Shown: positions 1 to 64,000 of the stretch, in pieces
How positions within the stretch are numbered: the stretch's first letter is position 1
Layout: every line of letters begins with the position of its first letter
From: Candidatus Zhuqueibacterota bacterium
GTDB taxonomy: Bacteria; Zhuqueibacterota; Zhuqueibacteria; Thermofontimicrobiales; Thermofontimicrobiaceae
NCBI GenBank assembly: GCA_034506395.1
Contig: JAPDPQ010000003.1
Coordinates: 230,693-294,692 of the forward strand
DNA length: 64,000 bases
Direction of reading: 5' to 3'
Program-made: the position numbers and the translations under genes
Notes under the pieces: model-generated
The model's database searches: none
The model's input: the letters and a program-made list of their open reading frames with translations, nothing else
Told to the model about the DNA's origin: nothing

Positions 1-653
1 TCTGGGGCGAATCCACCCACAGTTTTGCCACGGTACCAGCCAAGGCGGGTGAGTCCGTGCGCATCGTAGGAACCGACGATTTCATCATCGGTTCCGAAGC
101 CCGTAAGGTGAATCGGTTCTATAATATCATCATGGATCTGGTAGAAAAATATCCGGGGAAAGTCCAATTCTTCCAGTACAACACTGGTGGTGTCGGTGAA
201 ATTTTGAACGAATATGTTGAGAACGGTGTCAAGAAAAAGCAATTGGTCCGCAAGGTCACCCGCGTTCCCATCGATCTCATGGCAGCTATTCAGCGTGGCG
301 ATCTGCGGGGTTCGAATAGATATCAAAAGGGGATTTTCGGTACTGAAGAGATTGTGTATTGCGAGGGCTACGATCTCGATCAATATAATCCGTTTAAACT
401 TTACTCGCGGGAACAGATCGATGCTTATTTAAAAGACATCGTCGAGGGACGGCGCAAGTTCACCGAGCGCATTGCCAATCAAGGCTTGAAGCCGGAGATC
501 ATCAAAATCGCCGAGGAATCGTTCCAAATTGCCAAATCCTCTGAGCCGAGGAAAGTCTTTATTCCCGATACGACCCAATCTGAGGCAACGACTATTTCAA
601 CACCTAAAACTTGGGTCAGCAAGGTGCGGCCGCCGAGGCCAGTGGGATATTAA
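1..653 (+). CDS. C-terminal fragment of a PEP carboxykinase (ATP)-like protein; 5' end lies outside the window
   Basis: The frame is open from base 3 (WGESTHSFATVPAK...) into listed ORF 57..653. 'FFQYNTGGVGE...RVPIDLMAAIQRGDL' resembles the NTGWtGG...TRAiidAi C-terminal segment of ATP-PEPCKs. Recognised from memory only. Confidence 0.4.
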   Translation, partial: WGESTHSFATVPAKAGESVRIVGTDDFIIGSEARKVNRFYNIIMDLVEKYPGKVQFFQYNTGGVGEILNEYVENGVKKKQLVRKVTRVPIDLMAAIQRGDLRGSNRYQKGIFGTEEIVYCEGYDLDQYNPFKLYSREQIDAYLKDIVEGRRKFTERIANQGLKPEIIKIAEESFQIAKSSEPRKVFIPDTTQSEATTISTPKTWVSKVRPPRPVGY

Positions 654-774
654 ATTGGGTTCATCGCATTTTCGGACAGACTTTAAATACTGCTTGAACG
701 AAAACTCCCTTTTTTATCATTTTGGCCCGTCAATTGGCCTTTGGCGTGGATCTAAGGGAATGAATGGGTAAAGA

Positions 775-909
775 TTGTCATTGTGAGCATCCGCCGATTG
801 GCCATTACCGTCAACTTGAGCTCAAAAAATGTTAAAACCGTTAAAATGGTTATTGAAAACGATCTGAGTTCGTCAATAATGCCCGGATTAATTCGGGCAT
901 CAATGACAA
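775..909. repeat. Palindromic MITE-like element with 9-bp inverted termini and an internal hairpin
   Basis: The termini are TTGTCATTG (775-783) and CAATGACAA (901-909). The internal hairpin is ATGCCCG-N8-CGGGCAT (879-900). The element is intergenic. Confidence 0.4.
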
Positions 910-1172
910 TTAATAGGAGTTGCTGACCGTTTCAGAGGTATCCGAAAACAAAATATCCGATGCGGACGCTAATAGTCCCTTGGCTGATCGCTCAAAATAG
1001 CATTTCATTCTTAAGTTGACGCCAATAGCCAGTTGTCGAATGAGAATGACATTCTTGGTTCAAATTTAAAGGTTTTCTTTTAGGCACGAAATTGGCTATC
1101 GAGATATAGATCTGGTTCAATAAAAAGTCTCAATTTTGTTCCTAGGCCATATCAGCTTTTTGGAAATTTCAT

Positions 1173-1625
1173 TCATTTCTTTTGTGCACTACTCCCCAGC
1201 GCAGAAAGGATAATCAGCAGGAAGCCGATCCCTGTCCCAATTAATCCACCCTTGATCTCATGGCTGGTGATGCGCTTTACCAGAAAGCCCCCCAGCTTCT
1301 GTTCGATCGAAATATAAGTGAACACTACCATCAAGATCCCCAGCGCAGCTAAAGTCATCAGAAATACTTTAAACCAGCCGAGCGGGAGTCCTTTTCGGTA
1401 CCAGAAAAATAATAGCAGGACGATAACCGCAAACCCAGGGATCAACCAGAGCGGCGCGGCCTTTTGTGCAAAAAATAATCCGCTTCCAATGATCTTCTTG
1501 CCACTGCAACTTACTTCCAGCCAGGGCAGAAAAAAGCAGATGAGGATCAAGATCGCTCCAGCAGGAGACAGCCAAATTGTCAGATTGGGTCGAATAGAAT
1601 CAGTTTTCGATTGTTTCATATCCAC
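1173..1625 (-). CDS. Hypothetical integral membrane protein with about four hydrophobic helices
   Basis: This 150-aa ORF has alternating long hydrophobic stretches (ILILICFFLPW, LWLIPGFAVIVLLLFFWY, LMTLAALGILMVVF, GIGFLLIILSALG). The overlapping plus-strand ORFs look like antisense artefacts. Confidence 0.5.
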   Translation of the reverse strand: MDMKQSKTDSIRPNLTIWLSPAGAILILICFFLPWLEVSCSGKKIIGSGLFFAQKAAPLWLIPGFAVIVLLLFFWYRKGLPLGWFKVFLMTLAALGILMVVFTYISIEQKLGGFLVKRITSHEIKGGLIGTGIGFLLIILSALGSSAQKK

Positions 1626-1965
1626 CTTTCATGATAAATTGATCCATATTTTTGCAAGGAATTTTCAATTCGGGTTTGCAACCACTTCATTCGAGGCAGT
1701 TTGATAGATTATCACCGCCATCATAGGAAATAAAATTCACTTCACCAGGCATGAAAAGCTCTCAATGGTTTCATTCTGAGATCATTTCATATTCTGTGAT
1801 GCAAAATTATAGCAAATTTTCACCGAATTGTCAAGCGATAAACTTGTCTTTGCCTCCGTCTGATAGCTTAGCTGATAAAAATAGTTGTTGCGAACCGAGC
1901 AAAGTTTTCTTATATTTCATCGCCAATAAATTTGGGATCAACCGCATTAGGCACGGATTATCCGC

Positions 1966-3141
1966 ATGGAAGTAAAAAACACAAAATACCTGATTGTTTT
2001 GTTCGAAGTCATATCCCTCATCGTGCTGACGCTGATTATATCCTATTTCAAATTAGACTTCAAAGTTCAGGAGCTGTTTTATCGTGCTGGTTCAGAGTCA
2101 GCTTGGTATCAAAAGGATAGTCTCGGTTGGAGGATCGCCTACCATTATGGAACACTGCCCGCGATCCTTTTGACATTTTTTGCGTGTGTGGGGCTTATTT
2201 TGAGTTGGATGAGATCGAAAATGAGAACGCTGCGGCGCCATTTTCTTTTTATCATCTTAACTCTTGCGATCGGCCCAGGTTTGGTGGTCAATGCAATACT
2301 GAAAGATCATTGGGGGCGACCTCGCCCGCGCCAGGTTCAGGAATTTGCTGGAAAATGGGAATTCAAGGAGATTTGGGAACCGGGTACCCCAGGCAAAGGC
2401 AAGTCATTTCCATGCGGACATTGCTCCATGGGATTTTTTTTCATCACCTTGTACTACTTTTGGAAGCAAAGACGCCGGGCATTGGCTTACGGAAGTTTAT
2501 TGTTTAGCCTGGTACTCGGTATCTACATTGGTTTAGCCCGCATGGCCCAGGGCGGTCATTTCCTCTCCGATGTCGTCTGGTCTGGAGGGCTCACCTATTT
2601 AACGGCCGCAATTTTATTTTATTGGGGGTTGAAGATCCCGGAGCATGAGGTCCAATCTGCCGAAATCGCCCATGAATCAAAGCGCAGCCCTGCCAGCCCC
2701 AAAAAACGATTGCTTATAGCCATTGCCGGTCTTCTCGCAACGGCGATCTTGATCTTCATCTTTCTGTTCTCCAAGCCGTTCTATCGAGAGTCAGTTCATT
2801 CGGTCAATAAAGAAGGGTTGTTTAAAATTGTCAAACTCCATCTCGCGCTAAATCGCGGCGATATTATCGTACGAAGCGGCCGCTTTGATCAAGCTATTCG
2901 GATCAAAACCATTGCCCAGGGATTCGGTTTTCCGAAATATCGGTACCAAAGTGAATTGTTCCAGAGAACGATTGGAGATACGCTGTCGGCAATATACATG
3001 GTTAACTTGAGAGGGCTGTTCAACGAACTTGATGTTCAGACCGTGGTACAGATCGATTCGCTTTATCCAATTCAGATTTCAGGGGGCAGCGAGAAGGGCA
3101 GTTTAATGTTCGAAGCCCCAAAATTTAAATCAAATGAATGA
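1966..3141 (+). CDS. PAP2-family (type 2 phosphatidic acid / undecaprenyl-PP type) phosphatase with an extra TM helix and a C-terminal domain of about 120 aa
   Basis: All three PAP2 motifs are visible: KDHWGRPRP (KxxxxxxRP), PCGHCS (PSGH-like) and GGHFLSDVVWSG (SRxxxxxHxxxD-like). Confidence 0.8.
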   Translation: MEVKNTKYLIVLFEVISLIVLTLIISYFKLDFKVQELFYRAGSESAWYQKDSLGWRIAYHYGTLPAILLTFFACVGLILSWMRSKMRTLRRHFLFIILTLAIGPGLVVNAILKDHWGRPRPRQVQEFAGKWEFKEIWEPGTPGKGKSFPCGHCSMGFFFITLYYFWKQRRRALAYGSLLFSLVLGIYIGLARMAQGGHFLSDVVWSGGLTYLTAAILFYWGLKIPEHEVQSAEIAHESKRSPASPKKRLLIAIAGLLATAILIFIFLFSKPFYRESVHSVNKEGLFKIVKLHLALNRGDIIVRSGRFDQAIRIKTIAQGFGFPKYRYQSELFQRTIGDTLSAIYMVNLRGLFNELDVQTVVQIDSLYPIQISGGSEKGSLMFEAPKFKSNE

Positions 3142-3470
3142 TCGCAGCAGAAGACTGACCCAGGGTTTAACCGCATCATGCGATCGCACATTCTGAGTCA
3201 ATGATCATAAAGATGTCCTTTGCCAAATTTTGACGCTACAAGAATTTCCTGAGCGTACTTTCTGAACATGAACATTTGTGATCGGAATTTTCGATTCGAA
3301 ATCGACATCAAGATCATCTGAATAAGCCCCAATCATGCTTTTTAGTTTTCCAATTTTCGATTATGCAAGCGATTCTGTTGATCGAATGAGTTCCTTTGTC
3401 ATTGCGGAGTTGAGACTGAATCCAAGGCACGATCTCATTCGCAGAGCGATCACCAAAAGAAGGAATCATT

Positions 3471-4628
3471 ATGACTGAAAATCTTTCCCAAACTGAATTG
3501 AAACATCTGATCGGCTCGGTATTCTCCTTGCGTGAGGAGGATAAAAACTTGGCGATCCTTGTGGACGTTCCAGATCAAATCATACCTGATAATCCAGAGT
3601 GGCGAAGGCGTCGAGAACTGGCCTCAGATTGGCATTGGAAATTGAACCAGGCAAAGAACGAACTGGGTCTGGAACGTGTTGACCTGATCTTTTATCCGAA
3701 CGTGCACAGCAACAACGCAGATCTGCCAGCCAAAGCCTTTTTCTACGATGGCGATGTTTCATCGCTAGATGGCTCAACTTTATCGGCCCTCGGGCAGCCG
3801 TTCGAGTTCGAATCCCAGCTCGCTCGATATCAGATAATTTTGGCGCCGACTGAGTTTTCCACAACCGCGCCATTGAAACTGTTAGCTAAAAAATATCATT
3901 TTCGCGCGGCGACCATGCCGGGCTTTTCTGCTGCCATGATCCCGGCGCTCAAATTAGATTACAGGGAGATCAATCGGCGTGTCGATCAAATCAAACAATA
4001 TCTTGATAAATCGATTGGGGTAACGATGGATTTTGCCTTGAGGACTGGTGAGCAGTATCAGGTCTATTTCGATCTGCGCTATCGGACGGCGCATGCCAGC
4101 GCTGGTCGCTTTCCCGAGCCAGGCGTGGCTGGTAACTTACCCAGTGGCGAGGCCTATATCGTTCCTTATGAGGGCGAAAAGGGCGAGCCCAGCTTATCCC
4201 ATGGCATCCTCCCAGTTCAATTTGGCGATGAAATTGTGCTCTACCGCATCGAGGAGAACATCGCTTGCGAGGTGATAAGCACAGGTGCTGCCTCCTCTGT
4301 GGAAGCTCAAAAAATTAAAGCTGAACCCGCCTATGGCAATATCGCTGAAATCGGCTTCGGCGTTCTGGGTGATTTCGGCGTGAAACCGATCGGCGAGATT
4401 TTGCTCGACGAAAAATTGGGGCTGCACATCGCCTTTGGCCGCAGCGATCATTTTGGCGGCGCCGTCGGCGTGAAAAGCTTCACGGCTCCCGATAAGGTGA
4501 TCCATATCGACCGCATTTACATTCCTGAAATACAGCCTGAAATCGTTCCCGCTAAAGTCCAGCTCCAATTCGATGACTCCAGCGCACTCGTTATCATCGC
4601 CCAGAGCGAATACCAAATTTGGACTTGA
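3471..4628 (+). CDS. M29 (aminopeptidase T/S)-like protein
   Basis: 'GNLPSGEAYIVP' and 'EIGFGVLGD...ILLDEKLGLHIAFGRSDH' resemble the conserved NLPtGEvf and DEKigGtvHiAlG blocks of thermophilic M29 aminopeptidases. The ATG is preceded by GAAGGA. Confidence 0.5.
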   Translation: MTENLSQTELKHLIGSVFSLREEDKNLAILVDVPDQIIPDNPEWRRRRELASDWHWKLNQAKNELGLERVDLIFYPNVHSNNADLPAKAFFYDGDVSSLDGSTLSALGQPFEFESQLARYQIILAPTEFSTTAPLKLLAKKYHFRAATMPGFSAAMIPALKLDYREINRRVDQIKQYLDKSIGVTMDFALRTGEQYQVYFDLRYRTAHASAGRFPEPGVAGNLPSGEAYIVPYEGEKGEPSLSHGILPVQFGDEIVLYRIEENIACEVISTGAASSVEAQKIKAEPAYGNIAEIGFGVLGDFGVKPIGEILLDEKLGLHIAFGRSDHFGGAVGVKSFTAPDKVIHIDRIYIPEIQPEIVPAKVQLQFDDSSALVIIAQSEYQIWT

Positions 4629-4875
4629 GCAACGGCCGGCGGCAACTCACGGTTAACTCTGTTAGTTGAATCGTCCGATGCTGGAAATCTTCTGGCATCG
4701 GATGATCATCGACTTAGAATCTGCACTTCTTTTATGCAACCATCCAATCTTTCGACTTCTGTCTCAGTCACCCCGTGATTGTCATTGAAATGTAAAATTT
4801 TTTTTTAGCCAAAAATAATTATTGACTCTTAAGAAAAAATTTTTTTTATTTGCAGCTTTAAAATTTGGAGCAGCT

Positions 4876-6090
4876 ATGTTGAATGAAACTGATACCGTCT
4901 GGAACGGCTCAATCACTACCCCGCGTGGCTATCGCGCATGCGGTGTGCGCTGCGGGATCAAGCAGCAAGGTCTGGATTTAGCTTTGCTGGTCAGCGAGAT
5001 CCCAGCGTCAGTTACGGCCATGTTCACCAGCAACCGGATCAAGGCCGCTCCGGTTATCCTCAGCCAAAAGCTGGTTCAAAGGGGTCTCGCTCAGGCGCTG
5101 GTGATCAATAGCGGCAACGCCAATGCCATGACCGGCGAACGGGGGCTGGCGGACGCCAAGCTCATGACCGAGCTAGTCGGAAACGCGCTCAATCTCGACC
5201 CCTCCTTGGTATTGGTTGCTTCAACCGGCGTGATCGGCCACTACTTGCCCATGGACTTGATTCGTTCAGGGATTGCAGAAGCCAGTCAGCGTCTCTCTCC
5301 TACTGGGGGTGATGAGGCGGCTCAAGCGATCATGACCACCGATACCCGGCCCAAACATTTCGCCATCACATTCGAGATCAATGGCCAGATATGCCACATT
5401 GGCGCGATAGCCAAGGGCAGCGGCATGATCCATCCTCAGCTTGCCACCATGATTGCCGTTTTCACTACAGATGTCGCCATCACTTCCGAGTTACTTCAAG
5501 CAGCATTGGCCGAAGTCGTCGCCGAAACGCTCAATGCCTTGACTATTGATGGAGAAACCAGCACCAATGACTCAGTCTTCATGTTCGCAAATGGCCTGAG
5601 TGGCAGTCCAATTATCGATTCCAGAGGCGAAAACTACCAGAAATTTTTATCCGCATTGCGAGCGATTTCTATGGCCATCACCAAAGAATTAGCTGCGGAT
5701 GGCGAGGGCGCCACGAAATTGGTGAGCGTCACGGTTCTAAAAGCAGCCACTCGAACAGAGGCGTTTCGGGCGGCGAAAGCCATAGCTAATTCGCTCCTGG
5801 TAAAAACCGCTATCTTTGGTCAAGATCCAAACTGGGGACGGGTGATTTCCGCCGTGGGCGCATCGGGTGTAATACTTGTACCCGACCAAATCACGATCAA
5901 ATTTGCAGATATTCCTGTGGCGCAGAACGGCGCAGCGATCGCTTTTGATCGCGCTGCCATGAAAAAAGCTCTCCAGCAACCCGAGATCAGCATTTCCGTC
6001 GCACTCGGTGCCGGCGAGGCTTCTGCTACGGTTTACACCTGCGATCTCACCTATGATTACATCAAAATCAACGCGGAGTATCATACATAA
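4876..6090 (+). CDS. argJ: Bifunctional ornithine acetyltransferase / N-acetylglutamate synthase ArgJ
   Basis: The sequence shows TTDTRPK and the autoproteolysis site 'ATMIAVFTTDV' (ATML-type). Typical ArgJ N- and C-termini are present (GYRACGVRCGIK ... YIKINAEYHT). I prefer the ATG at 4876, which has GGAG 5 nt upstream, over the ORF-track start at 4822. Confidence 0.9.
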   Translation: MLNETDTVWNGSITTPRGYRACGVRCGIKQQGLDLALLVSEIPASVTAMFTSNRIKAAPVILSQKLVQRGLAQALVINSGNANAMTGERGLADAKLMTELVGNALNLDPSLVLVASTGVIGHYLPMDLIRSGIAEASQRLSPTGGDEAAQAIMTTDTRPKHFAITFEINGQICHIGAIAKGSGMIHPQLATMIAVFTTDVAITSELLQAALAEVVAETLNALTIDGETSTNDSVFMFANGLSGSPIIDSRGENYQKFLSALRAISMAITKELAADGEGATKLVSVTVLKAATRTEAFRAAKAIANSLLVKTAIFGQDPNWGRVISAVGASGVILVPDQITIKFADIPVAQNGAAIAFDRAAMKKALQQPEISISVALGAGEASATVYTCDLTYDYIKINAEYHT

Positions 6091-6352
6091 ATTTGGCATC
6101 GAGAGAATCGCGACAAGGGAAACTTGGTGACGAGCTAAAGCGATCGTTTTGTGACCAAAAGACAGTAAATTGAAATCATCTTTTATATCGCAAACCGAAA
6201 GAACATCAGTTCGGAACCGAAAGCGATTTTCTATTTCATTAGACATTGCAAGCTATCGAGCATGAAGGGAGTTCATGCTTTTTCTTTTGGTGCAGTTGCT
6301 GAATAATTTTTTTTGACGTTTGTTTGATCAACTATTCTCTGGAGCATTCCTC

Positions 6353-7372
6353 ATGAAACGCATTGGAATTATCGGCGCTACCGGATATACCGGAGAAGAG
6401 CTATTGCGGAAATTAGCACACCATCCAGAGATCACGGTGAGCTTCGCCAGTTCTGAACAAGAACAAGGACAACCAATACGAAAGGTATTTCCGCACCTTC
6501 CGCACTATCGTGATAGGATCTTTTGTTCCGCTCAACAAGCGATAGCTATTCCAGTGGACCTCGTATTTCTATGCCTTCCTGCAGGCCAGTCGGCAAAATG
6601 GGCCAGGCCTTTCTTAGAGAAATCGGTCCGAGTGATCGACCTGGGTGCCGATTTTCGATATGACACGGCTTCGAGCTATGAACATTGGTGCGATTCTCCA
6701 CATCCAGCCCCAGAGCTGCTTCATGATGTGGTTTATGGTCTCCCAGAATGGAACCGCGAAAAGATAAAAACAGCGGCGATCGTCAGCAATCCAGGCTGTT
6801 ATCCGACAACGGTTTTGTTGGCTGTCATTCCATTGCTCAAAGCAGATGTCATCGCAAACGATCAGATTATTGTAGATTCAAAATCAGGGGTTTCAGGGGC
6901 TGGCGCTACGCCCTCAAAAACGACGCATTTTGGGGCAATTCACGAGAACTTTAGCCCATATAAGCCGGGACGGACCCATCGCCATGTGGGAGAGATGGAA
7001 CAGGAGTTATCAAAAATAGCGGGTCGAACGATGCGGGTGATATTCACCCCGCATCTTGCGCCCATGTTTCGCGGCCTGTTCTCCACGATCTATGTTCACC
7101 TAAAATCGGCTCTAAAACAGTCGGAGCTGATCAAGCTGCTCAGCGAAGCCTATCAGAACGAGCCCTTTATCCAAGTCTTGGACCAGGCTTTACCAGCTTC
7201 AAAAATGGCCAATCATTCCAATTTTTGTTTCTTGAGCGCTGCCACAGTCCCAGATTCCGATCTAGCGATCATCTTTTCCACCGTCGATAATCTGGGCAAG
7301 GGCGCCAGTTGGCAGGCAGTCCAAAATATGAACATCATGTTAGGTTTTCCAGAAACCATGGGGGTATTATGA
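6353..7372 (+). CDS. argC: N-acetyl-gamma-glutamyl-phosphate reductase
   Basis: MKRIGIIGATGYTGEEL gives the Rossmann motif and SNPGCYPT the active-site Cys motif. The ATG at 6353 has GGAG 8 nt upstream. Confidence 0.9.
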   Translation: MKRIGIIGATGYTGEELLRKLAHHPEITVSFASSEQEQGQPIRKVFPHLPHYRDRIFCSAQQAIAIPVDLVFLCLPAGQSAKWARPFLEKSVRVIDLGADFRYDTASSYEHWCDSPHPAPELLHDVVYGLPEWNREKIKTAAIVSNPGCYPTTVLLAVIPLLKADVIANDQIIVDSKSGVSGAGATPSKTTHFGAIHENFSPYKPGRTHRHVGEMEQELSKIAGRTMRVIFTPHLAPMFRGLFSTIYVHLKSALKQSELIKLLSEAYQNEPFIQVLDQALPASKMANHSNFCFLSAATVPDSDLAIIFSTVDNLGKGASWQAVQNMNIMLGFPETMGVL

Positions 7373-8151
7373 ATCGAAGCAAAATCTTGTTGAAGATTGG
7401 AGGCAAAGCGTTCGATGGCGAATCCGCCTATCAGGAGCTGGCTCAGGAGCAATTGCTGCTCAAAGATATCGCTTTCATTATTGTCCATGGCGGCGGCGCC
7501 GAAATTTCCCAGGCGCTAAAAGCAGCCAATCGGCAATCGGTATTCGTCGATGGCCTTCGAGTGACCTCTGCTGAGGACATCGCCATCGTCGAACAGGTGC
7601 TGTCTGGAACGATCAACGAGCGGATCGCACGGCTGTTAAGCCGAAACGGCCTGAGTTGCCGTCGATTGTCTGGGAAAACTGAGGGCTTGTTGCTCGTAGA
7701 ACCGATGCGCCGCAATGGTAAAGATTTGGGATTTGTCGGCCGAATCAAGCAAGTGAACCCATCGCCGGTGCTGGAGAGTCTGAATCAACATCGGGTGCCG
7801 ATTATTTCGCCCATTTCTGCCGATGAGGCTGGTGACAGCTATAATGTCAATGCCGATAGTGCCGCAGCGGCCATCGCTTCAGCATGTCAATGCGCGGGTC
7901 TGATCTATTTCACCGACGTCCCCGGTGTAAAAGTTGGAGACAAAATATTGTCTCAGATCAATTATTCGCAAGCCAAGAAGCTCATTGCTGATGGAGTTAT
8001 CAAGGATGGCATGATCGCCAAACTCGAATCGGCCTTCGAGGCATTGCTGAACCACGTGCCCTGGGTCCATATCACTTCTTGGCAGGGCCCTGGCACACTG
8101 CGCAATTTAATTGAACGACGGGCAAAATCTGGAACGACAATTTATGGATAA
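7369..8151 (+). CDS. argB: Acetylglutamate kinase
   Basis: 'LLKIGGKA...IVHGGG...NVNADSAA' is the amino-acid-kinase signature. The start forms an ATGA overlap with the argC stop (7369-7372). Confidence 0.9.
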   Translation: MNRSKILLKIGGKAFDGESAYQELAQEQLLLKDIAFIIVHGGGAEISQALKAANRQSVFVDGLRVTSAEDIAIVEQVLSGTINERIARLLSRNGLSCRRLSGKTEGLLLVEPMRRNGKDLGFVGRIKQVNPSPVLESLNQHRVPIISPISADEAGDSYNVNADSAAAAIASACQCAGLIYFTDVPGVKVGDKILSQINYSQAKKLIADGVIKDGMIAKLESAFEALLNHVPWVHITSWQGPGTLRNLIERRAKSGTTIYG

Positions 8152-9376
8152 AAAGATGAATGCAAAACAGATTATAGAAGCCGAGCATCGGGTCCATTTG
8201 CAAACCTATGCCCGCTCCGAAGTGGTGTTCAGCCATGGGAAAGGGGTTTATCTTTATGACGTCGCAGGCAAAGCATATTTAGATTTTGTAGCTGGGATCG
8301 CCGTGAATGCGCTGGGTCATTGCGACCCACAACTTCAGCAGGCGTTAACAGAACAAGCGGCCCGGCTCTGGCATTGCTCCAATCTTTACTATTCAGAACC
8401 CCAGGTGCGATTGGCCCAACTCTTGGTGGATCACTCCTTTGCGGATAAAGTTTTTTTCTGTAATAGCGGGACAGAAGCCATCGAGGGCGCGATCAAGATC
8501 GCCCGAAAATGGGCCACCGTGAATAGGGGCAAAGACAGTCATGAGATCATCGCATTCAATCGTTCGTTTCATGGCCGCACCATGGGCGCGCTTTCGGCAA
8601 CCGGCCAGCCAAAATATTGGGAGGGCTTTGAACCGATGCTTCCCGGCTTTCAATTTGCAACTTTCAACGATCTGAACGATGTTGAGTCGCGCATTGGCCC
8701 AAAGACGGCGGCAATCATGGTGGAACCGGTCCAGGGCGAGGGAGGCATTCACCCCGCTGAGCCAGAGTTCTTGCAGGGTTTAAAAGAACTCTGTCGCAAA
8801 CAACAATGCTTATTGGTGCTGGATGAAATCCAATGCGGTCTGGGACGCACTGGAAAATTTTTCGCCTATGAACATTATGGCATTGAGCCAGACATTCTCG
8901 CTCTGGCGAAACCCCTTGCCGGGGGCTTGCCCATGGGCGCGATCCTCATGACCGATGCGGTTGCCAGCGCGATCAAAACTGGGGATCATGGCTCTACTTT
9001 TGGCGGGGGACCGTTGGTGGCTCACGTCGCTGCCCACACGGTTTCCAGAATTCTTGGACACGGCTTGCTTCAGCAAGTGGCACACAATGGCCGCTATCTC
9101 ATCTCCCAATTGGCTGAGCGTCTATCTCCATTTGAAGAAGTTACTGCCATTCGAGGTCTCGGCTTAATGATTGGCATCGATTTCAAACTGGATGTTAAAC
9201 AGGTCATTGCCACCTGTCTCAATAACGGATTGATCGTCGCACGAGCTGGAGAAAGCACTTTGCGCCTCACTCCGCCGCTTATTATCGAACGGAACCACAT
9301 TGATGAAGCCATCGATAAGTTGGTTCAGTCCATTCAAATTGTAAGAGGGAAAAATGGTTCGAAGAGCAAAAATTAA
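8144..9376 (+). CDS. argD: Acetylornithine aminotransferase (class III PLP)
   Basis: 'FCNSGTEAIEGAIKIAR', 'LVLDEIQCGLGRTGK' and 'HGSTFGG' are visible. The gene sits in arg-operon context. The start may be at 8144 or 8156. Confidence 0.9.
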   Translation: MDKKMNAKQIIEAEHRVHLQTYARSEVVFSHGKGVYLYDVAGKAYLDFVAGIAVNALGHCDPQLQQALTEQAARLWHCSNLYYSEPQVRLAQLLVDHSFADKVFFCNSGTEAIEGAIKIARKWATVNRGKDSHEIIAFNRSFHGRTMGALSATGQPKYWEGFEPMLPGFQFATFNDLNDVESRIGPKTAAIMVEPVQGEGGIHPAEPEFLQGLKELCRKQQCLLVLDEIQCGLGRTGKFFAYEHYGIEPDILALAKPLAGGLPMGAILMTDAVASAIKTGDHGSTFGGGPLVAHVAAHTVSRILGHGLLQQVAHNGRYLISQLAERLSPFEEVTAIRGLGLMIGIDFKLDVKQVIATCLNNGLIVARAGESTLRLTPPLIIERNHIDEAIDKLVQSIQIVRGKNGSKSKN

Positions 9377-9806
9377 AGATGTCCCCCAATTAGTAAAAAT
9401 GGTTAATCAATACGCCGCCAAAGGGGAAATGCTAGCGAGATCGTTGTCTCAGGTCTACAATTCTATTCGGGACTACGTGGTCATCGAGGATAATGGGCAG
9501 GTGATCGCCTGCGGTGCCTTGCATGTCGTTTGGGAGAATATTGCTGAACTGCGAACCGTGGCTGTTGCACCGGGGCGGACCGGACAAGGATTGGGTCGGC
9601 AGATAGTCGAATTTCTTATCAAAGATGCCTATGAGCTGGCATTGCCTCAAATTTTCACGCTGACCTATAAACCGGGCTTCTTTGAAAAATTCGGATTTGT
9701 CCGCGTGGATAAAAAAGAATTGCCCCATAAGGCCTGGCAGGATTGTCTCAATTGTCCCAAATTCCCAGAATGCGATGAAGTCGCGCTGATCAGATCCATG
9801 CAATAA
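9354..9806 (+). CDS. Stand-alone GNAT N-acetyltransferase (short N-acetylglutamate-synthase-like) with a C-terminal CxxCx5C motif
   Basis: The GNAT acetyl-CoA motif 'VAVAPGRTGQGLGRQIV' is present, as is the C-terminal 'CLNCPKFPEC'. The gene overlaps the argD 3' end by 23 nt. Confidence 0.75.
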   Translation: MVRRAKIKDVPQLVKMVNQYAAKGEMLARSLSQVYNSIRDYVVIEDNGQVIACGALHVVWENIAELRTVAVAPGRTGQGLGRQIVEFLIKDAYELALPQIFTLTYKPGFFEKFGFVRVDKKELPHKAWQDCLNCPKFPECDEVALIRSMQ

Positions 9807-10220
9807 CGACAGCTTTTCTAAAGGAGTCACATGACCTGTCGCAAATCAGACTTCTAAAAAAGACATGACTCTCTCATTTGTTTTCGCTGGCCGCTCAGCG
9901 GGTTGGAATTTCATAATTCTTCACAATATTCACTCAAATGGACAACCAAGAAATGAGTGTTTGTTGCTCCTGGGAATGCAGGAGTCCTATGGATCCAAAG
10001 GTCTAAGGAAGCCAGCATTCGAAGGCATTTGATCACAGGAGGGACTGCTTATCGCAATGACTTATTCTGTGGAATCGGTAGGAATTGAATCGTACGAAAA
10101 CCTCGCTGGCTGAAATCACATAGGATGCAAGATTTGTGACTGCGGATTCAAAACGGATCTGTTGGAGGTCATCTTCTTTCAAGCGTTATTTGCTTTCGAA
10201 TTGCTGAAGCAATTATCAAC

Positions 10221-11393
10221 TCATTCGATACCATCTGGATGCACAACAATGACCTCAACCCCTTTCTGACTGGCCAAAATTGCAGCGCTGGAGCTTATAT
10301 CAGTATAGACCAAAAAATGTTCCGGAGTTCCGGCCCCGAAGTCCAGTTCGCGTATTGGCAAGCGGGTTAGATTTGTGACAATCATCCCCTGAGTGGGGTG
10401 TCGCAAATGAATTTTTGCCATTGCGTTCAGCCCATGCTGAAGACGAAAAGAATTGAGCGTTTGCACTGACCCCCAAATATAGGGAGGCTTGATTTGATTC
10501 ACCGACTTTCGGATCAATGCCGCCAGCTCAGCCTCAGAAGCGCGCTGCAATTCATCGCGAGAGATCGATGCTGTCGCGAAACATAGGGCACACCCAAAAT
10601 AATTTCTTGGGAATTCGGGGAGCAACCTTCGAATATCGACTGGACAGGTTATGTAGCACCTATTGACATTAGATCCATTAAACCATTGCGGCAAATAGCG
10701 TTTCCATAAGTGCGCCATAATCACATCGTTTTCAGTGCATTGGATTTGACATGTTTGTTTCGCAGCCGCTAATTGTGTTCTAATTTCATCCTCACTGATA
10801 AAAAGGCGCTCCTGATTTTGCTTCGAAGCTTTGGAGTCGCGCCTCGCCGCGCCAAAAAATAAGCCACATCGAGTATATATGTCCTCAGCAGTGAGAGGTT
10901 GTTCAGCCTGACTATTGGGGTTTAGCACCGTCCGATCGAGATGGGGCGATACAATTGGCTCACGCCGATAAATGCGCGCCCAACTGGAGAGGAAATGAAA
11001 ATAGCTGAATCCATCCACCAGCGCGTGAGAGAGGCTGATCGCCAGAACCGAGCGCTGCGGCGTCTGCGTGAGCGTAATTCGCGACATCGGTTCCCCCTCG
11101 ATAGTCTTCACCGGTGCAATGTATTGGTCGATCTGATCCGATGGCGCAAATTCTCGGCGGGACATCACGACATCAAAGCTCAGCCCACCATCGGTCAAGA
11201 AAAACTCCAAATCCGACGCCCGCCTGGCTCTCAATTGACTCTGCAATATCGGAAAATGACCTAACGCCTCAATCAAACTGGCCTGCAAAATCTTCGCGTC
11301 TAATCTTTGAGAATAAACAAACGCAAAGGTGATCGGCTGAGAACCTTCACCTGTAAAGAGATAATCAATTGGACTGAGTTCAATCGCTTCCAT
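10221..11393 (-). CDS. BAHD/condensation-like acyl-CoA-dependent acyltransferase
   Basis: The HxxxD motif 'SHALVDGFS' and the near-C-terminal 'DFGAG' (DFGWG-like) have the spacing typical of the PF02458 transferase family. The likely start is MEAIELSP at 11393; the ORF track extends to 11570. Confidence 0.55.
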   Translation of the reverse strand: MEAIELSPIDYLFTGEGSQPITFAFVYSQRLDAKILQASLIEALGHFPILQSQLRARRASDLEFFLTDGGLSFDVVMSRREFAPSDQIDQYIAPVKTIEGEPMSRITLTQTPQRSVLAISLSHALVDGFSYFHFLSSWARIYRREPIVSPHLDRTVLNPNSQAEQPLTAEDIYTRCGLFFGAARRDSKASKQNQERLFISEDEIRTQLAAAKQTCQIQCTENDVIMAHLWKRYLPQWFNGSNVNRCYITCPVDIRRLLPEFPRNYFGCALCFATASISRDELQRASEAELAALIRKSVNQIKPPYIWGSVQTLNSFRLQHGLNAMAKIHLRHPTQGMIVTNLTRLPIRELDFGAGTPEHFLVYTDISSSAAILASQKGVEVIVVHPDGIE

Positions 11394-11751
11394 AATTGCT
11401 CCGAATTGATACAAATCGCCACACGCTCCGATTTGTGGTCCATTGCCGCTTTTATTATCGATGAAAAATTCAGCCTTTCGGTCCGCCTCAATCACAGGCG
11501 CGTTCCCCCAAGGGATTGCATGGCGAAATCCTGTCATTCTGAGGCACGAAGCACCGAAAAATCTTTTCAATAAGCCCAGACATTCTAAAAAAAAAGAAAT
11601 GAATCTTCGCTCCCCACAGTCGCTCAGAATAAAATTGGAATTTTATTTTGACCTTAAATCACGTTTGCGGGCTTGAAGAGATGACTTGAAATTTAATTCT
11701 TGCAAAAAAAGGCACTCGGTCGAGATGGCCGAACCATAGCCAAGGACAATT

Positions 11752-13305
11752 TTACAGCTCTGGATACCCCGTAATGGCTTTAATTTCTTCATAGAGCGGC
11801 CTGAGGTGCTGATACATTTTTTTATAGACCCGATGATATAGGGCATCGTATATTCGAGCGTGTTCTGGTTTTGGTTCAAAAGCATCACCAATTCTGGTCA
11901 TTTCCCGCACCGCAGTCGCGAAGTCAGGATATACCTTCAATCCGACGGCGCCATCGATTGCCGCTCCCAGTCCTGATGTTTCGTAGACTTTTGATCGGCT
12001 GGCAGGAAGATTAAACACATCGGCAGTGATCTGCATCGCCTGGTCGCTCTGCGAGCCGCCGCCGGAGACGCGCACCTCGGTGATCTTCACCTTGGATCGC
12101 GCCTGAGTCCGCTCTGTCCCTTCGCGCAGCGCATAGACCAATCCCTCCAAAATCGCCCGATACAGATGCGCGCGACCATGAACATCGCCAAATCCGATCA
12201 CCGCTCCTTTGGCTTCAGGTCCAGGAATTTTCACCCCGGGCGCCCAGTACGGCTGCAACATCAATCCCATCGACGCCGCGGGAATGTCGGAGATCAATTG
12301 GTCAAAAAGCGCCTCTGGTGCAACATTATTTTTCGAGGCCAACTCTCTCTCGGGATGACCGAATTGATCTTTGAACCAACTGACCATCCAGAACCCCCGA
12401 AAAATTTGGATCTCGGTATTGTAGGTCTTCGGAATGGCGCTGGGGTACGGCGGAATAAAGGGGATCACTTCAAGGTATCTCGAAGTCATAATCGAGGTTG
12501 TGCAGGTCGTCCCATAGCTGAGGCACGCGATGTTGGGTGTTATGCCGCCGACGCCCAAAATCTCGCATGCTTTGTCCGCTGCCGCTGCGATTAACGGGAT
12601 CCCTTCTGGGATACCAGTGGCTTTGGCCGCCAATTTCGAGATTTGGCCCAGCTCTTGTGCCGGCTCGACCAACTCTGGCAACTTCTCTAACTCGATGGGA
12701 AAGAGTCGCCGATTTAAATGCCCTTTATCAGCCCATTTCATCTTTCGATAATCAAATGGCACATAACCCACCTGACATCCCACGGAGTCACGATACTCGC
12801 CGATCAATTTATAAGTCAAATAGCCCGACAGAAACAGGTACTTATGCGTTCGTTCCCAAATCTCTGGCTGATGTTTCATGATCCAATTGGCCTCGCATTC
12901 TGAATGGGCAAATTGGACCGCGTAATCCATTTTTACCAAATGATAGACAAAATTAGCCAGCGGCCCGACCACTCGCTGCCGATCGATGCGCCGTTGATCC
13001 AACCAGTGGATTGCTGGACGCAACGGCTGGCCATCTTTATCCACATTAATTAGCGTGCTGCGTTGCGTGGTGAGGGTCACGCCCTTGATCTCTGGTCGCT
13101 TGCGACCACAGAGTTTCCATAATTGGCGACACGCGGCGCAGAGTTGATCCCAGTAATATTCGGCATCCTGTTCAGCCCAGCCAGGCCGCGGCGATTTGTA
13201 CGGCTCGATTTCTATTTTCGACTTGAAGACCAGATTCCCATGAAAATCAAATAACATCGCGCGGACGCTTTGCGTACCACAGTCGATCGCCAGTATTGTT
13301 TCCAT
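11752..13305 (-). CDS. FGGY-family carbohydrate/polyol kinase (not a typical GlpK)
   Basis: The N-terminal 'ILAIDCGTQSVRAMLFD' and C-terminal 'VRVSGGGSQSD' are ATPase-fold motifs of FGGY kinases. Confidence 0.8.
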   Translation of the reverse strand: METILAIDCGTQSVRAMLFDFHGNLVFKSKIEIEPYKSPRPGWAEQDAEYYWDQLCAACRQLWKLCGRKRPEIKGVTLTTQRSTLINVDKDGQPLRPAIHWLDQRRIDRQRVVGPLANFVYHLVKMDYAVQFAHSECEANWIMKHQPEIWERTHKYLFLSGYLTYKLIGEYRDSVGCQVGYVPFDYRKMKWADKGHLNRRLFPIELEKLPELVEPAQELGQISKLAAKATGIPEGIPLIAAAADKACEILGVGGITPNIACLSYGTTCTTSIMTSRYLEVIPFIPPYPSAIPKTYNTEIQIFRGFWMVSWFKDQFGHPERELASKNNVAPEALFDQLISDIPAASMGLMLQPYWAPGVKIPGPEAKGAVIGFGDVHGRAHLYRAILEGLVYALREGTERTQARSKVKITEVRVSGGGSQSDQAMQITADVFNLPASRSKVYETSGLGAAIDGAVGLKVYPDFATAVREMTRIGDAFEPKPEHARIYDALYHRVYKKMYQHLRPLYEEIKAITGYPEL

Positions 13306-13405
13306 CAGACACTCACAATATTATCGATTTTGTTTATCAATAACAAACCCCTCATGTAGAAGCGATTTGAATTAAGGCCAATTGAGATTATCATGGGCAT
13401 GAACG

Positions 13406-14869
13406 TTATTTGAGCATCGCCTGGCGCAATGCTTTCTGCCACCCGCTGAGTAATTGCTCACGTTGTTCATTGGACATTGCTGGTCGGAATTCACGATCGA
13501 TCATCTTCAGTTGGGATAGTTCCTCGCTGCTTTCCCACATACCAACCTTTAATCCTGCCATAAAAGCGACCCCCAGCGATGTCGATTCAATGATGGCTGG
13601 ACGGACTACGGGCATATTCAGGATATCGGCTTGAAACTGAAGCAAAAAATTGTTATCAACGGCTCCACCATCTACGGCTAACTTCTCAGCCATCATGCCC
13701 GTTTCGGCCGCCATCGCGGTCAGCACATCATAGCTCTGATAGGCCATTGCCTCCAACGCTGCGCGAACGATGTGATTGCGATTGGCGCCGCGGGTCAAAC
13801 CGACAATCACCCCCCTCGCTTGCATATCCCAATGTGGAGCGCCCAACCCCACAAAAGCGGGAACCATATAAACCCCCGCATTGTCCGGAACCGCGAGTGC
13901 CGCGGCTTCGCTCTCTTTCGATGTCTGGATGATCCGCAACTCATCCCTTAGCCATTGGATCGCCGCCCCAGCGATGAATACCGAGCCCTCCAACGCGTAA
14001 CATGGCGAACCATCCCCCGCTACGGCCAGGGTAGTTAACATGCCCTTATTCGAAAAAATCGCCTCATCCCCAGTGTTCATCAGCAGGAAACAGCCCGTCC
14101 CGTAAGTGTTTTTGATTTGTCCCGGTGAAAAACAGGCCTGCCCGAAGAGCGCTGCCTGCTGATCCCCAGCTACCCCATAGATCGGCACACCAACCAGCGG
14201 ACCGATCGCTGTCACTCGACCGTAATCATCAATGGACCGTCTCACCGCCGGTAAAATGTGGAGCGGAATGTTCAACAATTGACACAATTCCTCGTCCCAT
14301 CGTTTTTCGATAATGTTGAAGATCATGGTCCTGGAGGCATTGGTATAGTCGGTCGCATGAACCTGACCATCGGTTAATTTCCAGATCAACCAGCTATCGA
14401 TCGTCCCGAACAGCAGATCTTCAATTCGATGCCCAGCCGCATGCTCCAACAACCATTTGATTTTCGTTCCGCTGAAATATGCATCGACAGGAAGACCTGT
14501 TTTGCGCCGAACCAGCTCTTCTTTCGGTTTCAATCGCTCACAAACATCCGCAGTACGCCGGCATTGCCAAACAATTGCATGATGGATCGGTTGTCCTGTG
14601 GTCCGATCCCAGATCACTGTCGTTTCGCGCTGATTGGTGATCCCAATCGCAGCAATTCCGCCGGTGTTTCGAGCACATAATTCCTGAACAGTATCGATGA
14701 CCGTCTGCCAGATCTCCATTGCATCATGCTCAACCCAACCTGGCTTGGGATAAATCTGCCGAAATGACCGATCCGATTTATCCACCATTCGCCCCTTTTC
14801 ATCATATAACACTGCCCGCGTCCCGGTCGTCCCCTGATCAATTGCTAAAATATACATCCAAACCCTCAC
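13406..14869 (-). CDS. glpK: Glycerol kinase
   Basis: 'YILAIDQGTTGTRAVLYD', 'GITNQRETTVIWD', 'AGDQQAALFGQ' and 'VDGGAVDNNFLLQFQADIL' are visible. An alternative start lies at 14857. Confidence 0.9.
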   Translation of the reverse strand: MRVWMYILAIDQGTTGTRAVLYDEKGRMVDKSDRSFRQIYPKPGWVEHDAMEIWQTVIDTVQELCARNTGGIAAIGITNQRETTVIWDRTTGQPIHHAIVWQCRRTADVCERLKPKEELVRRKTGLPVDAYFSGTKIKWLLEHAAGHRIEDLLFGTIDSWLIWKLTDGQVHATDYTNASRTMIFNIIEKRWDEELCQLLNIPLHILPAVRRSIDDYGRVTAIGPLVGVPIYGVAGDQQAALFGQACFSPGQIKNTYGTGCFLLMNTGDEAIFSNKGMLTTLAVAGDGSPCYALEGSVFIAGAAIQWLRDELRIIQTSKESEAAALAVPDNAGVYMVPAFVGLGAPHWDMQARGVIVGLTRGANRNHIVRAALEAMAYQSYDVLTAMAAETGMMAEKLAVDGGAVDNNFLLQFQADILNMPVVRPAIIESTSLGVAFMAGLKVGMWESSEELSQLKMIDREFRPAMSNEQREQLLSGWQKALRQAMLK

Positions 14870-14924
14870 AATTTATTCCGTCAATCCTCCATCAGCCGTT
14901 CTCTCGCTACTCCGCTCCTTCCCC

Positions 14925-14997
14925 ACTGATCACTGATCACTGATTACTGATCACTGATTACTGATCACTGATTACTGATCACTGATCACTGATTACT
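14925..14997. repeat. Heptanucleotide tandem array (ACTGATC/ACTGATT), about 10.5 units
   Basis: Direct reading gives ACTGATC ACTGATC ACTGATT ACTGATC ACTGATT and so on. The array lies between the stop of 15010..15855 and the glpK start, 55 bp upstream of glpK. Every ACTGATC unit carries a GATC. Confidence 0.9.
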
Positions 14998-15009
14998 GCT
15001 CCCTACTCA

Positions 15010-15855
15010 TTAGCACCTTTTTTCGATCCAGCTCGCAATATCATTCAGGACTTTTTCTTTCTCTGGCTCGTTCATCACTTCATGATAAAATCCTTCGTAA
15101 AGCTTCAATTCCTTATCGCTGGACTGCGCCCGCTCGTACAATTGCTTGCTACCAGTTATATCTGCCAGACGATCGGCCGTTCCGTGAAGGATCAATAACG
15201 GCAATTGGATCGCTTCCATCTGTCGCTGAATGAGTTGGGTGGCCCGATTGATCTCAGCCCCGGTTCTAGCCCGAATACCACCGCGATAGTTCAACGGATC
15301 GGTGTCATACTTATGAACCACCTCTGGATCTCGCGAAATGGCACTGCTATCTAATTTAATGGTCGGGAGATTTGGCAGCAATTTGCCGATAATTGCCGAT
15401 AGTTTGATTAACACCGGTGATATATCATCGCTGATTTTCAAGGCTGGGGCGCTCAGGATCAGACCACGAATGGCTGGTTGTCGACTTACTACCAACAGGC
15501 TGGCGATAAGTCCTCCCATACTATGACCCAATACAAAGATCGGCAACCCGGAGTAGCGCTGCATCAGCCGCTGCAACATCAAATGTGCATCCGCAATATA
15601 ATCATCAAAGCGCTTCACATACGTTTTGCTTCCAGGACTTGATGACTGGCCATGACCTCGAAGATCGAAGCCCTCTACTGCAATCCCACGTCCCGCGAGA
15701 AACTCGCCCACATGAACATACCGGCCACTGTGCTCGGCCAGTCCGTGAACGATCATCGTCACTGCTTTCGTCTCCACTCCATCTGGCCGCCAACTTCGGG
15801 TGAATAACGTCAAACCATCTTCGCTCTGCAAACGACCCTCGGCATATTGTGACAT
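15010..15855 (-). CDS. Alpha/beta hydrolase, monoacylglycerol lipase / lysophospholipase-like
   Basis: 'VHGLAEHSGRY' and the nucleophile elbow 'GHSMGG' are present, with Asp and His candidates at 'GTADRL' and 'YHEV'. The gene is adjacent to glpK. Confidence 0.75.
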   Translation of the reverse strand: MSQYAEGRLQSEDGLTLFTRSWRPDGVETKAVTMIVHGLAEHSGRYVHVGEFLAGRGIAVEGFDLRGHGQSSSPGSKTYVKRFDDYIADAHLMLQRLMQRYSGLPIFVLGHSMGGLIASLLVVSRQPAIRGLILSAPALKISDDISPVLIKLSAIIGKLLPNLPTIKLDSSAISRDPEVVHKYDTDPLNYRGGIRARTGAEINRATQLIQRQMEAIQLPLLILHGTADRLADITGSKQLYERAQSSDKELKLYEGFYHEVMNEPEKEKVLNDIASWIEKRC

Positions 15856-16439
15856 TCTTCTCCTCCCTCATTTCACTTCGATACGAAAAATCGCTGCGTG
15901 CAAGCAACGTCGGTTCACCGAACAATGACCCTTCTTAATCAGGCAAAACAAATCTGATCCCCAATGCATCAGAAGAAACCACCAGACCGAAATGATTCCT
16001 CGATCGACTTTCCGAAAATCAAAATCTTTTTCATCCATTGACATTTTGTATTGTAATTTGCCGCTAATATAGCAAAAAGAGCTAAGATTGTCAAGCAGGA
16101 AAATTCCAATATCATGCAGAAATAACTTAGAGATCCTCGTAGCTGATCTCAGTCGCCCCGATCGCTCATATTGTCCGTGAGTTCAAATATTACGTGCAAC
16201 TGTTAGAGGCAATGAACATCCATCTCAATTAATACTCCGACTTAATTGAGTTGCGAGCCGAAACAAAACCGAACTAACAGGAGCACTGGATGGGCTATAA
16301 ATAGTAGACTTTTGAACAACGAGTTGAGACTCAGGCCTATCTTAGAAATTGGTTTAGAATTTTGCCAAGTTATTCCCCACATCAGACTGCTTCTCTGGAA
16401 CTCAAACATTCCACAGGCTTGAAAGGTTATCGTTCTCAT

Positions 16440-17215
16440 TAAGCCCAGCTGCGGGTGGCAGCGCGTTGCTTCATGACAGCGTAAACCGTTCGTTTCACTG
16501 ACGCCGCCAATGAACGAGTGGTGTTTTATCTAAGCAAAGACTGGAGTCCCCTGCAAAACTCGGGTTATTTGGAACTGCAAGAAAATATTCACATCAGTCA
16601 CAACACCATTTATCAGCATATCTGGGCTGATAAACGAGCGGGAGGCGCGCTGTATCCTCGTTTGCGCTGGTCGCACAAAAAGAAACCCAAGCGCTACAGC
16701 AACTGAGACCGACGCAGACAAATCCCCAATCGGATTAGCATTGAGCAACGTCCCGCTGTGGTGGATCAAAAGCTTCGACAGTGTGATTGGGAGCTGGACA
16801 CCATCATCGGTGCCAATCATCACTGCGCCATGGTGTCCGCTCTCGAGCGCAAGTCACAATTCATTTGCCTCAAACTGGTGACACATAAAACCGCCGAGTT
16901 AGTGACTGCCGCCATTATCGATAAGCTGGCTGGCCTCAAGCATAAGGTGCATACCTTAACCGTCGATAATGGGAAAGAGTTTGCTTTACATCACCAATTG
17001 GCAACCGCATTGGAGGCGTCGGTATATTTCGCCCATCCTTATCGTTCTTAGGAACGCGGCCTGAATGAAAACATCAATGGTCCCATTCGACATTTTTTTA
17101 CAACGAACCATGATTTTTTGATCGATCACCGAACAAGACATTTTCTTTGTTGAAAATCGACCGAATAATCGACTCAGAAAATCATTCAATTTCAAAGCAA
17201 CCAATGAAATTTTTT
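16440..17215 (+). pseudogene. Decayed IS30-family transposase (5'-truncated, in-frame stops, frameshift)
   Basis: Pieces read 'WSPLQNSGYL...ISHNTIYQHIW', stop, 'RPAVVDQKLRQCDWELDTIIG...LTVDNGKEFALH...YFAHPYRS', stop, 'ERGLNENINGPIRHF', then after a frameshift '...RLRKSFNFKATNEIF'. These match IS30 blocks (wSPeqI, sheTIYryI, GhWEgD, DNGkEF, PYxswqRGxNEN, PRKxLxfxTPxExF). Confidence 0.75.
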
Positions 17216-17265
17216 AATTCATCGGTTGCTCTTGGGACTTGAATCCACCTAGTATAAAAAAAGAG

Positions 17266-17294
17266 TTGACATTCAACTCAACATTTTGTATATT
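17266..17294 (+). promoter_or_regulatory. Sigma70-type promoter of the XRE-led module
   Basis: The elements are TTGACA (17266-71), a 17-nt spacer and TATATT (17289-94), about 50 nt upstream of the ATG at 17345. A GTTGA-N8-TCAAC dyad overlaps the -35. Confidence 0.5.
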
Positions 17295-17344
17295 TAACGT
17301 CGCTTGATGAAATTTTAATTAACTGATCCATCGGGGGGCACCGC

Positions 17345-17686
17345 ATGAATCAGACATTTGGAGAACTGTTACGAAGCATCCGCCGATCGAAGGGAATGAG
17401 CCAGCGGGAGTTGGCCGATCGGATTGCTGTCGATTTTTCCTACATCAGCAAATTGGAGAACGACCGCATTCCGCCGCCAGCCGCTGATACCATCGTCAAA
17501 ATATGCCAGGTATTGGGAGTCCAACCAGAATTGCTGCTCTCCCTGACGGGAAAACTTCCCAGCGAGATCAAAGAGCTAATCGGTTCCAACCCCAAAGCGC
17601 TGGAGTTTCTCCGAAAAGCCCATGCGATGAATCTCGATGAAAAAGACTGGGATGAATTGCATGCCAAACTTGCCTCGCTGCGTTAG
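17345..17686 (+). CDS. XRE-family helix-turn-helix transcriptional regulator
   Basis: 'FGELLRSIRRSKGMSQRELADRIAVDFSYISKLENDR' is a classic HTH_3/Cro-CI motif. Confidence 0.85.
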   Translation: MNQTFGELLRSIRRSKGMSQRELADRIAVDFSYISKLENDRIPPPAADTIVKICQVLGVQPELLLSLTGKLPSEIKELIGSNPKALEFLRKAHAMNLDEKDWDELHAKLASLR

Positions 17687-17813
17687 CATCAGCGGTTGGC
17701 CGATCCAATGGTAAGCCACCCAGAACCGTCCAGGTTTGGCATTTATTATTTCGTCCTTGACCAGCTACAACGCCAGTCGGGACAAATAAGAATGTTCACT
17801 ATTGAGGTGGATC

Positions 17814-18260
17814 ATGAGTGATCATTGGATTTCGTATCAGAGTTTTGTTAAGAATCAGCAACTGCTGGAAGCCATCAACACCCTATCGATACATACGAAA
17901 TTGAAATTAGCTGGCGATGCCGACAGTGGACGATCCCAAGAGGTCGAACAAGCAAAACAGCAAATCGCTCATTTCATCACGACGTTTGATCAATTGATCC
18001 AAAAAAATAATGATGATCAAACACTTCATGGCGCCGACGAGCGATTGCGACAACTGCTGCAAGATTTCTATTCAGCCAGAAGGGACAATCAGAAATTTCG
18101 TTCTCAGTTCTTTACGAAATCACCATCTCAAATTCTCAAGCTGATGGCTTCAGATAAAACTGAAGATGAAGAAGCCCTGGTCGAATGCTTAAGAGAGCTA
18201 AGGTTGTTGATCGAGCAACATGTTCATGCTGATACCACTGCCATCCTGGGGGAATTTTAA
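17814..18260 (+). CDS. Hypothetical all-helical acidic protein
   Basis: ATG at 17814 has GAGGTGG 4 nt upstream. There are no recognisable motifs. Its stop (TAA) shares a base with the ATG of the next gene at 18260. Confidence 0.55.
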   Translation: MSDHWISYQSFVKNQQLLEAINTLSIHTKLKLAGDADSGRSQEVEQAKQQIAHFITTFDQLIQKNNDDQTLHGADERLRQLLQDFYSARRDNQKFRSQFFTKSPSQILKLMASDKTEDEEALVECLRELRLLIEQHVHADTTAILGEF

Positions 18261-19426
18261 TGCGGGAGATACTGGAGCAAGCCAATTTAGCCCTGTTAGC
18301 CGAAATCGATTTACTGATCGCTGCTTTGCCCGATAAAAGTTCGATCGCTCCGGAATTAGCCACCTATTATGACCAAATTGAAGCCTCATGTCAGTGCTTG
18401 CGCCAGAAAGTGCGTCAGTCATTGAAAGATTTAAGCAGGGGAAAAGACAATATCCTCGTCGATATTCTCAGCAATACCCAGACTCACACCCGTGAATTTC
18501 ATCTCTATAATTATCGCTTGGTCACGCCATTGCGGCGCTATCGTGAGTCGGATTTGCTCTGCTTGAAACTGATCCACTGGCTACATCAGATGCATCCGAA
18601 GACCCGTATGATACCTGGCGCTTTTTGCGATGGCGATATTGGGATTTATCCCTCCATAGGCTATCCCATCACTTATTTCATGCCAACGTCTGCGCAGTAC
18701 GGTTTGCTCTATTTGCCGCTGTTCTTTCATGAATTCGGCCATCTGCTCTACGCCTGTCATGAACCTGAGATGAACCAATTGGTATTTGACTTGCAAAATG
18801 AAATTGATTCTATCATCAAGCAGGAGATGGTCAATCAAGGGGCCAAAGGTCCTAAAAATGCCCAAAAGCGCAAAGTAATTGTCCAAACCTGGTTCACCTG
18901 GACCCAGGAACTTTTCTGCGATGCGGTGGGATTTCAGATCGGGGGACTGAGTTATATTTACGCTTTTTCGATGTATCTGAAGATGTGGGGCATCGATCGG
19001 TTTCATCTCCCCATTGAACGATTGACCACAAGCACCCATCCACTCACTTGGTTTCGCATCAAATTTTTGGCGGAATTTCTCCAAGCCGCTGGCAATGAGA
19101 AGGTTGCGGAATGGCTGACCGCAGAGTGGCAGGCGATCGCCGATGCTCTTGCTGTGAACGAGGATTATTTTGGCTTTTATCAGGACGATTTTAAACCGCC
19201 AATTATGGAAACGCTGCGCAGTATGCTGGAAGAAGCTGCGCCGCTCCTCTACAGCCAACACGAATTTGATGCATACCAGCCGTGCCCATCCCCGATTGAT
19301 GTGTTGAATTGGGCCTGGCAAAAATTTTATGAAGACCCCAATGGCTATCCGCAATGGGAAAAGCAAGCAGTTTCGACTTTTCTCAGCACGTTTGATGCGG
19401 TATACCATCCCACCGCCGCAAAATGA
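18260..19426 (+). CDS. Putative gluzincin-type zinc metallopeptidase-like protein (HEFGH)
   Basis: 'LPLFFHEFGHLLY' gives HExxH in an M3-like sequence context. A downstream 'TQELFCDAVG' is a candidate third-ligand Glu helix. The gene is translationally coupled to the upstream gene. Confidence 0.6.
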   Translation: MREILEQANLALLAEIDLLIAALPDKSSIAPELATYYDQIEASCQCLRQKVRQSLKDLSRGKDNILVDILSNTQTHTREFHLYNYRLVTPLRRYRESDLLCLKLIHWLHQMHPKTRMIPGAFCDGDIGIYPSIGYPITYFMPTSAQYGLLYLPLFFHEFGHLLYACHEPEMNQLVFDLQNEIDSIIKQEMVNQGAKGPKNAQKRKVIVQTWFTWTQELFCDAVGFQIGGLSYIYAFSMYLKMWGIDRFHLPIERLTTSTHPLTWFRIKFLAEFLQAAGNEKVAEWLTAEWQAIADALAVNEDYFGFYQDDFKPPIMETLRSMLEEAAPLLYSQHEFDAYQPCPSPIDVLNWAWQKFYEDPNGYPQWEKQAVSTFLSTFDAVYHPTAAK

Positions 19427-19452
19427 CCTCAGAATGATTGGGCAGCAAATTT

Positions 19453-19676
19453 ATTTTGGGGAGAATTATTTGGAGCAGGATGATTTATAGCAAGATAATT
19501 TTAAACAGGGCAATTGAAATCACTCTGCTGTCAATTATCCTGCTATTCGAGTTAATCTAACTTTAATTTTTGGGACGGAATTATTTTTAGCAGGATGATT
19601 TGTGTTAGGATGATTTATAGCAGGATAATTTTAAACAAGGCAATTGAAAACTTTCTGCTGTCAATTATCCTGCTAT
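19453..19676. repeat. Two tandem copies of a ~105-110-bp unit, each with a 14-bp inverted repeat and multiple copies of a 12-bp motif
   Basis: Copy 1 is 19453-19556 and copy 2 is 19565-19676. ATAGCAGGATAATT (19617-30) pairs with AATTATCCTGCTAT (19663-76). The motif AGCAGGAT(G/A)ATT occurs at least 7 times, in both direct and inverted orientation. Confidence 0.8.
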
Positions 19677-19723
19677 GAATAAGTTCTGCTGGCAATTTTC
19701 TTTCAGAAAGAAACTTCAAAAAA

Positions 19724-20794
19724 TTACACATTGAACCGAATGCTCAGAATATCGCCATCCTGAACGATGTAATCTTTGCCTTCCAGCCGAAAAGCGCCGT
19801 TGCTTTTCACGGCTTTTTCCGAGCCCGCTTTGATGAGGTCAATGTAATTGAAGCACTCAGCACGGATGAATCCCCGCATCAGATCGGTGTGGATAACGCC
19901 CGCAGCTTGCAGCGCTGTCGAGCCTTTGCGGATGCTCCAGGCTCGCACCTCATCTGAACCAACCGTGAAAAAGCTGATATACCCCAGCATGTCATAGGCA
20001 AATTTGGTCAACCGATCTCGGGCCGACTGCTCGATCCCCATCTCTGCCATGAATAGCCGCATATCCGACTCATTATCGAACTGCGCCAGCTCCATTTCGA
20101 ATTTCCCTGCAAATTCGATCACATCATGGGACTTTTGGATGGATTGAATCAATCCGTTCCCTTTGCCAAAATTTTCTTCGCCCGAATTCAGGATCACCAG
20201 CAAGGGCTTGAGCGTCAGATACTGGTAGCCTCGAATGACCTTCAGCTCGTCCTGGCTCAATTCCAGCGTGCGGATAGGCTTGCTGTCAGTCAAATGATCG
20301 TGGATCCTTTGCAAGGTCTTTTGCTCGAACAGCAGCTCGTTAGTCTTCTTTCCACGGGAAAGCTGATGGGCGATCCGCTCCAATCTCGTTTCTGTGAAGA
20401 CCAGATCGAACAACAACAGTTCATCGCTGATCAATTCTATATCCTTCAAAGGTGACGAATGGCCATTTAATTCATCTTTGAAATTTTTGACCACCAGTGC
20501 CAGTGCATCGGTGGTCTTCACCAGATTCAATAATTCGGGCGAAAAAGCCCCATCCTTGGCTGAACCGCTGGACAGACCGATGAAATCGATCAGTTCTATC
20601 GTCGCAAATGTTGTCTTTTGCGGTCGATACATTTCGGAGAGCGTTCGCACCCGTTCGTCGCCAACTTCCACCACGGCAATATTGGGCTCGGCCTTGGCCG
20701 CCACAAAGTTGTGCACCTCGGCCTGCGAACGGGTGAGGGCATTGAAAATCGTTGTCTTGCCAGAATGTTGCAATCCAATTAAACCAAGCTTCAT
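19724..20794 (-). CDS. ychF: Ribosome-binding ATPase YchF/OLA1
   Basis: 'MKLGLIGLQHSGKTTIFNALT' gives the P-loop. The C-terminal TGS-like end reads 'FIRAECFNY...GKDYIVQDGDILSIRFNV'. Confidence 0.9.
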   Translation of the reverse strand: MKLGLIGLQHSGKTTIFNALTRSQAEVHNFVAAKAEPNIAVVEVGDERVRTLSEMYRPQKTTFATIELIDFIGLSSGSAKDGAFSPELLNLVKTTDALALVVKNFKDELNGHSSPLKDIELISDELLLFDLVFTETRLERIAHQLSRGKKTNELLFEQKTLQRIHDHLTDSKPIRTLELSQDELKVIRGYQYLTLKPLLVILNSGEENFGKGNGLIQSIQKSHDVIEFAGKFEMELAQFDNESDMRLFMAEMGIEQSARDRLTKFAYDMLGYISFFTVGSDEVRAWSIRKGSTALQAAGVIHTDLMRGFIRAECFNYIDLIKAGSEKAVKSNGAFRLEGKDYIVQDGDILSIRFNV

Positions 20795-21126
20795 AACACA
20801 AAACCCATGTTGAAACCAATTACCGTTTTATCCCAATTTTCAATTTTGAATTTTATCCAGAAAATCAAATTTTTTGATAGAAAATCATGCATTATTCGCT
20901 CCACCGATCATGAAGTTCCCAGCTTTTTGAATTTTTTTTCTTGGCTCAAAATTCTTCATTCGAGAAATCATTCAAGTGAGAATGACGATTATCTAAAACG
21001 ACGATTCATGGATGGGATGTTATTGCATGGGAATTCAGCCATCCTACATTGCGTTACCTTGCAAAATAAGAAATAGACTTTCCTTAACTACTTTGTGTTG
21101 CAAAAATGGAAATCAAAAGAAACGAT

Positions 21127-21210
21127 GTCATTCCTGCGAATGCAGGAATCTATTTTTTAACTGATGCTTAAGTCAACCAAAAGTGAGATGCCTGCATGGG
21201 CAGGCATGAC
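21127..21210. repeat. Family-A palindromic MITE-like element, copy 1
   Basis: GTCATTCCTGCGAATGCAGGAATC (21127-50) and GATGCCTGCATGGGCAGGCATGAC (21187-210). The termini GTCATTCCTGC and GCAGGCATGAC are inverted repeats. Confidence 0.6.
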
Positions 21211-21502
21211 AATATATCGTGTTTTGATAATTCTGAAACAAGAACTTATTAGGATTGATGGTCAAGCATTCTTATTTTATTCTTTCGGCTAAATTTTTAA
21301 GCAATGAATTTCGCAGGTAGGTTCGTTTTTTAAACAATAGAGGGGAATGCTCTGGTATTTGGATATGGCGCCAACCTTAGTTAAGCTTTATCACTTCTGA
21401 ATCACCGATGGAACTGATAGCGATCTGGTCAAATTTCTGTGATCCTGCAATTCTGAAGCAAATTTTTATCAAGAGCCGTCTTTGCCGAATGAATTGGTTC
21501 AA

Positions 21503-23740
21503 TTAAACTGGCTCTGGAGTGAAGCGCTTCAGCCGCAATGCATTGGAGACGACAGTGACGCTGCTTGCGGCCATGGCAGCGGCTGCAATCATCGGATTCA
21601 GCAGTAGGCCAAAAAATGGATAGAGGACACCAGCGGCAATGGGTATCCCTAGCGTATTATAGATGAATGATCCAAATAGGTTCTGCTTAATGTTGCGCAT
21701 GGTAGCATAGCTGAGTTGAATCGCTGTGATCACAGTGGTCAATGTGCCCTTCATCAGGGCGATGTCCCCCGCTTCCATAGCGATGTCTGTTCCCGTTCCC
21801 ATAGCAATCCCAACATCTGCCTGGGCCAGTGCTGGAGCATCGTTGATCCCATCGCCGACCATCGCAACGATTTTCCCCTCCTGCTGGAGAGACTTCACTT
21901 GTCCAGCTTTTTCATCAGGCAAAACTTCGGATAATATGCGAGAAATTCCCAATTGGCGTCCAATAGCTTCTGCAGTTTTTCGATTATCTCCAGTCATTAA
22001 CACCACCTCCAGTCCCATTTCCTGCAATTTTCGGATGGCTCTTGGCGATTCTTGTTTAATTGGATCGGCAATAGCGATGAGCCCAATGATTTTATTATTC
22101 AGCGCAATCCCGATCGGGGTTTTCCCTTCTTCGGCCAACGCAGCAGTCTTCGCCTCAATTTCAGCGAACTCCAAGCCGCGATCTTTCATAAACGCTAAAT
22201 TTCCCAACAGCACTCGATCGCCATTGACCTCTGCCTCGATACCGAATCCAGGTAGAGCCGTAAAATGATCCACAGGAGTTAATTTTAATCCCTTCTGTTT
22301 TGCCGAGCCAATTATCGCTCCAGCGAGTGGATGTTCCGAGCCTTGCTCAGCAGAAGCGGCCAGTCGTAACAGTTCATCAGGGTCAAAATGGTTTATAGCT
22401 ATCGTATCGGTTACGCTTGGTTTGCCGAGTGTCACCGTGCCGGTTTTATCAAAGATAATTGTATCGACTTTATGTGCGTTCTCCAGCGCTTCGGCATTTT
22501 TGATTAAAATACCCAGTTCGGCCCCTTTCCCGGTCCCGACCATGATGGAGGTAGGTGTCGCCAAACCCAAGGCGCAGGGACAGGCGATGATCAATACTGT
22601 CACGAATGTGACGAGGGCGTAGATCAATTTCGGCTCTGGTCCAAATCGCCACCAAATAAAAAAAGCTAAAATTGCGATGCCAATGACCACGGGCACGAAG
22701 ATACTTGCGACGAAATCCGCCAGGCGTTGGATTGGAGCTTTGGAGCCCTGGGCTTCTTGGACGAGCCGAATAATTTGCGCGAGCACTGTGTCCTTACCAA
22801 CTTTGGTCGCTCTGAACTGAAAAGAGCCAGTTTTGTTGATCGTGGCGCCGATCACCGTGTCCCCAATCGATTTCTTGACTGGCAATGCTTCTCCAGTGAG
22901 CATCGACTCGTCCACAGCAGAACTACCAGCCACCACTCGACCGTCCACGGGAATACGCTCACCAGGCCGAACAAGGACCAGATCTCCCACCTGAACCTGT
23001 TCGATCGGAAGGTCAATTTCTTGTCCATTTCGAAACACCCGAGCAGTTTTCGGTTGCAAACCCATGAGCTTTTTGATCGCCTCGGAAGTACGGCCCTTTG
23101 CCCGGGCCTCTAACAATCGGCCGAATAAAATGAGCGTTATTATTACAGCGGTTGTGTCGTAATAGACATGCTGCAAATCGCTTGGCAGAAAATTCGGGAA
23201 AAAGGTGGCCACAGTTGAATAAATATAAGCTGCCCCAGTGCCGAGAGCGATCAGGGTATTCATGTCAGCCGTACCATGCCGCAAGGCTTTCCATGCGCCG
23301 AAGAAAAATTGTCTGCCCGACATGATCAGCACTAATGTGGTCAGCGCAAACAAGATGATCCATAGCGGCTGTTGTGGGACGACTTTCAAGTGACTCACCA
23401 TATCTGCCATCGACCCGATCATGATGATGGAGGTCAACACGGTGCTAAAAATCAGTTGTCGCAACTGCTTTCGGTATCGCTCCTCTCGGATCCTCCGATC
23501 CCAATCCGCACTGAACTCCTCACGGATCGCCTCGGCCTCATACCCGGCGTCGGCGACCGCAGCTCTCAGCCGTTCGATATCGGCCGCTCTTGGCTCCAGG
23601 GTAATTGTCGCCCGTTCGGTGCCAAGATTGACCACCGCATCAACGACGCCATCCACGCTTTTCAGCGCCGTTTCTACCCGACGCACGCAAGCTGCGCAGG
23701 TCATTCCTTTTATAGCCAATTCGATTTTTTCTGATTTCAT
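21503..23740 (-). CDS. copA: Copper-translocating P1B-type ATPase
   Basis: The N-terminal HMA motif '[12 protein letters not shown]', the TM6 '[10 protein letters not shown]', the phosphorylation site 'DKTGTVT', and the 'MTGDN' and '[10 protein letters not shown]' hinge motifs are all visible. Confidence 0.95.
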
Positions 23741-23814
23741 ATCTCACTCATCAATAAAAGCTTCTCCCAGCATTGAGCAATTAGCAAAGCATTCCCAATA
23801 CTTAAAAATTTCCC

Positions 23815-23843
23815 TTGACTTTTTCGTCAAACCGGTTTATAAT
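23815..23843 (+). promoter_or_regulatory. Sigma70-like promoter consensus with a dyad, in the copA / oligopeptidase B divergent region
   Basis: The elements are TTGACT (23815-20), a 17-nt spacer and TATAAT (23838-43). TTGAC-N6-GTCAA forms a dyad at the -35. The site lies about 300 nt upstream of the next plus-strand CDS, so its function is uncertain. Confidence 0.3.
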
Positions 23844-24140
23844 GCAACTAAATTTTTTCAAATTTGATCCTTGAAAATTTTATGCCGAAAATTTCTCTAA
23901 GATGAAACCATTTTCGCGAAGACAACTTAAGCGCGAATTCAGTGCTCGCTGTTTCTTCCAGTGATTGGCCAAATTCCCGAAATTAATTATTGTCCCAAAT
24001 CACTCATTTCGCCAATCAATCGAATATAGCTAAGCATTGTCTTGAGCCTGGTGGCTCTTTTCTTTAGCTCTATTAAATGCGGAGCAGATCGCAAAATGGA
24101 CAACGAATCAATTCATCCAATCAATCCCAAGAGGTGAACA

Positions 24141-26291
24141 ATGAAACGCTCAACCCGTTCTCAACTTAACACTGCTTTTCTTTTTTTCACATCGTTTCTT
24201 TTCACGCTGATCTGGGCAGGATGTTCATTTCAACATGCCCAGCGCCAACATATAGTCCCCCCAAAAGCGAAGCAAATTCCCAAAGAGCTCACCATCCATG
24301 GCCACACGCGTATCGACAAATATTTCTGGTTGCGCGAGCGAGAAAACCCTGAGGTAATTACTTACCTTCAGGCAGAAAACGATTATAAAGATGCGGTACT
24401 CAAGCATACAAAAAAGCTGCAAGAAAAGCTATATAAAGAAATCATCGGCCGATTTAAACAGACCGACATGTCCGTTCCTTACAGGGACAATGGCTATTAT
24501 TACTATATCCGCTACGAAGAGGGCCAAGAACATCCGATCTACTGCCGCAAGAAAGGGAGCCTTGAAGCGCAAGAAGAGATCATGCTGAACGTCAACGAAA
24601 TGGCGAAAGGACATGATTTTTACCAGGTGGTGGGACTCAGCGTCAGCGATGATAATAAATTTCTTGCCTTCGGCGTCGATACGGTGAGTCGACGGAAATA
24701 TACGATTTACTTTAAGAATTTGGAGACAAACGAGCTTTTGCCAGATGCGCTTCCCAACACCTCTGGTGGGGCTGCTTGGGCGAGCGATAACAAGACTGTT
24801 TTCTATGCCACCAAAGATTCGACCCTACGGCCCTTTAAGATCATGCGCCATATCTTGGGAACGGATCCAGCTGAAGACGCCGAAGTCTTCCATGAAAAAG
24901 ACAGCACATTCAGTACCTATGTCTATAGATCGAAATCAAAAAAATATATCTTGATCAACTCGACCAGCACGTTATCAACTGAATATCGCTATCTGGAGGC
25001 TGATGATCCCACAGGCCTATTCACGATCTTCAATCCTCGGGAACGAGATCACGAATATAGCATCGAACATTTTGAGGACAAGTTTTATATCGTGACCAAT
25101 TGGAACGCCAAAAATTTCCGCTTGATGGAGACACCCGTCGGAAACACGAACAAGAAGTATTGGCGCGAGGTAATTCCGCATCGGAATGATGTTTTGCTGG
25201 AAGATATTGAGGTGTTCAAGAATTATTTAGCCATTGGCGAGCGGAAAAATGGTCTGCGACAGATCCGCGTCGTTGATCAAACCGATGGGACGGAACATTA
25301 TCTGGATTTCGGCGAGCCCGCTTATACAGCCTATGCGTCGATCAATCCCGAATTCGACACTGAGCTGTTGCGCTATGGTTATACCTCGCTTACTACCCCG
25401 AATTCGACTTACGATTACAACATGCGAACCCGAGAAAAGACGTTGCTGAAACAAGAAGAAGTTTTGGGCGGTTTCGATCCGAAAAATTATAAAACTGAAC
25501 GGCTTTATGCAACGGCGAAGGACAGCGTGAAAATTCCAATTTCGTTGGTCTATCGGGTTGGCCTGGTGAAAGATGGCAACAATCCGTTGCTGCTCTATGG
25601 GTATGGTTCTTATGGCGCGAGCACAGATGCCAGTTTCAGCTCGGTGAGACTGAGCCTGTTAGATCGCGGATTTGTTTATGCCATCGCGCATATTCGCGGC
25701 GGTCAGGAGATGGGACGACAGTGGTATGAGGACGGCAAGCTGCTGAAAAAGAAAAATACGTTTACCGATTTCATCGCCTGCGCAGAGTGTTTGATCGCCG
25801 AAAAATTCACCAATCCTGAAAAATTGTTCGCAATGGGAGGCAGCGCGGGAGGCTTGCTCATCGGCGCGGTGGTCAATATGCGTCCCGATCTATTTAAAGG
25901 TGTCATCGCCGCAGTGCCTTGGGTCGATGTGGTAACCACTATGCTCGACGAGTCCATTCCGCTGACCACCAATGAGTTCGACGAATGGGGCAATCCCAAA
26001 CAGAAAGAATATTACGATTACATGTTATCCTATTCGCCTTATGACAACGTGGTCGCCCAAAATTATCCCAATATGTTCGTCACCACCGGTCTGCACGATT
26101 CTCAGGTGCAATATTGGGAGCCAGCCAAGTGGGTGGCAAAGCTGCGTGAATTGAAGACCGATAACAATATTCTCGTACTGCATACCGATATGAAAGCGGG
26201 TCATGGCGGCAAAGCAGGCCGCTTCGAGCGCCATCGGCTGACAGCAATGGAATATGCGTTCATGTTGGATTTGCTGGGGATTAGAGATTAA
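24141..26291 (+). CDS. ptrB: S9A prolyl-oligopeptidase family protease, oligopeptidase B-like, with a signal or lipoprotein N-terminus
   Basis: 'DKYFWLRERENPEV' is the N-terminal propeller start. The catalytic Ser is in 'GGSAGGLLIG', and 'TGLHDSQVQYWEPAKW' and 'AGHGG' give the Asp/His region. Confidence 0.85.
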   Translation: MKRSTRSQLNTAFLFFTSFLFTLIWAGCSFQHAQRQHIVPPKAKQIPKELTIHGHTRIDKYFWLRERENPEVITYLQAENDYKDAVLKHTKKLQEKLYKEIIGRFKQTDMSVPYRDNGYYYYIRYEEGQEHPIYCRKKGSLEAQEEIMLNVNEMAKGHDFYQVVGLSVSDDNKFLAFGVDTVSRRKYTIYFKNLETNELLPDALPNTSGGAAWASDNKTVFYATKDSTLRPFKIMRHILGTDPAEDAEVFHEKDSTFSTYVYRSKSKKYILINSTSTLSTEYRYLEADDPTGLFTIFNPRERDHEYSIEHFEDKFYIVTNWNAKNFRLMETPVGNTNKKYWREVIPHRNDVLLEDIEVFKNYLAIGERKNGLRQIRVVDQTDGTEHYLDFGEPAYTAYASINPEFDTELLRYGYTSLTTPNSTYDYNMRTREKTLLKQEEVLGGFDPKNYKTERLYATAKDSVKIPISLVYRVGLVKDGNNPLLLYGYGSYGASTDASFSSVRLSLLDRGFVYAIAHIRGGQEMGRQWYEDGKLLKKKNTFTDFIACAECLIAEKFTNPEKLFAMGGSAGGLLIGAVVNMRPDLFKGVIAAVPWVDVVTTMLDESIPLTTNEFDEWGNPKQKEYYDYMLSYSPYDNVVAQNYPNMFVTTGLHDSQVQYWEPAKWVAKLRELKTDNNILVLHTDMKAGHGGKAGRFERHRLTAMEYAFMLDLLGIRD

Positions 26292-26333
26292 TCAATTGAA
26301 CTATAAGGCAAGTTGTTAACCTGCCTCAAGAAT

Positions 26334-26395
26334 TGTAGGACAGGTTGCCATCCTGTCTCTTAAACTGTAGGAGAGGTTGCCAACCTGTCCCACAG
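26334..26395. repeat. Family-C hairpin repeats (two copies) upstream of the GxGYxYP gene
   Basis: TGTAGGACAGGTTGCCATCCTGTC (26334-57) and CTGTAGGAGAGGTTGCCAACCTGTCCCACAG (26365-95). Confidence 0.6.
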
Positions 26396-26412
26396 AATAG
26401 CGGAGAGATATC

Positions 26413-28476
26413 ATGTCGAAAAAGGCAATTGTAATTTTATCGCTCATTTTCTTATTCATCCCAGGCCTGATGTTTTCACAGGGCAACTCCGTTTTCAATG
26501 GTCAATGGACCCTCCTTCCAGAGAAAAGCAGCGAGATTGGCCTTTATGGGACGTTGTCGATCGATTTCGCCATCGCGGATCAATCGATCACCCTCATCCA
26601 GAAATGGGGTACTAGCCGCAGCTTTTCGGATACGATTCAAATCAATGCCGATGGTATCGCGCGGGACTTTCCTATTCGCGATCGCGTATTTCCCACCAAC
26701 GTGTTCATGGGATTAGCCATGCCAGTTGGTGGCAAGCGGCAGATCAAAGCCTGGTGGGAAAACGATGGTGCACTTTTGAAACTAAGCTACCGCTACGAAA
26801 TCCGTGGCTCACAGGGCTACAAGCCAATGATAGAAACCCATAGCTACCAGCTTATTGAAGGTGGCGAAGTGTTGCTCTACCGCATCGAGCGATCGACGCG
26901 GCCATCAGGCTCGCCGTTGCAATATCAACTCAAGCGCGCTGGCACGAAGCAAGCCTATTTCATGCGGATCAAAGATGAATGGGAAGTAGCTGGCAGTCTG
27001 GACCGAAACGCGCTGCTATTGAGCATCCAAGGGAACGCCAACCGTTCTGGCCCCAATCTCTATTTCATCTATCCTGAAAATTGGCCGTTCGTCTACACTG
27101 CATCGTTATTCGATTATTATCGACATAGACGCAATTTCACCTTTACAGAGCTATCGAGCATCGAGCAGGCGCTGAACCTTTTCAAAGACCATCTCAAAGG
27201 CTATGTGGTATGGGATAAATCGGTGCGGACGTCGCTGATCGTTGCCTTTACTGTGGCCGGTTTAGATAGCGCTGTGGTAGTCAGTTCTGAATTGATCCCA
27301 ATGGTTGAAAATGCCGGTTTGAAGATGATCGAGGATTTTCGGGGAAGATTCGTTGGTCAGAGCGATTATCAAATTTATAGTTGGGCCTATGATCAATACT
27401 GGCCTCGATGCAACAAAGAATTCATCGTCTGGCTGGGCGGCGATGCTGGCAAAATCATGAAACCAGGGGTGGCCGATTGGGGTATTTACAAGCAGGTCTT
27501 CTTTCAGGATTTATCTACCAGGGAAAGCGACACGCTCGAATACAAGCTGGCTTGCCGCTTGCTCAGCGAGATGAAACCTGGCTCGATCGTTATGGGTTGG
27601 CATTCTTACGCCAAAGATCGGGAGCGCGACCATGTGAAATTGACCTCTAAATATGGCCATGTGGTCGAGGGCCTCCATACCCTGCCCAATTTCAGCTTTG
27701 ATCATCAAATCCCGTTTGCACCAGGGTTCAAGATCAAAAACAATCATCATATCGTCCCTGGAAAAATTTACAGACCAAAAAACAAAGTTTATATCACTTG
27801 TATTCAATCTGACGGGATGGGCATTGGTGCCTGGCTGCGCCCAGGTCGAGGCGAAATCCCCTACGCCTGGGAGATGATTATGAATTATGTCTGGCTAGCG
27901 CCCGTTCTTTTGGAATATTTCTACACTATGGCCACGCCGAACGATTACTTTATCGGCTGCCTCTCTGGGCCAGGTTATATGTACCCCAAGGCCGTCCCCC
28001 CTGAATTATTGCCTGGCTTGCTTCGGAGGGCGAACGACCTGATGAAGCAGCTCGACCTCCGCGTGTTCGAGATAATGGATTATTCAGAGGGCGCCACAGT
28101 TGAAGGAAATACCGAATTGACTCGTCGGGTCGTCGATGCTTACTACGAAAATATGCCCGAAGCCATCGGCTTTGTCAATGGGTACGCGCCAGCATATACT
28201 TTCACCTGCCGCGATGGTCGGCCACTCATCTCGTATGACTATTACCTCTCCCCCACAATACCCGAGAGCGAGGCCGTCGCCGATCTTCAGGAATTGGCCA
28301 GGGTTAATTCAGCTCGGCCGTATTTCCTTTTGGTCCATGTCCGCGAGTCCAGCGATGTGAAACGTGTGAAAGGTATTCTCGATAAATTGGGCTCCGAATT
28401 CGAAGTGGTGCCTTTGGATATCTTCATGAAACTTGCAGGAAACCAGCCCACCTTCAAAGAACGATTTTTAGAATAA
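26413..28476 (+). CDS. Secreted GxGYxYP-domain protein (putative glycoside hydrolase family)
   Basis: A signal peptide (MSKKAIVILSLIFLFIPGLMFSQG) and the literal motif 'GPGYMYP' (GxGYxYP) are both visible in the translation. The motif lies within 'CLSGPGYMYPKAV' in the C-terminal half. Confidence 0.7.
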   Translation: MSKKAIVILSLIFLFIPGLMFSQGNSVFNGQWTLLPEKSSEIGLYGTLSIDFAIADQSITLIQKWGTSRSFSDTIQINADGIARDFPIRDRVFPTNVFMGLAMPVGGKRQIKAWWENDGALLKLSYRYEIRGSQGYKPMIETHSYQLIEGGEVLLYRIERSTRPSGSPLQYQLKRAGTKQAYFMRIKDEWEVAGSLDRNALLLSIQGNANRSGPNLYFIYPENWPFVYTASLFDYYRHRRNFTFTELSSIEQALNLFKDHLKGYVVWDKSVRTSLIVAFTVAGLDSAVVVSSELIPMVENAGLKMIEDFRGRFVGQSDYQIYSWAYDQYWPRCNKEFIVWLGGDAGKIMKPGVADWGIYKQVFFQDLSTRESDTLEYKLACRLLSEMKPGSIVMGWHSYAKDRERDHVKLTSKYGHVVEGLHTLPNFSFDHQIPFAPGFKIKNNHHIVPGKIYRPKNKVYITCIQSDGMGIGAWLRPGRGEIPYAWEMIMNYVWLAPVLLEYFYTMATPNDYFIGCLSGPGYMYPKAVPPELLPGLLRRANDLMKQLDLRVFEIMDYSEGATVEGNTELTRRVVDAYYENMPEAIGFVNGYAPAYTFTCRDGRPLISYDYYLSPTIPESEAVADLQELARVNSARPYFLLVHVRESSDVKRVKGILDKLGSEFEVVPLDIFMKLAGNQPTFKERFLE

Positions 28477-28477
28477 C

Positions 28478-28503
28478 CTGTGGGGCAGGATGGCATCCTG
28501 CCC
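28478..28503 (+). terminator. Family-C hairpin immediately after the stop codon; possible terminator
   Basis: GGGCAGGA-TGGCA-TCCTGCCC forms an 8-bp GC-rich stem starting about 5 nt after the TAA at 28474-76. No clear T-tract follows. Confidence 0.4.
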
Positions 28504-28696
28504 TGCCCTTCATTACAATTATTTCAATTGACTATCAGCTTTAAATTCCTTACTTTTGCAGCCAATGTCTGACTCTTCCATGGAAATGGAATCCACAGAA
28601 ATGTACATCAAGAAGTTACTGAGGATTTTATTTTGATTATCAAAAAGCAGATAGCTTACCAGGGACATTCAGGGAGAATGTTACTTTAAAAGAAAC

Positions 28697-30592
28697 GTGT
28701 GCACCATGAACTGCAATCAACTCGATGAAAAAAGAAACAACTGGAGCGCTGCCCTCACGCTGGTCGGCATGATCGTTACTTACACGATCGTCATCGGCAC
28801 CTGGTCAGTAAACCGATATGTGAGTTTCAATGCCACATTGTGGGATATGGGCATCATGCTCCAGGCAATCTGGAACACGGCTCATGGCAAAATTCTCCAT
28901 GAAACCGTCAACCTCGGATTTTCGGCGTCACGACTGGCAGTGGCTCACTGGGAGATCATTTACCTTCCCTTGGCGTTCATTTATCGGATCATTCCTTCAA
29001 CTTCCCTGTTGCTCTATCTTCAAGCGCTCACTTTGGCCTGTGGTACAATCCCGATCTATCGATTTGCCTCTAAAAAATTCGCATCGCCAGTGGCAGCAGT
29101 ATTCTTCGCGCTTGCTTATTTATTCTATCCAGCTTTGCATGGAGCCAATCTTTTCGATCTGCATGGGTTAACCCTGGCTACTCCTTTCTTGTTATTCACT
29201 TTTTATTATCTCGATCAATCAAAAATATCTTTGACGCTTTTCTTTGCCGGTTTGAGTTTGGTCTGCCGCGAAGATGTAGCCTTGGCCATTTTTTCTTTGG
29301 GCCTATTTGCCTGGATCCGAAAAAGGAATTTGCGCATCGCGATCCCTTTGCTGCTGCTCAGCGCTGGCTGGCTGACCGTTTTTTTCCTGCGATTTCAATT
29401 CATCGGAGCGCCAGAGCTGGCCCAGACCACGAGCATGGTCCCGAACTGGGAACACCTGACATTGACACATCTGGTTCGTTCGCCCATACAAACTTTTTCA
29501 TCCATTGTTCAATTGCTATTGTCTCAAGAAAATGTCAAATACTTGGCGAAATTGGTCTTGCCAGTCATCGGCTTGTGCTTCCTATCGTTTGACGTTCTGC
29601 TCATTGCAGCGCCGACGTTGCTTTTAAACCTGATGAGCCGATGGCCGCAGATGCATCAGATCGAATATCATTATACCGCTACCATCACGCCGTTCATCTT
29701 TTTGGCAGCCATCAGCGGACTGGCCAATTTAAGTCAGCGACTGAACAGATCATTTCATCATCATAAGCTGAGAGTGACTCTCGCGTTCAGCATTGCAATC
29801 GCATTGGCCTCGATCGTTTCCACCACCCAATTTTCAATCTTGCGCCTCAATAAAACATGGCAGGTGACTGAGAGCCATCGCAAATTATCTCAGCGGCTTC
29901 ATGCTATCCCTGCTCATCTTTCGGTCTCTACCACTGCTCGCGCAGGATCCCATCTGGCCAACCGGCGCGAACTCTATCACTTTCCCGAGCGCAGTTCCGA
30001 AGCTGACATCGTGGTGCTGGAGTTCAATCGGCCCGATGTCGAAATCAAAAACCTGGTGGGCACCGCCCGAATCCGCAGACTCCCTGCAATGAACCATTGG
30101 ACTCGCGCCGCACTTGAGGACACATCGTTGCATGTGCTCTGGGTCGAAGATAACGTTTATTGCCTCCAGAGATTATCGAATCGCTCGGAGCTTGCCGAGC
30201 AATTTTTTGCCCTCGATACCGTGCCAGACGCAATGATTGCTGTTGATAGTTGCGTATTTGATGAAGGATTGGAATTCATTGGCTGGCAGCCGGTTTATAT
30301 CGGCAAACAACAAGCGCATTTTATGCTCTACTGGAAGAAATCAAAACCACTTGCTCCAACAGCCAAGCTCAGTTATTATCTGAAGCTTCCAGATACGCTT
30401 CAGAGTATCCCTGATCAGCCCCTTGTTACTCGCATGCCTTTGGCGAATTGGCCAACTGAAAAAATCATCGCCGATCACTTGTTCATCGATCGACCTAAAA
30501 ATCCAGAGGCAAAGATATGCTCGATAATCGCGTCGCTTTCCCTCAGCAACCCATCGCGACAGCACTATCTGTTCGATTTCAATTTTCACTGA
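28697..30592 (+). CDS. DUF2079-like polytopic membrane protein (putative glycosyltransferase-C-like) with a C-terminal soluble domain of about 200 aa
   Basis: The N-terminal 'RYVSFNATLWDMGIMLQAIWNTAHG' is the characteristic DUF2079 opening. More than 10 hydrophobic helices follow. An alternative ATG lies at 28706. Confidence 0.6.
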   Translation: MCTMNCNQLDEKRNNWSAALTLVGMIVTYTIVIGTWSVNRYVSFNATLWDMGIMLQAIWNTAHGKILHETVNLGFSASRLAVAHWEIIYLPLAFIYRIIPSTSLLLYLQALTLACGTIPIYRFASKKFASPVAAVFFALAYLFYPALHGANLFDLHGLTLATPFLLFTFYYLDQSKISLTLFFAGLSLVCREDVALAIFSLGLFAWIRKRNLRIAIPLLLLSAGWLTVFFLRFQFIGAPELAQTTSMVPNWEHLTLTHLVRSPIQTFSSIVQLLLSQENVKYLAKLVLPVIGLCFLSFDVLLIAAPTLLLNLMSRWPQMHQIEYHYTATITPFIFLAAISGLANLSQRLNRSFHHHKLRVTLAFSIAIALASIVSTTQFSILRLNKTWQVTESHRKLSQRLHAIPAHLSVSTTARAGSHLANRRELYHFPERSSEADIVVLEFNRPDVEIKNLVGTARIRRLPAMNHWTRAALEDTSLHVLWVEDNVYCLQRLSNRSELAEQFFALDTVPDAMIAVDSCVFDEGLEFIGWQPVYIGKQQAHFMLYWKKSKPLAPTAKLSYYLKLPDTLQSIPDQPLVTRMPLANWPTEKIIADHLFIDRPKNPEAKICSIIASLSLSNPSRQHYLFDFNFH

Positions 30593-30797
30593 GGAAATAT
30601 CGACTCAAACTTCATTCGGTCATTATCCAGCTTGCCCAATCGTGAAGTAGCAAAATCGCCAGTCTTCCAGTTGCCTGATTCCCCACAAGACCAATTTCCC
30701 ATTCACCAACTCTCCCAATCGCCCAAAAAAGACTTGCTTTTTAACCGAATTGTTCTAAATTAGTAGGCGATTTTTTGGACCAGCACAGGGAATTTCA

Positions 30798-31742
30798 ATG
30801 AAGATCAGCGGCTTCTCGTTTGTGAGAAATGGGATTAAATTGTATTATCCAGTGGTCGAATCGATACGATCCATTTTGCCCATCGTCGATGAATTCGTGA
30901 TTGCGGTCGGCCAAGGGGATCCTGATGATACCACCCGGGAACAGATTTTGGCAATTGGGGATCCAAAAATCAAAATCATCGATACGGTTTGGGAAGAACG
31001 ATATTTCACCAAAGGTGTGATCAACGCGATCCAGACCAATATTGCCAAGGCTGCTTGTAATGGGGATTGGCTTTTTTATTTGCAAGCGGATGAGGTGGTT
31101 CATGAACGCTACTTGCCGATTATTCAGGCCCGCTGTGAGGAACTGCTGAACAACAAAGACGTTGAAGGTCTATTATTTCGCTATAAGCATTTTTGGGGGG
31201 ATTACGATCATTATCAATCGAGTCATGGCTGGTATCCGTACGAGATCCGAATCATCCGCAACCGGCCCGACATATATTCCTGGCAGAGCGCGCAGTCATT
31301 TCGCCGATTCGATTATTATGATAATCCACGTCAGGAACGCGGACATCACAAATTGAAAGTCGCTAAGGTCGATGCCGAAATTTACCACTACGGCTGGGTT
31401 CGGCCGCCTCGTCTCATGCAGAATAAAAGACGAGCACTGGACTCAGTGCACTGGGGATCGAAACGCGCTCGGGATTATTATGAGAAAGTTCCTAAGGAAT
31501 TTGACTATGGTCCGTTAAATCGTCTGGCGGTTTTCAAAGGAACTCATCCCAAAGTAATGTTGGATCGGATTGCCCAAATGGATTGGAAGGACAAATTGCA
31601 ATATTCGGGCCCGCCCAATCCTTATCGCGCACCGCACAAACATGAGCGATTGAAATATCGGTTGCTGTCCTGGATCGAACAGCACTTGATGGGAGGTCGG
31701 CAGATTGGAGGGTTTCAAAATTATCATTTGTTGAGAGTTTGA
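30798..31742 (+). CDS. Glycosyltransferase family 2-like protein
   Basis: 'KISGFSFVRNGIKLYYPVVESIRSILPIVDEFVIAVGQGDPDDT' matches an N-terminus I recall from FCB-group GT2-like proteins. 'LQADEVVHE' is a DxD-like motif. Confidence 0.5.
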   Translation: MKISGFSFVRNGIKLYYPVVESIRSILPIVDEFVIAVGQGDPDDTTREQILAIGDPKIKIIDTVWEERYFTKGVINAIQTNIAKAACNGDWLFYLQADEVVHERYLPIIQARCEELLNNKDVEGLLFRYKHFWGDYDHYQSSHGWYPYEIRIIRNRPDIYSWQSAQSFRRFDYYDNPRQERGHHKLKVAKVDAEIYHYGWVRPPRLMQNKRRALDSVHWGSKRARDYYEKVPKEFDYGPLNRLAVFKGTHPKVMLDRIAQMDWKDKLQYSGPPNPYRAPHKHERLKYRLLSWIEQHLMGGRQIGGFQNYHLLRV

Positions 31743-31967
31743 TGCTTCGCTTTGAGGTCACGTTTTGCCATATAGTGTCTAAAGCAATTTTGCGACCTTC
31801 AGGCTAAATTTAGCCCCAAATTACGACTCGGGAAAAGCTTGGTTGTGGTGATTTGCAACTTCGTTAAATGCCAAAAAAGCTAATGGAATCTATTATTGAT
31901 TTTTGGGTATTGGATCATGGACCAGCAATTTTGTAAGATCATGGTAGGGCGATAAGGAGGCTCTTGA

Positions 31968-32813
31968 TTGAAAATTTCGGTTATTATCACAATCTATAAC
32001 CGTGCTCATCTATTAACGAAATGCTTATGGTCGCTAAGGTTTCAAACTCTCGTACCTCACGAATTGATCCTCACAGATGATGGTTCGGAGGAAGACATTT
32101 TGGGGCCTATTCAAAGCATTATTCGCGGCTTTAGCTTCTCAGTAAAATATGTCAGTCAGAAACACCAGGGGTTTCGATTGGCAAAATGTCGAAACAATGG
32201 GGCAAGACATGCAACAGGCGATTATTTCATTTTTATCGACCAAGATATTGTTTTGAATCGATCCTTTTTGGAGATTTGTGTGAAGGAACGCCGCGAGCGC
32301 CGATTTTGTGTCTCATATCCGGTGCGCTTGACCGCTGATCAGAGCCAATTGGTGACGCCAGAGCTGATTGAGCGAGGGGATTGGCAAGGAATTGTCACAG
32401 AAGCTCAGCGGCAAAAAATAAAAAGGCAATATGTCAAGGATAAATTTTATCAGATCATTCGGTCATTGCATTTGCTGCATCGAGGTCCAAAACTGCGCGG
32501 AGGTGCAGTAGCCATCAATCGCGATGACTTTGTGGCGATCAACGGTTACGATGAAAATTACCAAGGCTGGGGCAACGAAGATGACGATTTGGGGCGCCGG
32601 CTATATGCTGCTGGTATTCGTGGAAAAAATCCATTTTGCAATGAATTCCCATTGCATCTATTTCATGCCCCCCATCATCAGAACGGCACGCGCGTGAATT
32701 TGACATATTATAGGCAGCGCATCAACGCCATTAATCGTGGGGAGTTTCGCTGCCAATATGGACTCGATAATCCTTTGGGGAATGAGGAATTGGTCATTCG
32801 GAATCTTAACTAA
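31968..32813 (+). CDS. GT2 glycosyltransferase with a galactosyltransferase-like C-terminal region
   Basis: 'ISVIITIYNR...LTDDGSEED' and 'FIDQD' give the DxD motif. 'INGYDENYQGWGNEDDDLGRRL' is also present. The TTG start has AAGGAGG 8 nt upstream. Confidence 0.8.
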   Translation: MKISVIITIYNRAHLLTKCLWSLRFQTLVPHELILTDDGSEEDILGPIQSIIRGFSFSVKYVSQKHQGFRLAKCRNNGARHATGDYFIFIDQDIVLNRSFLEICVKERRERRFCVSYPVRLTADQSQLVTPELIERGDWQGIVTEAQRQKIKRQYVKDKFYQIIRSLHLLHRGPKLRGGAVAINRDDFVAINGYDENYQGWGNEDDDLGRRLYAAGIRGKNPFCNEFPLHLFHAPHHQNGTRVNLTYYRQRINAINRGEFRCQYGLDNPLGNEELVIRNLN

Positions 32814-32889
32814 ATTTTAGGCAGTCACTGGACGGTCGCTTGTCGCGGCCGGTCAGTTATAATATCTGTTATCGTTCTGAGAGCTTGGT

Positions 32890-33642
32890 TTGCCCATGTC
32901 CGAAAAACTATCAGTCGCCATCATCACAAAAAATGAAGAAAATAACATCGAGCGCTGTCTGAAATCGGTACAATGGGCGGATGAGATCGTGGTGGTTGAC
33001 AATGGCTCGACCGATCGGACGCCCGAAATCTGTCGGCAATACGCGACAAAGGTGATCTCTCAGCCCGAATGGCTGGGCTTTGGGCCGCTCAAACAATTGG
33101 CAGTCAACGCTGCCTCTCATGATTGGATTTTATCAATTGATTCGGATGAAGAAGTGAGCTTAGGTTTGCAATCGGAAATTCGAAAGATTTTGCAGCAGCC
33201 CAAGTTTCTTGGCTATCGTATCAAGCGCCAGTCCTTTTACCTGGGCCAGCCAATTCGATTCTGCGGTTGGCAACGGGATTATCCGTTGCGGTTGTTCGAT
33301 CGCCGCTATGGCAATTTCAACGACAGCATCGTCCATGAATCGGTGAGTGTGAATGGCTCAGTAGCAAAAATTGAACAACCGATTTTGCACTACACTTATC
33401 CGACCATTCGCTCTCATATCGACCGAATGAATCGTTACACCGAATTGGGTTTGATCAAACTCATGGCACAGCATCGATCCTCCTCGCTTTTCGGCGCAGT
33501 GGCACGGGGCGTGGTCAAATTTATCAAGATGTACTTTTTGCAGCAGGGTTTTCGGGACGGTCGAATCGGGTTCGTTCTTTGCTATAATTCAGCGTTCGGC
33601 GTTTATCTAAAATATTTGAAGCTATGGGAAAATCAGCGATAA
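32890..33642 (+). CDS. GT2 glycosyltransferase (LPS-core KdtX/WaaE-like)
   Basis: 'LSVAIITKNEENNIERCLKSVQWADEIVVVDNGSTDRT' and 'SIDSDE' are visible. An alternative ATG lies at 32896. Confidence 0.8.
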   Translation: MPMSEKLSVAIITKNEENNIERCLKSVQWADEIVVVDNGSTDRTPEICRQYATKVISQPEWLGFGPLKQLAVNAASHDWILSIDSDEEVSLGLQSEIRKILQQPKFLGYRIKRQSFYLGQPIRFCGWQRDYPLRLFDRRYGNFNDSIVHESVSVNGSVAKIEQPILHYTYPTIRSHIDRMNRYTELGLIKLMAQHRSSSLFGAVARGVVKFIKMYFLQQGFRDGRIGFVLCYNSAFGVYLKYLKLWENQR

Positions 33643-34730
33643 GGGTTTTGCATCTCGACACGGAACTGAACTGGCGGGGAGGCCAACAACAAGCTGCTTA
33701 TCTTATTGAAGCCATGCATCGCAGCGGCTATGCCACTGCCATGGTTGGAGGGCCAAATTCAGCGATAGGTCAGTTCTGCCAGAACAAGGGAATTCCTTTT
33801 TTCCCGCTGCGCATCTTAGGAGAAGGAGATGTTATCGCAGGTCGCCGAGTTGCAGCATTGTGTCGACGTCATGGCTTTCGTATCTTGCATTTGCATTCGA
33901 GCCACGCCCTAAGCATCGGTTTGTGGGCCAAACTGTTTTTGCGATCGCTGAAACTGATCGCCGTTCGCAGGGTGGATTTTCATATTCAGCGGAATTGGCT
34001 CAGCCGGCTTAAATACCGGCATCGTTGGTTGGATCGCATCGTCTGTATTTCAGAAGCTATTCGCCAAGTTCTACTCCAAGATGGCATACCCAGCGATAAG
34101 TTGGTGACCATCCACAGCGGCGTTGATCTCCATAAATTCGATCAGATAAAACCATCTGCTGATTTCCGAGCTCAATTTAACATCCCAGTCGACCACATGC
34201 TGATCGGAACAGTTGCAGCTATGGCTGGGCATAAGGATTATCCGACACTGCTCCGCGCAGCAAAGATCGTCTGCAATACCCTGGACCATGTCACCTTCTG
34301 TGCAGTGGGCGATGGATCACAACGGGATAAAATCCTCCAACTTCATCGGGAATTGGGCCTTGGCCAACGATTCGTTCTGCCAGGTTATCGCACGAACATC
34401 GGAGATTTTTTTAAGAATTTCGATATCTTTGTGCTGGCTTCCAAACAGGAAGGGCTGGGCACTTCACTCTTGGATGCGCAAGCACTTGGGTTGCCGGTCA
34501 TCGCTTGCAGAAGTGGTGGCATTCCCGAAATCATTGAACACGGCTATAATGGTTGGTTGGTACCAGCACAAGATGAAACCGCTTTGGCAAGCGCGTTAAT
34601 AACACTGATTAACGATCCAGCGCTTCGGATTGAGCTTGGAAAAAATGCCTTGCGTTCAGTTAAAAAATTCGATATCGCTATTACGGTCAAAAACAACCTG
34701 AAGCTCTATCAAACCCTGCTTTCGGAATGA
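33624..34730 (+). CDS. GT4 (RfaG-like) glycosyltransferase
   Basis: The C-terminal 'SKQEGLGTSLLDAQALGLPVIACRSGGIPEIIEHGYNGWLV' is the EX7E GT4 signature. Confidence 0.85.
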   Translation: MGKSAIRVLHLDTELNWRGGQQQAAYLIEAMHRSGYATAMVGGPNSAIGQFCQNKGIPFFPLRILGEGDVIAGRRVAALCRRHGFRILHLHSSHALSIGLWAKLFLRSLKLIAVRRVDFHIQRNWLSRLKYRHRWLDRIVCISEAIRQVLLQDGIPSDKLVTIHSGVDLHKFDQIKPSADFRAQFNIPVDHMLIGTVAAMAGHKDYPTLLRAAKIVCNTLDHVTFCAVGDGSQRDKILQLHRELGLGQRFVLPGYRTNIGDFFKNFDIFVLASKQEGLGTSLLDAQALGLPVIACRSGGIPEIIEHGYNGWLVPAQDETALASALITLINDPALRIELGKNALRSVKKFDIAITVKNNLKLYQTLLSE

Positions 34731-34733
34731 CCG

Positions 34734-35810
34734 TTGCTCGGATCGCTAAACTCTGCTTTAGTATTGAAAGGGACGAGGGATCGTTTGCTGCATCGAAACT
34801 TTAAAAGGGTGTTGGTTATTCAGACAGCGTTCTTAGGGGATGTAATTCTGATCACTCCCCTGCTCCGCGCTCTTAACACTGTTCTGCCGAATGCGCGGCT
34901 GGAGGTGCTCTTAATCCCTGAAACCAGCGCCGTGCTGAAATATAACCCCTACATCAGCGACATATTAGAATTTAATAAGCGCAAGCTAAGAAATAAAATT
35001 TCTTCTTTCGTCCGATTGATCTTTGAGATCCAAAAACGCCGATATGATTTGGCGATTTCAGTTCAAAGCTCCCTGACTTCGGCATTGATAATGGTATTGG
35101 GCCGCATTCCAGTTCGACTGGGTTTCTCACGACAAAAATTATTGACCCATTCGGTGCCTCATGTCAGTGGCATGCACAAAATTCAGAAGGTGTTGCGCTT
35201 AATTGAGCCATTCACCAGCCAAAAATTTGATATGCAAACCGAACTGCATTGGTCCTCAGCCGAGGACGCGCATGCTGATGAAATCATGGCGCCTCTGAAG
35301 GAGCGCCACCGGCCGATCATCGGAATCGCCCCCGGGTCGATCTGGTACACCAAACGCTGGTTGAAAGAATATTACGCCGAATTGGTAAAACGGCTTGAGC
35401 AAGAGCATATTCAATGCGTTTTAATCGGCGGAGCGGATGACCACGCGCTCTGCGATTTTATTCGTGCTGGCACAGATGCCGTAAATCTTGCTGGCGAATT
35501 AACGGTGCTGGAATCGGCTGCATTAATCGAACGGTGTGACCTGATGGTGACCAATGACAGCGCTCCCCTCCACATCGCCAATGCGGTGAAGACCGATGTG
35601 ATCGCCATCTTCGGCCCCACCGTGACCAGTTTCGGTTTCTATCCATTTCGCGCAAGCGATCAGGTCATCGAGATCGAGCTGGACTGTCGGCCGTGCAGCT
35701 CGCATGGTGGGAAAAAATGTCCATTGAAACATCATCGCTGCATGAAGGAGATTTCACCAGAGATGGTCTTCAATGCTGTAAAGGCGAAGCTTCAGGATAA
35801 GGGGTTCTAA
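34734..35810 (+). CDS. GT9 ADP-heptose:LPS heptosyltransferase
   Basis: 'RVLVIQTAFLGDVILITPLLRAL', 'PGSIWYTKRW' and 'MVTNDSAPLHIANA' are typical GT9 blocks. Confidence 0.85.
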   Translation: MLGSLNSALVLKGTRDRLLHRNFKRVLVIQTAFLGDVILITPLLRALNTVLPNARLEVLLIPETSAVLKYNPYISDILEFNKRKLRNKISSFVRLIFEIQKRRYDLAISVQSSLTSALIMVLGRIPVRLGFSRQKLLTHSVPHVSGMHKIQKVLRLIEPFTSQKFDMQTELHWSSAEDAHADEIMAPLKERHRPIIGIAPGSIWYTKRWLKEYYAELVKRLEQEHIQCVLIGGADDHALCDFIRAGTDAVNLAGELTVLESAALIERCDLMVTNDSAPLHIANAVKTDVIAIFGPTVTSFGFYPFRASDQVIEIELDCRPCSSHGGKKCPLKHHRCMKEISPEMVFNAVKAKLQDKGF

Positions 35811-35980
35811 AGAAGTTGATATTTGAATTGTAATGTTGCCTATATCTGACTTCGGCACAACGATTATTTTGCAGGCATGAGAGTGTCACTTCTGCGAATC
35901 AAACTGAATAAGTTTCGGATGATTCGTGCTTGAACGAGAACTCACCTCATTGTCACTTCGGCCCGCCAGTTGCCGGGGAG

Positions 35981-36035
35981 AAATCTGTAGGTCTTAGAAT
36001 CCTAATGCAACCAGATTCCTTACTTCGTTCGGAAT
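35981..36035. repeat. Family-B repeat, copy 1
   Basis: AAATCTGTAGG...AACCAGATTCCTTACTTCGTTCGGAAT is nearly identical at its 3' 27 nt to 63758-63784. It is preceded by further GTCAC/GTCAT-type hairpin modules at 35880-35980. Confidence 0.5.
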
Positions 36036-36114
36036 ATCATTTTTAATTCATATTTTCTGATTTCCGTATAGGCTTTCATTAATTTTCTTGAGGGACTAAG
36101 AGAGGAGATATTCA

Positions 36115-37233
36115 TTGTCAAAAATCAAATTGCTTTTCAAGATCGGTTATGCTTATCACAAAGCTGCTTTTGATCCGATCATCGAATATCTGATGCATGA
36201 TGAGAAATATGATATTTGGTTTTCATTGGATCAGGAGAAAAAACGCTATTTTATTTTTGATTTCCCATATCGCGATCGGATCATTGAGGAATGGCAGAAG
36301 CTCGGCTATCGGTTCACGAAAGAGACCCGCGGTTTCGACATCGTGATCACGGGTGATACCTTGCGCAACTCGCGTGCCTATGGCAAAACGTTACTGGTAT
36401 TTGTCAATCATGGTACTGGCATCAAGACGATTTTGTATCGCAACCTGGCGCGTGTGCCGCATGATCGCTATCAGATCTTTGTGGAAGGACCGCATCGGGT
36501 CGAGTCGTTACTGAACTCCCCATCGCTCGGCAGAAACGAGGTGCATTTGGTTGGACTGCCCAAGTTGGATTTTTATTTTCAAGGACGCTATCGGGATAAG
36601 GCCGCCATTTTGCAGCGCTGGGGATTGAATCCGAATAAGCCAACGGTGTTGTTTGCACCAACTTATAAGCCAACCTGTTTATACCAGATCAAGGATGACA
36701 TCTTTGAGCAAACTCGTGACTACAACTTGATCGTGAAATTGCACCCTTATAGCTGGATGGGCAAATATGCGCCGCATAAGCAACATCGGATCTACGAACG
36801 GAGGGTGAAAAAATATGATCATGCGGTGTTGCTCCCATTCGAGGAGTACAATATCGTACCCTATTACGCGGTAGCCGATGTGGTGCTCAGCGAAGCTTCC
36901 AGCACGGTATTTGATTTTCTGGCGCTGGAAAAATTTGGGATTGTGTTCGATTTGCCCTGCGATCGCCTGAAACATTCGGATGGGCAGGCGTTGCTGGAGA
37001 TCGATAATCGTGAGTTTCTCAAAGGAGCCTTCGTGCATATCGACTCCGGGAAGCAGATCCGGGATGCGGTGGAACAATGTCTCCATCCCACAGCCGCCAT
37101 GATCGAGGCTGCTAATGCCTATCGCGAACGCTTTTTTTACAAATTGGATGGTCATGCCACCGAACGATTGGTAAAAAAAATGGAGCAGCTTTATGAAGAG
37201 GGTGGACATGAAAACGATCCAGAGGAGGCATAG
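36115..37233 (+). CDS. CDP-glycerol glycerophosphotransferase (TagB/TagF)-family protein
   Basis: 'VLFAPTYKP', 'LIVKLHPY' and 'VLSEASSTVFDFL' resemble the yAPTwR, K.HP and tDySS blocks of the family. The TTG start has AGGAG about 10 nt upstream. Confidence 0.6.
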   Translation: MSKIKLLFKIGYAYHKAAFDPIIEYLMHDEKYDIWFSLDQEKKRYFIFDFPYRDRIIEEWQKLGYRFTKETRGFDIVITGDTLRNSRAYGKTLLVFVNHGTGIKTILYRNLARVPHDRYQIFVEGPHRVESLLNSPSLGRNEVHLVGLPKLDFYFQGRYRDKAAILQRWGLNPNKPTVLFAPTYKPTCLYQIKDDIFEQTRDYNLIVKLHPYSWMGKYAPHKQHRIYERRVKKYDHAVLLPFEEYNIVPYYAVADVVLSEASSTVFDFLALEKFGIVFDLPCDRLKHSDGQALLEIDNREFLKGAFVHIDSGKQIRDAVEQCLHPTAAMIEAANAYRERFFYKLDGHATERLVKKMEQLYEEGGHENDPEEA

Positions 37234-37941
37234 ATGAAAGCGGTAATTGTGGCGGCGGGAATGGGGAGTCGACTCTGGGGCCAAAATGATCAGATACCGA
37301 AGACTCTCATGCCATTCAATAATAAAACGATTCTGGCGACGATCCTGCGTAACATCGCGGCCGCTGGGGTGCGGGAATTTGTCATTGTGGTCGGCTATCG
37401 CAAAGAGTTGATCGTCGAGTACCTTGCGGAGAACGATCACTTCGGTTATCAAATTGACCTGATCGAAAATCCAGAGTGGCAGCGAGGCAATGGCATTTCT
37501 GTGCTGGCGGCTGAACCAGCAGTAAATGGCCAGCCTTTTTTGCTTTCAATGTCCGATCATCTTGTATCGGTATCAGCGATTCATCAGATCGTCCGTCACT
37601 CCAGCTTGAAAAATTTGCTTTTAGTCGATCCCCGAATCGATGCTGTATTCGACTTGGATGATGCCACCAAAGTACGAGTGACTGGTCATCGCATCCTCGA
37701 TATTGGAAAAGAAATTCAGCAGTACAATGGCATCGATTGTGGCGTATTCAAATTAACGCCTCGATTTTTCGAAGCGATGCGGGAGCGATTGAAATTGCAA
37801 CAGGAATCGATCAGCGCCGCGATTCAAGGGCTGATCCAGAAAGATGATATGGAAGCCGTGTTTATGAAGCGGGATGATTTTTGGATCGACATTGATACGC
37901 CCGAAGCGTATCATCACGCGCTTCAAATTTTCGGGAAGTAA
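37234..37941 (+). CDS. Nucleotidyl (cytidylyl) transferase, IPCT/LicC-like
   Basis: 'MKAVIVAAGMGSRL' is the NTP-transferase P-loop-like motif. 'GNGISVLAA' and 'LSMSDHL' resemble CDP-alcohol-forming cytidylyltransferases. The start abuts the stop of the preceding gene. Confidence 0.7.
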   Translation: MKAVIVAAGMGSRLWGQNDQIPKTLMPFNNKTILATILRNIAAAGVREFVIVVGYRKELIVEYLAENDHFGYQIDLIENPEWQRGNGISVLAAEPAVNGQPFLLSMSDHLVSVSAIHQIVRHSSLKNLLLVDPRIDAVFDLDDATKVRVTGHRILDIGKEIQQYNGIDCGVFKLTPRFFEAMRERLKLQQESISAAIQGLIQKDDMEAVFMKRDDFWIDIDTPEAYHHALQIFGK

Positions 37942-37958
37942 ATTTTAGTGTCTGTCTG

Positions 37959-38603
37959 ATGCGATTAATCCGGATAAATCCACAGCATCCCGAACCAGAG
38001 CTGATCGAACAAGCAGCTCAGGCAATCTTATCCGGTCAGGTGATCGGTTATCCAACGGAAACGGTGTACGGTCTTGGAGCCGATGCGTTCAATCCGGCAG
38101 CGATCGACCGCGTATTTCAGTTGAAAGGCCGTGACCGCTCACGACCTATTTTGGTGATCGCGGGGGATGTGAACCAAGTGAAACAACTGGTTCATTGGCC
38201 GGAGCTCGCCGAACGCCTGGCAGGACGATTTTGGCCAGGACCATTGACCATGGTGCTCCCAGCACGCCCGGGATTGCCCCCAGCATTGCTCAGCGCTGAA
38301 GGCAAGGTCGGCATTCGGATCCCAGCTCACACCATTTGTCTGGAACTTCTCCGGCAGTGTGGCGTTCCTATCACGTCAACCAGTGCCAACATATCGGGCC
38401 GGCCAAATCCCATCACTGCCAGTGATGTTATCAACTATTTTGGCGATCAACTTGACTTGATCATCGATGGCGGACCTTCCGTCTCCCCCATCGCCTCAAC
38501 CGTAATAGGGATTAGCGGTGATCAACTGATTTTGCTGCGGGAGGGCGCAATTTCTAAATCAACCATTGAACATTTTATGCATCTCAAGATCCATGAAAGA
38601 TAA
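37959..38603 (+). CDS. tsaC: L-threonylcarbamoyladenylate synthase (YrdC/Sua5 family)
   Basis: 'VIGYPTETVYGLGADA', 'GRDRSRPILV' and 'TSTSANISG' are visible. Confidence 0.85.
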   Translation: MRLIRINPQHPEPELIEQAAQAILSGQVIGYPTETVYGLGADAFNPAAIDRVFQLKGRDRSRPILVIAGDVNQVKQLVHWPELAERLAGRFWPGPLTMVLPARPGLPPALLSAEGKVGIRIPAHTICLELLRQCGVPITSTSANISGRPNPITASDVINYFGDQLDLIIDGGPSVSPIASTVIGISGDQLILLREGAISKSTIEHFMHLKIHER

Positions 38604-39111
38604 AGAAAATACCACTTATACAATTTTGTTCGTTTGCTCTGGCAATAGTTGTCGCAGTCCCATGGCTGAAGGGCTTTTGAAAAAAAAACTCTACCCCATT
38701 TATAAAAGCAAAGTGCGGGTGGAATCGGCTGGTACTCTGGGCATAAATGGCAACCCGGCGACACTTCACGCCGTTACCGCAGCAAAAGAAAAGGGGGTTG
38801 ATATCTCGAATCACAGTTCACGAGGGATAACCGAGGCGCTCGTGGCTCGCGCCAATATCATCTTTGCCATGGAGGAGCATCACAAGGAATTTTTGGAACG
38901 GTATTTCCCTAAATACAAAGAAAACGTTTTTTTGCTCAAGGCGTTTAATTTAGGAGATAAAAAGCAGAAAAATCTTGGCATTCAGGATCCGATCGGCGAG
39001 GGACTGAGAACTTATCGTCGCGTCATCAATCAAATTGACCAAGAGCTAGAGCGAATTCTGCCTCAGTTAAGAAAATTAATTGACCAGACATTAGCTGAAG
39101 CTGAAAAATAA
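38593..39111 (+). CDS. Low-molecular-weight protein-tyrosine phosphatase / ArsC-like
   Basis: 'ILFVCSGNSCRSPMAEG' is the CX5R(S/T) P-loop, and 'DPIG' supplies the Asp loop. The start is chosen at MKDKEN. Confidence 0.85.
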   Translation: MKDKENTTYTILFVCSGNSCRSPMAEGLLKKKLYPIYKSKVRVESAGTLGINGNPATLHAVTAAKEKGVDISNHSSRGITEALVARANIIFAMEEHHKEFLERYFPKYKENVFLLKAFNLGDKKQKNLGIQDPIGEGLRTYRRVINQIDQELERILPQLRKLIDQTLAEAEK

Positions 39112-39129
39112 TCACCGCAGAGGAAAGAT

Positions 39130-40248
39130 ATGGGCCAGACAGGGACGAACAACAAGAAATTTGATGCTGAGGAGATCCATCGGTATCGGCGATCGAAGGC
39201 CCGGACCGCAGCGGTGCTGATGATGATCGTTACACTATTCAGTAGCCATATTTTGCTGGCCCAAAAACCCCAAAAAGCAGCAAAAAGTCTCCAAACTGCC
39301 AGTTCGGATACTGCAGCGAAAAAAGAGCGCCCGCAAACGTTGAAGCCCCATGCTCAACACCCGAGAGTGGGAACCAGCGAACCAAAGTTAGATGAGCGTT
39401 ACATTGACTCGGGCGACACATTACTGAGCGATGACAGAATTCCGATCCCGACACCACTCGATACTTCAAATAAAATTCTCCTGCCCGTCAATCTGAAGAA
39501 AGATAAATTTGCTTATTTCGATGCCTCACAATCCATTGACCGGATCGTTCCAAATTCCGCCTTCACCGTTGGCGAAAAATTGACTTTCGTGGTGCGCTAT
39601 GGTGCGATCGTTGCTGGAAGCGCAACCATGGCAATCCCCCAAGTCACCAAAATTAGAGGCAGAGAGGTCTATCAAATTGTTACCGAGGCTCGCTCCAGCG
39701 CATTTTTTTCAGCGTTCTATCGCGTCCAAGATCGAGTGGAATCTTATGTCGATCGAAAGGGCTTGTTCACCTGGCGCTTTCAAAAGAGCCTGCGCGAGGG
39801 CAATTATAAGGCCGATCGATTGGTCGAGTATGACCAAATCCACGGCTGGGCAGTCACCAATCAACGCGATAGTATGCGCATCCCCCCCTGCGTTCAGGAT
39901 GTCCTGTCTTCATTCTATTACGTCCGAACCCAGAAGTTGGAGGTCGGCAAATCCCTTTTCATTGACAATCATTCTGATAATAAGCTCTATCCCATGGAAG
40001 TAAAGGTGCATAAAAAAGAGCGAATCAAAGTGAGAGCAGGTGAATTCGATTGCGTCGTTGTCGAGCCGATCCTTCGAGCCAGCGGGTTGTTCAAAAGCAA
40101 AGGCAGGCTCATCATTTGGCTCACCGATGATGACCGAAGAATTCCAATTCAAATGAAAAGCAAGATCCCAGTGGGATATATTACAGCCGAGCTAAGGGAG
40201 ATGGAGGGAGTGATAGCGCGAAACAATACCAGGAAACAGGCGAATTAA
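39130..40248 (+). CDS. DUF3108-like secreted or periplasmic protein
   Basis: There is an N-terminal TM or signal (AAVLMMIVTLFSSHILLAQ). 'GEKLTFVVRYGAIVAGSATMAI' is typical of the DUF3108 opening strand. Confidence 0.55.
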   Translation: MGQTGTNNKKFDAEEIHRYRRSKARTAAVLMMIVTLFSSHILLAQKPQKAAKSLQTASSDTAAKKERPQTLKPHAQHPRVGTSEPKLDERYIDSGDTLLSDDRIPIPTPLDTSNKILLPVNLKKDKFAYFDASQSIDRIVPNSAFTVGEKLTFVVRYGAIVAGSATMAIPQVTKIRGREVYQIVTEARSSAFFSAFYRVQDRVESYVDRKGLFTWRFQKSLREGNYKADRLVEYDQIHGWAVTNQRDSMRIPPCVQDVLSSFYYVRTQKLEVGKSLFIDNHSDNKLYPMEVKVHKKERIKVRAGEFDCVVVEPILRASGLFKSKGRLIIWLTDDDRRIPIQMKSKIPVGYITAELREMEGVIARNNTRKQAN

Positions 40249-40343
40249 ATGCCTCCTTCCCACGAAATGACACCAAGTAATAGAGCCTTATTTTGTCATA
40301 AAAACGATCTAGCTTTGAAAAACGAGACGACTTAATTATTTAT

Positions 40344-40421
40344 GTCATGCCTGTGAATGCAGGCATCTTTTGATTTGTTATTTTTCAGAGTTAACAAGAC
40401 TCCTGAATTCGCAGGTATGAC
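40344..40421. repeat. Family-A palindromic MITE-like element, copy 2
   Basis: GTCATGCCTGTGAATGCAGGCATC (40344-67) and ...CTCCTGAATTCGCAGGTATGAC (to 40421). Confidence 0.6.
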
Positions 40422-40529
40422 ATTCATCTCCTCGCAAACTGGTCATTTTGCAGAAGCCTAAATAGAAGCGAATGAGAGAAGGATCCATTCGGAGATCTTT
40501 TTCCCTTAAAAGGATCATGGGATGTCGAT

Positions 40530-41474
40530 ATGTCGGATTATGAGCAAATTGATCTGAACAAGATCAGCACATATTCGATCGCACAACGTTTGAATAAAGT
40601 GGCCGTAACGGATTTTGCCAAGCCGTACCGACGCGGCGCTTCGTTCCAACAGTTTTTCGCATCGCTGCCAGGAATTTTGGTCAGCGCGGATTTCAAACAT
40701 TTGGTCCAAACAGCAGTCCAGGCACACCGTGATGGGCGACAGCTTATTGCTATGATGGGTGCTCATGTGATCAAATGTGGTCTTAGCCCGCTCATTATTC
40801 AATTGATGGAAGCTGGTATCATCCGCTGTCTGGCGCTGAATGGGGCTGGGATCATTCACGATTCTGAAATTGCCAACTGGGGGACAACCTCAGAAGACGT
40901 GGCAGAAGCGCTGCAAGATGGGAGCTTTGGCATGGCAGCAGAAACACCGGCTTTTATCAATGATGCTTTGGAGTCTGGGCACCGCCTTCGACTTGGTCTG
41001 GGGGAAGCGGTTGGAAAAAAAATTTGGGAAAGCGATTGCCAGTTCAAACATCTAAGCGTTCTGGCGGCTGGCTATCGCCTCAAAATTCCAGTCACCGTTC
41101 ATGTCGCCATTGGGACCGATATCATCCATCAGCATCCATCTACTGACGGAAAAATTGTGGGGGAGTTGAGCTACCGAGATTTTAAGATCTTTACCTCGCA
41201 AGTCGCAAAATTATCAAAAGGCAGTCTGGTGCTCAATTTCGGCTCAGCCGTCATCCTGCCTGAAGTGTTCCTTAAAGCGCTCTCTATCGCTCGAAATCTG
41301 GGTTATCCAGCTCACGGGTTCACCACTGCCAATTTCGATATGATCCGGCATTACCGACCACAGGTCAATGTGGTCCAACGGCCGACCCAAACTGGGGGCC
41401 AAGGCTACTATTTTATCGGCCATCACGAAATTATGATCCCGCTGCTGACAGCTGCAATATTGGAGGCGTTGTAA
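40530..41474 (+). CDS. Hypothetical protein, possibly with a deoxyhypusine-synthase-like (DHS-like NAD-binding) fold
   Basis: 'MGAHVIKCGLSPLIIQLMEAGIIRCLALNGAGIIHDSEI' and 'IPVTVHVAIGTDIIH' loosely resemble DHS family blocks. The functional call is weak. Confidence 0.35.
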   Translation: MSDYEQIDLNKISTYSIAQRLNKVAVTDFAKPYRRGASFQQFFASLPGILVSADFKHLVQTAVQAHRDGRQLIAMMGAHVIKCGLSPLIIQLMEAGIIRCLALNGAGIIHDSEIANWGTTSEDVAEALQDGSFGMAAETPAFINDALESGHRLRLGLGEAVGKKIWESDCQFKHLSVLAAGYRLKIPVTVHVAIGTDIIHQHPSTDGKIVGELSYRDFKIFTSQVAKLSKGSLVLNFGSAVILPEVFLKALSIARNLGYPAHGFTTANFDMIRHYRPQVNVVQRPTQTGGQGYYFIGHHEIMIPLLTAAILEAL

Positions 41475-41542
41475 AAATTCGGCGAGAATGAATTTCGGTC
41501 AAACTAGAAATTCGCTGGCAACCTTGGCTTTCAAAAATGGGT

Positions 41543-43453
41543 TTATGCTTCTTGGTAGTCACTGAACTGCAAACGATACAACTTCTGATAGCGCGGACAG
41601 GTTTTCAACAGCTCTGGATGCTTGCCCATGCCAACAATCCTTCCCTGATCGAGAACCACGATTTTATCCGCTGCAAGAACCGTTGATAATCGATGGGCAA
41701 TCACAACCACAGTCCGATTTTGGGTGGCCTGGTCGATCGCCTGCTGCACTTTTTGCTCAGACTCGGTGTCCAGGGCACTGGTGGCTTCATCGAAGATGAG
41801 GATCGGTGGATTGCTGACGACAGCGCGCGCGATGCAAAGCCGCTGCTTCTGCCCACCAGACAGATTCGCACCCTTCTGATAAAGCATTTCATCATATTTT
41901 TTCGGGAGCTTCTCAATGTACTCATCTGCATAGCTGATTCGTGCGGCCTCTCTGAGCTGCGCATCCGAAATCTCTTGCAGTGAACCGTAACGAATATTAT
42001 TGCCAACAGTATCGCTGAACAAGATCGAATCCTGCGTCACAGTCCCAAATAGCATCCTCAAATCCTTAAGATCGATATCTTTGATATTGATCCCATCAAT
42101 CAAGATCTCCCCCCGAGTAATATCATACATTCGCGGCAACAGGTTGACCAGGGTGGTCTTGCCAGAACCACTACTGCCCACCAAGGCCACCTTCTCGCCC
42201 TTTCGGATCTCCAGTGAGATATCCTTCAATACATCAGCAGCACCATCATATGAGAACCATACATTTTTCAGTTCAATGCTTCGATCGAATGTCTTTTTCG
42301 GCATAGCATTTGGACTATTCACAATTTCGGATCGCTGGCTTAACACATGAAAAATGCGTTCCAGCGACACCTGAGCTTTCTTGATATTCGCATATGCCTG
42401 GGTCAGTTCTTTGATCGGGTGCTGCATGGAAAAAACCGCTAATAGAAACGCGCTGAACGATCCCAATTGTAGATTGCTTCCTGGGGATAAGATCAGACTG
42501 CCCCCCAAAATGATGATCACCACACCGATCAAAGTGCCAGTTAATTCGGAAAGCGGGATATTGATGCCAGCGTAGATGACCGATTTTCTCCAAAATCGAA
42601 AATATTTCAGATTGATATCTTTGAACCGATCCAGCTCTCGCTCCTCCCGCGAAAAGGCCTTGACGATGCGCATATTATTCAGCACTTCTTCGATATCGGA
42701 GAACATATCGGAAAATTTGGATTGGATCCTTTTCGAGTACTTCTTCACTTTTTTGCCCAATAACGACAGGAGCAATGAGAAAATCGGAAGAATGAGCAAG
42801 CTGTAAAGAAACAACTGGGCGTTGATGGATAGCGCAATGATGATATAGACTGAAAGCAAAACCACATCTCTCACCACATTGAACAAGGGGAAAAGCATCA
42901 TATCATTGACAATATCAACATCAGAGACCATCCGAACGATGCTGTCGCCGACCTTATTGGCATTAAAAAACGCCAGCGATTGTTTCAGATATTTTTCGAA
43001 CATGGCGTTGCGGATCGACATGATGGTCTTTCCCCGCAGATTGGCAAACATGATCTTGTTGAGATAAAAGAAAAGATTCTTCACCAACGTAATGATGATC
43101 ACCGTGCCGCAAATGACATACAGCAAAAATAATGGTTCCGTATGAGCCATGATCTGTTTAAGCTGTTCTGAAATCGGTTTGAAATCAGCTGAACGAGCGA
43201 AGGAAAATAAATTGCCAATTTGCTCTTTAAGCATGCCGATTGTCTGAACTAAGGCATCCCAAAGCTGGGATAAATTATGATAAAGGGCGGGAGTGTCGTG
43301 CGGTTTAAAAATGTAGTCGAACAAAGGAATCACCATGGTAATTGTCACACCGCTCAATGCAGCATAACCGAACATAAAAATTAATCCCACCACCATATAA
43401 ACCCAGTGGCGGAGCATGATTCGAAATAACCGGGAGAAATTCTTCATCTTCAA
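41543..43453 (-). CDS. msbA: ABC exporter (fused TMD-NBD), MsbA-like lipid A / lipid flippase
   Basis: Six N-terminal TM helices are followed by Walker A 'GSSGSGKTT', the signature 'LSGGQKQR' and Walker B 'ILIFDEATSALD'. The gene lies next to an lpxL-like gene. Confidence 0.75.
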   Translation of the reverse strand: MKMKNFSRLFRIMLRHWVYMVVGLIFMFGYAALSGVTITMVIPLFDYIFKPHDTPALYHNLSQLWDALVQTIGMLKEQIGNLFSFARSADFKPISEQLKQIMAHTEPLFLLYVICGTVIIITLVKNLFFYLNKIMFANLRGKTIMSIRNAMFEKYLKQSLAFFNANKVGDSIVRMVSDVDIVNDMMLFPLFNVVRDVVLLSVYIIIALSINAQLFLYSLLILPIFSLLLSLLGKKVKKYSKRIQSKFSDMFSDIEEVLNNMRIVKAFSREERELDRFKDINLKYFRFWRKSVIYAGINIPLSELTGTLIGVVIIILGGSLILSPGSNLQLGSFSAFLLAVFSMQHPIKELTQAYANIKKAQVSLERIFHVLSQRSEIVNSPNAMPKKTFDRSIELKNVWFSYDGAADVLKDISLEIRKGEKVALVGSSGSGKTTLVNLLPRMYDITRGEILIDGINIKDIDLKDLRMLFGTVTQDSILFSDTVGNNIRYGSLQEISDAQLREAARISYADEYIEKLPKKYDEMLYQKGANLSGGQKQRLCIARAVVSNPPILIFDEATSALDTESEQKVQQAIDQATQNRTVVVIAHRLSTVLAADKIVVLDQGRIVGMGKHPELLKTCPRYQKLYRLQFSDYQEA

Positions 43454-43560
43454 ACTACCATCAATGTCTTAACTCGTTCAAGTGAATTATCAAAATTGGC
43501 AATCACAGTGGTGACTCGCTGATCGATTCCTCAAAAAACACGCTTAATCGGCAACAACAG

Positions 43561-43616
43561 ACTGATCACTGATTACTGATCACTGATTACTGATCACTGG
43601 CTACTGATAACTGATT
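43561..43616. repeat. Heptanucleotide tandem array (ACTGATC/ACTGATT), about 8 units; second locus
   Basis: The unit is the same as at 14925-14997. The array overlaps the last ~10 codons and the stop of the lpxL-like CDS (tail ...QLSVASDQ). Confidence 0.9.
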
Positions 43617-44519
43617 CCTCTCATCAACCGCCTTCGTCTTCCACCGTCGATGCATCCAGAACCATTGTTCTGGGTATTGTCTGATATATCGCTCCAGTAT
43701 TTTATTGTATTCGATGATAAATTGTTTCACGCCGTCGTCATTATCTGCAAATTGAGCGCTATCAGGAAAAGGTTCGAAATGGACTCGGATTTTGCCATCG
43801 GCCTCACGGACGCCGAACGCCATGACCACAGGGACCCTATGCTTAATTGCGATGATGGCTGGACCGGGATTGGTAGAGGCTGGTTTGCCCAAAAAATCGA
43901 TCATCATCCCCTTTCTGCCAGCATCTTGATCGATTAAAATGATGACCAGGCCTTTTTGTTTCAGCGCGCTCAATATTCCTCGAGCCGCGCCGCCTTTTAC
44001 TTTAAAAGGCTGCAGCCCAAGCCCCATACGGACTTCCTTGATCATCCCGTCGATCGCAAGGTTTTTTTGTTCTTTGAACACACAAAACGCTGGCATGCCC
44101 AGGTTGGCCACTGCTGCTGCCATATATTCCCAATTGCCGAAATGGCCAGACATTACAAATAACCCCCGCTGCTTTCTCCTCGCCGCCTCGAAGTGTTCAA
44201 TATTTCGGACGGGTATTTGATCCACGATATCAGCACGCTTCAGGATCGGTAGCCTTGCAAATTCCATCAACACGCGGCCGAAATGACGATAGTTCTTCCG
44301 CAGAATGAGTTGCAACGCTCGGGGGCTTTTATCAGTACCAAAGCAATCGCTTAAGTTCTGATACGCCACGTCCCTTCGAATCCGAATCACATAGAAGAAT
44401 AGATCTCCAATCAGATCGCCGATCCGATGGGCAAACTGAAGCGATGTATGTCTCGCAAACAATCCCACCATTCGGCTTAACAAATATTCCATCTTGTATT
44501 GGATCATGACCCCATTCAA
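43587..44519 (-). CDS. lpxL: Lipid A biosynthesis (Kdo)2-lipid IVA acyltransferase (LpxL/HtrB family)
   Basis: 'FVMSGHFGNWE' is the HX4(D/E) acyltransferase motif. The family-typical C-terminus 'YPEQWFWMHRRWK' is present. Confidence 0.8.
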   Translation of the reverse strand: MNGVMIQYKMEYLLSRMVGLFARHTSLQFAHRIGDLIGDLFFYVIRIRRDVAYQNLSDCFGTDKSPRALQLILRKNYRHFGRVLMEFARLPILKRADIVDQIPVRNIEHFEAARRKQRGLFVMSGHFGNWEYMAAAVANLGMPAFCVFKEQKNLAIDGMIKEVRMGLGLQPFKVKGGAARGILSALKQKGLVIILIDQDAGRKGMMIDFLGKPASTNPGPAIIAIKHRVPVVMAFGVREADGKIRVHFEPFPDSAQFADNDDGVKQFIIEYNKILERYIRQYPEQWFWMHRRWKTKAVDERNQLSVASDQ

Positions 44520-44532
44520 ATTTTTAAAATGA

Positions 44533-45450
44533 TCAATTCACCAGACGTTCGTCTTCGGTGTCCCACTGCTCCAAGATGCGCCGATTGCGTCGCCGCATTA
44601 GCATATATCCTGCTAAGAACAACAACAGAACGAATATCCAAAGATAACTATCAAAATCCACCAAAAAATGCCATCGATATTGGTGCTGTATGTATTTCAG
44701 CCATGCCTGTTCAAATTCCCAACGATCGAGGCCGATGTTATGGACCAATGCGTCGTCGAATGGCTCTCCTATTGCCAGATGGTTAATGATCTGTCGCATG
44801 GCTGCTGCACCGTAATTTTTCATTAAGAATACCACTGCCAGATAGCTTTGTTGGTAGGCTAATTGAGCCACATCGGCGCGGAACTCAAGCACGTGGTCAA
44901 TTTCATCCAGAGAGAGCAATGATCCTGTCAGAAGGGCGCGAGAGACCAAGCTGCTTGAGGCATATCGCTTTTCGCCAGAATAGTAAACGGCCAACCCCTC
45001 TTCGAACCAGCGAGGAATTGCTTGACCTTTTAACATCTGATGAAGCAACATATGAACCAGTTCGTGGGTTGCGATGCTCAATAATTCGTGCGGGGGAGTG
45101 CTCCAGGTTGGGGATTTGAGGACAATGATATTTTTGGTGGGAACGGCAATGGCATCGCTCCAATGAGGAGCGTACCGACCCACCAGAGCATCAAAAATCT
45201 GTTGTGACGGTGTTAAATAGACGGCGATAGTTTTTTCGAGCTTAATCCCCAATTCTTGTATGAGCTGCTGGTACGCCGATTCGAGGCCTATTAATAGTTT
45301 CTGACAAACTTTGATCTCGTCGTTTTGAAAATAACAAATGAAGTGCTGACCTGGCATCTGTTGCCAGCTCTGATGCAGAGCGCAATAGGGTGATGCGATC
45401 CCTACCAAAACTGCAACTATCGAGCAGCAGATGCAACGAACTTTCCACAT
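44533..45450 (-). CDS. Membrane-anchored MA-clan zinc peptidase-like protein (Peptidase_MA_2-like)
   Basis: 'IATHELVHMLLH' gives HExxH and a downstream 'WFEEGLAVYYSG' is present. There is an N-terminal signal or anchor and a C-terminal TM (LWIFVLLLFLAGYML). Confidence 0.6.
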   Translation of the reverse strand: MWKVRCICCSIVAVLVGIASPYCALHQSWQQMPGQHFICYFQNDEIKVCQKLLIGLESAYQQLIQELGIKLEKTIAVYLTPSQQIFDALVGRYAPHWSDAIAVPTKNIIVLKSPTWSTPPHELLSIATHELVHMLLHQMLKGQAIPRWFEEGLAVYYSGEKRYASSSLVSRALLTGSLLSLDEIDHVLEFRADVAQLAYQQSYLAVVFLMKNYGAAAMRQIINHLAIGEPFDDALVHNIGLDRWEFEQAWLKYIQHQYRWHFLVDFDSYLWIFVLLLFLAGYMLMRRRNRRILEQWDTEDERLVN

Positions 45451-45451
45451 A

Positions 45452-45847
45452 TCACATTTGGGTCTGTTGTTTGACCAATCGAATATACTCCCAGATCGCC
45501 TGCACCATCACATCCACCTGTTCTTTTATTTTTTTTCGAGCACATTTCGAGTTCACAAAAACACATTGCGATGCCTTGCATTGATAGAGGCTAAATGAAC
45601 AATGCTGTTTTAACTGATATTCAGATGATGGGGTCATCTTGCGGGTAATTTCTCTGCGATCAAATTTTTTGCCGCGACAGACGATCCCGAATTCCACGGT
45701 CTTTTCCCATAAAAATTTTTGGAGACCACTCACTCCATAGTCATCCAATTTATCGATCAAATCACTTACCTTCTTGCCATGAAACAGATAATAGATGATT
45801 TCCAGGCGGTCACTCAGTCTCAATTCTATTCTCGACTCCAGCACCAT
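45452..45847 (-). CDS. Hypothetical protein (131 aa)
   Basis: This ORF abuts the downstream gene with a 1-nt gap. It has no recognisable motifs. Confidence 0.45.
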   Translation of the reverse strand: MVLESRIELRLSDRLEIIYYLFHGKKVSDLIDKLDDYGVSGLQKFLWEKTVEFGIVCRGKKFDRREITRKMTPSSEYQLKQHCSFSLYQCKASQCVFVNSKCARKKIKEQVDVMVQAIWEYIRLVKQQTQM

Positions 45848-45963
45848 AAATAACCCGACTCCGTAAGGCAGGGAATTTTCCCTGCGCGATCATTTGCCGT
45901 CCGAATTAAGCAAAATGCCAATTGATAATTGAATCTGAACAAGCGAGCTTCAACTCATTGAGC

Positions 45964-46446
45964 TTAGGACGCTTTCTCGATAAGCATGTTGATCAGTAGC
46001 CGCATGGCATCTCGAGCACTTTGGGGATCATCGATTTGCCCGAAGGTGAATCTGCAACCAGCAGATAAGGGGATGCCTTCAAGTTGATAAAAGCGATCAG
46101 GGATTGGAGGATCTTTTTTATCTTTGATACTGGCAACAACGACAATCGGCGCATTAAAATTTCTGGAGCAATGGTCCAGAATCGATTTGGTAAATTCCAG
46201 CGCTTTTTTATCTTCCCAGTCAAAAATAATAATAAATCCCAGTGTCTTTTGGGACACCAGGTCTAATGAGCGCAAATTCAATTCGGCGCTAATCCCATAC
46301 AGGTGCAGCATCAAATTTTCATTTACTTCCAACCGACCAAAGCTGACGGATTTGCTGCTGAAATCAATACGCTGGCAAATTGCACGGACAAAAGCTTCTG
46401 CTTCATTCGATGCGTGACTGATGATTGCAACTTCCCCGATCCTCAA
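45964..46446 (-). CDS. Small Ras/MglA-like protein lacking a P-loop (putative pseudo-GTPase)
   Basis: The size and strand/helix periodicity resemble a small GTPase. 'VAIISHASNEAEAF' sits where GxxxxGK(S/T) is expected, 'LYGISAE' where DxxG is expected, and 'VVVASIKD' where NKxD is expected. Confidence 0.45.
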   Translation of the reverse strand: MRIGEVAIISHASNEAEAFVRAICQRIDFSSKSVSFGRLEVNENLMLHLYGISAELNLRSLDLVSQKTLGFIIIFDWEDKKALEFTKSILDHCSRNFNAPIVVVASIKDKKDPPIPDRFYQLEGIPLSAGCRFTFGQIDDPQSARDAMRLLINMLIEKAS

Positions 46447-46507
46447 AGATAGTCCCTCCCCAGTTCACCCACAGTAGAATTCACTTCATGCCTCATCGGT
46501 TTGACAG

Positions 46508-47734
46508 TTAGCTTAAGCGCTCCCGAATCATTAGTAAATCAGCTTTTGTCAAACGAATCTGATTGGATTCTTTCAATCGATCTTCACGCCGGCGGCCATA
46601 GCGCCGACGATCAGGGAGTTGCCTTCTTTCGCTGAATGGTTGCTCGTTCCGCGAATTGTCAATCTGGGAACTTTTAAACACATTGGCGATAATTGCTGCC
46701 ACCCGCTCCCGAGGCGACTTAGCTTGAGAAGCCTGTTGCTTGAGACGCGCTAAATAACTGTTGGTATAACTGACAAAATTCTCTTCAGCTTCCTCCAGGT
46801 AGCCCTTTTGATAGAGTCGCTTGATGATGGCCAATGATGTGACATCGCTAAAGCGGCTCTGCTCGATAATATCGGAAATCCTCTTTGCCCCATCTATGCT
46901 CGAAAGGATCTCTCTCTCTTCGTCACTCAAATCCTGATAGGAATTGACCCCAGTCCGGCCAACGATGGTGTTCAATGGCGGTAATCCCTTTTTCAGTTGC
47001 TCCCATTGATTGATTTCCCGCATTCCAGCGGTAATCAATTCCTTGTTGGATTTTTGAAGTCGTCGCTCGCGCTCCACTACGGTCATCTCCACCGCAAAAC
47101 TCCCAATATTCCAACTAAACATCTTCAGCAGCGCTTGCTCGGGAGCAAGATCCTCAAGCAATGCATCGATCACCTCACCATCTTTGACATACACAAACCC
47201 CTCGCGCGAGTCATGCGTCAATCTCACGATCGCTGATTTTTTGCCCAGTTCTAACGTCTGAAGTAGATCGACTAAATTCATTTCCAAAAGGCTGCCGGAA
47301 AATCCCCGCTCCGGTTGAGATTGCGTTTCGCTGAGCTGCGAAAGCTCGGCAAATAATGCATCCACGCGGGCGACCACTTCCTCGACGAAAAACGGCTTCG
47401 CAATATAGTCATCAACGCCAAGCTCAATTGTCTTGATGCGATCATCCACTCGTTTCTGATTGCTGATAAATATGTACGGGATCGATTTCAGGGATGGATT
47501 GGAGCGGATCTCTTTGAAGAATTCATGACCATTGAATTGGGGCAGCTCGACTTCAGAAATCACCAAATCGGCTGGCAGATTTTTCACCATTTCCATGGCT
47601 TTTAAACCATCCTCCCAGCATGTCACCTCATATCCGGCTTTTACCAATGCCGTGCGCAGCGGAACAGTGTAGCTTGGATCGTTATCAATGATCAAAATCT
47701 TCTTCATCTTTTCCAGATCTTCCATTTCCACCAC
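46508..47734 (-). CDS. Atypical response regulator: receiver (Asp-to-Glu acceptor) + DUF4388/PATAN domain
   Basis: In the REC domain, 'KILIIDND...ADLVISEVELPQFNG...IFISNQ...YIAKPF' aligns to CheY D57 as Glu. 'FSGSLLEMNLVDLLQTLELGKKSAIVRL' is the DUF4388 signature. Confidence 0.8.
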   Translation of the reverse strand: MVEMEDLEKMKKILIIDNDPSYTVPLRTALVKAGYEVTCWEDGLKAMEMVKNLPADLVISEVELPQFNGHEFFKEIRSNPSLKSIPYIFISNQKRVDDRIKTIELGVDDYIAKPFFVEEVVARVDALFAELSQLSETQSQPERGFSGSLLEMNLVDLLQTLELGKKSAIVRLTHDSREGFVYVKDGEVIDALLEDLAPEQALLKMFSWNIGSFAVEMTVVERERRLQKSNKELITAGMREINQWEQLKKGLPPLNTIVGRTGVNSYQDLSDEEREILSSIDGAKRISDIIEQSRFSDVTSLAIIKRLYQKGYLEEAEENFVSYTNSYLARLKQQASQAKSPRERVAAIIANVFKSSQIDNSRNEQPFSERRQLPDRRRYGRRREDRLKESNQIRLTKADLLMIRERLS

Positions 47735-47808
47735 CTATCAATCCGTCATCAAAACTTTCGGCGCTCAAATAGCTTGAATGCGAAAGGACTCCCAATGGCT
47801 CTTTCTTC

Positions 47809-49947
47809 CTACATCATGGCGGTTTTCAGGCGAATATCCTTAATCGCTGCTTTGCGCATCATGTTTTCCGAAGCGGAACGCGTTGCCGCGATTAAGATTT
47901 TCCGGATCGAAGACTTATCTACTTCATCCCAGGCGATTAAGGGTACGAGTTCGTCCAATTTAAATTGATATCGAATCACATCCATCGTCACATTATTTTG
48001 ATCGAGAAAATTCATCGCAGCGACCGCATAGGGCAATTGGTAGCGCGCTGTTAGGGAATGAATCAGATATGAACTGTATTCCCATGTCTCAGGCTTGGTA
48101 CAATCAACCGCGAATATGAAACCAGCGAGTTTTGATTTCACCGACTCTAAAAAGACATGGAATGGCTTGTCCACCGACACCGCAATTAATTGATATGAAG
48201 TGAACCCATCGATCCGAATTCTCCCCACGTCCAATTGCATATCACCTAATGCCTGGATCTTGGTCGACGTAAAATGATCTTGCGTCAAAATGTCCATCAA
48301 TTCATCTTTGCAATCATCATCCACACTGATCACGACGATATGGTTCTTCAAAGCAGCTTGTTCTGCTGATGTTGCAAATTTCTTTTCATATTGGTCCGAT
48401 ATTGGGGGGCGATCCGCAACTGGAACCCGATCAGTCAGCGAAGCAATGACTCGAGGCTCCTCTTCAGCCGATAACTCGACCGCCTTGCTGGGCGGCTCAA
48501 CAGGCGGTTCAGGTTCAGCCTGCGACGTGAGATCACGCATTGCCGTGGGCCGATCCTCCCGCGCACTGATACTATACTGCTGAATCAGCTCTTCATCGAC
48601 GAAAGTCTCCTGTGAAATTTCAGCCGTCTCATCACGTTGAACTCGGCTCGGCTGGACGAATTCATCCGCTTCCATTGGCTCTGGTTCAATCGGCGCAGCC
48701 CTGTCATCTGGCGCTTTGGGCAGAACCTCGGATGCCTCGCTTTCGGGCTTTGACACGGTCACAGCACGCTTCTCCTGCTCAATCCGCTCAAGGATCGGCC
48801 GGATCTCTCGCTCGATCTCTTTAAACTTAGGAAGCGGCTGACTCTCCAATTCAATCTTATCCACCAGTTCGGTCTCAACTGATTCACGTTCATCTGACGA
48901 GACTTCTTCAGCTTCCATCGATTCCAACTTTTCCGATATCAAGCCTGACTGCTGTTGCGGTAGTGGCTTGGCCTCTGGTGGAATCGTCGGCTTAATGAAT
49001 CCCTGCTGATATAGCCGCACAATCCGTTTCAATGCCACAAGGTCATCCAAACCGCTATCCTCAATAATCTGATCGACCTCTCGTTTCCCATCAAACAGCT
49101 TCACAAAATTGGCGATTTCACCATTGACTCGCCTTTTCTGAATTAGCATTCTGAATGTCGGAGTAATGGTGAATGCGGTTCGCGGTGAGGATAATTGGCT
49201 GATCAACTGTTCGCGGAGTTCCAGTCGCTTGATCCCATGGAGCAGTAACCCTAAGTTACTGACCGAAATCTCGTCCGGCACATCGATCTCCTTGAATACC
49301 ATCGTGAAATAGCCTCGATTCCAGGTCAGCATCTGATAGATCGCAGGCTCTTGTTTGATGTCACCCAGGCTGGCATTGACCACAGCACCATCCCGAAAAT
49401 AGACTTGCCCGGTTCTTCGGCCATTGCTCAGCGTCAATACTCCAGTTTTTCTCTCTACCCCAAAGCTCTCGATCAAATCCGCTAAAGTGAGTTGATCCAA
49501 TCGACCCGAAAATCTCATATAAGCATCCAACTGCTCGCTTTTTCTTCGCTCCAGCCGTCGCAATACCATTCGAATATGAGCGACAACTTCCTTGACATGA
49601 AGCGGTTTGACCAAATAGTCTTTTGCCCCCAATTCAAAGCCGCGCACCCGCTGCTGGATATCGCGCTGATTGGTCAAAAAGATCAGCGGGATCGACTTGG
49701 TGTTAGGATCAGCTTGAAGCCGTTCCAACAATTGAAAACCTGTCAATCCTGGCAAATTCACTTCGGTCAAGACCAACTGCGGTGGGGATTGCTGGATCTC
49801 TTCCCAAGCCTTATTGCCATTGGAAGCCGTAATAACGGTAAAACCTGAGGCCTCAAGGTTCTCTTTGAGAATCTGCAAATTCTTGGCATCCCCATCTGCC
49901 ACCAGCACTGTTGGATTCATCATACCATCTTCTCGCTGTATGGACAA
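47809..49947 (-). CDS. Atypical response regulator: receiver (Asp-to-Glu acceptor) + DUF4388/PATAN + acidic linker + C-terminal P-loop-less Ras-like domain
   Basis: The REC domain reads 'VLVADGD...QLVLTEVNLPGLTG...IFLTNQ...YLVKPL'. The DUF4388 region reads 'FSGRLDQLTLADLIESFGVERKTGVLTL'. The C-terminal ~170 aa ('HIVVISVDDDCKDEL...AVAAMNFLD') resemble the neighbouring 160-aa protein. The start is a TTG. Confidence 0.8.
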   Translation of the reverse strand: MSIQREDGMMNPTVLVADGDAKNLQILKENLEASGFTVITASNGNKAWEEIQQSPPQLVLTEVNLPGLTGFQLLERLQADPNTKSIPLIFLTNQRDIQQRVRGFELGAKDYLVKPLHVKEVVAHIRMVLRRLERRKSEQLDAYMRFSGRLDQLTLADLIESFGVERKTGVLTLSNGRRTGQVYFRDGAVVNASLGDIKQEPAIYQMLTWNRGYFTMVFKEIDVPDEISVSNLGLLLHGIKRLELREQLISQLSSPRTAFTITPTFRMLIQKRRVNGEIANFVKLFDGKREVDQIIEDSGLDDLVALKRIVRLYQQGFIKPTIPPEAKPLPQQQSGLISEKLESMEAEEVSSDERESVETELVDKIELESQPLPKFKEIEREIRPILERIEQEKRAVTVSKPESEASEVLPKAPDDRAAPIEPEPMEADEFVQPSRVQRDETAEISQETFVDEELIQQYSISAREDRPTAMRDLTSQAEPEPPVEPPSKAVELSAEEEPRVIASLTDRVPVADRPPISDQYEKKFATSAEQAALKNHIVVISVDDDCKDELMDILTQDHFTSTKIQALGDMQLDVGRIRIDGFTSYQLIAVSVDKPFHVFLESVKSKLAGFIFAVDCTKPETWEYSSYLIHSLTARYQLPYAVAAMNFLDQNNVTMDVIRYQFKLDELVPLIAWDEVDKSSIRKILIAATRSASENMMRKAAIKDIRLKTAMM

Positions 49948-49980
49948 AATCGAACTCTCTCTCCTGGTTTAGATATTTCC

Positions 49981-50009
49981 AATATAATCAAAATTCAATC
50001 CGATGTCAA
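49981..50009 (-). promoter_or_regulatory. Sigma70-type promoter of the regulator operon
   Basis: On the minus strand the elements are TTGACA (50009-50004), a 17-nt spacer and TATATT (49986-49981). AGGAG follows before the start at 49947. Confidence 0.5.
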
Positions 50010-50683
50010 GCATTTTTTTTGACACTTCTGTGAAGCCGTTCCGCGCCTCCAACACAACATTAACCAATGCTTCACAAGCAATCTTGGTCCGTTTCTTCGC
50101 CAGTTGCAGCGTTCTGCTCATTCCAGAGAGATTGGGTATCTAATCGGAAGATCTCGTCATCTGGTGCATATTGCTCAATCGCGCCGGCTTCGCTATGACA
50201 GCCATTGGAATTCTTGCTGCTCCAAGCCGCAGCAAGCTTTTCCTCTATTTCTAATTGACCATGCCCGACCAAACAAAGTTGCCTTTATCTTCCGAAAAAG
50301 AACAAGCTGATAGCAACATATGTTATTCAAATTTCCCCCATCCTCATACGTCCCGCTGTTGATGCTTCATCCCTGGTGAAAACGCTAAAACATCCACCAA
50401 AATAAGACCTATCATTGACGCCCCTTCTTCATCCTTCCCCTTTATATTGAATGAGGCAATTTTTAAAACTCTCCCCCATTAAGAGAGGGAGGCAATGAGG
50501 TCAAAATACGCAGCTTGTGCCAAGCCCATTTCAATTTGATTTATCACTTTCCGAACTTCAATTTGCGGTGAGACAATTTGCCTATTTTTAGAGTTAAATC
50601 AAACTTTGAAACCATTGCCTTCAAGAGGTGTGTTAGCAAGAATTCATTGTTCGAATTGAGATGACATCTTCGCTGGGGGCGAT

Positions 50684-51367
50684 TCATTTGTTATCACTTT
50701 TTGGCCCAGGACGATAGATATACACGGTGTCGACAATTGTTTTATAAACGAAAATGCAGTCGTAATACGTGCTATCTCCTGCTGAAAACCAGTCCCACCC
50801 GCGACGCCCTGGGCTTGATGAATCGGTATTTGGAAGAAAGTTTAGCGCTGATTCATTATAATCCCACATCTCAAACATCACCGTTGTGGAATCGCGCTCC
50901 AGCTTGAGTTTCATCGGAAGGTCTTTATAATTCTTATCCAAGCTTCGCAATAATGATATGAAAATGTTGTAGGCTGGTTTTCGCTCGGTATAATCGTTTA
51001 CCATATTCGGATCTGAATTTTGGGCAACGATTTGAAAATTGGCTTTGAATTCCCAATTGTTCATCAAGTCCTGCGCGTTTTTCGAAACGTATTCGATAAA
51101 ATAGATCTCATCCGACGGATATACCCGCACTAGGTCCTTGGGACCAAATCCATTTCTGCCTACATCAATTATCTCCATCCGGGTCACCAGAGTTTCAGGA
51201 ATAAAGAATTCATCCATCAGCAGTTTGATTAAGCTTTGGTTTGTAATGGTCATCATTGGCACGCTGATCTGAGTGACCCTAGCTTGGGATGAATTGAACG
51301 TTTGAGCGAATGACCAAGGCGCAGCCATCGCACAGATGATGAACATTTTAAAAAGAAAATTTTTCAT
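50684..51367 (-). CDS. Hypothetical secreted protein
   Basis: A signal peptide 'MKNFLFKMFIICAMAAPWSFAQ' is present. The ATG at 51367 has a GGAG upstream; the ORF track extends to 51400. Confidence 0.55.
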   Translation of the reverse strand: MKNFLFKMFIICAMAAPWSFAQTFNSSQARVTQISVPMMTITNQSLIKLLMDEFFIPETLVTRMEIIDVGRNGFGPKDLVRVYPSDEIYFIEYVSKNAQDLMNNWEFKANFQIVAQNSDPNMVNDYTERKPAYNIFISLLRSLDKNYKDLPMKLKLERDSTTVMFEMWDYNESALNFLPNTDSSSPGRRGWDWFSAGDSTYYDCIFVYKTIVDTVYIYRPGPKSDNK

Positions 51368-51576
51368 TCTGCTTTCTCCAAAGTTTTCTTTATATTTCAT
51401 TCCGATGATCGGAAGCGATGAATCAGCCTACTTAATTGGTGCAAAATAGATGAATCCGACAAAATTTCGGCCAGCCCTTTTCATCTGTCCCACCTCTTGA
51501 AACGAATCAGCTCGCGCTTGCGATACTGCTGGCTTTATTAGTTTCTGGTGTAAAATGCAGAGTTGCAATAAGCCGT

Positions 51577-51678
51577 GTCATTCCTGCGAATGCAGGAATC
51601 TCTTTAATACCCTTTATTAAAAATCAAAAGAAGTTAAAGATTAGAGCTGCCTTTTCGTCAAATGGCATACGGCATGAC
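51577..51678. repeat. Family-A palindromic MITE-like element, copy 3
   Basis: GTCATTCCTGCGAATGCAGGAATC (51577-600) is identical to 21127-50. The element ends in ...GGCATGAC (51671-78). Confidence 0.55.
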
Positions 51679-51853
51679 ATTTCAGCTTTTTTTAGAATTT
51701 TGCAATTAAATTACTGAATTGTATCCATCCAGAAAAATCTAACCGACAACTTTAGGTGACTATACCACCAAAAAGCTGTCGGTTGATTTATCTTACCCCT
51801 ATGCTTTTACGCATATTCAGGCGTCCCTATCGACACGATAATCTTGGTCCAGA

Positions 51854-52927
51854 TCATTTCTTCGGCTTGACCTGATCCCACCAGGTCAAAAATACTTGAT
51901 AAAACTCCATGGTCTTTTGTTCATTAGCTGGCAACTGACTGGTGCTGAATGCGAAAATTTCGCGGTCCGTGCCTCGAGTAATCGACCCAGTCCGTAAATA
52001 ATTACTCTGCTTCTTGAAGCCACTGTCGATTAGCATGGTGGATTGATTCCCCTCGACCAAGCAAATCCGAATTTCCCTGCGATTAGGCTTGTAAAGCAGA
52101 TAAAATTCAAACCGGCGATCTCGATGCTGAAAAGTCACTCGCGATGTAAGATCTCCCGTTTCATACATCATAAAACTTCTGACCACAGGAATGAATTGGC
52201 TGGGATGTCTTTTCATCCATTCCATCAGGTCATCGATGATAACTGAAATATCGCTGCGTTTTTTGGCTTGTTCACCGCTGATCAATTGAATATCCAACTG
52301 TCCTGATTCAGCTGAAATTTTGGTATCTGCAATTGCTGAACCAGAATGATGAGAGAGAATGATATTTCTTCCAGCAGTGTGCTGATTCACGGCGACATCA
52401 TTGATTGCAACTGTTTGCCCCACCTGCGTCGGTTCGACTCTAAAAATGGGCGATAGTTGGGTCGCATTGTCATGCAAAATATCGGTCGATTTCTCTAATT
52501 GAATTGGCGGCAGTTGATCCGGCAAGATGGCCGGCTCAATTGGTTGAGAGATCGGCCGCTTTGGGACATTTAGTAAATTAAGATTGGGGTGCTGGTTGAT
52601 GACGGACGTCACATCCCGATTCAGCAAATCAGTGTCGACAATTTCTGCCCGTTCTGGTTGTGCCATCGCCCCATTCTCATTTTGAACTTTCGGCATAGGA
52701 ACTTCGTGCCGTTTGATCAGCTTGATCCGTTCTGGAGAAATTTTCTCAATATCGAGTTCGCGATACTTTTTCGTGAACTGGATGTTCAATGGAGGGATCT
52801 CTGAAGTTTTGAGAAAAATGTACAATAATATGATGAATAGCACGACCATGAGATCGCACATGCGCCGGTAATTGGTGATTTTGCCTTTCAACTCGCCCCA
52901 ATTGTATCTTTCAATGATCCATTCCAT
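51854..52927 (-). CDS. Membrane-anchored protein with an ExbD-like N-terminal TM segment, a Pro-rich linker and a novel C-terminal domain; sits in the TonB position of the cassette
   Basis: 'RRMCDLMVVLFIILLYIF' parallels 'IRLIDVVLI(V/L)LFGF' of the two adjacent ExbD proteins and includes the TM Asp. The linker reads 'PKRPISQPIEPAILPDQLPPIQ'. I see no TonB_C-like pattern. The gap to the upstream exbD is 14 nt. Confidence 0.5.
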   Translation of the reverse strand: MEWIIERYNWGELKGKITNYRRMCDLMVVLFIILLYIFLKTSEIPPLNIQFTKKYRELDIEKISPERIKLIKRHEVPMPKVQNENGAMAQPERAEIVDTDLLNRDVTSVINQHPNLNLLNVPKRPISQPIEPAILPDQLPPIQLEKSTDILHDNATQLSPIFRVEPTQVGQTVAINDVAVNQHTAGRNIILSHHSGSAIADTKISAESGQLDIQLISGEQAKKRSDISVIIDDLMEWMKRHPSQFIPVVRSFMMYETGDLTSRVTFQHRDRRFEFYLLYKPNRREIRICLVEGNQSTMLIDSGFKKQSNYLRTGSITRGTDREIFAFSTSQLPANEQKTMEFYQVFLTWWDQVKPKK

Positions 52928-52941
52928 GCTATTCTCCTCTG

Positions 52942-53355
52942 TTACTGTTGTTCCAAATTGATCCTTGGATAGGACAAATTTTTGAGAATCTGATGCCTCT
53001 CACAGAGGTCCATCACATCTACCGTTGTTTGAATCATGGTTTCTGCATCTGGCTCGATCACGAGGATCATCTGCTTATGATTGTTGCGATAATCATTATT
53101 AAGCTGAACTACTCGCTGCTCCAATTCGGCTATCCCTTCAATTTCGTTCGTCGTCTCCTGATTGATCAGCGAAAAATGATGATCATTCTGAATGTTAAGA
53201 AACACGATCTGTTGCTCAACTTCTTGTTTCGCCTGACCATAATTGGAAGGTAACTTGATCTGACTTTTATTCTTGACGTCAGTGATGCTCAAAAATCCGA
53301 ACAGCACGATGAGTACAACGTCTATGAGGCGAATGATTGTTCCAGCTCTGAACAT
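52942..53355 (-). CDS. exbD: Biopolymer transport protein ExbD/TolR
   Basis: The 137-aa protein has the N-terminal 'IIRLIDVVLIVLFGFL' with the conserved TM Asp, and a typical periplasmic domain length. Confidence 0.85.
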   Translation of the reverse strand: MFRAGTIIRLIDVVLIVLFGFLSITDVKNKSQIKLPSNYGQAKQEVEQQIVFLNIQNDHHFSLINQETTNEIEGIAELEQRVVQLNNDYRNNHKQMILVIEPDAETMIQTTVDVMDLCERHQILKNLSYPRINLEQQ

Positions 53356-53382
53356 ACCAATATTCCTTGGAATATGTAGAAA

Positions 53383-53790
53383 TTACTTCTTGTTCTCAAG
53401 AATCACATCGACCCCCTTGGGAATACCTAATTGATCACATAGGTTGGCAAGCGCAAGAGTATACTTGATTGGCGTATTCCAATTGGATCGGATCCGCACG
53501 CGAGTATCTATTTTGTTTTTTATGTTCTCCAGCCGTTTGGTTTCGACATATTCTCTCAATGTGCCGAAATCGGTGATGACTTTGCTCTCGTCTTCTACCA
53601 AGAATTTCCCCTCTTTGGTAATACCGATGATCAATAATTCCTCTTTATCTGGATAAACATAGGCCATCTGGGTGCTCTTAGGTAGTTCCAGCACGCTTCG
53701 ACTGCTGATTTCACTGATGGAGATGAATCCAAATAATAGGATCAAAACGACATCAATGAGACGAATTACCGTTGCATTTCCGCTGGTCAT
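53383..53790 (-). CDS. exbD: Biopolymer transport protein ExbD/TolR (second copy)
   Basis: The 135-aa protein has the N-terminal 'VIRLIDVVLILLFGFI' with the conserved TM Asp. Confidence 0.85.
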   Translation of the reverse strand: MTSGNATVIRLIDVVLILLFGFISISEISSRSVLELPKSTQMAYVYPDKEELLIIGITKEGKFLVEDESKVITDFGTLREYVETKRLENIKNKIDTRVRIRSNWNTPIKYTLALANLCDQLGIPKGVDVILENKK

Positions 53791-53812
53791 ATTGTCCGTT
53801 CCTCCCGATGGC

Positions 53813-55399
53813 TTAGCCCTGGCCTAGAGCTTCAAACTCCAGTCGCGCCTTTCGTATTCCTTTGGCGGTCACTTGGACAGAGTTGAACCCTGGCTTGCTC
53901 CCGAGTGTAAAATATGCTTCCGCAATGCCATTCTCGTCGGTCGTCGTGGTGAAAACGGTTTTCTTCTCGGGAAAATATCCTTTTCCTTTGATGACTTTGT
54001 AGGTGACTGGCAAATTGGGCACTGGATTATCAAATTTGTCGACCACCTTGATAACGAATGGTTCTTTGAGCTCTTTTCCGGCGGCGGAGTTTTGGTGGTT
54101 GCCCGAAACATAAATGACCCGGTCGGGTTCAGTCGGTTTCCCCCAGGCAGTGAAATAGATCGCTGAATTACTGCTCTCTTTCAATCGCACTTGAACACGA
54201 TTTTCTCCGGCCGTACTACCTAAGATCAATTCGGCCTGTGCTAAGCCGCTGGCATCACTAGTTACTTCCTGCTGTTTTCGGCCATTGGCCAGCTTGCCAT
54301 TGCCACTGACAACTTCAAATACCAGCGTTTTGTCGGCGACCCCATTCCCATTTCCATTGGAAATCTGAACCACTAACGGTTTTTCCAGTCGGTTGTTCAC
54401 CATCACTGCTTGATTATCCCCAGAAATCGGTATCAGCTTATAATCGCTATTCCCATTTCGAGGATTGGACACCAGCGAATTTGCCACATCAAAAATCGGT
54501 TCTTTCGATTTCAATTGACGATCGACTGCGGCGATCACGGCTTCAGATAGGTCGTATGCTGGACTCTCCACTGGAGGAGCCAGTTCGGATTCATCATCAG
54601 GAATTGAATTATCCAGCGTTTGCTCCATCTGATGAAGCCTTAATCGGAATTGCCCGGCGAGATCGGTTACTCGATCAATTCTTTTGCGGAAATAACTATA
54701 TGTTTGGGTGGTAAACAAATTCAAGAAGACACTTACTACCAAGCCCATAAGGGTGGTGACTAGAGCCACACCCATTCCGCTGAGGATCTTATGTTTTTCA
54801 AGATCGCCGCCAAAAAAGGTGAGAAACATTCCCCATACCGTCCCTAAAAGCCCTAGCGCCCCAGCCGTGTCGGAGAAAAATGCCATCTTGGCCTGGAACG
54901 TCTGGAAACGGCTCTGCTGAATCTGGACGAAATCGACAATCTCGTTGCTAAATCCTTCGGCAGATTTGCGCGTTTGATAAAGGTCAAGCATGTGCTTGAA
55001 CAGTCGGCTCAACATGCTGTCCTTGGTGTTCTTGATCACCCGGATGATGTCAACTAGAGTGGACTTGCGCAAGTCAAGCCGTTCTAATTCTCGGGCATGC
55101 TGACGATCCAACGCTAGTTCTGTTCCTTTGTAGAACACGGTCATCATCCCCAATATGAAATCGGCAATGATGATATACCGCCAAAATCCAGCCAGCAGCG
55201 TAATGTCCCAAAGCGACTTCAAGTCTCGAATATTGGTCAACAAATCAGGATTCATGCCTTGTCCGCTTGCTTGTGTGGCAGTGCTGTCGCTGGCAGGCGT
55301 TTGAGCCAATGCGACGAATGTCTGAAATGCCACAAATAACAACATGCTGAAAATAGCAGCTAATGCAATGCGCTTGTTGATCATATCTCTGCTCCTCAA
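53813..55399 (-). CDS. exbB: MotA/TolQ/ExbB proton-channel protein fused to two C-terminal Ig-like (Big_1/invasin-like) domains
   Basis: 'FFSDTAGALGLLGTVWGMFLTFF' and 'GMGVALVTTLMGLVVSVFLNLF' are the ExbB TM2 and TM3 blocks. The C-terminal segments 'LVVQISNGNGNGVADKTLVFEVVSGNGKL...SGLAQAELILGSTAGENRVQV' and 'FVIKVVDKFDNPVPNLPVTYKVIKGKGYF...NGIAEAYFTLGSKPGFNSVQVTA' look like Big_1 repeats. Confidence 0.8.
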   Translation of the reverse strand: MRSRDMINKRIALAAIFSMLLFVAFQTFVALAQTPASDSTATQASGQGMNPDLLTNIRDLKSLWDITLLAGFWRYIIIADFILGMMTVFYKGTELALDRQHARELERLDLRKSTLVDIIRVIKNTKDSMLSRLFKHMLDLYQTRKSAEGFSNEIVDFVQIQQSRFQTFQAKMAFFSDTAGALGLLGTVWGMFLTFFGGDLEKHKILSGMGVALVTTLMGLVVSVFLNLFTTQTYSYFRKRIDRVTDLAGQFRLRLHQMEQTLDNSIPDDESELAPPVESPAYDLSEAVIAAVDRQLKSKEPIFDVANSLVSNPRNGNSDYKLIPISGDNQAVMVNNRLEKPLVVQISNGNGNGVADKTLVFEVVSGNGKLANGRKQQEVTSDASGLAQAELILGSTAGENRVQVRLKESSNSAIYFTAWGKPTEPDRVIYVSGNHQNSAAGKELKEPFVIKVVDKFDNPVPNLPVTYKVIKGKGYFPEKKTVFTTTTDENGIAEAYFTLGSKPGFNSVQVTAKGIRKARLEFEALGQG

Positions 55400-55408
55400 A
55401 ATTGGATG

Positions 55409-57160
55409 CTAATTTACAAATTTAATTTCCACAATTCCGCCTGGCACGTGTTCAGGTTTCGGTTGAGATCGAATGTCAATCTCCAACCTTCGCGATATTT
55501 TCTGGACAAAAAAGAACTTTTCATCACTATGTTGCCATTGTCCCTGCTTATCTTGCCAATAAAAAGCATAACTATAAACGTCAGGGCGTATGATATTGCC
55601 ATGATCATCCCGCCAATCCCAATGAACCGATTTTGGAACGGGCGCTTCTGCGGCGAAAGTCTTGATGATTTGATGATTCCCATCTCGAACTTCTAGTTTC
55701 CACTGGCCATGATATTTGCGCATCTTGACTGATGAAATCTTAAAATGGACCGATTTTGGAGTGAGGGAATGATATTGCCGGCTGCTCAGTTGCTGAACAT
55801 CCCCGACCGTCGTCCGATTCGAATCCAATTGGAGCATCGGCTGAAACTGAATCTGGTTTGCTAAAAACGGCGCATGATTGATCATATAATCGCGCAGGTG
55901 TTTCGCCCGCTCTATTGCGCTTTCCTCAGGGATAAAACGTACCGAGGCAATCTTTCTCTGAAGCAGGTTCTCCGCCAGCCAGGACTCATATTTTTTCGAG
56001 TAGCGGGAAGCCGTTATCAGCTTTGGCAGCCGTTGATTCGTCGTTCCGCCATGATTATACAATTTCGATACTTCGACCAGCGAATCGTTTATAGCTAATT
56101 CTTCGGCATCGAGATTTTTAAGTGCGCTGACTGGTACATCTTCCGCCACGCTATGATTGATTTGTTGCGCCAGAATCTCCAGTTTCTCCGTCTCGATGTC
56201 CACAAAAAATTGGGGTTCTATGTCAAATCGCAGAAAATGACCTTCATCGTAGCGGCTCCGCGTCAGGTTAATGAAGTTTTCATCATGACCTAGTTGATAA
56301 ATGATACTGATCTGGTGGCTACCGCTGCTCAGCCGATTGATCTCATACAGCGGATAATCATAATTATAGTTAAATGAAAGCCGAGGTGAAACTTCAAAAC
56401 GGGCTCCGATCTTCGCAGCTTGCTGCACCACCCCCACTCTCAAGGCAGAAAACGCCACCGGCCGCGCCTCCACCAACAAATTCGTCTGCCAATGCCTTTG
56501 CATATAATTGAAAGAGAGCGAACCCGTGAACCACCGCCACGAATAACTTACCCCCCAATCGTAAATCAGCGGCTGTCGGTACTCATCTTTTGACAACGAA
56601 ATATCAGGACGATTAAGATGATCGCACGAAAACCCAACCGCAACTGTGGACCAGGGAAAGAAAATGACGCCTGCGCCAATGCTCTGGGCAAATTTGACCG
56701 TCCCATCAGCAAATACAGGATCCCCAGGATCAGTCATATCAAAATATTTTTGATGATATGATTTGGTGAATAAATTATAGCGTAACCCTACCGCAACTCG
56801 CTGAATTGGCTGCTTTGCCAGCACCAACGAAAAATTGGTTTGGCCATATAGGGGTGCTGTGAAGTTTTGCCCTGTCACTGCCAAGCTAAGCAAGCCTAAA
56901 CTTTCCTCAGGCAAAGAGTAACCGATATAGCTGCTGCGAAGACCGAAATCATTGCCCTTCAAAAAACCCAATTGGTAAACCTTCATGCCCACCATGATCT
57001 GGTGACGATGGAACGGCACAACCGCTGGATTGACGAACAATGTTTCTTCACTATAGCTATCAGATGGATCACCGGATATCAAATTTTGAGCCGAGATGGT
57101 TGAGATTATCACCAACTGAACCATCCCGACCATCAGCCAAAACCAACATGTTCGTGTCAT
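55409..57160 (-). CDS. PorP/SprF-like outer-membrane beta-barrel protein with a ~300-aa C-terminal extension ending in a FlgD-Ig/CTD-like beta-sandwich
   Basis: A signal peptide is present (MTRTCWFWLMVGMVQLVIISTISAQ; ATG at 57160 with a GAGG upstream; the ORF track extends to 57196). The N-terminal half shows '...FVNPAVV...', alternating beta-strand periodicity and 'GSHQISIIYQL', as in PF11751 proteins. The C-terminus reads 'VHWDWRDDHGNIIRPDVYSYAFYWQD'. Confidence 0.5.
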   Translation of the reverse strand: MTRTCWFWLMVGMVQLVIISTISAQNLISGDPSDSYSEETLFVNPAVVPFHRHQIMVGMKVYQLGFLKGNDFGLRSSYIGYSLPEESLGLLSLAVTGQNFTAPLYGQTNFSLVLAKQPIQRVAVGLRYNLFTKSYHQKYFDMTDPGDPVFADGTVKFAQSIGAGVIFFPWSTVAVGFSCDHLNRPDISLSKDEYRQPLIYDWGVSYSWRWFTGSLSFNYMQRHWQTNLLVEARPVAFSALRVGVVQQAAKIGARFEVSPRLSFNYNYDYPLYEINRLSSGSHQISIIYQLGHDENFINLTRSRYDEGHFLRFDIEPQFFVDIETEKLEILAQQINHSVAEDVPVSALKNLDAEELAINDSLVEVSKLYNHGGTTNQRLPKLITASRYSKKYESWLAENLLQRKIASVRFIPEESAIERAKHLRDYMINHAPFLANQIQFQPMLQLDSNRTTVGDVQQLSSRQYHSLTPKSVHFKISSVKMRKYHGQWKLEVRDGNHQIIKTFAAEAPVPKSVHWDWRDDHGNIIRPDVYSYAFYWQDKQGQWQHSDEKFFFVQKISRRLEIDIRSQPKPEHVPGGIVEIKFVN

Positions 57161-57476
57161 TGTCAGCCTCTGCTCGATCGCCCTTTGCCCTGACAATTTT
57201 ATGGCCTCCTCGATATTGTACTGAATTTCTTATGCGACTTTTTTCGAATGAAGAGACAAATAAGCTTAAGTTCTTCTCTCAGAACCTCATCTCACGAGGA
57301 AAATGGTTCTCGGTAACTATTTCATGCGAAAATACGACGGCTAACCCCTCGCAACACATAACCCGGCATCGTAATCAGCCTGATAATACCAAAGATTTCG
57401 CTCTGTGCCGCGACAGAGATCATTTGCGCTGTTGGAACTTGGAGTGAACTTCTCAAGCTGCTCTCATCAAGCAGAG

Positions 57477-60400
57477 CTACCGCGCCAGCACCACATACCC
57501 ATGGGCAATGATGCGATTTTGATCCTCCAACAAGTAGAGATAGACGCCAGGTTGTGCTGGATTTCCATAGCGATCGTTCCCATCCCAGAGAAATTCATAG
57601 CCCTGGGTAACCGTTGTGGTATTGATCATTCGACCTGAGATATCAAACAGCTTTAGCACAGGAGCAACCACGCCCAATTTTTCGAAATTGAAACTTACTC
57701 GATCGTTAAAGCCATCATCGTTTGGTGTGAACGGATTGGGCCGCACTACCACTTCGCCTTCATAGACATCGATAGTCAACACTGCTTGATTATTTTCTTC
57801 GTTGCTTTCTTTGATTATATTATTGGGATCGACCACTAATTTAATTTGATGGAGGGACCGATCGTTAAAATGAAGCATTCGATCGATCGGAAAACTACCA
57901 GGAAATCCCAATATCTGAACCATCGTATCGCAAAGGACTCGCTCATTATCCCATATTATCACTTGAATCGGATCGATTATCGGGGCGGTGTGCCATTCGA
58001 TTTCCGCAGACAGTTGCACCGGCTGATGAACCATCACCTTCTTTTCGCTCAGCGTAAACGACTTAATGAGCAAATCCGGAAATACATCTTTGATGTAAAA
58101 ACCGTATTGGTCTTGTTTCATCCGATTGCTGGGATGAGAAAGGTCAGCCGCATCAATTCTGATGTCCACCCGCTGGCCGGGCCGAAAACCGATCGGGTCG
58201 GTGTAACTGAGTCGGTAGGCTTGGGGCGATCCAGCGATCGTCGGTGAGACCGGCCTTCCCATCACCGCCATCCGAATCGAATCCCTCGCCACTCCAGCGA
58301 CATCATCCTTGATCTCCACCAAGATTTCAGGATTAAAATCAATTCCTCGGGCCTCGGGCGCTGGAACTCGCAGGGTAATGTACGGTGGCTCTCGATCTTC
58401 TATGGTGTAGAACACGAAGGAACTGTCCCGGATGCGATTCGCTGGATGCGCCAGATCGCTTCCCGTGATCTCCCAATGCAATTGCTGGTTGTACAAAAAC
58501 GGTCGCTCCGGTACAAAGCGCCAGCGATAGCTGGTGGAATCTCCAGCAATCTGCGGCGATATTGGTTGCCCTTGAAACTTGAACCGAAGCGAGCTCAAAT
58601 CCACGCCAGTGTGCTGATCTTGGATGATCGCTTCGAATTCTGAATCCAATGGGATATGGGAACCTGGTGGTCCTGGTTTGATCCAAACAACTTCAGGTGG
58701 CAGTCGATCGTAGGCTGTGATAAATTCGCAGCTATCAGTTTTCATCACGTTGGGACCATCCTTTGCCAGATCGTGGGCATCCACTTCCACCAATACGCGC
58801 TGACCATATCCAAATGGAACATTCGGTCGGTGCTCCACCCGATAGTCCAGCACTGTGCCGCTGATGGTTCTATTGACCAGACGTCCATTGACCTGCACGC
58901 GGATGGAAGCGCTGTCGACACCGCTGAGATCATCCCTGACATGAAATGAAATAATGCAATCCGGCGGCACTTCACTCTCCCCTTTGCTGGGTTGATAAAG
59001 CGTTACGTACGGCGGAGCTAAATCCTTCTCGCGCATGATCCGAAATCGGTACCGACAGGTGTCGGCGGCATTGGCTGGATCGCTTTGATCTTCGGCGTAA
59101 ATCTTCACCTCGATCCATTCAAGATAATTCCGCGGCGTTGAGAATTGATAGCTGATATTTAATCGTTTGCCGCTGCCTTCTTGCTCGAAGTTGACCAGCG
59201 CCCCATTGACCCACATCTTGATCGAGTTCGCAGCGACCCCAGCACGATCATCGGTGATTGTGGCACGAACCAGCGGCGTGGGATTCACGGTGGTATCCCC
59301 TGGAATTGGAACTAATGGGACAATGACTGGTGGTTGCGTATCAATTTCGGTTTTAAACCAGAACTCAAACGGCCGCATGATGTTAGGCTGTCGTGCCCGA
59401 TCGCGGGCTGTGAGTACGACAGATAAGCTATCATTATAGCGAAACCTTCTAGGCGGCCCATAGCTGATCCAGTAATCGCTTGAATCCCCACTCAGCTCAA
59501 ATGGAACCTTGATATCGTTGATGGTAAGCTGGATGGAGTTGCGATCTACCCCTGCAAAATCATCTATTAACTCGATAATGACGTTCGTATCTGGATTCAC
59601 TTCTTTGGACTCGTGCAACGGGGCATAATATTTCACCCATGGCGCTAACGAATCCCGAGCGATGATGAAATAAAAACTCGAATCCAATGAATTCGATGGT
59701 TTAACCAAATCAGTGGCATGAATTCGGACCGACACGGAATCCATTTCTCGAAACGCCGGTTGAAACCGATAACGCACTGCGTAAGCTGCTGGTGTCCCCT
59801 CAACCTCCGGATGAATAATCCGACCATTGATCGAAATCTTCAGCGAATCCTTGTCCACCCCTGATTGGCCATCTGTCACAATAAAACTGAGCATAGTATC
59901 GGCTGGGATCTGACGGGCCTTAGGCTGCGGATATAGATCGACGATTTTCGGCGGCTCAAGATCTCTTTTGATAAAAAATCGATAGGAATCTGGCTTCATC
60001 ACATTGGGAGTAAAAGCCAAATCAGCCGCTCTGATCACCACTGATACGGTATCATTGTAGTCAAAATCGATTTCAGGATCGTAAATCATGGTAAATCGTT
60101 CGATGGTGCCAGTGATCCTCGGTTTTACCAATCTTCCATTCACTTCCATCTCAAGCGAACTGCTATCAACCCCCATGTAATCGTCCACCACATCGACTTG
60201 AATATTAGTATTAAGTGGAACATTTGTGGCCTCGGGAGCTGGAATATGATTCTCCGTATATGGCGGGACTTTATCTGGGAACATCTCTCCCAAGCCGATA
60301 TAGGTGCAGATGATGTGGACCTTGCCAGGCGGCACCGTCACAGGATCCCACCACATGGCGACTGCGCTGTCATGAACGATGCCTAACTCCCCATTGGTGT

Positions 60401-62048
60401 TGTAATGCCATTTTGTATTGAAAATATTGCTCCAGTTGGCGATCACAAATCGATCCGGTGGGGTAGCTCCATATCCTTTGATGGTCCCTTGGGCTGAGAA
60501 TAGCACTTTGCGCTGAGTGCCCTCGATGGCGATCCACCAGCTCGGGATATTTGGCGCATGAAAGTCCTGCTCAAAACCAGTAAAAGGATAATTTGATGTG
60601 CGAATCAACGCGCTGTCGTTCTGTCCCAGCATAGTGTCGAACAATACCCGTATCCCCACCTGGTGAGCAACACGATCATTGTTGATGATGATATATTGCA
60701 GTTGGGCAGTATCTTCATATTTAGTCTCAGACCATTCGCTGACCACAAGGGATACCTTTTGCTTGATTTCAAGATTTCCATAGCCCCAGTTTCGCTCTAT
60801 GCTCTTATTATCCCTCGAAACGTACGGATCGTCTAACAATCGTCCTTCTTGACTGCCATAGATCACCTCCTTTCCATCAATCCAGAGCGTACTGAACGAC
60901 GTATAGGGATTCGGGTGGCCGAACAAAATCGCTTTGTTATTGTCGTATGGCGTAATTGGTAATCCGCCAGTAATGCCCAACGTGAAATTTGTGCCAGGAT
61001 AACGATCGCTTACTGCCACTTCAATAAAATCGTTCTGCAGTGTTACTCGCTGCACTGGTTTTAAACTGAAATTGATGCTCCAAGTGGTATCCTGACCTTT
61101 TACCCCGACTGGTGTTGCCTCTTGCGGAGTCACTGCGTTCTGATAATATTCATTATGATAGCGCAGCGGATCAACGCTGTAAATCTGGACGCGGTAGGTT
61201 CCTGGTCGTAACCCAGCCGCACAATAATATCCACGAGAATTGCTGTAACATTCTGAGCTCCATTCGCCGTTCTGCCAATTGGTTACCACCACCCATGCAT
61301 TGGCAATGGGTGGCCGGTCTGGTTCATCTCCCAGCACCAGACCAGCGATCGCTCCACCCTTCTCCAAATAAAAATTGATATTGGAACTGGTATCGCCCAC
61401 CGTCACCTGGATCGCTTGAGCACTATCTTGGGTGCTTACGTTAGGATAATACGTGAGCAAATATCCGCTCGGTAACGCCGATGCCTTCACAACATGTGGC
61501 CCAGCGGGCAAGGCAGGACTGATATAGCTCCCATCGGGTCTGCCATCGATAAAACCCCGTAAGCTATATGTCTTTGCATCAAAAAATCCGATGGTGCAAT
61601 TTTGCGTGATCGGCTGCCCTGCCTTATTGAAAATCCGACCCGAAATAAATCCCCCTCGCTCCAGGTAAAAGTCAATCCCGCTCACATGCTGATTGTTATT
61701 GATCTTGATCAGCGTTGCATCAGACTTCTCAAGGACGTTATTGTAATAGAAATTTAAATAACCCGCCTTATTCTGAACGCGAACGTAATACTGCCCAACA
61801 GGCAATTGGGTGATCTCGTAACTCCCATCATCCTTCGAATAGGCAATGCGCTGAAAGTAGGGACCTGTAAAAGCAATTGCGCGAACTTCAACTTTCGCCA
61901 GAGGCTCATGAGAGGCAGTATAAATGTGGCCAGAAATTTTGCCGTTTTCTGTGGCTTGCGAAAAGATGATACGATGATTTCCAAAAATTGATACTATCAA
62001 AATTGCATAAATGATCATTCGCTGCTGTCGTGCCCGTTGCCAATTCAT
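57477..62048 (-). CDS. 1523-aa secreted multidomain adhesin-like protein with a type-B T9SS C-terminal sorting domain
   Basis: Domain order as read from the translation:
- A signal peptide.
- Three CarboxypepD_reg-like repeats (GKISGHIY...DDGSYEITQLPVGQYYVRV, and so on).
- A central domain of about 270 aa with no motif I recognise.
- Seven tandem Ig-like repeats of about 104 aa (D..PP.I....P......VP.D..I.F.V.DD.SGVD..S......NG).
- A CARDB-like domain.
- The C-terminal 'RPNPFTPNDDGFNDRVSFNF...WDGNDRYGNPAQPGVYLYLL', matching the PNaFTPNgDGiND gliding-motility-associated C-terminal domain. Confidence 0.85.
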   Translation of the reverse strand: MNWQRARQQRMIIYAILIVSIFGNHRIIFSQATENGKISGHIYTASHEPLAKVEVRAIAFTGPYFQRIAYSKDDGSYEITQLPVGQYYVRVQNKAGYLNFYYNNVLEKSDATLIKINNNQHVSGIDFYLERGGFISGRIFNKAGQPITQNCTIGFFDAKTYSLRGFIDGRPDGSYISPALPAGPHVVKASALPSGYLLTYYPNVSTQDSAQAIQVTVGDTSSNINFYLEKGGAIAGLVLGDEPDRPPIANAWVVVTNWQNGEWSSECYSNSRGYYCAAGLRPGTYRVQIYSVDPLRYHNEYYQNAVTPQEATPVGVKGQDTTWSINFSLKPVQRVTLQNDFIEVAVSDRYPGTNFTLGITGGLPITPYDNNKAILFGHPNPYTSFSTLWIDGKEVIYGSQEGRLLDDPYVSRDNKSIERNWGYGNLEIKQKVSLVVSEWSETKYEDTAQLQYIIINNDRVAHQVGIRVLFDTMLGQNDSALIRTSNYPFTGFEQDFHAPNIPSWWIAIEGTQRKVLFSAQGTIKGYGATPPDRFVIANWSNIFNTKWHYNTNGELGIVHDSAVAMWWDPVTVPPGKVHIICTYIGLGEMFPDKVPPYTENHIPAPEATNVPLNTNIQVDVVDDYMGVDSSSLEMEVNGRLVKPRITGTIERFTMIYDPEIDFDYNDTVSVVIRAADLAFTPNVMKPDSYRFFIKRDLEPPKIVDLYPQPKARQIPADTMLSFIVTDGQSGVDKDSLKISINGRIIHPEVEGTPAAYAVRYRFQPAFREMDSVSVRIHATDLVKPSNSLDSSFYFIIARDSLAPWVKYYAPLHESKEVNPDTNVIIELIDDFAGVDRNSIQLTINDIKVPFELSGDSSDYWISYGPPRRFRYNDSLSVVLTARDRARQPNIMRPFEFWFKTEIDTQPPVIVPLVPIPGDTTVNPTPLVRATITDDRAGVAANSIKMWVNGALVNFEQEGSGKRLNISYQFSTPRNYLEWIEVKIYAEDQSDPANAADTCRYRFRIMREKDLAPPYVTLYQPSKGESEVPPDCIISFHVRDDLSGVDSASIRVQVNGRLVNRTISGTVLDYRVEHRPNVPFGYGQRVLVEVDAHDLAKDGPNVMKTDSCEFITAYDRLPPEVVWIKPGPPGSHIPLDSEFEAIIQDQHTGVDLSSLRFKFQGQPISPQIAGDSTSYRWRFVPERPFLYNQQLHWEITGSDLAHPANRIRDSSFVFYTIEDREPPYITLRVPAPEARGIDFNPEILVEIKDDVAGVARDSIRMAVMGRPVSPTIAGSPQAYRLSYTDPIGFRPGQRVDIRIDAADLSHPSNRMKQDQYGFYIKDVFPDLLIKSFTLSEKKVMVHQPVQLSAEIEWHTAPIIDPIQVIIWDNERVLCDTMVQILGFPGSFPIDRMLHFNDRSLHQIKLVVDPNNIIKESNEENNQAVLTIDVYEGEVVVRPNPFTPNDDGFNDRVSFNFEKLGVVAPVLKLFDISGRMINTTTVTQGYEFLWDGNDRYGNPAQPGVYLYLLEDQNRIIAHGYVVLAR

Positions 62049-63729
62049 GCTTTCACCTGCTGTTGCAATACCCTTTTATCGAACAATCGATACCCTATGT
62101 TGAAACAAGAAAAGCCTCTTGGATTCCTAACGCCTCATCAACTATCAACAAAGATTTCGAAACCATCAGTTCATGCGGAAATTAATCACCTGACAATTCG
62201 AGTTATCTCGATCAAACAATCAATGAAATTTTGAAAATGCGAATCGATAAAAATGCGAGCGATGTCAATCAAAGCTTATTCAAAATAAAGAATCGATCTG
62301 GAAAAAGCAAGTCATTTTGGCCCTCACAATGAGAAACCATCGCAAAAGCGATTACATTTTTGAATCAGTCTTTCATTTCATGGATTGATGTCTGACTTTG
62401 CGAGCTCGCGATCCTTTCAATAATTTTTTTTCTTGCCAGAAAAATCTTGCTCGATTTTGATAAGATCAATATCCTCCTGGCTTACTCAATACTCAATCTG
62501 GTTGAATTCTGACCATGCCCCGGTTTAAATCTGAGATATTCGTCCCATCGAACGGCGATCCATCGGTCGATTAATTCGCTTTCGCCAAATTTTTTCCAAC
62601 CTAAAATTTCTCACTTTGATGATTACTGAAGGTCTGTCGTTCCCTCATTTTTCTTGGAATGATTGATCGGCGGGCTGCTCTGAAAAAAAACAGCAAAAAA
62701 GAATGAATGCAGCTCACTCCCCCAAACTTCCGCTTCAGATCCGCGGCCCATTTTAAATGATACAATCGGTCCTTCATGGACTCTAACTTCTTCGCCCATC
62801 ATTCAGTTTGGGACTTATTTGCCGCCGGAACATAATGCTCTGGTTTTCTATTTTGTACCAATCGGAACGTTGAACATTCCTCCAAATTATGCAGCCAGAT
62901 CAGGAAATAAGCTCTAATAGGCCTTTTTTATCGCCCCTTGAAATCTCAAAAAATGACAAATAGCCCACAGTTGACCCTTCCTGTAACGCGAAAAGGTCCA
63001 GCTCCATCAAAATAGCGCAATCCATCAGATTCAATAGAGAACCTCTCCTCTGGCGTTAGGAAACAGCGTTTGACCCAATCCTGTGGTCGATATTTGGCCG
63101 CCTTAGCGACTCTTTGGCTCATCGCGATTCCCAAATATCAATGCTATTGGCATTCTTTGGTGCTTTATCAGCCGTTTATTGCTCCGTTTGAACAAAAATC
63201 ATCCCTTCACCTGCAATTTCCATGCCGATGATCGTAATTTGCTACAATTAAGGCAAGCCGATTTTTCTATGGATCAGAAGTTAATTCGAGTGGCAAATAA
63301 AGGCGAGTCTTCTTGACCACCAGATGGTTATATTGTTACGATCGAAAACAAGCATTCATTTCGCAAATCAAATTGAACAATTTCGAAATCAACAAATAGA
63401 TCGGGGCATGAGATCTGACAATTCTTCTAAAATTGTTTTTAAAAAAGCTAATCGCCGAGATTCAATTGCTTGGTTTTCATTAAAGGCTTGAGAATATATT
63501 GAACACCTGTTCGAAAATCATGCAGAAAATTCACAATTCCCTGGTCGAAACAAAAGCAGTTCGATCGATCGGCAATTTAAATTCTTCGTTTTGATTGAAA
63601 TTTTACTTCTGGCTTCCAACTGAAAGATTTGGATAAAAACGAGCATCGCGTTTTTGTGTCTTCCGATATTGTGGAGTTAAATAGTGCCTGAGCGAAAATC
63701 CAGCTCTCTGGCATTTCGATCGCAGGCAT

Positions 63730-63784
63730 AAATCTGTGACCACAATGATCTCAATGTAACCAGATTCCTCACTTCGTTCGGAAT
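63730..63784. repeat. Family-B repeat, copy 2
   Basis: AAATCTGTGACC...AACCAGATTCCTCACTTCGTTCGGAAT; compare 35981-36035. Confidence 0.5.
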
Positions 63785-63930
63785 GGCCCTCTTAGGAAAG
63801 ATTTAATAGTCGCCATTCAAGCAAGAAATTGATTGGGGATCTCAATTGCCGAAAACCACCCTGGCCAATGAGACCTCCAAAGAAGCGATAAACTAAATTG
63901 ATGAAGCTCGAAGCGAACGAACTGCTCTTT

Positions 63931-64000
63931 CTATTTCATCAACACCATTTTTAATGAGGACTGAATTTCTCCTGCCCGTACGCGAGCAAAATAGATGCCG
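63931..64000 (-). CDS. 3' end of a gene encoding a protein with a type-A T9SS (Por) C-terminal sorting domain; the rest lies outside the window
   Basis: The minus-strand frame reads ...GIYFARVRAGEIQSSLKMVLMK followed by a stop (TAG at 63933-63931). 'G(I/V)YF.R...G......K.VL.K' is the canonical last strand pair of type-A CTDs. The fragment is too short to appear in the ORF track. Confidence 0.6.
   Translation of the reverse strand, partial: GIYFARVRAGEIQSSLKMVLMK

Follow-up and report, generated by a model that had tools for sequence, protein, structure and literature searches.

Argonautes (pAgos) of the PliAgo/RslAgo group are DNA-guided and RNA-targeting, and the group, including a relative from Runella, consists of active RNA-cleaving nucleases (Lisitskaya et al. 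2022, PMC9360449). The two downstream genes of these operons are neither named nor characterized in the text of that paper. In the present work a 64-kb stretch of DNA (the window) was analyzed, and three genes were found in it whose first and third products, a 113-aa XRE regulator and a 388-aa protein with an HExxH motif, are homologous to the HTH protein and the last gene product of the Runella operon. Class II systems of PADLOC are composed of 'pAgo_II' and 'Aga_Cas4-like_Nuc'; the window contains neither the nuclease nor the pAgo and falls outside class II by gene content. The full operons to which the three genes are related also resemble APACE (long-A pAgo with ACE1/ACE2, PMC12094033) in pairing a Cas4-family nuclease with an apparently catalytically competent pAgo. 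In the searched text of that paper no XRE, helical or HExxH partner is mentioned, and the window differs further in having neither nuclease nor pAgo.

Repressors that are paired with metallopeptidases form the second set of comparable systems. CapH/CapP, which regulate CBASS and further defence operons (Lau et al. 2022, bioRxiv 10.1101/2022.04.27.489752; Calloji et al. 2026, PMC13228613), are similar to the window in what appears to be a small repressor with an HTH and a short helical C-terminus, in the site at the promoter, and in the HExxH metalloprotein partner, and CapH is cleaved in exactly such a C-terminal domain (bioRxiv 10.1101/2022.04.27.489752). Unlike CapP, the HExxH protein of the window is not M78/IrrE-like by HMM and profile comparison, and is almost all-helical over its 388 aa. 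A helical partner is encoded in addition, the genes lie on either side of a cargo rather than together upstream of it, and sigma-70 regulators also occur with the pair of helical and HExxH genes. ImmR/ImmA of ICEBs1 and DdrO/IrrE of Deinococcus follow the same logic of a repressor and a metallopeptidase anti-repressor, with the regulator first and the peptidase downstream, but no COG2856/M78 homology was detected in the window family. Sigma/anti-sigma pairs are another class of regulator under protease control in defence, as in CalpL/CalpT/CalpS and Craspase/Csx30/RpoE. Our analysis showed that the three genes of the window are real and intact, and that they constitute the regulator and both accessory genes of an Argonaute defence operon widespread in bacteria.

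Results

Promoter, operator and gene layout

Three co-directional genes behind a canonical promoter, with a small dyad over its -35 hexamer, had been proposed in a preliminary description of this DNA. All of these elements were recovered where they had been placed, with intact ORFs, and the features are as follows.

17263..17279, no strand: operator-like dyad, GAGTTGA-cat-TCAACTC, a perfect 7-3-7 inverted repeat over the -35 hexamer
17266..17294, + strand: sigma-70-type promoter, TTGACA, 17 nt, TATATT, score 11/12
17345..17686, + strand: XRE regulator gene, 113 aa, HTH at the N-terminus and a conserved C-terminal extension of ~45 aa
17687..17813, + strand: spacer from the XRE gene to the helical gene, 127 nt, the slot of the nuclease and pAgo genes in related operons
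17814..18260, + strand: helical partner gene, 148 aa counted from ATG, pI 5.5
18260..19426, + strand: HExxH gene, 388 aa, putative gluzincin-type zinc metallopeptidase of an unnamed family
18728..18742, + strand: HEFGH motif (H157, E158, H161) within 'LFFHEFGHLLY' of the 388-aa protein
18908..18922, + strand: ELFCD motif (E217 to D221) within 'QELFCD', candidate third zinc ligand and supporting Asp

The promoter was the best site within 16900-19800 and was conserved base for base in relatives. The dyad occurred once in 64 kb, with a chance expectation of 0.1, and was identical in loci L001, L038 and L040. A promoter/operator block of ~40 nt was identical in three relatives with coding sequences that have reached, or nearly reached, synonymous saturation. 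Over a wider range, the motif GAGTTGACAnnCAACTC(AAC) was found 5' of the XRE gene in nearly all related loci, across phyla, and the operator consensus GAGTTGACAnnCAACTCAAC likewise lay upstream of XRE in nearly all of them. Exact operator matches numbered 27 in 185,579 genomes, and 17 of the 27 were directly upstream of this XRE family; the Runella pAgo operon has the same operator layout with a variant half-site. This comparative evidence is strong and makes it very likely that the XRE protein represses its own operon at the dyad. A second operator, which would point to further XRE targets, was not found in the 64-kb window, and extra targets sought in the genome collection were rejected as candidates, since the operator matches away from XRE genes were about as many as expected by chance.

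The TAATG junction described earlier for the last two genes was present at 18258-18262, where the stop TAA of the helical gene (18258-18260) overlaps the ATG of the HExxH gene (18260-18262). The same junction was a 4- or 1-nt overlap, or abutting, in 52 of 61 loci. This translational coupling suggested that the two proteins may form a stoichiometric complex.

Relationship to Argonaute operons

In most related loci, which belong to many phyla, the operon consists of five genes in the order XRE, Cas4-like nuclease, long pAgo, helical and HExxH. The three genes of the preliminary description are the outer frame of this five-gene pAgo operon, and the nuclease and pAgo are missing in the window. 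Dozens of loci contain orthologues of the triad in unchanged order around the nuclease and pAgo genes, and wherever a related locus provided enough sequence all three genes were present, the helical gene always directly 5' of the HExxH gene. Among 30 informative loci sampled from the peptidase side, 20 have a pAgo gene immediately 5' of the helical gene, and when sampling started from the pAgo side, nearly all of the 46 genome loci whose flanks were long enough contained the five genes. The nuclease and pAgo genes fill ~3.3 kb in these operons according to a tblastn census. The Cas4-like nuclease carries a C-terminal cysteine cluster and the pAgos have a DEDD-like tetrad. The pAgo of the closest five-gene relatives of the window is a distant relative of PliAgo, with 27% identity in PIWI.

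Distant versions of the operon were located on plasmids, for example at the pAgo loci of Runella, Spirosoma and Haloplanus. The plasmid operon of Runella slithyformis encodes an HTH protein, a nuclease, a pAgo, and proteins of 125 aa and 378 aa, and its pAgo is related over the full length to the PliAgo structure 7R8F (E 3e-111). By hhalign, the Runella HTH protein matched the window XRE with 97.9% probability and the last gene product matched the 388-aa protein with 98.7%. In bacteria of different phyla and in one archaeon, at 20-30% identity, the helical and HExxH pair accompanied pAgo and a PD-(D/E)xK nuclease. The regulator is the variable part: sister operons have a sigma-70 factor and a 181-aa protein in place of XRE, and other versions, as on the Haloplanus plasmid, have no adjacent regulator. 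A dedicated XRE-cleaving protease is therefore plausible and is not implied by the gene arrangement. The mobile and defence association that had been suspected is borne out by this occurrence in pAgo operons of many phyla and on plasmids, spread horizontally. No homologue was found in IMG/VR contigs or GenBank phages that would indicate a phage origin. No description of the two accessory genes was found in the full-text literature searched, which was that open without subscription.

Loss of the nuclease and pAgo genes

Both core genes are absent from the window and from at least four other lineages. With the pAgo and nuclease of L005 as tblastn queries, neither was detected anywhere in the 64-kb window. 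Deletion scars were recognized in L019 and L011, where HMMs of the Cas4 N-terminus scored 38 and 18 bits and that of the pAgo C-terminus 70 bits, and 0 of 300 shuffles scored as high. In the window spacer a likeness to the pAgo C-terminus had been noticed by eye. With the same Cas4 N-terminus and pAgo C-terminus HMMs, 138/300 and 36/300 shuffles of the spacer scored as high, and DNA comparison of the spacer with L041, the nearest five-gene relative, showed no similarity; a scar is therefore not claimed there. The spacer is partly conserved inside the clade of the window; covariation in its alignment fold was negligible and no Rfam family matched above threshold.

The complete five-gene operon is present in P0007 (61% identity), the closest outgroup of the clade to which the window belongs. 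In the tree, short forms appeared at several places and the deep clades were all pAgo-linked. It is almost certain that the triad originated from the pAgo-operon family. Decay has gone further in L050, which keeps the XRE and helical genes only, and in L065, which keeps the helical gene only.

Selection on the remaining genes was evaluated in four genomes of the window's clade. In six pairwise comparisons dN/dS was 0.02-0.19 for all three genes (XRE 0.02-0.08, HExxH 0.14-0.19), and in an independent short-form clade it was 0.10-0.18; for the helical and HExxH genes in the two pAgo-less clades together, the values were 0.08-0.19 at dS of ~0.7-1.4. The HExxH proteins of the relatives share 66-78% identity, so the relatives are not assembly duplicates of one genome. 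Judged by these substitution rates, the triad without Argonaute and nuclease is still kept by selection.

Properties of the three proteins

The 113-aa regulator is a genuine XRE protein, as had been proposed, with Cro/C1-type HTH matches above the curated thresholds of Pfam for HTH_19 (54.1 bits, 1.4e-14, cut-off 30.2) and HTH_3 (52.6 bits, 4.6e-14, cut-off 23), both at residues 6-69. It also matched capH of PADLOC (E 4.9e-12, residues 1-110 against profile 3-96 of 103), in a library without curated cut-off where the generic HTH_VI was slightly better; matches to antitoxin models were weak and below threshold. In the C-terminal part, K70, F88, L97 and W102 were invariant in an alignment of 15 orthologues, and the domain layout appears CapH/DdrO-like.

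The 148-aa protein was mildly acidic and predicted to be all-helical, in agreement with the preliminary description. AlphaFold predicted a helical bundle (pLDDT 84), and its N-terminal motif AINTLSIHTKL was invariant. Each of its 34 homologues is annotated as hypothetical, and no family match was obtained in Pfam, NCBIfam, PADLOC, PHROGs or PDB sequences. Against PADLOC-DB v2 there was only a noise match (E 0.018), and the same held for distant homologues.

The 388-aa protein had no match in Pfam, NCBIfam, PADLOC, PHROG or PDB sequences, either as a single sequence or as a profile, and with its distant homologues none in PADLOC-DB v2. Its AlphaFold model was almost all-helical (pLDDT 88, pTM 0.88) and found no Foldseek match at E<0.3 in PDB or BFVD. 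Structural comparison, which had been suggested for both proteins, gave no significant hit for either; the helical protein returned only weak matches to generic four-helix bundles. The family is large: at least 471 homologues were collected by a word-indexed search, and an exhaustive HMM search of 1.84 billion representatives yielded 876 cluster representatives at E<=1e-3. No bridge to a known peptidase family emerged from the exhaustive profile search, since among the best 150 matches listed all belonged to the same family.

The gluzincin-like motifs reported earlier are present and nearly invariant. Gluzincins such as thermolysin (M4) and neprilysin (M13) have an HExxH motif and a downstream Glu, often in an ExxxD arrangement. 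Among 180 full-length homologues, H157, E158 and H161 were conserved in 179, 179 and 178, E217 and D221 in all 180, and C220 in 179. In the predicted structure HEFGH lies in helix 149-166 after two short strands, and ExxxD lies on a later helix (198-228), 56 residues after HExxH; at the level of motifs this is the gluzincin combination of an HExxH helix and a Glu on a downstream helix. It differs from gluzincins in that no sequence or fold similarity to them was detected, and H167, an alternative third ligand at the metzincin/WLM-like +6 position, is also conserved in 163/180 (90%). HExxH was kept in distant plasmid homologues, with the motif residues retained at 20-28% identity, and ELFCD was kept as E(F/L)(F/A)CD in those of Runella, Spirosoma and Haloplanus; an alignment of 36 sequences contained ~45 invariant positions. 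These motifs suggest that the protein probably has metal-dependent peptidase activity; similarity to any peptidase was found neither in sequence nor in structure. An M3-like context had been proposed for it, and nothing was found in support: no M3 oligopeptidase model of Pfam or NCBIfam matched and none was found among PDB sequences. A relationship to M78 was not found either, with no match to PF06114 for the 388-aa protein at E<=1 or for 36 family members at E<=10, and a probability of 0.3% in hhalign against the M78-like protein of L050. The latter belongs to a genuine XRE and M78 pair that adjoins L050 and is unrelated to the 388-aa family by this comparison.

Genomic surroundings

Two elements flank the module.

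16518..17216, + strand: decayed IS30-family transposase pseudogene, outside the module and genome-specific
19451..19676, no strand: downstream repeat block, with a 96-nt unit present as three register-overlapping copies

The decayed IS30 is real, as its conceptual translation with in-frame stops matched NCBIfam NF033563 transpos_IS30 with 207 bits (E 4e-61) and a 97-aa fragment matched Pfam rve. In relatives fucosidase genes stand at its position. The iteron-like repeat block was also confirmed. Its unit occurs in a single place within the window, where its copies are 63-100% identical to the reference; the best two, ~130 nt apart, contain 18-20-nt inverted repeats, AGCAGGATAATT / AATTATCCTGCT. 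No Rfam family matched the block above threshold. The view that the triad interrupts housekeeping genes was not upheld as a recent insertion, for the triad adjoins ychF and a copper ATPase gene (copA) in all three relatives that were compared, and the IS30 relic alone is specific to the window. In L042 and L038, short forms are located beside toxin-antitoxin genes.

Discussion

We tentatively prefer the reading that the triad, as a pAgo-less derivative of the five-gene Argonaute operon, works as a self-regulated cassette with a peptidase switch, although this falls somewhat short of being probable. According to this reading, the nuclease and pAgo genes would have been lost long ago in the lineage of the window, and the outer three genes would persist as functional ones. 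Dimers of XRE bound to the dyad over the -35 hexamer would repress their own operon, as the comparative evidence suggests. The HExxH protein would be a zinc metallopeptidase of a new gluzincin-like family, in view of its invariant motifs, and would be made in a fixed ratio with its helical partner through the coupling of their genes. On an infection or stress signal, the peptidase might then inactivate the regulator, most simply by a cut in the C-terminal oligomerization region of XRE. This last step is modelled on CapP/CapH, IrrE/DdrO and ImmA/ImmR, and by that analogy cleavage of the regulator by the HExxH protein is possible but less than probable. In full systems the switch would induce nuclease and pAgo, and in the window it would induce nothing beyond the cassette and such XRE targets as may lie unlinked to it. 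Several observations speak against the switch. The pair stays with pAgo and nuclease under a sigma factor or with no regulator at all, to which a pAgo-tied or effector role fits at least as well as cleavage of XRE. A pure regulator of lost cargo would be expected to decay, so retention needs an extra assumption such as other XRE targets or an autonomous function, and a single operator was found in 64 kb. Decay has gone further at L050 and L065. No similarity of the HExxH protein to any peptidase was found.

A somewhat unlikely alternative is that the HExxH protein is an effector or toxin, a peptidase that attacks cellular or phage proteins and causes abortive infection or growth arrest, with the helical protein as inhibitor or adaptor and XRE as a transcriptional lid. 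Target recognition by pAgo would license the effector in full systems, and without pAgo the genes would act as a toxin-antitoxin-like or stand-alone defence cassette, which would explain their retention. The pair accompanies pAgo and nuclease constantly, and it is the regulators that are exchanged or missing; once pAgo was lost, at least five lineages kept the triad as a whole, under purifying selection. The stoichiometric complex suggested by translational coupling, the toxin-antitoxin genes that adjoin short forms in L042 and L038, and the use of accessory effectors by active pAgos (PMC11442185) are also consistent with it. On the other side, the associated pAgos keep their DEDD-like tetrad and the Runella relative belongs to a group of active RNA-cleaving nucleases (PMC9360449), so that an additional killing effector is not required. 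Similarity to a known toxin or defence effector was not found, PADLOC gave no match, and no membrane or secretion features were noticed.

It is also conceivable, if unlikely, that the helical and HExxH proteins constitute a hitherto unrecognized protease arm in the immunity provided by RNA-targeting (class II) Argonautes. Its metallopeptidase, of a new fold family, would respond to a nucleic-acid or infection signal with proteolysis of a transcription regulator, and the arm could also act autonomously. By analogy with Craspase/Csx30/RpoE and CalpL/T/S of CRISPR systems, one branch would use XRE as this regulator and another a sigma/anti-sigma pair. Autonomous action would explain why lineages keep the arm and XRE after discarding the Argonaute.

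Strict co-occurrence of the pair with pAgo and PD-(D/E)xK nuclease, over bacterial phyla and an archaeon at 20-30% identity, would be expected if the two proteins were cofactors that serve the pAgo-nuclease in guide DNA generation or loading, assembly or turnover. They would then be functionless alone and the window triad a leftover. This is improbable, because both genes are intact with dN/dS of 0.08-0.19 in two independent pAgo-less clades, and no pAgo or nuclease homologue lies within the 64 kb of the window, a scope narrower than the whole genome. A remnant without function, or chance ORFs that happen to contain HExxH, deserves very little credence: a dead IS30 adjoins the locus, many stages of decay exist among related loci and HExxH alone is a short motif, but intact ORFs, a conserved promoter and dN/dS values far under 1 in four genomes speak against it, as does the family, with its hundreds of members and ~45 invariant positions in 36 sequences. 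A housekeeping M3-like oligopeptidase with a local regulator, suggested by the HExxH motif and protein size only, is refuted at the sequence-family level by the lack of any Pfam or NCBIfam peptidase match even at E<=10 for 36 family members; the patchy distribution across phyla, plasmid locations and pAgo linkage also speak against it.

RNA-cutting, DNA-guided pAgos are in development as tools. The helical and HExxH genes are carried almost always by these Argonaute operons, from bacteria to a haloarchaeal plasmid, and the HExxH family is unnamed, with no detectable relative among solved structures. The operator, through which the operon is very likely controlled, is strikingly conserved across phyla, and repeated losses of the nuclease-Argonaute core have left the regulator and both accessory genes in place under selection. 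The occurrence of the system on a conjugative plasmid, pRUNSL03, in the cultured strain Runella slithyformis DSM 19594 makes it directly testable. If the HExxH protein is a signal-activated peptidase, Argonaute immunity would gain a layer of protease signalling or effector action, and the protein would represent a new metallopeptidase family.

Gene organization and promoter-operator of the triad

The three ORFs, the TAATG common to the helical-gene stop and the HExxH-gene start, the promoter with a dyad over its -35, the IS30 transposase and the repeat block were all recovered where the preliminary description had placed them.

Features of the triad and its flanks in the window
17263-17279: 7-3-7 dyad GAGTTGAcatTCAACTC, overlying the promoter -35
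17266-17294: promoter TTGACA, 17 nt, TATATT, score 11/12
17345-17686: XRE ORF, 113 aa
17814-18260: helical-protein ORF, 148 aa counted from ATG
18260-19426: HExxH-protein ORF, 388 aa
19451-19676: repeat block between the HExxH gene and ychF, three register-overlapping 96-nt copies with 63-100% identity to the reference

The dyad was present in one copy in the 64-kb window, against a chance expectation of 0.1. The promoter-operator block was identical in the window and the related loci L001, L038 and L040 and almost so in L041 and L042, while the consensus GAGTTGACAnnCAACTCAAC, in which TTGACA is embedded, preceded the XRE gene in nearly every locus, whatever the phylum; a second dyad was found close to the -10 in some of them. 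Among 185,579 genomes, 27 exact operator matches were detected, 17 directly upstream of this XRE family, and the number of the others was about that predicted by chance. The conserved operator and its genomic distribution gave strong comparative evidence that the XRE protein would autorepress its operon, the conserved dyad guarding the strong promoter that drives the triad. The 113-aa protein was a clear XRE/HTH_3 regulator, residues 1-110 of which matched the PADLOC capH model, and its C-terminal extension of about 45 residues was conserved in an alignment of 15 orthologues.

The XRE-helical spacer (17687-17813; L001 7423-7554; equivalents in L038, L039 and L040) carried conserved blocks, such as GTTTGGCATTTATTATTT and GGTCGGGACAA. 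Predicted hairpins were also kept there, in relatives near synonymous-site saturation and with negligible covariation, and an internal promoter or RNA element could lie in the spacer. Upstream of the triad, the IS30 transposase (NF033563, 207 bits) was dead, with in-frame stops. Downstream, the block of 96-nt copies was followed by ychF on the opposite strand. The two best copies lay at a distance of about 130 nt, and each contained an inverted repeat of 18-20 nt (AGCAGGATAATT / AATTATCCTGCT); the block had no other occurrence in the 64-kb window and matched no Rfam family. It may represent either a MITE-like element or a structure resembling a terminator.

The HExxH protein and its helical partner

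The novelty proposed for the 388-aa protein was borne out, as neither single-sequence nor profile searches matched Pfam, NCBIfam, PADLOC, PHROGs or PDB sequences. The suggested M3-like character was not, since no Pfam or NCBIfam family was matched, including when 36 members were scanned at E<=10. The AlphaFold model was confident (pLDDT 88, pTM 0.88) and almost all helical, with two short strands preceding the HEFGH helix, and Foldseek against PDB and BFVD returned nothing better than E 0.3. Indexed search gave at least 471 proteins for this family and an exhaustive HMM search gave 876 cluster representatives, and all named members were "hypothetical". In 180 full-length members, H157, E158 and H161 were kept in 178-179, W214, E217 and D221 in all, and C220 in 179, whereas H167, the metzincin/WLM-like +6 position, was kept in only 163. 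This pattern favours, at motif level, the HExxH...ExxxD site of gluzincin type already guessed in the preliminary description.

The helical protein (pI 5.5) was modelled as a helical bundle (pLDDT 84); it matched no family and gave generic Foldseek matches only, and its N-terminal motif AINTLSIHTKL was invariant. The helical and HExxH genes abutted or overlapped by 4 or 1 nt in 52/61 loci. Based on these sequence features, we infer that the HExxH protein would be a zinc metallopeptidase acting with a co-translated helical partner.

One homologue, P0132 (586 aa), was an HExxH protein fused to a C-terminal DUF488 domain. Another, P0136 (505 aa), ran from mid-pAgo (prokaryotic Argonaute) straight into the HExxH protein at its residue ~100 and looks like another deletion product.

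The five-gene pAgo operon and repeated loss of its core

In related loci found by tblastn in genomes and metagenomes, the three genes always occurred together in constant order, and in most of them the XRE-to-helical gap was 3.3 kb. In the related locus L005, this gap encoded a 321-aa Cas4-like PD-(D/E)xK nuclease (Pfam PDDEXK_1, 8e-24; PADLOC Aga_Cas4-like_Nuc, 2e-29) and a 761-aa Argonaute (PADLOC pAgo, 1e-33). The defence association proposed earlier was thus supported, the triad genes framing a nuclease and a pAgo in related operons. D546, E580, D615 and D746 were invariant in an alignment of 11 pAgos with DEDD-like spacing, which points to probably active nucleases. From the peptidase side, 20 loci were pAgo-linked, 10 were short forms and 10 were uninformative fragments, in a sample deliberately including some short-form relatives. 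From the pAgo side, 46 genome loci had enough flank, and nearly all of them had the five genes; they came from Poribacteria, Acidobacteriota, Planctomycetota, Chloroflexota, Bacteroidota, KSB1, Desulfobacterales, Latescibacterota and others.

Short forms (XRE, helical and HExxH genes) were the window clade (window, L001, L038/L039, L040), L003/L012/L013, L011, L019 and L042. Scars significant against shuffles were detected in L019, where the first 45 nuclease codons were fused to the last ~40 pAgo codons, and in L011, as a frameshifted nuclease N-terminus; the 127-nt spacer of the window held no significant nuclease or pAgo remnant. In the neighbour-joining tree, short forms were scattered inside one subclade and the deep clades were all pAgo-linked, a full five-gene operon being the nearest outgroup of the window clade (61% identity). 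In L100, L105, L109, L112 and L114, the pAgo carried an insertion or partial deletions, while the XRE, helical and HExxH genes were intact. Taken together, the scars, tree, outgroup and damaged loci argue that the five-gene form is ancestral and that its nuclease-pAgo core was lost repeatedly. The triad derives from a pAgo operon.

Several neighbours were also recorded. At L050 (4967-5997), a canonical XRE (144 aa) and an M78/ImmA-like HExxH peptidase (197 aa, HEIAHGELH) abutted a decayed family locus retaining the XRE and helical genes only, so that two different XRE-plus-HExxH modules lie side by side. Just downstream of the HExxH gene, L019 (2615-3154) and L031 (858-3482) carried genes with an N-terminal MHKWWARR motif, which we take to be typical of DUF1156 DNA methylases and which would suggest a defence-island setting. 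In an Anaerolineae-like short clade (L003 7146-9267; L012 5384-7629; L026 6791-7504), a PHP-domain gene directly followed the HExxH gene, overlapping it in L003, and a CpXC-domain gene came next in L003 and L012; these genes may have replaced the lost cargo or may just reflect host synteny.

Selection and age of the orphan triad

In six pairwise comparisons within the window clade, dN/dS was 0.02-0.19 for all three genes at dS of ~0.3 to above 1, similar to the neighbour ychF. In the independent short clade, L003 versus L012 gave 0.10-0.18. The orphan triad thus appears to be functional. The cassette is also old in this lineage rather than recently inserted, because it adjoined ychF and a copper ATPase in 3/3 examined relatives. 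An IS-scarred islet breaking into housekeeping genes, as first described, does not agree with this synteny; only the upstream side differed, with the IS30 relic in the window and fucosidase genes in relatives.

Plasmid homologues and known pAgo systems

Distant HExxH-protein homologues (20-28% identity by tblastn) were found on plasmids and confirmed by hhalign (97.6-98.7% probability), with HExxH and ExxCD kept; no homologue was found in the phage collections searched. The conjugative plasmid pRUNSL03 of Runella slithyformis DSM 19594 had the order HTH, PD-(D/E)xK nuclease, pAgo, 125-aa gene and 378-aa gene. Its HTH was homologous to the window XRE, C-terminal part included, and its pAgo was related over its full length to the PliAgo structure 7R8F (E 3e-111). 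The Spirosoma oryzicola plasmid carried a sigma-70 version: sigma-70, 181-aa protein, Cas4-like nuclease, pAgo_II, 132-aa gene and 387-aa HExxH homologue. In an archaeal Haloplanus plasmid, an AddAB-like helicase-nuclease pair preceded a 112-aa gene and then a 380-aa homologue; these converged on a pAgo, and no regulator was adjacent. From these layouts, the constant set consists of the nuclease and pAgo together with the small and HExxH proteins, and the regulator is the variable part.

The 181-aa Spirosoma protein (L117 2182-2727), directly after the sigma factor with a 4-nt overlap, matched no family and is a candidate anti-sigma factor. The small proteins before the HExxH gene in L115 (Runella), L116, L117 and the window (17814-18260) showed no homology detectable by hhalign. 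All four had a common N-terminal pattern, L-x-x-(I/F/L)-N-(D/T)-(L/Y/A), suggesting that they diverged rapidly around a single conserved helix with an Asn. A multiubiquitin-domain protein and a ThiF/E1-like adenylyltransferase adjoined the pAgo operon in L115 (8375-10554, with an additional DUF6527 protein) and L117 (1-1188); this kind of system has been linked to CapH/CapP-like regulators (Lau et al. 2022).

PliAgo and RslAgo were characterised as DNA-guided nucleases that cleave RNA (Lisitskaya et al. 2022, PMC9360449). The same study noted constant-composition operons that encode a Cas4-like nuclease along with an HTH regulator and, for the PnyAgo group, a sigma-70 factor; its text does not mention the two genes downstream of pAgo. 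Among pAgo neighbours, Ryazansky et al. 2018 (PMC6299218) listed lambda-repressor-like HTH and Cas4 genes, without defining an operon of the five-gene kind. XRE, helical or HExxH partners were absent from the APACE text searched (PMC12094033).

Discussion

The repressor-protease switch of the preliminary description is a reasonable model. In the version we tentatively favour, the HExxH protein would be a signal-activated peptidase that inactivates the transcription regulator of the operon, and the XRE layout may suit the role of substrate. In sister operons, the regulator is instead a sigma factor with a small protein of no known family, from the other class known to come under protease control in defence systems. 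Inactivation of a regulator by a peptidase is the logic established for IrrE/DdrO and ImmA/ImmR, and for CapP/CapH (bioRxiv 10.1101/2022.04.27.489752; PMC13228613).

The main alternative, which we consider only slightly less likely than the switch, is that the helical and HExxH proteins form an effector or toxin-like module for which the XRE would be just the lid; it fits the interchangeable regulators, and the fact that the triad is retained, as well as the switch does. A pAgo-dedicated cofactor is disfavoured because the pair is retained without pAgo, although a pAgo could sit elsewhere in the genome. All three triad proteins are under selection without pAgo, and the readings of the triad as a decay product and of the 388-aa protein as a housekeeping peptidase are contradicted by the data.

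Both the regulatory logic of such a switch and the operon of pAgo, nuclease and HTH genes were already known. No description of the two accessory families, their constancy, or the repeatedly orphaned yet selected triad was found in the searchable literature. What is new relative to the first reading is the decisive context: the triad is an Argonaute operon minus its Argonaute.

Follow-up and report, generated by a model that had tools for sequence, protein, structure and literature searches.

Organization of the locus

The 64,000-nucleotide stretch of DNA that we analyzed (the window) comes from an uncultured KSB1-type bacterium and carries three adjacent minus-strand ORFs, BIG, MID and G160, to which we refer as the trio (Table 1). 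BIG as listed is an ORF of 712 aa (47809-49947) that begins at a TTG at 49947, and MID as listed is an ORF of 408 aa (46508-47734); for both, a conserved ATG gives the shorter gene in Table 1. The order of domains in BIG is a receiver (REC) domain with Glu at the acceptor position, a PATAN domain, a possible winged helix, an acidic/Pro-rich linker of ~200 aa and a pseudoGTPase module. MID has the same REC(Glu), PATAN and possible winged helix, followed by an Arg-rich tail.

Table 1. Features of the trio locus and its downstream neighbors (positions in the window).
Feature	Position	Strand	Remarks
Promoter TTGACA-N17-TATATT	49981..50009 (50009->49981)	-	sigma-70-type; A-tract just upstream
BIG gene	47809..49923	-	704 aa from conserved ATG at 49923
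BIG receiver domain	49570..49908	-	residues 14-126 (712-aa numbering); Pfam Response_reg E 9e-24
BIG PATAN/DUF4388	49219..49509	-	residues 147-243; PF14332 E 6.7e-16
BIG C-terminal pseudoGTPase module	47848..48351	-	about residues 533-700
MID gene	46508..47725	-	405 aa from conserved ATG at 47725
G160, free-standing pseudoGTPase	45964..46446	-	160 aa
p131	45452..45847	-	131 aa; invariant F.WEKTVEFG motif and CX6CX4CX6C cluster (4-Cys)
Peptidase_MA_2 (HExxH) metallopeptidase	44533..45450	-	Pfam E 7.7e-28; begins 1 nt past p131 end
LpxL-type lipid A acyltransferase	43587..44519	-	Pfam Lip_A_acyltrans E 4.6e-51
MsbA-like ABC transporter	41543-43453		next after LpxL

An earlier reading of this DNA, made from the sequence only, had given the cluster its own promoter and placed it about 2 kb from an adhesin/Exb-motor operon, and both observations hold. 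The promoter matches the consensus at 11 of 12 positions, is the top-scoring site of the region and, by phylogenetic footprinting, is unchanged (AAAAAAATGCTTGACAT...TTTGATTATATTGG) across six KSB1 lineages among which the flanking intergenic DNA is unalignable; the same comparison of the trio's upstream region revealed no conserved operator-like repeat beyond the promoter. Some 1.9 kb lie between the end of the Exb-linked p357 gene (51854) and the point where the cluster begins, and the promoter comes after a 736-bp spacer.

Purifying selection is strong on each of the three genes, with dN/dS of about 0.06 or lower. For BIG compared with its counterpart in lineage L002, the ratio was 0.008 in the receiver and 0.007 in the PATAN domain, and the linker is fast-evolving (dN 0.47); the values for MID and G160 were 0.056 and 0.065, respectively.

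Receiver and PATAN domains

The receiver profile PF00072 matched BIG with 84.2 bits and MID with 80.1 bits (cutoff 30.2), and PF14332 matched them with 58.9 and 68.5 bits (cutoff 25); the Pfam E values for MID were 1.7e-22 (Response_reg) and 6.9e-19 (DUF4388/PatA_N). In both proteins the receiver (about residues 13-126) precedes the PATAN domain (about 146-245), as had been proposed, and the orthologs of both are annotated PatA_N as well.

Receiver residues were assigned by alignment to Mycobacterium tuberculosis PhoP and to CheY, and the alignments agree with the earlier description of a Glu acceptor, half-degenerate acidic pockets and retained T/S and Lys residues. The position of CheY D57 is Glu in both BIG (Glu62) and MID, so that neither receiver in the window has a genuine Asp there. 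The CheY D12/D13 pair reads D18-G19 in BIG and D-N in MID, the second acid being lost; among orthologs this second position is G, N, T, R, P or A. The equivalent of CheY T87 is T92 in BIG and Ser in MID, and that of K109 is K114 in BIG, a Lys that is invariant among the orthologous receivers. The acceptor Glu is found across lineages in nine of nine BIG and eight of nine MID orthologs (17 of the 18 receivers together); the MID ortholog of L014, unlike the other eight, has Asp. The profile match and the retained T/S and Lys would fit a canonical phosphorylatable receiver, but the Glu acceptor and the missing DD pair argue against one.

A REC profile match with a non-Asp acceptor places BIG and MID among the aspartate-less receivers, and the two agree with the modal pattern of that group, which is Glu as the acceptor substitute, loss of the second acid of the triad and a retained Lys (PMC4395418; PMC12632262). 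Glu is the commonest substitute in these proteins and can mimic phosphorylation (PMC4395418; PMC12632262), though not in every case (PMC4395418). ChxR and plant PRRs (Glu), FrzS (Ala) and RitR (Asn) likewise combine the REC fold with a non-Asp acceptor. In place of the DNA-binding or coiled-coil output of those proteins, BIG and MID have PATAN plus a pseudoGTPase, and a single conserved module carries two such receivers in tandem.

The cyanobacterial PATAN-REC proteins PatA, PixG, PixE and LsiR also join PATAN/DUF4388 to a CheY-like receiver. In Synechocystis, PATAN is the output domain and attaches to motor proteins, and some PatA-type regulators are orphan and phosphorylation-independent, their PATAN domain binding motility-motor proteins (bioRxiv 10.1101/2021.06.11.447907). 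BIG and MID differ from the PatA architecture in having the reverse order (REC, then PATAN), Asp-less receivers with Glu, and an additional winged-helix-like region with an Arg-rich tail or pseudoGTPase; there are also no T4P genes in the locus.

Ras-like modules

The sequence-only reading had held that the end of the 712-aa protein resembles the 160-aa protein and that both look like small GTPases that lack a Walker A motif, and both points were upheld. The resemblance escapes direct BLASTP (E = 38) and was detected by hhalign with broad profiles (98.6%, E 8e-16, 149 columns). Against real GTPases, hhalign gave 99.8% (E 3e-30) for G160 and about 99.6% (E 1e-24) for the BIG module. G160 has no Pfam or NCBIfam match. 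The intact relatives, of the COG2229/ATP_bind_1, MglA-family type, match Pfam ATP_bind_1, Arf and Ras. The AF2 models of both modules are Ras-like G domains and not some other fold, with Foldseek probabilities of 1.00 and TMq of 0.6-0.75 to Rab, Ras, Arf and MglA. For G160 the pLDDT was 85.7 and the best PDB matches were Rab/Ras (TMq ~0.7); for the BIG module, with an input alignment of six sequences, it was 77, one of five models being confident, and the best matches were Arf/Sar/MglA, among 867 at E<=1e-3.

The motifs are gone from this fold. At the Walker A position G160 has IISHASNEAEAF and the BIG module VISVDDDCKDELM, the aligned P-loop positions reading SHASNEAE and SVDDDCKD, respectively, with no GxxxxGK[S/T]. 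Switch I is deleted in the free G protein (18 residues), and in the two modules G3 reads YGISAE or AVSVDK and G4 reads ASIKDK or AMNFLD. Exhaustive HMMER searches from G160 recovered ~60 family representatives, none with Walker A, before any real GTPase. None of the free and fused modules compared retains G3 or NKxD. Distant orthologs retain more of the P-loop: GPRGVGKK, GPRGAGKA or GPEGAGKK in the free G proteins, and GASGSGRE or the intact GTAESGKT of L014 in the fused modules. The decay is therefore graded.

Both modules truly derive from the Ras superfamily and lack G1-G4. Fold and homology would allow a functional Ras/MglA GTPase, which the loss of G1-G4 and the lack of a Roadblock/MglB-type partner argue against. 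A GTPase fold with lost G motifs makes the modules putative class-i pseudoGTPases, sensu Stiegler and Boggon as that class is given in PMC12490416; members of the class neither bind nor hydrolyze nucleotide, and they act as binding modules (PMC12490416). Eukaryotic examples with a Ras-like fold and eroded G motifs are CENP-M, the AAGAB psGD, p190RhoGAP pG1/pG2 and dynein LIC, which are static protein-interaction modules (PMC12490416; PMC5593906; PMC4359372). The family of the trio, known here from sequence and models, differs in being bacterial and independently derived from an MglA-family ancestor, and in having extant intermediates with stepwise P-loop loss.

The modules are homologs of MglA-family-type small GTPases, a family that includes MglA of the Myxococcus xanthus MglA/MglB/RomR-RomX polarity module and the CvnD/MfpB conservon GTPases. 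As in the MglA polarity module, a receiver protein accompanies the G protein, and the PATAN domains beside G modules recall the known occurrence of PATAN genes near mglA and mglB (PMC4316618). The trio departs from these systems in that all of its G motifs are lost, one G module is fused to a receiver-PATAN protein, and the locus has no Roadblock/MglB, RomX, histidine kinase or DUF742 partner. Nor does it have the make-up of an actinobacterial-type conservon (CvnA-D), in which a histidine kinase, Roadblock, DUF742 and a GTPase form an operon.

Neighboring genes and synteny

Conservation of the trio extends from the KSB1 loci to the distant lineages L012, L014, L015 and L018; in L012 and L014 the G gene directly adjoins the MID gene or shares 4 nt with it. 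After G160 comes p131 (KSB1 loci, L015, L017 and L018), which has no Pfam or PDB match and belongs to no known family. In KSB1, L015 and L018 it is followed by the Peptidase_MA_2 gene, whose product has an N-terminal signal/TM segment, a C-terminal TM anchor and a short basic tail, and then by the LpxL gene, the last that is consistently co-linear. No gene of the conserved array matches Roadblock/MglB (Robl_LC7) or encodes a kinase, methyltransferase, GEF or GAP, and neither PilB/PilC nor an MglB partner gene was found in the locus.

Upstream lie genes for an adhesin with a CHU_C type-B CTD, PorP/SprF and an ExbB(Big_1)-ExbD-ExbD motor, and the trio had been suggested to be a polarity or scaffold module regulating that operon. 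The alternative that it is a gliding/adhesin polarity controller, regulating or positioning this T9SS-type machinery, draws on the 13 genes, PorP through MsbA, that have stayed collinear in five KSB1-type lineages (49-88% protein identity) and on the surface motility that PATAN and MglA systems control elsewhere (bioRxiv 10.1101/2021.06.11.447907; PMC4316618). We consider it unlikely. The adjacency occurs only in the KSB1 subclade of the window (L002-L011), so that shared ancestry within one narrow clade may explain the synteny. L012, L014, L015, L018 and the complete genome L001 have the trio without ExbBD/PorP, and BLAST detects no homolog of p357 or p238 in L015; the trio also has its separate conserved promoter past the spacer. 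The proposed co-occurrence thus stands within the subclade and fails in the other lineages, and the polarity part of the suggestion draws on analogy to PATAN, MglA and FrzS, whereas the scaffold part fits the data. As p131, Peptidase_MA_2 and LpxL are more consistently downstream (window, L015 and L018), gene order points to the cell envelope generally as the putative setting, rather than to the Exb operon.

Discussion

Aspartate-less receivers, PATAN-MglA neighborhoods and class-i pseudoGTPases are all known already, and the trio is a variant of these. We think that it is probably a conserved cytoplasmic adaptor, a permanently set scaffold in which both switch elements are disabled. The adaptor would comprise two paralogous units of one design (receiver, PATAN and Ras-like module), the parts being fused via a disordered linker in BIG and split between MID and G160 in the other. 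The receivers would be disabled because Glu has replaced the Asp that could be phosphorylated and because the second acid for Mg binding is lost. In the G modules, of MglA-family (COG2229/ATP_bind_1-type) ancestry, the P-loop is gone along with switch I, G3 and NKxD, and the former phosphate-binding positions have become acidic. Such proteins would presumably no longer cycle, being neither phosphorylated nor bound to nucleotide. The Glu-receivers would be locked in one conformation and may heterodimerize, with the PATAN domains as the partner-binding output and the pseudoGTPases as fixed docking surfaces. From its own promoter the trio is probably transcribed together with p131, the periplasm-facing, membrane-anchored metallopeptidase and LpxL, and it would therefore be likely to act at the inner membrane or in the cell envelope; for the KSB1 subclade this may include the adjoining adhesin/PorP/ExbBD apparatus.

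Because the receivers have a conserved Glu and the G modules lack G1-G4, a scaffold independent of phosphorylation and nucleotide, as put forward in the sequence-only reading, is the most economical interpretation. The intact Walker A of distant L014 tells against extending it to the whole family: with that motif in its fused module and Asp in its MID, some members may bind nucleotide or be phosphorylated.

That the switches are rewired rather than dead, responding to a ligand, a partner protein, Glu methylation or a non-canonical nucleotide held by residual Lys/Arg, seems to us quite improbable. Its appeal lies in the retained K109 and T/S of the receivers, the Walker Lys of the fused module in the window (DDDCKD), the GK remnants of distant free G proteins and the intact loop of L014, and pseudo-receivers may be regulated by unknown inputs, Glu being a possible methylation site (PMC12632262; PMC4395418). 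The window lineage, however, is without the Gly-rich anion hole, the Mg-binding Ser/Thr, switch I, G3 and NKxD, invariant acidic residues occupy the phosphate-binding positions, and the conserved array encodes none of the kinase, methyltransferase, GEF, GAP or Roadblock proteins.

We give still less credence to MID, and perhaps BIG, being a phosphorylation-independent transcription factor that controls neighboring envelope/motility operons through a DNA-binding winged helix after PATAN, with the Arg-rich tail contacting nucleic acid: many Glu-type aspartate-less receivers, such as ChxR, do bind DNA constitutively (PMC4395418), the region after PATAN has a faint likeness to Lrp/MecI wHTH proteins (E 0.2-0.4), with a borderline HTH_27 match at MID residues 269-318 (E 1.4e-4; 22.5 bits, cutoff 22.2), and the strongly basic MID tail, which ends in a conserved LTK.(D/E)LL.IRE(R/K)L motif, is kept in L012, L014 and L018, but the HTH evidence is marginal, winged helices often serve protein contacts, the PATAN domains so far studied work by protein-protein interaction, L015 lacks the tail, and the upstream region lacks a conserved operator-like repeat.

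Returning to the permanently set adaptor, a bolder form of it can be offered only tentatively, and taken as a whole we hold it to be doubtful. The trio would represent the first described bacterial class-i pseudoGTPase family, derived from the MglA family and permanently paired with Glu pseudo-receivers. Acidic mimics would be built in for the lost ligands: Glu would stand in for the acyl-phosphate, and E15/E17 or DDDxKD would do so for the phosphates of the nucleotide. A once-dynamic receiver/G-protein polarity switch would thus have become stuck in an "on-like" state. The product would be a 2:2 structural hub organizing an envelope machine, which would be either the unit of MA-peptidase and LpxL or, for KSB1, the adhesin/ExbBD apparatus. 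If this is true, L014 and L012 would be extant intermediates that record the stepwise freezing of the switch.

Gene organization and domain architecture

The genes for BIG and MID, two proteins that begin with a receiver domain followed by a PATAN domain (DUF4388, PatA_N), and for the free Ras-like protein G160 are co-directional on the minus strand. The longest ORFs of BIG and MID start at TTG 49947 and GTG 47734, but neither is likely to be the true start; the downstream ATG codons, from which the proteins begin MMNPTVL and MEDLEKMKK, respectively, are backed by orthologs and by a conserved 5'UTR. G160 appears to start at a TTG, as do several of its orthologs. In Pfam, Response_reg and DUF4388/PatA_N were matched in both BIG and MID far over the gathering scores, in agreement with the sequence-only reading, which had placed DUF4388 after each receiver. 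MID also gave a borderline match to HTH_27, and G160 had no match in Pfam or NCBIfam.

Coordinates of the genes, regulatory elements and neighboring features
Feature	Position	Strand	Description
BIG	ORF 47809-49947	-	conserved ATG 49923, 704 aa; start codon common to relatives
MID	ORF 46508-47734	-	conserved ATG 47725, 405 aa; start codon common to relatives
G160	45964-46446	-	160 aa; from ORF listing
Promoter	50009->49981	-	TTGACA-N17-TATATT; 11/12 matches
Spacer	49948-50683		736 bp, p238 to BIG
p131	45452-45847	-	131-aa 4-Cys protein
p238	50684-51400	-	secreted or lipoprotein-like, no assigned family
p357	51854-52927	-	N-terminal TM helix, Pro-rich stretch
ExbB-Big_1	53813-55399	-	ExbB/MotA family, 528 aa
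PorP/SprF-like	55409-57196
Adhesin	57477-62048		1523 aa, CHU_C (T9SS type-B)
LPS/outer-membrane island	30798-44519		flanks the module
Less-degenerate module	L014:7334-10486		distant locus
Eroded module	L001:8644-12439		CP070762.1, complete genome

BIG consists of a receiver, PATAN, a winged-helix-like region, a linker and a pseudoGTPase (pseudoG) module, and MID and G160 present the same order split over two genes. The MID C-terminus is a conserved Arg-rich tail with the terminal motif LTK.(D/E)LL.IRE(R/K)L. When searched by sequence against the PDB, PATAN had no match and the winged-helix-like region behind it had marginal matches only. The simplest reading of this organization is that of two paralogous receiver-PATAN-pseudoG units working together. 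In two distant loci the MID and G genes are only 1 nt apart (L012) or overlap by 4 nt (L014), which suggests coupled synthesis of their products. BIG and MID are not PatA-type regulators, as their domain order is reversed.

Receivers without the acceptor aspartate

Alignment to M. tuberculosis PhoP and to CheY/PhoB placed Glu at the phospho-acceptor position of both BIG and MID (LVLTEVNLP and LVISEVELP), with the DD pair replaced by D-G and D-N in the two receivers, T or S at T87 and Lys at K109; the Glu substitution and half-degenerate acidic pockets described earlier were thus borne out. The acceptor Glu is present in 9/9 BIG orthologs and 8/9 MID orthologs (sampled to ~30% identity, including the distant locus L018), the sole exception being the MID of L014, which has Asp. 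In that protein the acceptor Asp is kept, but the acidic pair is E-N and T87 is Gly.

Retention of the first triad and the Lys, loss of the second triad and Glu at the acceptor are the same modal pattern as that of aspartate-less receivers (PMC4395418), in which Glu is the commonest acceptor substitute (26%; PMC4395418; see also PMC12632262). Having no acceptor Asp, the two domains are not canonical receivers and by sequence and structure fit the aspartate-less ones. The Glu-receiver finding is real, yet of a known kind.

The Ras-like modules are homologs of small GTPases

An AF2 model of G160 based on its family alignment (pLDDT 85.7, pTM 0.86) had its best PDB matches to Rab, Ras, Rho and Rheb (TMq ~0.7; 695 hits at E<=1e-3). 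Sequence matches of G160 to the PDB were discarded as noise (MTA/SAH nucleosidase, E 0.17). For the BIG C-terminus (residues 523-712) the best structural matches were Arf, Sar and MglA, at pLDDT 77 and with one of five models confident; the alignment held six sequences, because a word-index search had returned only two and then six homologs.

Run exhaustively in HMMER, the G160 profile recovered 159 representatives (50% clustering level). The best ~60 of these are all ~160 aa in length, begin MRIGE(I/V)A and have no Walker A, and from E ~1e-9 on the matches are intact small GTPases (GPFNAGKT...DFGRI...FGTPGQ...NKQD) that match Pfam ATP_bind_1, Arf and Ras and are of the MglA-family/COG2229 type. 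The JGI label "SRP receptor beta" stems from this type too. With broad profiles, hhalign related both the free G family (99.8%, E 3e-30) and the BIG C-terminus (99.6%, E 1e-24) to real GTPases, and the two to each other (98.6%, E 8e-16, 149 columns). This last alignment upholds the proposal that the C-terminal domain of the 712-aa protein resembles the 160-aa one, a similarity not found by direct BLASTP and only weak (60%) in a first hhalign comparison with narrow profiles. The GTPase-like nature of both modules and their lack of Walker A were likewise confirmed, by the structure matches and the P-loop alignment. Although they are homologs with the same fold, the modules lack G1-G4 of small GTPases, and by sequence and structure they fit the class-i pseudoGTPases.

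Graded decay under purifying selection

A joint alignment shows a stepwise loss of the P-loop. At its position, members of the free G family read GPRGVGKK (L012), GPRGAGKA (L014) and GPEGAGKK (L015), through to SHASNEAE in the window, and the fused modules range from an intact GTAESGKT (L014) over GASGSGRE (L012) to SVDDDCKD (window). The switch-I Thr region is gone in all aligned members, with an 18-residue deletion in free G, and G3 and NKxD are missing throughout. In the window lineage invariant acidic residues (E15 and E17 in G160, DDD-K-D in BIG) stand where Gly, Lys and Thr used to be; they would not allow phosphate to bind and may occupy the pocket. The less-degenerate L014 module, in which the BIG C-terminus retains Walker A, is a natural intermediate.

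The estimates of dN/dS (~0.06 for MID and G160, <0.01 for the BIG receiver and PATAN) indicate strong purifying selection, and fast evolution is seen only in the acidic/Pro-rich linker of BIG.

Transcription unit and genomic neighborhood

The three genes (the trio) probably begin their own transcription unit after the spacer, because the promoter proposed from the sequence, including the A-tract upstream of it, does not vary among six lineages in which the surrounding intergenic DNA is unalignable; promoter-like sites across the region otherwise occur at chance level. Among relatives, conservation in the spacer is limited to its last ~90 bp (A-tract, -35, -10 and 5'UTR). The spacer contains no conserved ORF, and one relative (L002) has a 68-aa gene call at the equivalent place. 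An apparent TGTCAA...TTGACA palindrome overlapping the -35 in the window was rejected as an operator, as only the A-tract is kept in relatives. A terminator scan found no convincing operon end within the array described below.

In the KSB1 subclade of the window a 13-gene array is collinear (49-88% identity), in the order PorP/SprF, ExbB fused to Big_1, ExbD, ExbD, p357, p238, BIG, MID, G160, p131, Peptidase_MA_2 (PepMA), LpxL and an MsbA-like ABC transporter, with the adhesin, which has a CHU_C CTD, upstream. Gene order differs elsewhere. L012 and L014 carry the trio alone, among unrelated genes; in L018 Lon/DksA precede BIG, MID, G, p135, PepMA and LpxL; in L015 the module comes after LpxB, LpxK and a sigma-54 regulator and before p120, PepMA, LpxL, GT9, Sua5, GT9 and DUF3108, and the LPS-core companions of L015 also adjoin the array of the window. 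In the complete genome L001, MID is truncated and BIG is absent. From these differences we conclude that the conserved core is the trio, that the extended unit adds p131, PepMA and LpxL, and that the Exb/PorP adjacency is lineage-specific. When GTDB species representatives were scanned by pattern, just four loci came up; this understates the spread of the family, since the peptides used were KSB1-specific and the exhaustive HMMER search shows a wider one.

Several neighbors merit description. In L001 the MID receiver is short of its first ~75 residues, and a Peptidase_S8 gene lies upstream; G160, p131 and PepMA are intact, and what remains of LpxL after the peptidase is a fragment of 36 residues. 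In the p131 protein the motif F.WEKTVEFG is invariant and four cysteines form a cluster (CX6CX4CX6C); its gene follows the pseudoGTPase gene in KSB1, L015, L017 and L018, with 1 nt between the p131 stop codon and the Peptidase_MA_2 start. As it matches nothing in Pfam or the PDB, the idea that p131 stands in for Roadblock/MglB or belongs to a known zinc-binding family is unsupported. The ExbB-Big_1 protein carries two C-terminal Big_1/invasin-type Ig domains, and its gene lies directly after those for the PorP/SprF-like protein and adhesin and is followed by the two ExbD genes. The fusion and gene order are kept in KSB1 relatives, and the set could represent, outside Bacteroidota, an unusual motor that runs on the proton-motive force and is coupled to an adhesin at the cell surface. 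The p357 gene starts 14 nt past the second ExbD, the place one would expect a TonB-like protein to occupy, and has no TonB_C match; p357 and p238 are conserved in KSB1 loci and undetectable in L015. The LPS island contains GT1, GT9 heptosyltransferase, Glyphos_transf, NTP_transferase, Sua5, LMWPc, DUF3108, a 314-aa protein without family, the MsbA-like ABC transporter and LpxL, and LpxL, GT9, Sua5 and DUF3108 flank the module in L015 too.

Implications

The sequence-only reading of a phosphorylation- and nucleotide-independent polarity or scaffold module, perhaps regulating the nearby adhesin/Exb operon, holds in part. A scaffold built of disabled switches is probably the best explanation of the trio; a link to the Exb/adhesin operon in particular is unlikely, that adjacency being confined to the KSB1 subclade of the window, and gene order points no less strongly to a setting of membrane peptidase and lipid A.

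PATAN genes occasionally adjoin mglA group 1/5 and mglB genes, and the survey that reported this dropped sequences without G motifs (PMC4316618), so a pseudoGTPase family would have escaped it. In eukaryotes, the role of class-i pseudoGTPases as binding modules is well established (PMC12490416). Our literature searches turned up neither an account of PATAN-linked bacterial pseudoGTPases nor any work on gliding in KSB1.

The two classic molecular switches are the bacterial Ras-like GTPase and the receiver domain. Here both occur in tandem, each duplicated and each apparently without its switching chemistry, and because they nevertheless remain under strong purifying selection and are conserved across deep lineages, they offer a natural system for the question of how a switch becomes a scaffold. 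The family forms an evolutionary series, from P-loop intact to absent, that suits biochemical comparison, and it extends the pseudoGTPase concept, so far mostly eukaryotic, to an MglA-derived bacterial family of the kind that earlier surveys would filter out. It also opens a new way into PATAN, a domain that is still poorly understood, and into how the envelope or surface motility is organized in the uncultured KSB1 lineage.

Follow-up and report, generated by a model that had tools for sequence, protein, structure and literature searches.

A conserved gene module linking an ExbB/ExbD-type motor and a transducer-like protein to a PorP/SprF-like protein and a type-B-like CTD protein

Comparison of sequences supports the view that genes for a protein with a T9SS C-terminal domain (CTD), a PorP/SprF-like protein, an ExbB with Ig-like domains, two ExbD paralogues and a 357-aa anchor protein make up a conserved functional unit. 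Through a connector of a new kind that spans the periplasm, the cluster would join an inner-membrane proton motor to an anchor protein of the outer membrane and the surface protein held there. We give about an even chance to the reading that it is a self-contained, envelope-spanning, proton-powered force-transduction module acting on the PorP-like/type-B-CTD outer-membrane complex.

Organization of the locus

The window, i.e. the whole 64 000-nt stretch analysed, comes from Candidatus Zhuqueibacterota bacterium (GCA_034506395.1, contig JAPDPQ010000003.1, 230,693-294,692); positions below are those of the window, and all features are on the minus strand. Six consecutive ORFs span 51854-62048. 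Their coordinates, first given by a reading of the sequence only, and the intergenic gaps (14, 27, 22, 9 and 280 nt from the anchor gene to the gene of the CTD protein, or 'cargo') were reproduced, with one likely amendment: ExbB homologues start with MINKR, and the true ExbB start is probably the ATG at 55384, which would turn the 9-nt gap between the PorP-like gene and ExbB into 24 nt.

Two PATAN-domain response regulators are encoded downstream of the module in the KSB1 lineage and are kept in close relatives only. One neighbouring protein scored barely over the type-A CTD model in a profile search (23.7 bits with a cut-off of 23), the sole and indirect hint at a T9SS translocon (SprA) and GldKLMN in these genomes. 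Among the neighbours listed at the cassette loci there was no TonB-dependent receptor, in agreement with the sequence-only reading, and no homologue of Gld or Glt track/cytoplasmic components was seen in the module with Pfam and NCBIfam profiles and the neighbour lists.

Conservation across genomes

We counted 41 anchor loci from other genomes, each with at least 9 kb upstream and at least 3.5 kb downstream. ExbB and ExbD genes were each present in 40 of them, p238 (a further module member, see below) in 39, downstream of the anchor, and the CTD protein in 32; the core was complete in 30. The PorP/CTD linkage claimed earlier for the window reappeared elsewhere in 34 loci, the number with a PorP-like gene. 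The other seven (L005, L006, L016, L120, L149, L150, L152) had the motor, the anchor and p238 with no PorP-like gene within 10 kb, so the motor set can exist apart from the outer-membrane pair.

The carriers include KSB1, Calditrichota, JdFR-76, Gemmatimonadota, Rhodothermales/Balneolales and Ignavibacteriota, at least five related lineages. The full order (TPR7, CTD protein, PorP-like, ExbB(+Ig), ExbD_a, ExbD_b, anchor, TPR6, p238) was observed in species-representative genomes of KSB1, Calditrichota, JdFR-76, Gemmatimonadota, Rhodothermales, Balneolales and Melioribacteraceae. The linkage outlasts rearrangement (L002, L102, L112, L116, L118, also L021 and L022), and at least four MAGs have two complete paralogous modules; with such duplication of the whole module, each anchor/CTD pair keeps its own motor.

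Could an ordinary Ton energiser operon simply have come to lie beside a T9SS cargo/PorP pair? Such a coincidence would fit the 280 nt that separate the cargo gene from the PorP-like gene, and also the marginal scores that the window proteins reached with the profiles; however, it is contradicted by neighbours that recur across several phylum-level lineages, stay together through rearrangement and duplicate together, which makes it scarcely credible. The arrangement is seen again in dozens of species-level genomes, far more than chance could explain.

The ExbB/ExbD motor

ExbB (53813-55399, 528 aa) matched MotA_ExbB PF01618 with 54.9 bits (GA 22.9) in a channel part at about residues 60-245, and Big_1 with 48.7 bits (GA 34.9) in an Ig part at about residues 330-528 (nt 53816-54412) made up of two C-terminal Ig-like domains. 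A PDB profile search matched positions 58-235 to ExbB 6ye4/7ajq, and LGLLGTVWGMF and GMGxALxTTxxGL, the motifs of TM2/TM3, are invariant. There is no hydrophobic segment beyond residue 231; the Ig part is a separate ORF in six Balneolales loci, its N-termini, where shown, being free of a signal peptide. Judging from this topology, the Big_1 domains are predicted to be cytoplasmic. The extension is missing or split off in several lineages.

The ExbD paralogues a (53383-53790, 135 aa) and b (52942-53355, 137 aa) scored 36.8 and 47.3 bits, respectively, with PF02472 (GA 25.4); with every one of these Pfam scores over GA, the earlier recognition of two ExbD genes and an ExbB-Ig gene is borne out. 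In both paralogues the motif RLIDVV contains the transmembrane Asp; for each of them this Asp motif is retained in 71 of 73 loci. The paralogues are orthologous by position, a being the first and b the second ExbD in every locus. As far as sequence can tell, the motor is one ExbB to two ExbD plus a separate transducer-like protein. The top NCBIfam matches of the three motor proteins were tolQ/tolR; these are weak, with equivalog scores far under the cut-offs.

The 357-aa anchor protein

The product of the gene at 51854-52927 had been counted as a third ExbD-like subunit, an assignment that we rejected as no ExbD match was found with Pfam or NCBIfam. TonB_C was rejected as well, being negative by Pfam, PDB profile and Foldseek; here the earlier statement that no recognisable TonB is present was correct. 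Nor was there any other Pfam/NCBIfam match, a PDB sequence match or a Foldseek match with E<=1e-3, and in a set of 1.84 billion proteins the family is represented just 257 times.

In the anchor, an N-terminal helix with a hydrophobic core (about residues 20-47) is followed by a disordered linker of about 160 residues (about 60-205) and then by an alpha/beta C-terminal domain that is conserved (208-357, nt 51857-52306). Its AF2 model shows a TM helix, pLDDT <50 at residues 63-205 and pLDDT of about 90 in the C-terminal domain. Two ExbD genes precede the anchor gene in the compared loci, with the exception of five that have no ExbB/ExbD between the PorP-like gene and the anchor. In these five the TM helix of the anchor has a His at its middle, set in a TonB-like S/A-x-x-(x)-H context, while motor-linked anchors have none. 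Such a His would be expected of an anchor that has to plug into an ExbBD motor of some kind.

The PorP/SprF-like protein

The 595-aa protein (55409-57196) scored 29.8 bits with PF11751 (PorP_SprF; GA 22.3) and 39.9 bits with TIGR03519, under its cut-off of 90.55. The claim that it is PorP/SprF-like was thus upheld by the first profile but not by the second; PorP_SprF was matched by 21 of 23 homologues, and homologues carry the NCBI name 'PorP/SprF'. By these profile matches, the call is marginal for the window protein alone and solid only at the family level.

The AF2 model, of moderate confidence (mean pLDDT 67, block pLDDT about 57-85), predicts a 14-stranded beta-barrel at residues 66-301 (nt 56294-57001), with FadL/TodX-type 14-strand barrels as its top Foldseek matches (E 8e-8), and a tail at residues 330-595 (nt 55412-56209) composed of an alpha/beta part and a beta-sandwich. 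The even number of strands in the model would place the C-terminus, and with it the tail, in the periplasm. No Pfam domain was found in the tail across 23 homologues; within it, residues 481-546 (nt 55559-55756) share homology with the cargo CTD at the core of the latter (hhalign, CTD versus PorP-like profile: probability 96.9%, E 1.3e-10).

A FadL-like barrel brings to mind Ton-like uptake, in which the barrel would be a channel gated by the TonB-like anchor, with the CTD protein as a surface lid or substrate-binding partner. The usual Ton operon of the FCB group has the order exbB-exbD-exbD followed by a gene of TonB layout, the same as in the cassette, and the His of the motor-less anchors is TonB-like. 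Still, the anchor is devoid of TonB_C by the three methods named above, Pfam showed neither a plug nor a TonB-dependent receptor domain for the PorP-like protein, no such receptor is among the listed neighbours, the conserved genes of the module do not include any for substrate processing, binding proteins or inner-membrane transporters, and the cargo passengers are structural Ig-like repeats. We consider uptake distinctly improbable.

The CTD protein

The cargo (57477-62048, 1523 aa) consists of a signal peptide (hydrophobic segment at residues 11-30), CarboxypepD_reg (about residues 38-330; 71.4 bits), a central region with no assignment, seven tandem Big_5-like repeats (residues 586-1320, delimited as internal repeats by phmmer; Big_5, 40.5 bits), a CARDB-like segment and the sorting domain. 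The latter, a type-B-like T9SS CTD (residues 1437-1523, nt 57480-57740), is of the class to which PorP/SprF proteins bind, keeping it on the cell surface; it has the motifs PNPFTPNDDGFND at its start and WDGNDRYGNPAQPGVYLY; the motif is kept in 15 orthologous tails. The type-B call made earlier was just over the threshold for CHU_C PF13585 (27.9 bits; GA 27.0), but under it for TIGR04131 (22.3 bits, or 27.1 on the isolated tail; cut-off 35), with TIGR04183 at 20.7-23.5 bits. TIGR04131 was the top match for 9 of 10 orthologous CTDs, with 2 of these over the cut-off. As with its PorP-like neighbour, we take the call as marginal for the window protein taken singly and, by its orthologues, solid for the family.

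A CTD protein gene lies directly upstream of the PorP-like gene in 53 loci, the total protein length being 154-1781 aa. Most cargoes are long Ig-like repeat arrays; the passenger ranges from none (a Balneolales subclade with proteins of 154-184 aa that are signal peptide plus CTD) to about 1,700 aa. As the 'adhesin' of some Balneolales has no passenger, the conserved unit is CTD plus anchor rather than an adhesin, and in sequence terms the conserved part of the cargo is its CTD. The proposed unit of adhesin, PorP-like protein and motor was right in its linkage, but a giant adhesin is not its conserved element, which makes propulsion of an adhesin less likely.

A possible role is in gliding, where the motor would move a surface adhesin along the cell as in GldLM-SprB/SprF of Flavobacterium or AglRQS-Glt/CglB of Myxococcus. 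SprB, a type-B CTD adhesin held on the PorP-like SprF, depends on a proton motor in order to move (PMC10202324; PMC9143113); the Agl-Glt inventory of one TolQ-like and two different TolR-like proteins, membrane-anchored proteins with long disordered linkers, TPR proteins, outer-membrane barrels and an adhesin is mirrored here (PMC11761067). The Ig-like arrays of most cargoes, an ExbB extension that could couple to a track from its predicted cytoplasmic side and the PATAN-domain regulators also fit. However, a passenger-less cargo cannot act through an adhesin, the module has no visible Gld or Glt track/cytoplasmic homologue, neither the ExbB extension nor the PATAN regulators are generally kept, and a motility phenotype is known for no carrier; we regard a gliding apparatus as rather unlikely.

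p238 and TPR lipoproteins

The seventh module member, p238 (50684-51400, 238 aa), recognised as a member by its conservation, is a secreted orphan: its hydrophobic N-terminus, ending AQ|T, was read as a signal peptide, and no Pfam or PDB match was found across 28 members of the family. Two TPR lipoproteins, TPR7 and TPR6, are part of the module in most lineages. Homology of these proteins or p238 to PorK, PorN or PorW was not detectable. Neither p238 nor the TPR lipoproteins nor the parallel with PorP-PorKLMN and PorE-PorP-PG1035 figured in the sequence-only reading.

With TPR lipoproteins on its flanks standing for CpoB, and ExbB, ExbD and the anchor for TolQ, TolR and TolA, the module might be a Tol-Pal-like tether that has the PorP-like protein and its tail as outer-membrane partner for envelope integrity. 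The tolQ/tolR matches point that way, passenger-less CTD variants suit a structural role, and PorE, linked to PorP, has been put forward as a tether of the Tol-Pal kind (PMC12204202). Yet the core genes yielded no TolB-like or Pal/OmpA-like domain, all equivalog scores fall far short, and two paralogous modules per genome and highly variable passengers are unexpected for a housekeeping tether, leaving this reading highly improbable.

Proposed mechanism and comparison with known systems

By sequence, the inner-membrane part is a Ton/Tol-type proton channel, in which ExbB, presumably a pentamer, would surround a heterodimer of the two ExbD paralogues, each of which retains the proton-carrying Asp. 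In the force-transduction reading, proton flow through this channel would drive the 357-aa transducer. The C-terminal domain of the transducer may grip the periplasmic tail of the PorP-like barrel as a handle, a contact that p238, plus the TPR lipoproteins in most lineages, would assist. The barrel would be pulled or rotated, with a consequent change of state in the CTD protein held at the surface, which could be handed over from the secretion pore, locked or unlocked, exposed or displaced. The Ig domains of ExbB, predicted to be cytoplasmic, could tether or regulate the motor.

Some observations count against force transduction: the passenger-less CTD proteins, with which the thing actuated is ill-defined, the marginal scores of the window CTD and PorP proteins at curated thresholds, the seven loci with no PorP-like gene, the moderate confidence of the PorP-like model and the topology-based placement of the Big_1 domains.

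In favour of force transduction, a protein with a type-B CTD binds, and depends on, a cognate PorP/SprF protein encoded next to it (PMC10202324; PMC9143113), and PorP belongs, according to a reference listed in PMC10202324, to the PorKLMNP trans-envelope core.

The module could instead be a cargo-specific secretion energiser, a PorKLMN analogue or private booster that supplies energy to pull the PorP-like shuttle and its type-B cargo off the T9SS translocon or to export the cargo in a separate way. The parts match porP-porK-porL-porM-porN and PorE-PorP-PG1035 one to one (TPR lipoprotein, type-B CTD protein, PorP-like barrel, motor with periplasm-spanning element, lipoprotein, periplasmic protein), secretion of type-B cargo specifically requires the PorP/SprF partner (PMC10202324), and the CTD-like sandwich in the tail could serve in the periplasm to recognise the cargo signal or to mimic it. 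On the other hand, a folded protein of 1500 aa cannot go through a 14-strand barrel itself, which would leave a need for SprA; a private motor per cargo seems extravagant if GldLM is present; and the TPR lipoproteins and p238 have no detectable PorK, PorN or PorW homology. We hold this explanation to be unlikely.

By analogy, we would view the force-transduction module as a T9SS-accessory machine. The literature searched gave no description of such a module, in line with the earlier remark that no described system of this composition was known to its author. The anchor resembles TonB/TolA in layout only (membrane helix, disordered linker, folded C-terminal domain), its C-terminal domain having no detectable relative, and while typical PorP/SprF proteins are of about 290 aa, the PorP-like protein of the module adds a C-terminal extension of about 290 aa with the CTD-like beta-sandwich. 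Agl-Glt offers a parallel, as does PorP-PorKLMN, with parts that differ from those of the module. The closest formal parallel is with PorP-PorKLMN and PorE-PorP-PG1035 of Porphyromonas, where an ExbBD motor and a transducer would here replace PorLM.

The gene cluster and its surroundings

Six ORFs on the minus strand occupy positions 51854-62048 of the window, exactly as the sequence-only reading had placed them, with intergenic gaps of 14, 27, 22, 9 and 280 nt. They encode a 1523-aa secreted protein with a C-terminal T9SS sorting domain (CTD), called here the cargo, a PorP-like protein, an ExbB with Ig-like domains, two ExbD proteins (ExbD_a and ExbD_b) and a 357-aa protein, the anchor, which we propose as the force transducer. 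We count as the seventh member of this module a 238-aa orphan, p238 (50684-51400). Promoter-like counts were at or below the shuffle expectation in a promoter scan, and a terminator scan gave no convincing candidate on the minus strand between the genes. Neither the anchor nor p238 had a match in Pfam or NCBIfam. No homologues of GldL, GldM, GldK or GldN were detected in the module with these two databases, with the seven window proteins as well as p238 and TPR6 and TPR7 (two TPR lipoproteins of most other lineages) taken into account.

Housekeeping genes (arginine biosynthesis, LPS core, lipid A) make up the rest of the window; no T9SS core genes and no TonB-dependent receptor were found there, and no RNA genes were reported in the window by Rfam or ARAGORN. 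Five ORFs of 131-388 aa (3471-4628, 18260-19426, 40530-41474, 45452-45847 and 45964-46446) had no Pfam match at the thresholds used. Downstream of the module, on the minus strand, there are two response regulators with receiver and DUF4388/PATAN domains (46508-47734 and 47809-49947), one of them also with a winged-helix domain. PATAN regulators are linked to control of surface motility in other bacteria. The two regulators of the window are adjoined by an LPS/outer-membrane biogenesis block (30798-44519) with several glycosyltransferases, a heptosyltransferase, DUF3108, an MsbA-like ABC exporter and a lipid A acyltransferase. In L001, one of the homologous loci from related genomes (denoted by L numbers), the PATAN pair is also located 3' of the module, and the acyltransferase and heptosyltransferase are syntenic too. 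In L008 the place of the regulator pair is taken by two ORFs that match it in size (711 and 399 aa); the pair was not observed in other lineages.

The ~1.95 kb upstream of the cargo gene (62049-64000) contain no ORF longer than 65 aa and have the lowest GC content in the window (0.40); this stretch showed no Rfam or tRNA match and no similarity to any fetched related locus. Its position is taken by a TPR lipoprotein gene in other lineages and by a secretin gene (STN, Secretin_N, Secretin) in L001, where the end of this gene (L001 1-98) is ~800 nt upstream of the cargo gene; no secretin gene was seen in other loci. TPR6, TPR7 and the other module genes have left no detectable trace in the intergenic gaps of the window or in the 2 kb upstream.

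The motor proteins

The ExbB/TolQ-family protein (53813-55399) scored 54.9 bits against PF01618 and carries two C-terminal Big_1 Ig-like domains (48.7 bits); the ExbD proteins, ExbD_a (53383-53790) and ExbD_b (52942-53355), scored 36.8 and 47.3 bits, respectively, against PF02472. The PDB profile match of the former is ExbB. Its TM2/TM3 motifs LGLLGTVWG and GMGxAL.TT are invariant, and the membrane Asp of ExbD (RLIDV) is kept in 71 of 73 loci in each paralogue; because of this conservation, the motor looks functional. All scores against equivalog models were far under the cut-offs (tolQ 24.8 versus 221, exbB 17-22 versus 135-206, tolR 31-33 versus 127). Their profile scores place the motor proteins in the broad Pfam families MotA_ExbB and ExbD, not among the TolQ, ExbB, MotA, TolR or ExbD equivalogs.

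There is no hydrophobic segment after TM3 of ExbB, and a strongly basic stretch follows the helix. Since no such segment is present, the two Big_1 domains are predicted, under canonical ExbB topology, to face the cytoplasm. The Ig part of ExbB is absent altogether in several lineages. In six Balneolales genomes (L135, L138, L142, L145, L146 and L019) ExbB is divided between two ORFs that differ in frame, one for the channel (~290 aa) and one for the Big_1 part (~80-270 aa; short in L019), with no signal peptide at the Big_1 N-termini shown. This split could be a true gene split or a common frameshift.

The PorP-like protein and the cargo

The 595-aa product of the gene at 55409-57196 had been described as PorP/SprF-like. 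We found support for this assignment in PF11751 (29.8 bits, GA 22.3), which is matched by 21 of 23 homologues (best E 1.3e-14), and in a predicted barrel; still, the protein is not of the single-domain ~290-aa type and it fails the TIGR03519 cut-off (39.9 versus 90.55 bits), though the alignment spans model positions 10-291 of 292. The AF2 model, of moderate confidence (mean pLDDT 67), has a 14-strand barrel at residues 66-301, and in Foldseek the barrel matched FadL/TodX (E 8e-8 to 1e-5). The protein is twice the usual PorP/SprF size (~290 aa) owing to an extra C-terminal tail of ~290 aa, which is conserved (family length 559-665 aa) and has no Pfam domain. Because the strand count of the predicted barrel is even, the model would place this tail in the periplasm. 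Tail residues 481-546 (window 55559-55756) are homologous to the CTD core of the cargo (hhalign, probability 96.9%, E 1.3e-10), forming a CTD-like beta-sandwich without the PNPFTPNGDGxND motif.

The cargo itself (57477-62048) contains CarboxypepD_reg domains and seven tandem Big_5-like repeats. It had been taken for an adhesin with a type-B CTD. In favor of this assignment, the tail passes, marginally, the PF13585 CHU_C threshold (27.9 bits, GA 27.0, residues 1437-1520), the domain is located at the extreme C-terminus, up to the last residue, and a PorP-like gene directly follows the CTD gene in 53 loci; yet the TIGR04131 cut-off of NCBI (35 bits) is missed, with 22.3 bits for the whole protein and 27.1 for the tail alone. 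For the orthologous cargoes of L001, L002, L004 and L007 there are precomputed matches to CHU_C at E<=1e-5. For the CTD tails of the window and nine orthologues, TIGR04131 was the top match in 9 out of 10, with only two passing (41.6 and 37.4 bits), and the type-A model TIGR04183 was below TIGR04131 in every tail where it was listed. A neighbour protein in L002 just passes the type-A CTD model (23.7 bits versus cut-off 23), the sole indirect sign of a T9SS (SprA, GldKLMN) in carrier genomes.

Cargo length varies from 154 to 1781 aa across loci. In six loci (L135, L138, L140, L142, L146 and L019) the cargo genes encode only 154-184 aa with no passenger domain; in this Balneolales subclade the cargo is a signal peptide, ~40 residues and the CTD only. 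Since these proteins have no passenger, the CTD is the conserved part of the cargo, which can do without an adhesin-like passenger.

p238 and the TPR lipoproteins

A signal peptide is present in p238. Homology of p238 to PorN or to another family was considered and rejected, with no detectable relatives in Pfam or PDB. The signal peptides of TPR6 and TPR7 are of the lipoprotein type, and both proteins contain TPR repeats; both were lost in the sub-lineage of the window. In two Gemmatimonadota loci (L014 5067-7244 and L016 14568-16598) the p238 domain continues, within one protein of 676-725 aa, into a long C-terminal extension, and the extension scanned, that of L016, has weak EF-hand-like repeats. 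No PorP-like or CTD gene was present within 10 kb in L016; the sequence of L014 starts at the ExbB gene.

The anchor

The anchor (51854-52927) had been read as a third ExbD-like protein. This claim did not survive: the anchor has no PF02472 match, which rules out ExbD-like identity, and ExbD profiles never match anchor ORFs. The AF2 model, built with 26 homologues, has an N-terminal membrane helix, ~160 residues with pLDDT <50 and a confident C-terminal domain (pLDDT ~90), an alpha/beta fold in which six antiparallel strands are accompanied by three short helices and a long terminal one. According to AF2 and hydropathy, such a layout (single TM helix, long unstructured linker, globular C-terminal domain) is that of TonB/TolA, and the anchor gene follows exbB-exbD in ~80 loci.

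TonB identity of the anchor was nevertheless rejected; neither a TonB_C (PF03544) nor a TolA domain was detected by Pfam, NCBIfam, PDB profile or Foldseek. The earlier statement that the cassette has no recognisable TonB is thus upheld. The anchor family profile had no PDB match at E<=10, and Foldseek returned nothing for the C-terminal domain at E<=1e-3; hits to PUR-alpha and CapZ (E >= 1.3e-2, TM ~0.2) were treated as noise. A profile search against 1.84 billion representative proteins gave only 257 relatives, nearly all of 300-400 aa with the domain at the C-terminus. Judging by these searches, the anchor family is small, coherent and uncharacterised.

The SHLS-type motor-binding His is absent from the helix core of the window anchor and of other motor-linked anchors. 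Five loci (L107, L115, L124, L126 and L127) are motor-less: they contain genes for the CTD protein, the PorP-like protein, an anchor of 398-430 aa, TPR6 and p238, with no ExbB or ExbD between the PorP-like protein and the anchor. In each of these five anchors a His is located in the middle of the helix, and its context, S/A-x-x-(x)-H, is TonB-like (e.g. LVLASVLHGTMLVAL). An N-terminal fragment of one of them was compared with the PDB by phmmer; there was no TonB match, and a TonB-like N-terminus was not accepted. The His fits a protein docking into some ExbBD motor. We take it as a hint only, because the five loci amount to one or two evolutionary events and TonB was not recovered by sequence search.

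Conservation of gene linkage

To compare loci we used the DNA around anchor and ExbB-Ig relatives, taken both from public contigs and from a set with one genome per GTDB species; neighbours were mapped with HMMs built from the module families themselves. We observed a recurrent order, [TPR7] - CTD protein - PorP-like (~590 aa) - ExbB(+Ig) - ExbD_a - ExbD_b - anchor (~350 aa) - [TPR6] - p238-like, in KSB1/Zhuqueibacterota, Calditrichota, JdFR-76, Gemmatimonadota, Rhodothermales, Balneolales with Cyclonatronaceae, and Melioribacteraceae. We give taxa as labelled in the deposited records; the JdFR-76 record, as well as two HK-STAS-KSB1 MAGs, is labelled Deferribacteres. The window comes from a bacterium of candidate division KSB1 (Zhuqueibacterota), and its anchor is 100% identical to a protein placed by NCBI in this group (PMC11683472).

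Linkage was counted in the 41 anchor loci for which no less than 9 kb of upstream and 3.5 kb of downstream sequence was available; loci of related species among them are not fully independent observations, while rearranged and duplicated versions are independent. ExbB and ExbD were present in 40 loci each, p238 in 39, the PorP-like protein and TPR6 in 34 each, the Ig extension on ExbB in 33, the CTD protein in 32 and TPR7 in 20. The complete core (CTD protein, PorP-like protein, ExbB and two ExbD) was observed in 30 of the 41. The linkage survives rearrangement: the CTD/PorP pair is located after p238 in L002, L102, L112, L116 and L118, and CTD genes are located between ExbB and ExbD in L021 and L022. 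The remark that the cassette comes without a TonB-dependent receptor (Plug and TonB_dep_Rec) agrees with our data, as none was seen in the window or among the genes listed within 10 kb in L001-L007.

At least four MAGs contain two complete paralogous modules (L007 and L008, L010 and L089, L021 and L093, L017 and L119). The module is duplicated whole, and therefore each outer-membrane pair keeps its own motor. Such a private motor for each pair, along with the passenger-less CTD variants, argues against the module serving purely for adhesin propulsion and equally against its serving purely for general secretion. A role of the motility type is nonetheless kept alive by the cytoplasmic Ig extension predicted for ExbB and by the repeat-rich passengers.

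In seven of the 41 loci we found the motor, anchor and p238 with no PorP-like gene within 10 kb. Four loci on Rhodothermales chromosomes (L149-L152) have a reduced variant with another order: p238 comes first, then an ExbB of ~225 aa without Ig domains, two ExbD and the anchor. TPR6 comes next in L149, L150 and L152, and none of the four loci has a PorP-like or CTD gene in its vicinity. Modules were also seen in MAGs labelled 'uncultured Cytophagia bacterium' (L007/L008/L090, L091, L103, L104, L107, L109, L115, L124 and L131). The L008/L090 and L091 modules are ~48-64% identical to the KSB1 proteins of the window, with the other 'Cytophagia' ones more distant; several of these labels are probably wrong.

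Proposed mechanism and its significance

The analysis establishes a list of parts with their predicted locations and a tight co-inheritance of these parts. As the most likely mechanism we suggest that proton flow via ExbB/ExbD_a/ExbD_b would drive the anchor, the C-terminal domain of which would reach the outer membrane. At this membrane the domain would engage the tail that the PorP-like barrel is predicted to extend into the periplasm, and p238 and the TPR lipoproteins would probably take part. Such an engagement would change the state of the CTD protein, which the barrel would keep at the surface; candidate outcomes of the force are translocon hand-over, anchoring or exposure, gliding-like propulsion, and release.

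It is known that type-B CTD proteins need and bind a cognate PorP/SprF encoded next door, and that PorP forms complexes with PorE and the type-B protein PG1035 and is a member of the PorKLMNP trans-envelope core (PMC10202324, PMC9143113). The outer-membrane half of the proposed mechanism is supported by this established binding and these complexes; the module is thus formally parallel to PorP-PorKLMN/PorE, with an ExbBD motor and a separate transducer replacing PorLM. In architecture it is parallel to Agl-Glt as well. We consider it rather unlikely that the module as a whole is an unrecognised, widespread FCB-Gemmatimonadota trans-envelope machine, in which an ExbBD-type 5:2 motor, coupled in the cytoplasm by its Ig domains and acting via a new transducer class, mechanically drives a surface protein held by PorP/SprF. 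If this were true, the module would be a further adhesin-propelling or surface-remodelling (gliding-like) apparatus, and could bridge, in evolution, Ton/Tol and the GldLM/KN core of T9SS/gliding.

How inner-membrane proton motors act on surface proteins is an open question for T9SS and gliding; in a 2023 review the movement of SprB and the handling of type-B cargo were described as still mysterious (PMC10202324). The module presents a compact, genetically closed version of this problem: a single operon-like cluster encodes the motor, the connector, the outer-membrane anchor and the surface protein. Among its natural variants are modules that lack a passenger, that lack the Ig domains, or that lack a motor of their own and have a TonB-like helix. 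It is unusual for an ExbB to carry Ig domains on what is predicted to be the cytoplasmic side. Two orphan families, the anchor C-terminal domain and p238, would join the still short list of motor-driven transducers and their partners, and PorP/type-B-CTD biology is extended well outside Bacteroidota. The model is testable, since there is a cultured carrier, Balneolaceae bacterium ANBcel3.

Comparison with known systems

The principle of an inner-membrane proton motor coupled through a spanning transducer to an outer-membrane effector is known from Ton, Tol, Agl-Glt and GldLM. In the literature searched we found no prior account of the composition described here: a PorP/SprF-like barrel with a CTD-like tail predicted to be periplasmic, a type-B-like CTD protein, Ig-ExbB, two ExbD, a new transducer, p238 and TPR lipoproteins. 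As far as profile scores tell, parts of the module fall in the Pfam families PorP_SprF and (barely) CHU_C and not in TIGR03519 or TIGR04131, while the transducer and p238 lie outside every described family.

Tol-Pal has in common with the module a TolQ/TolR-like motor, a protein of TolA layout and a CpoB-like TPR partner, and the best weak NCBIfam matches of the motor are tolQ/tolR. However, the module has no TolB or Pal, its surface cargo is variable, and some genomes carry several paralogous copies.

The operon exbB-exbD-exbD-tonB is the FCB-type Ton operon. The module has the same order, with ExbB, two ExbD and a TM-linker-globular protein, and retains the TM2/TM3 motifs and the ExbD Asp. 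In contrast to Ton, the anchor has no TonB_C by sequence or fold, the window anchor has no SHLS-type His, there is no TonB-dependent receptor nearby, and ExbB carries two Ig domains.

In SprB-SprF of Flavobacterium johnsoniae and PG1035-PorP-PorE of Porphyromonas gingivalis, as in the module, a CTD protein is encoded directly upstream of a PorP/SprF barrel. The TPR protein PorE partners PorP, and in most lineages of the module a TPR lipoprotein gene adjoins the pair (PMC9143113, PMC12204202); the passenger-less CTD proteins recall the small, non-essential PG1035. Unlike these pairs, the module has a PorP-like protein doubled in size, with a CTD-like sandwich in the tail predicted to be periplasmic, its pair is tied to an ExbB/ExbD motor set, and its CTD and PorP scores are under the NCBI curated cut-offs. 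According to the 2023 review CTD proteins are confined to Bacteroidota (PMC10202324), whereas the module lies outside.

PorP-PorK-PorL-PorM-PorN (GldKLMN) combines, as does the module, a PorP barrel with a proton-driven 5:2-type motor, a spanning element, an outer-membrane lipoprotein and a periplasmic protein (PMC10202324). Unlike GldL/GldM, the motor of the module is a true MotA/TolQ/ExbB plus ExbD/TolR pair (PF01618, PF02472), and a protein of its own, the C-terminal domain of which is unrelated, serves as the spanning element. The lipoproteins of the module contain TPRs, and no similarity to PorN was detectable in p238.

The motor of the module is heteromeric, similarly to AglR5-AglQ-AglS of Myxococcus; the Agl-Glt system of Myxococcus xanthus likewise uses one TolQ-like protein with a heterodimer of two TolR-like subunits, and has membrane-anchored proteins, the periplasmic linkers of which are long and disordered, along with TPR proteins, barrels in the outer membrane and a surface protein as effector (PMC11761067). 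Still, only the motor is homologous: Glt has TonB-CTD-like GltG/J, the GltA/B/H barrels and the vWA lipoprotein adhesin CglB, where the module has a new C-terminal domain, a PorP/SprF barrel and a type-B CTD protein, and no Glt-specific domains (GltG/J, GltA/B/H, CglB vWA, cytoplasmic AglZ/MglA/GltI) were found in any module gene.

A 2025 survey described a class of membrane-tethered transducers, other than TonB and TolA, with a vWA domain, encoded beside tolQ-like, two tolR-like and TPR genes, and its authors propose that they transduce motor force (PMC12204202). The C-terminal domain of our anchor is not vWA and matches nothing solved; on the other hand, in comparison with the vWA class, the outer-membrane partner of the module, the PorP-like protein with its CTD protein, is identifiable from synteny.
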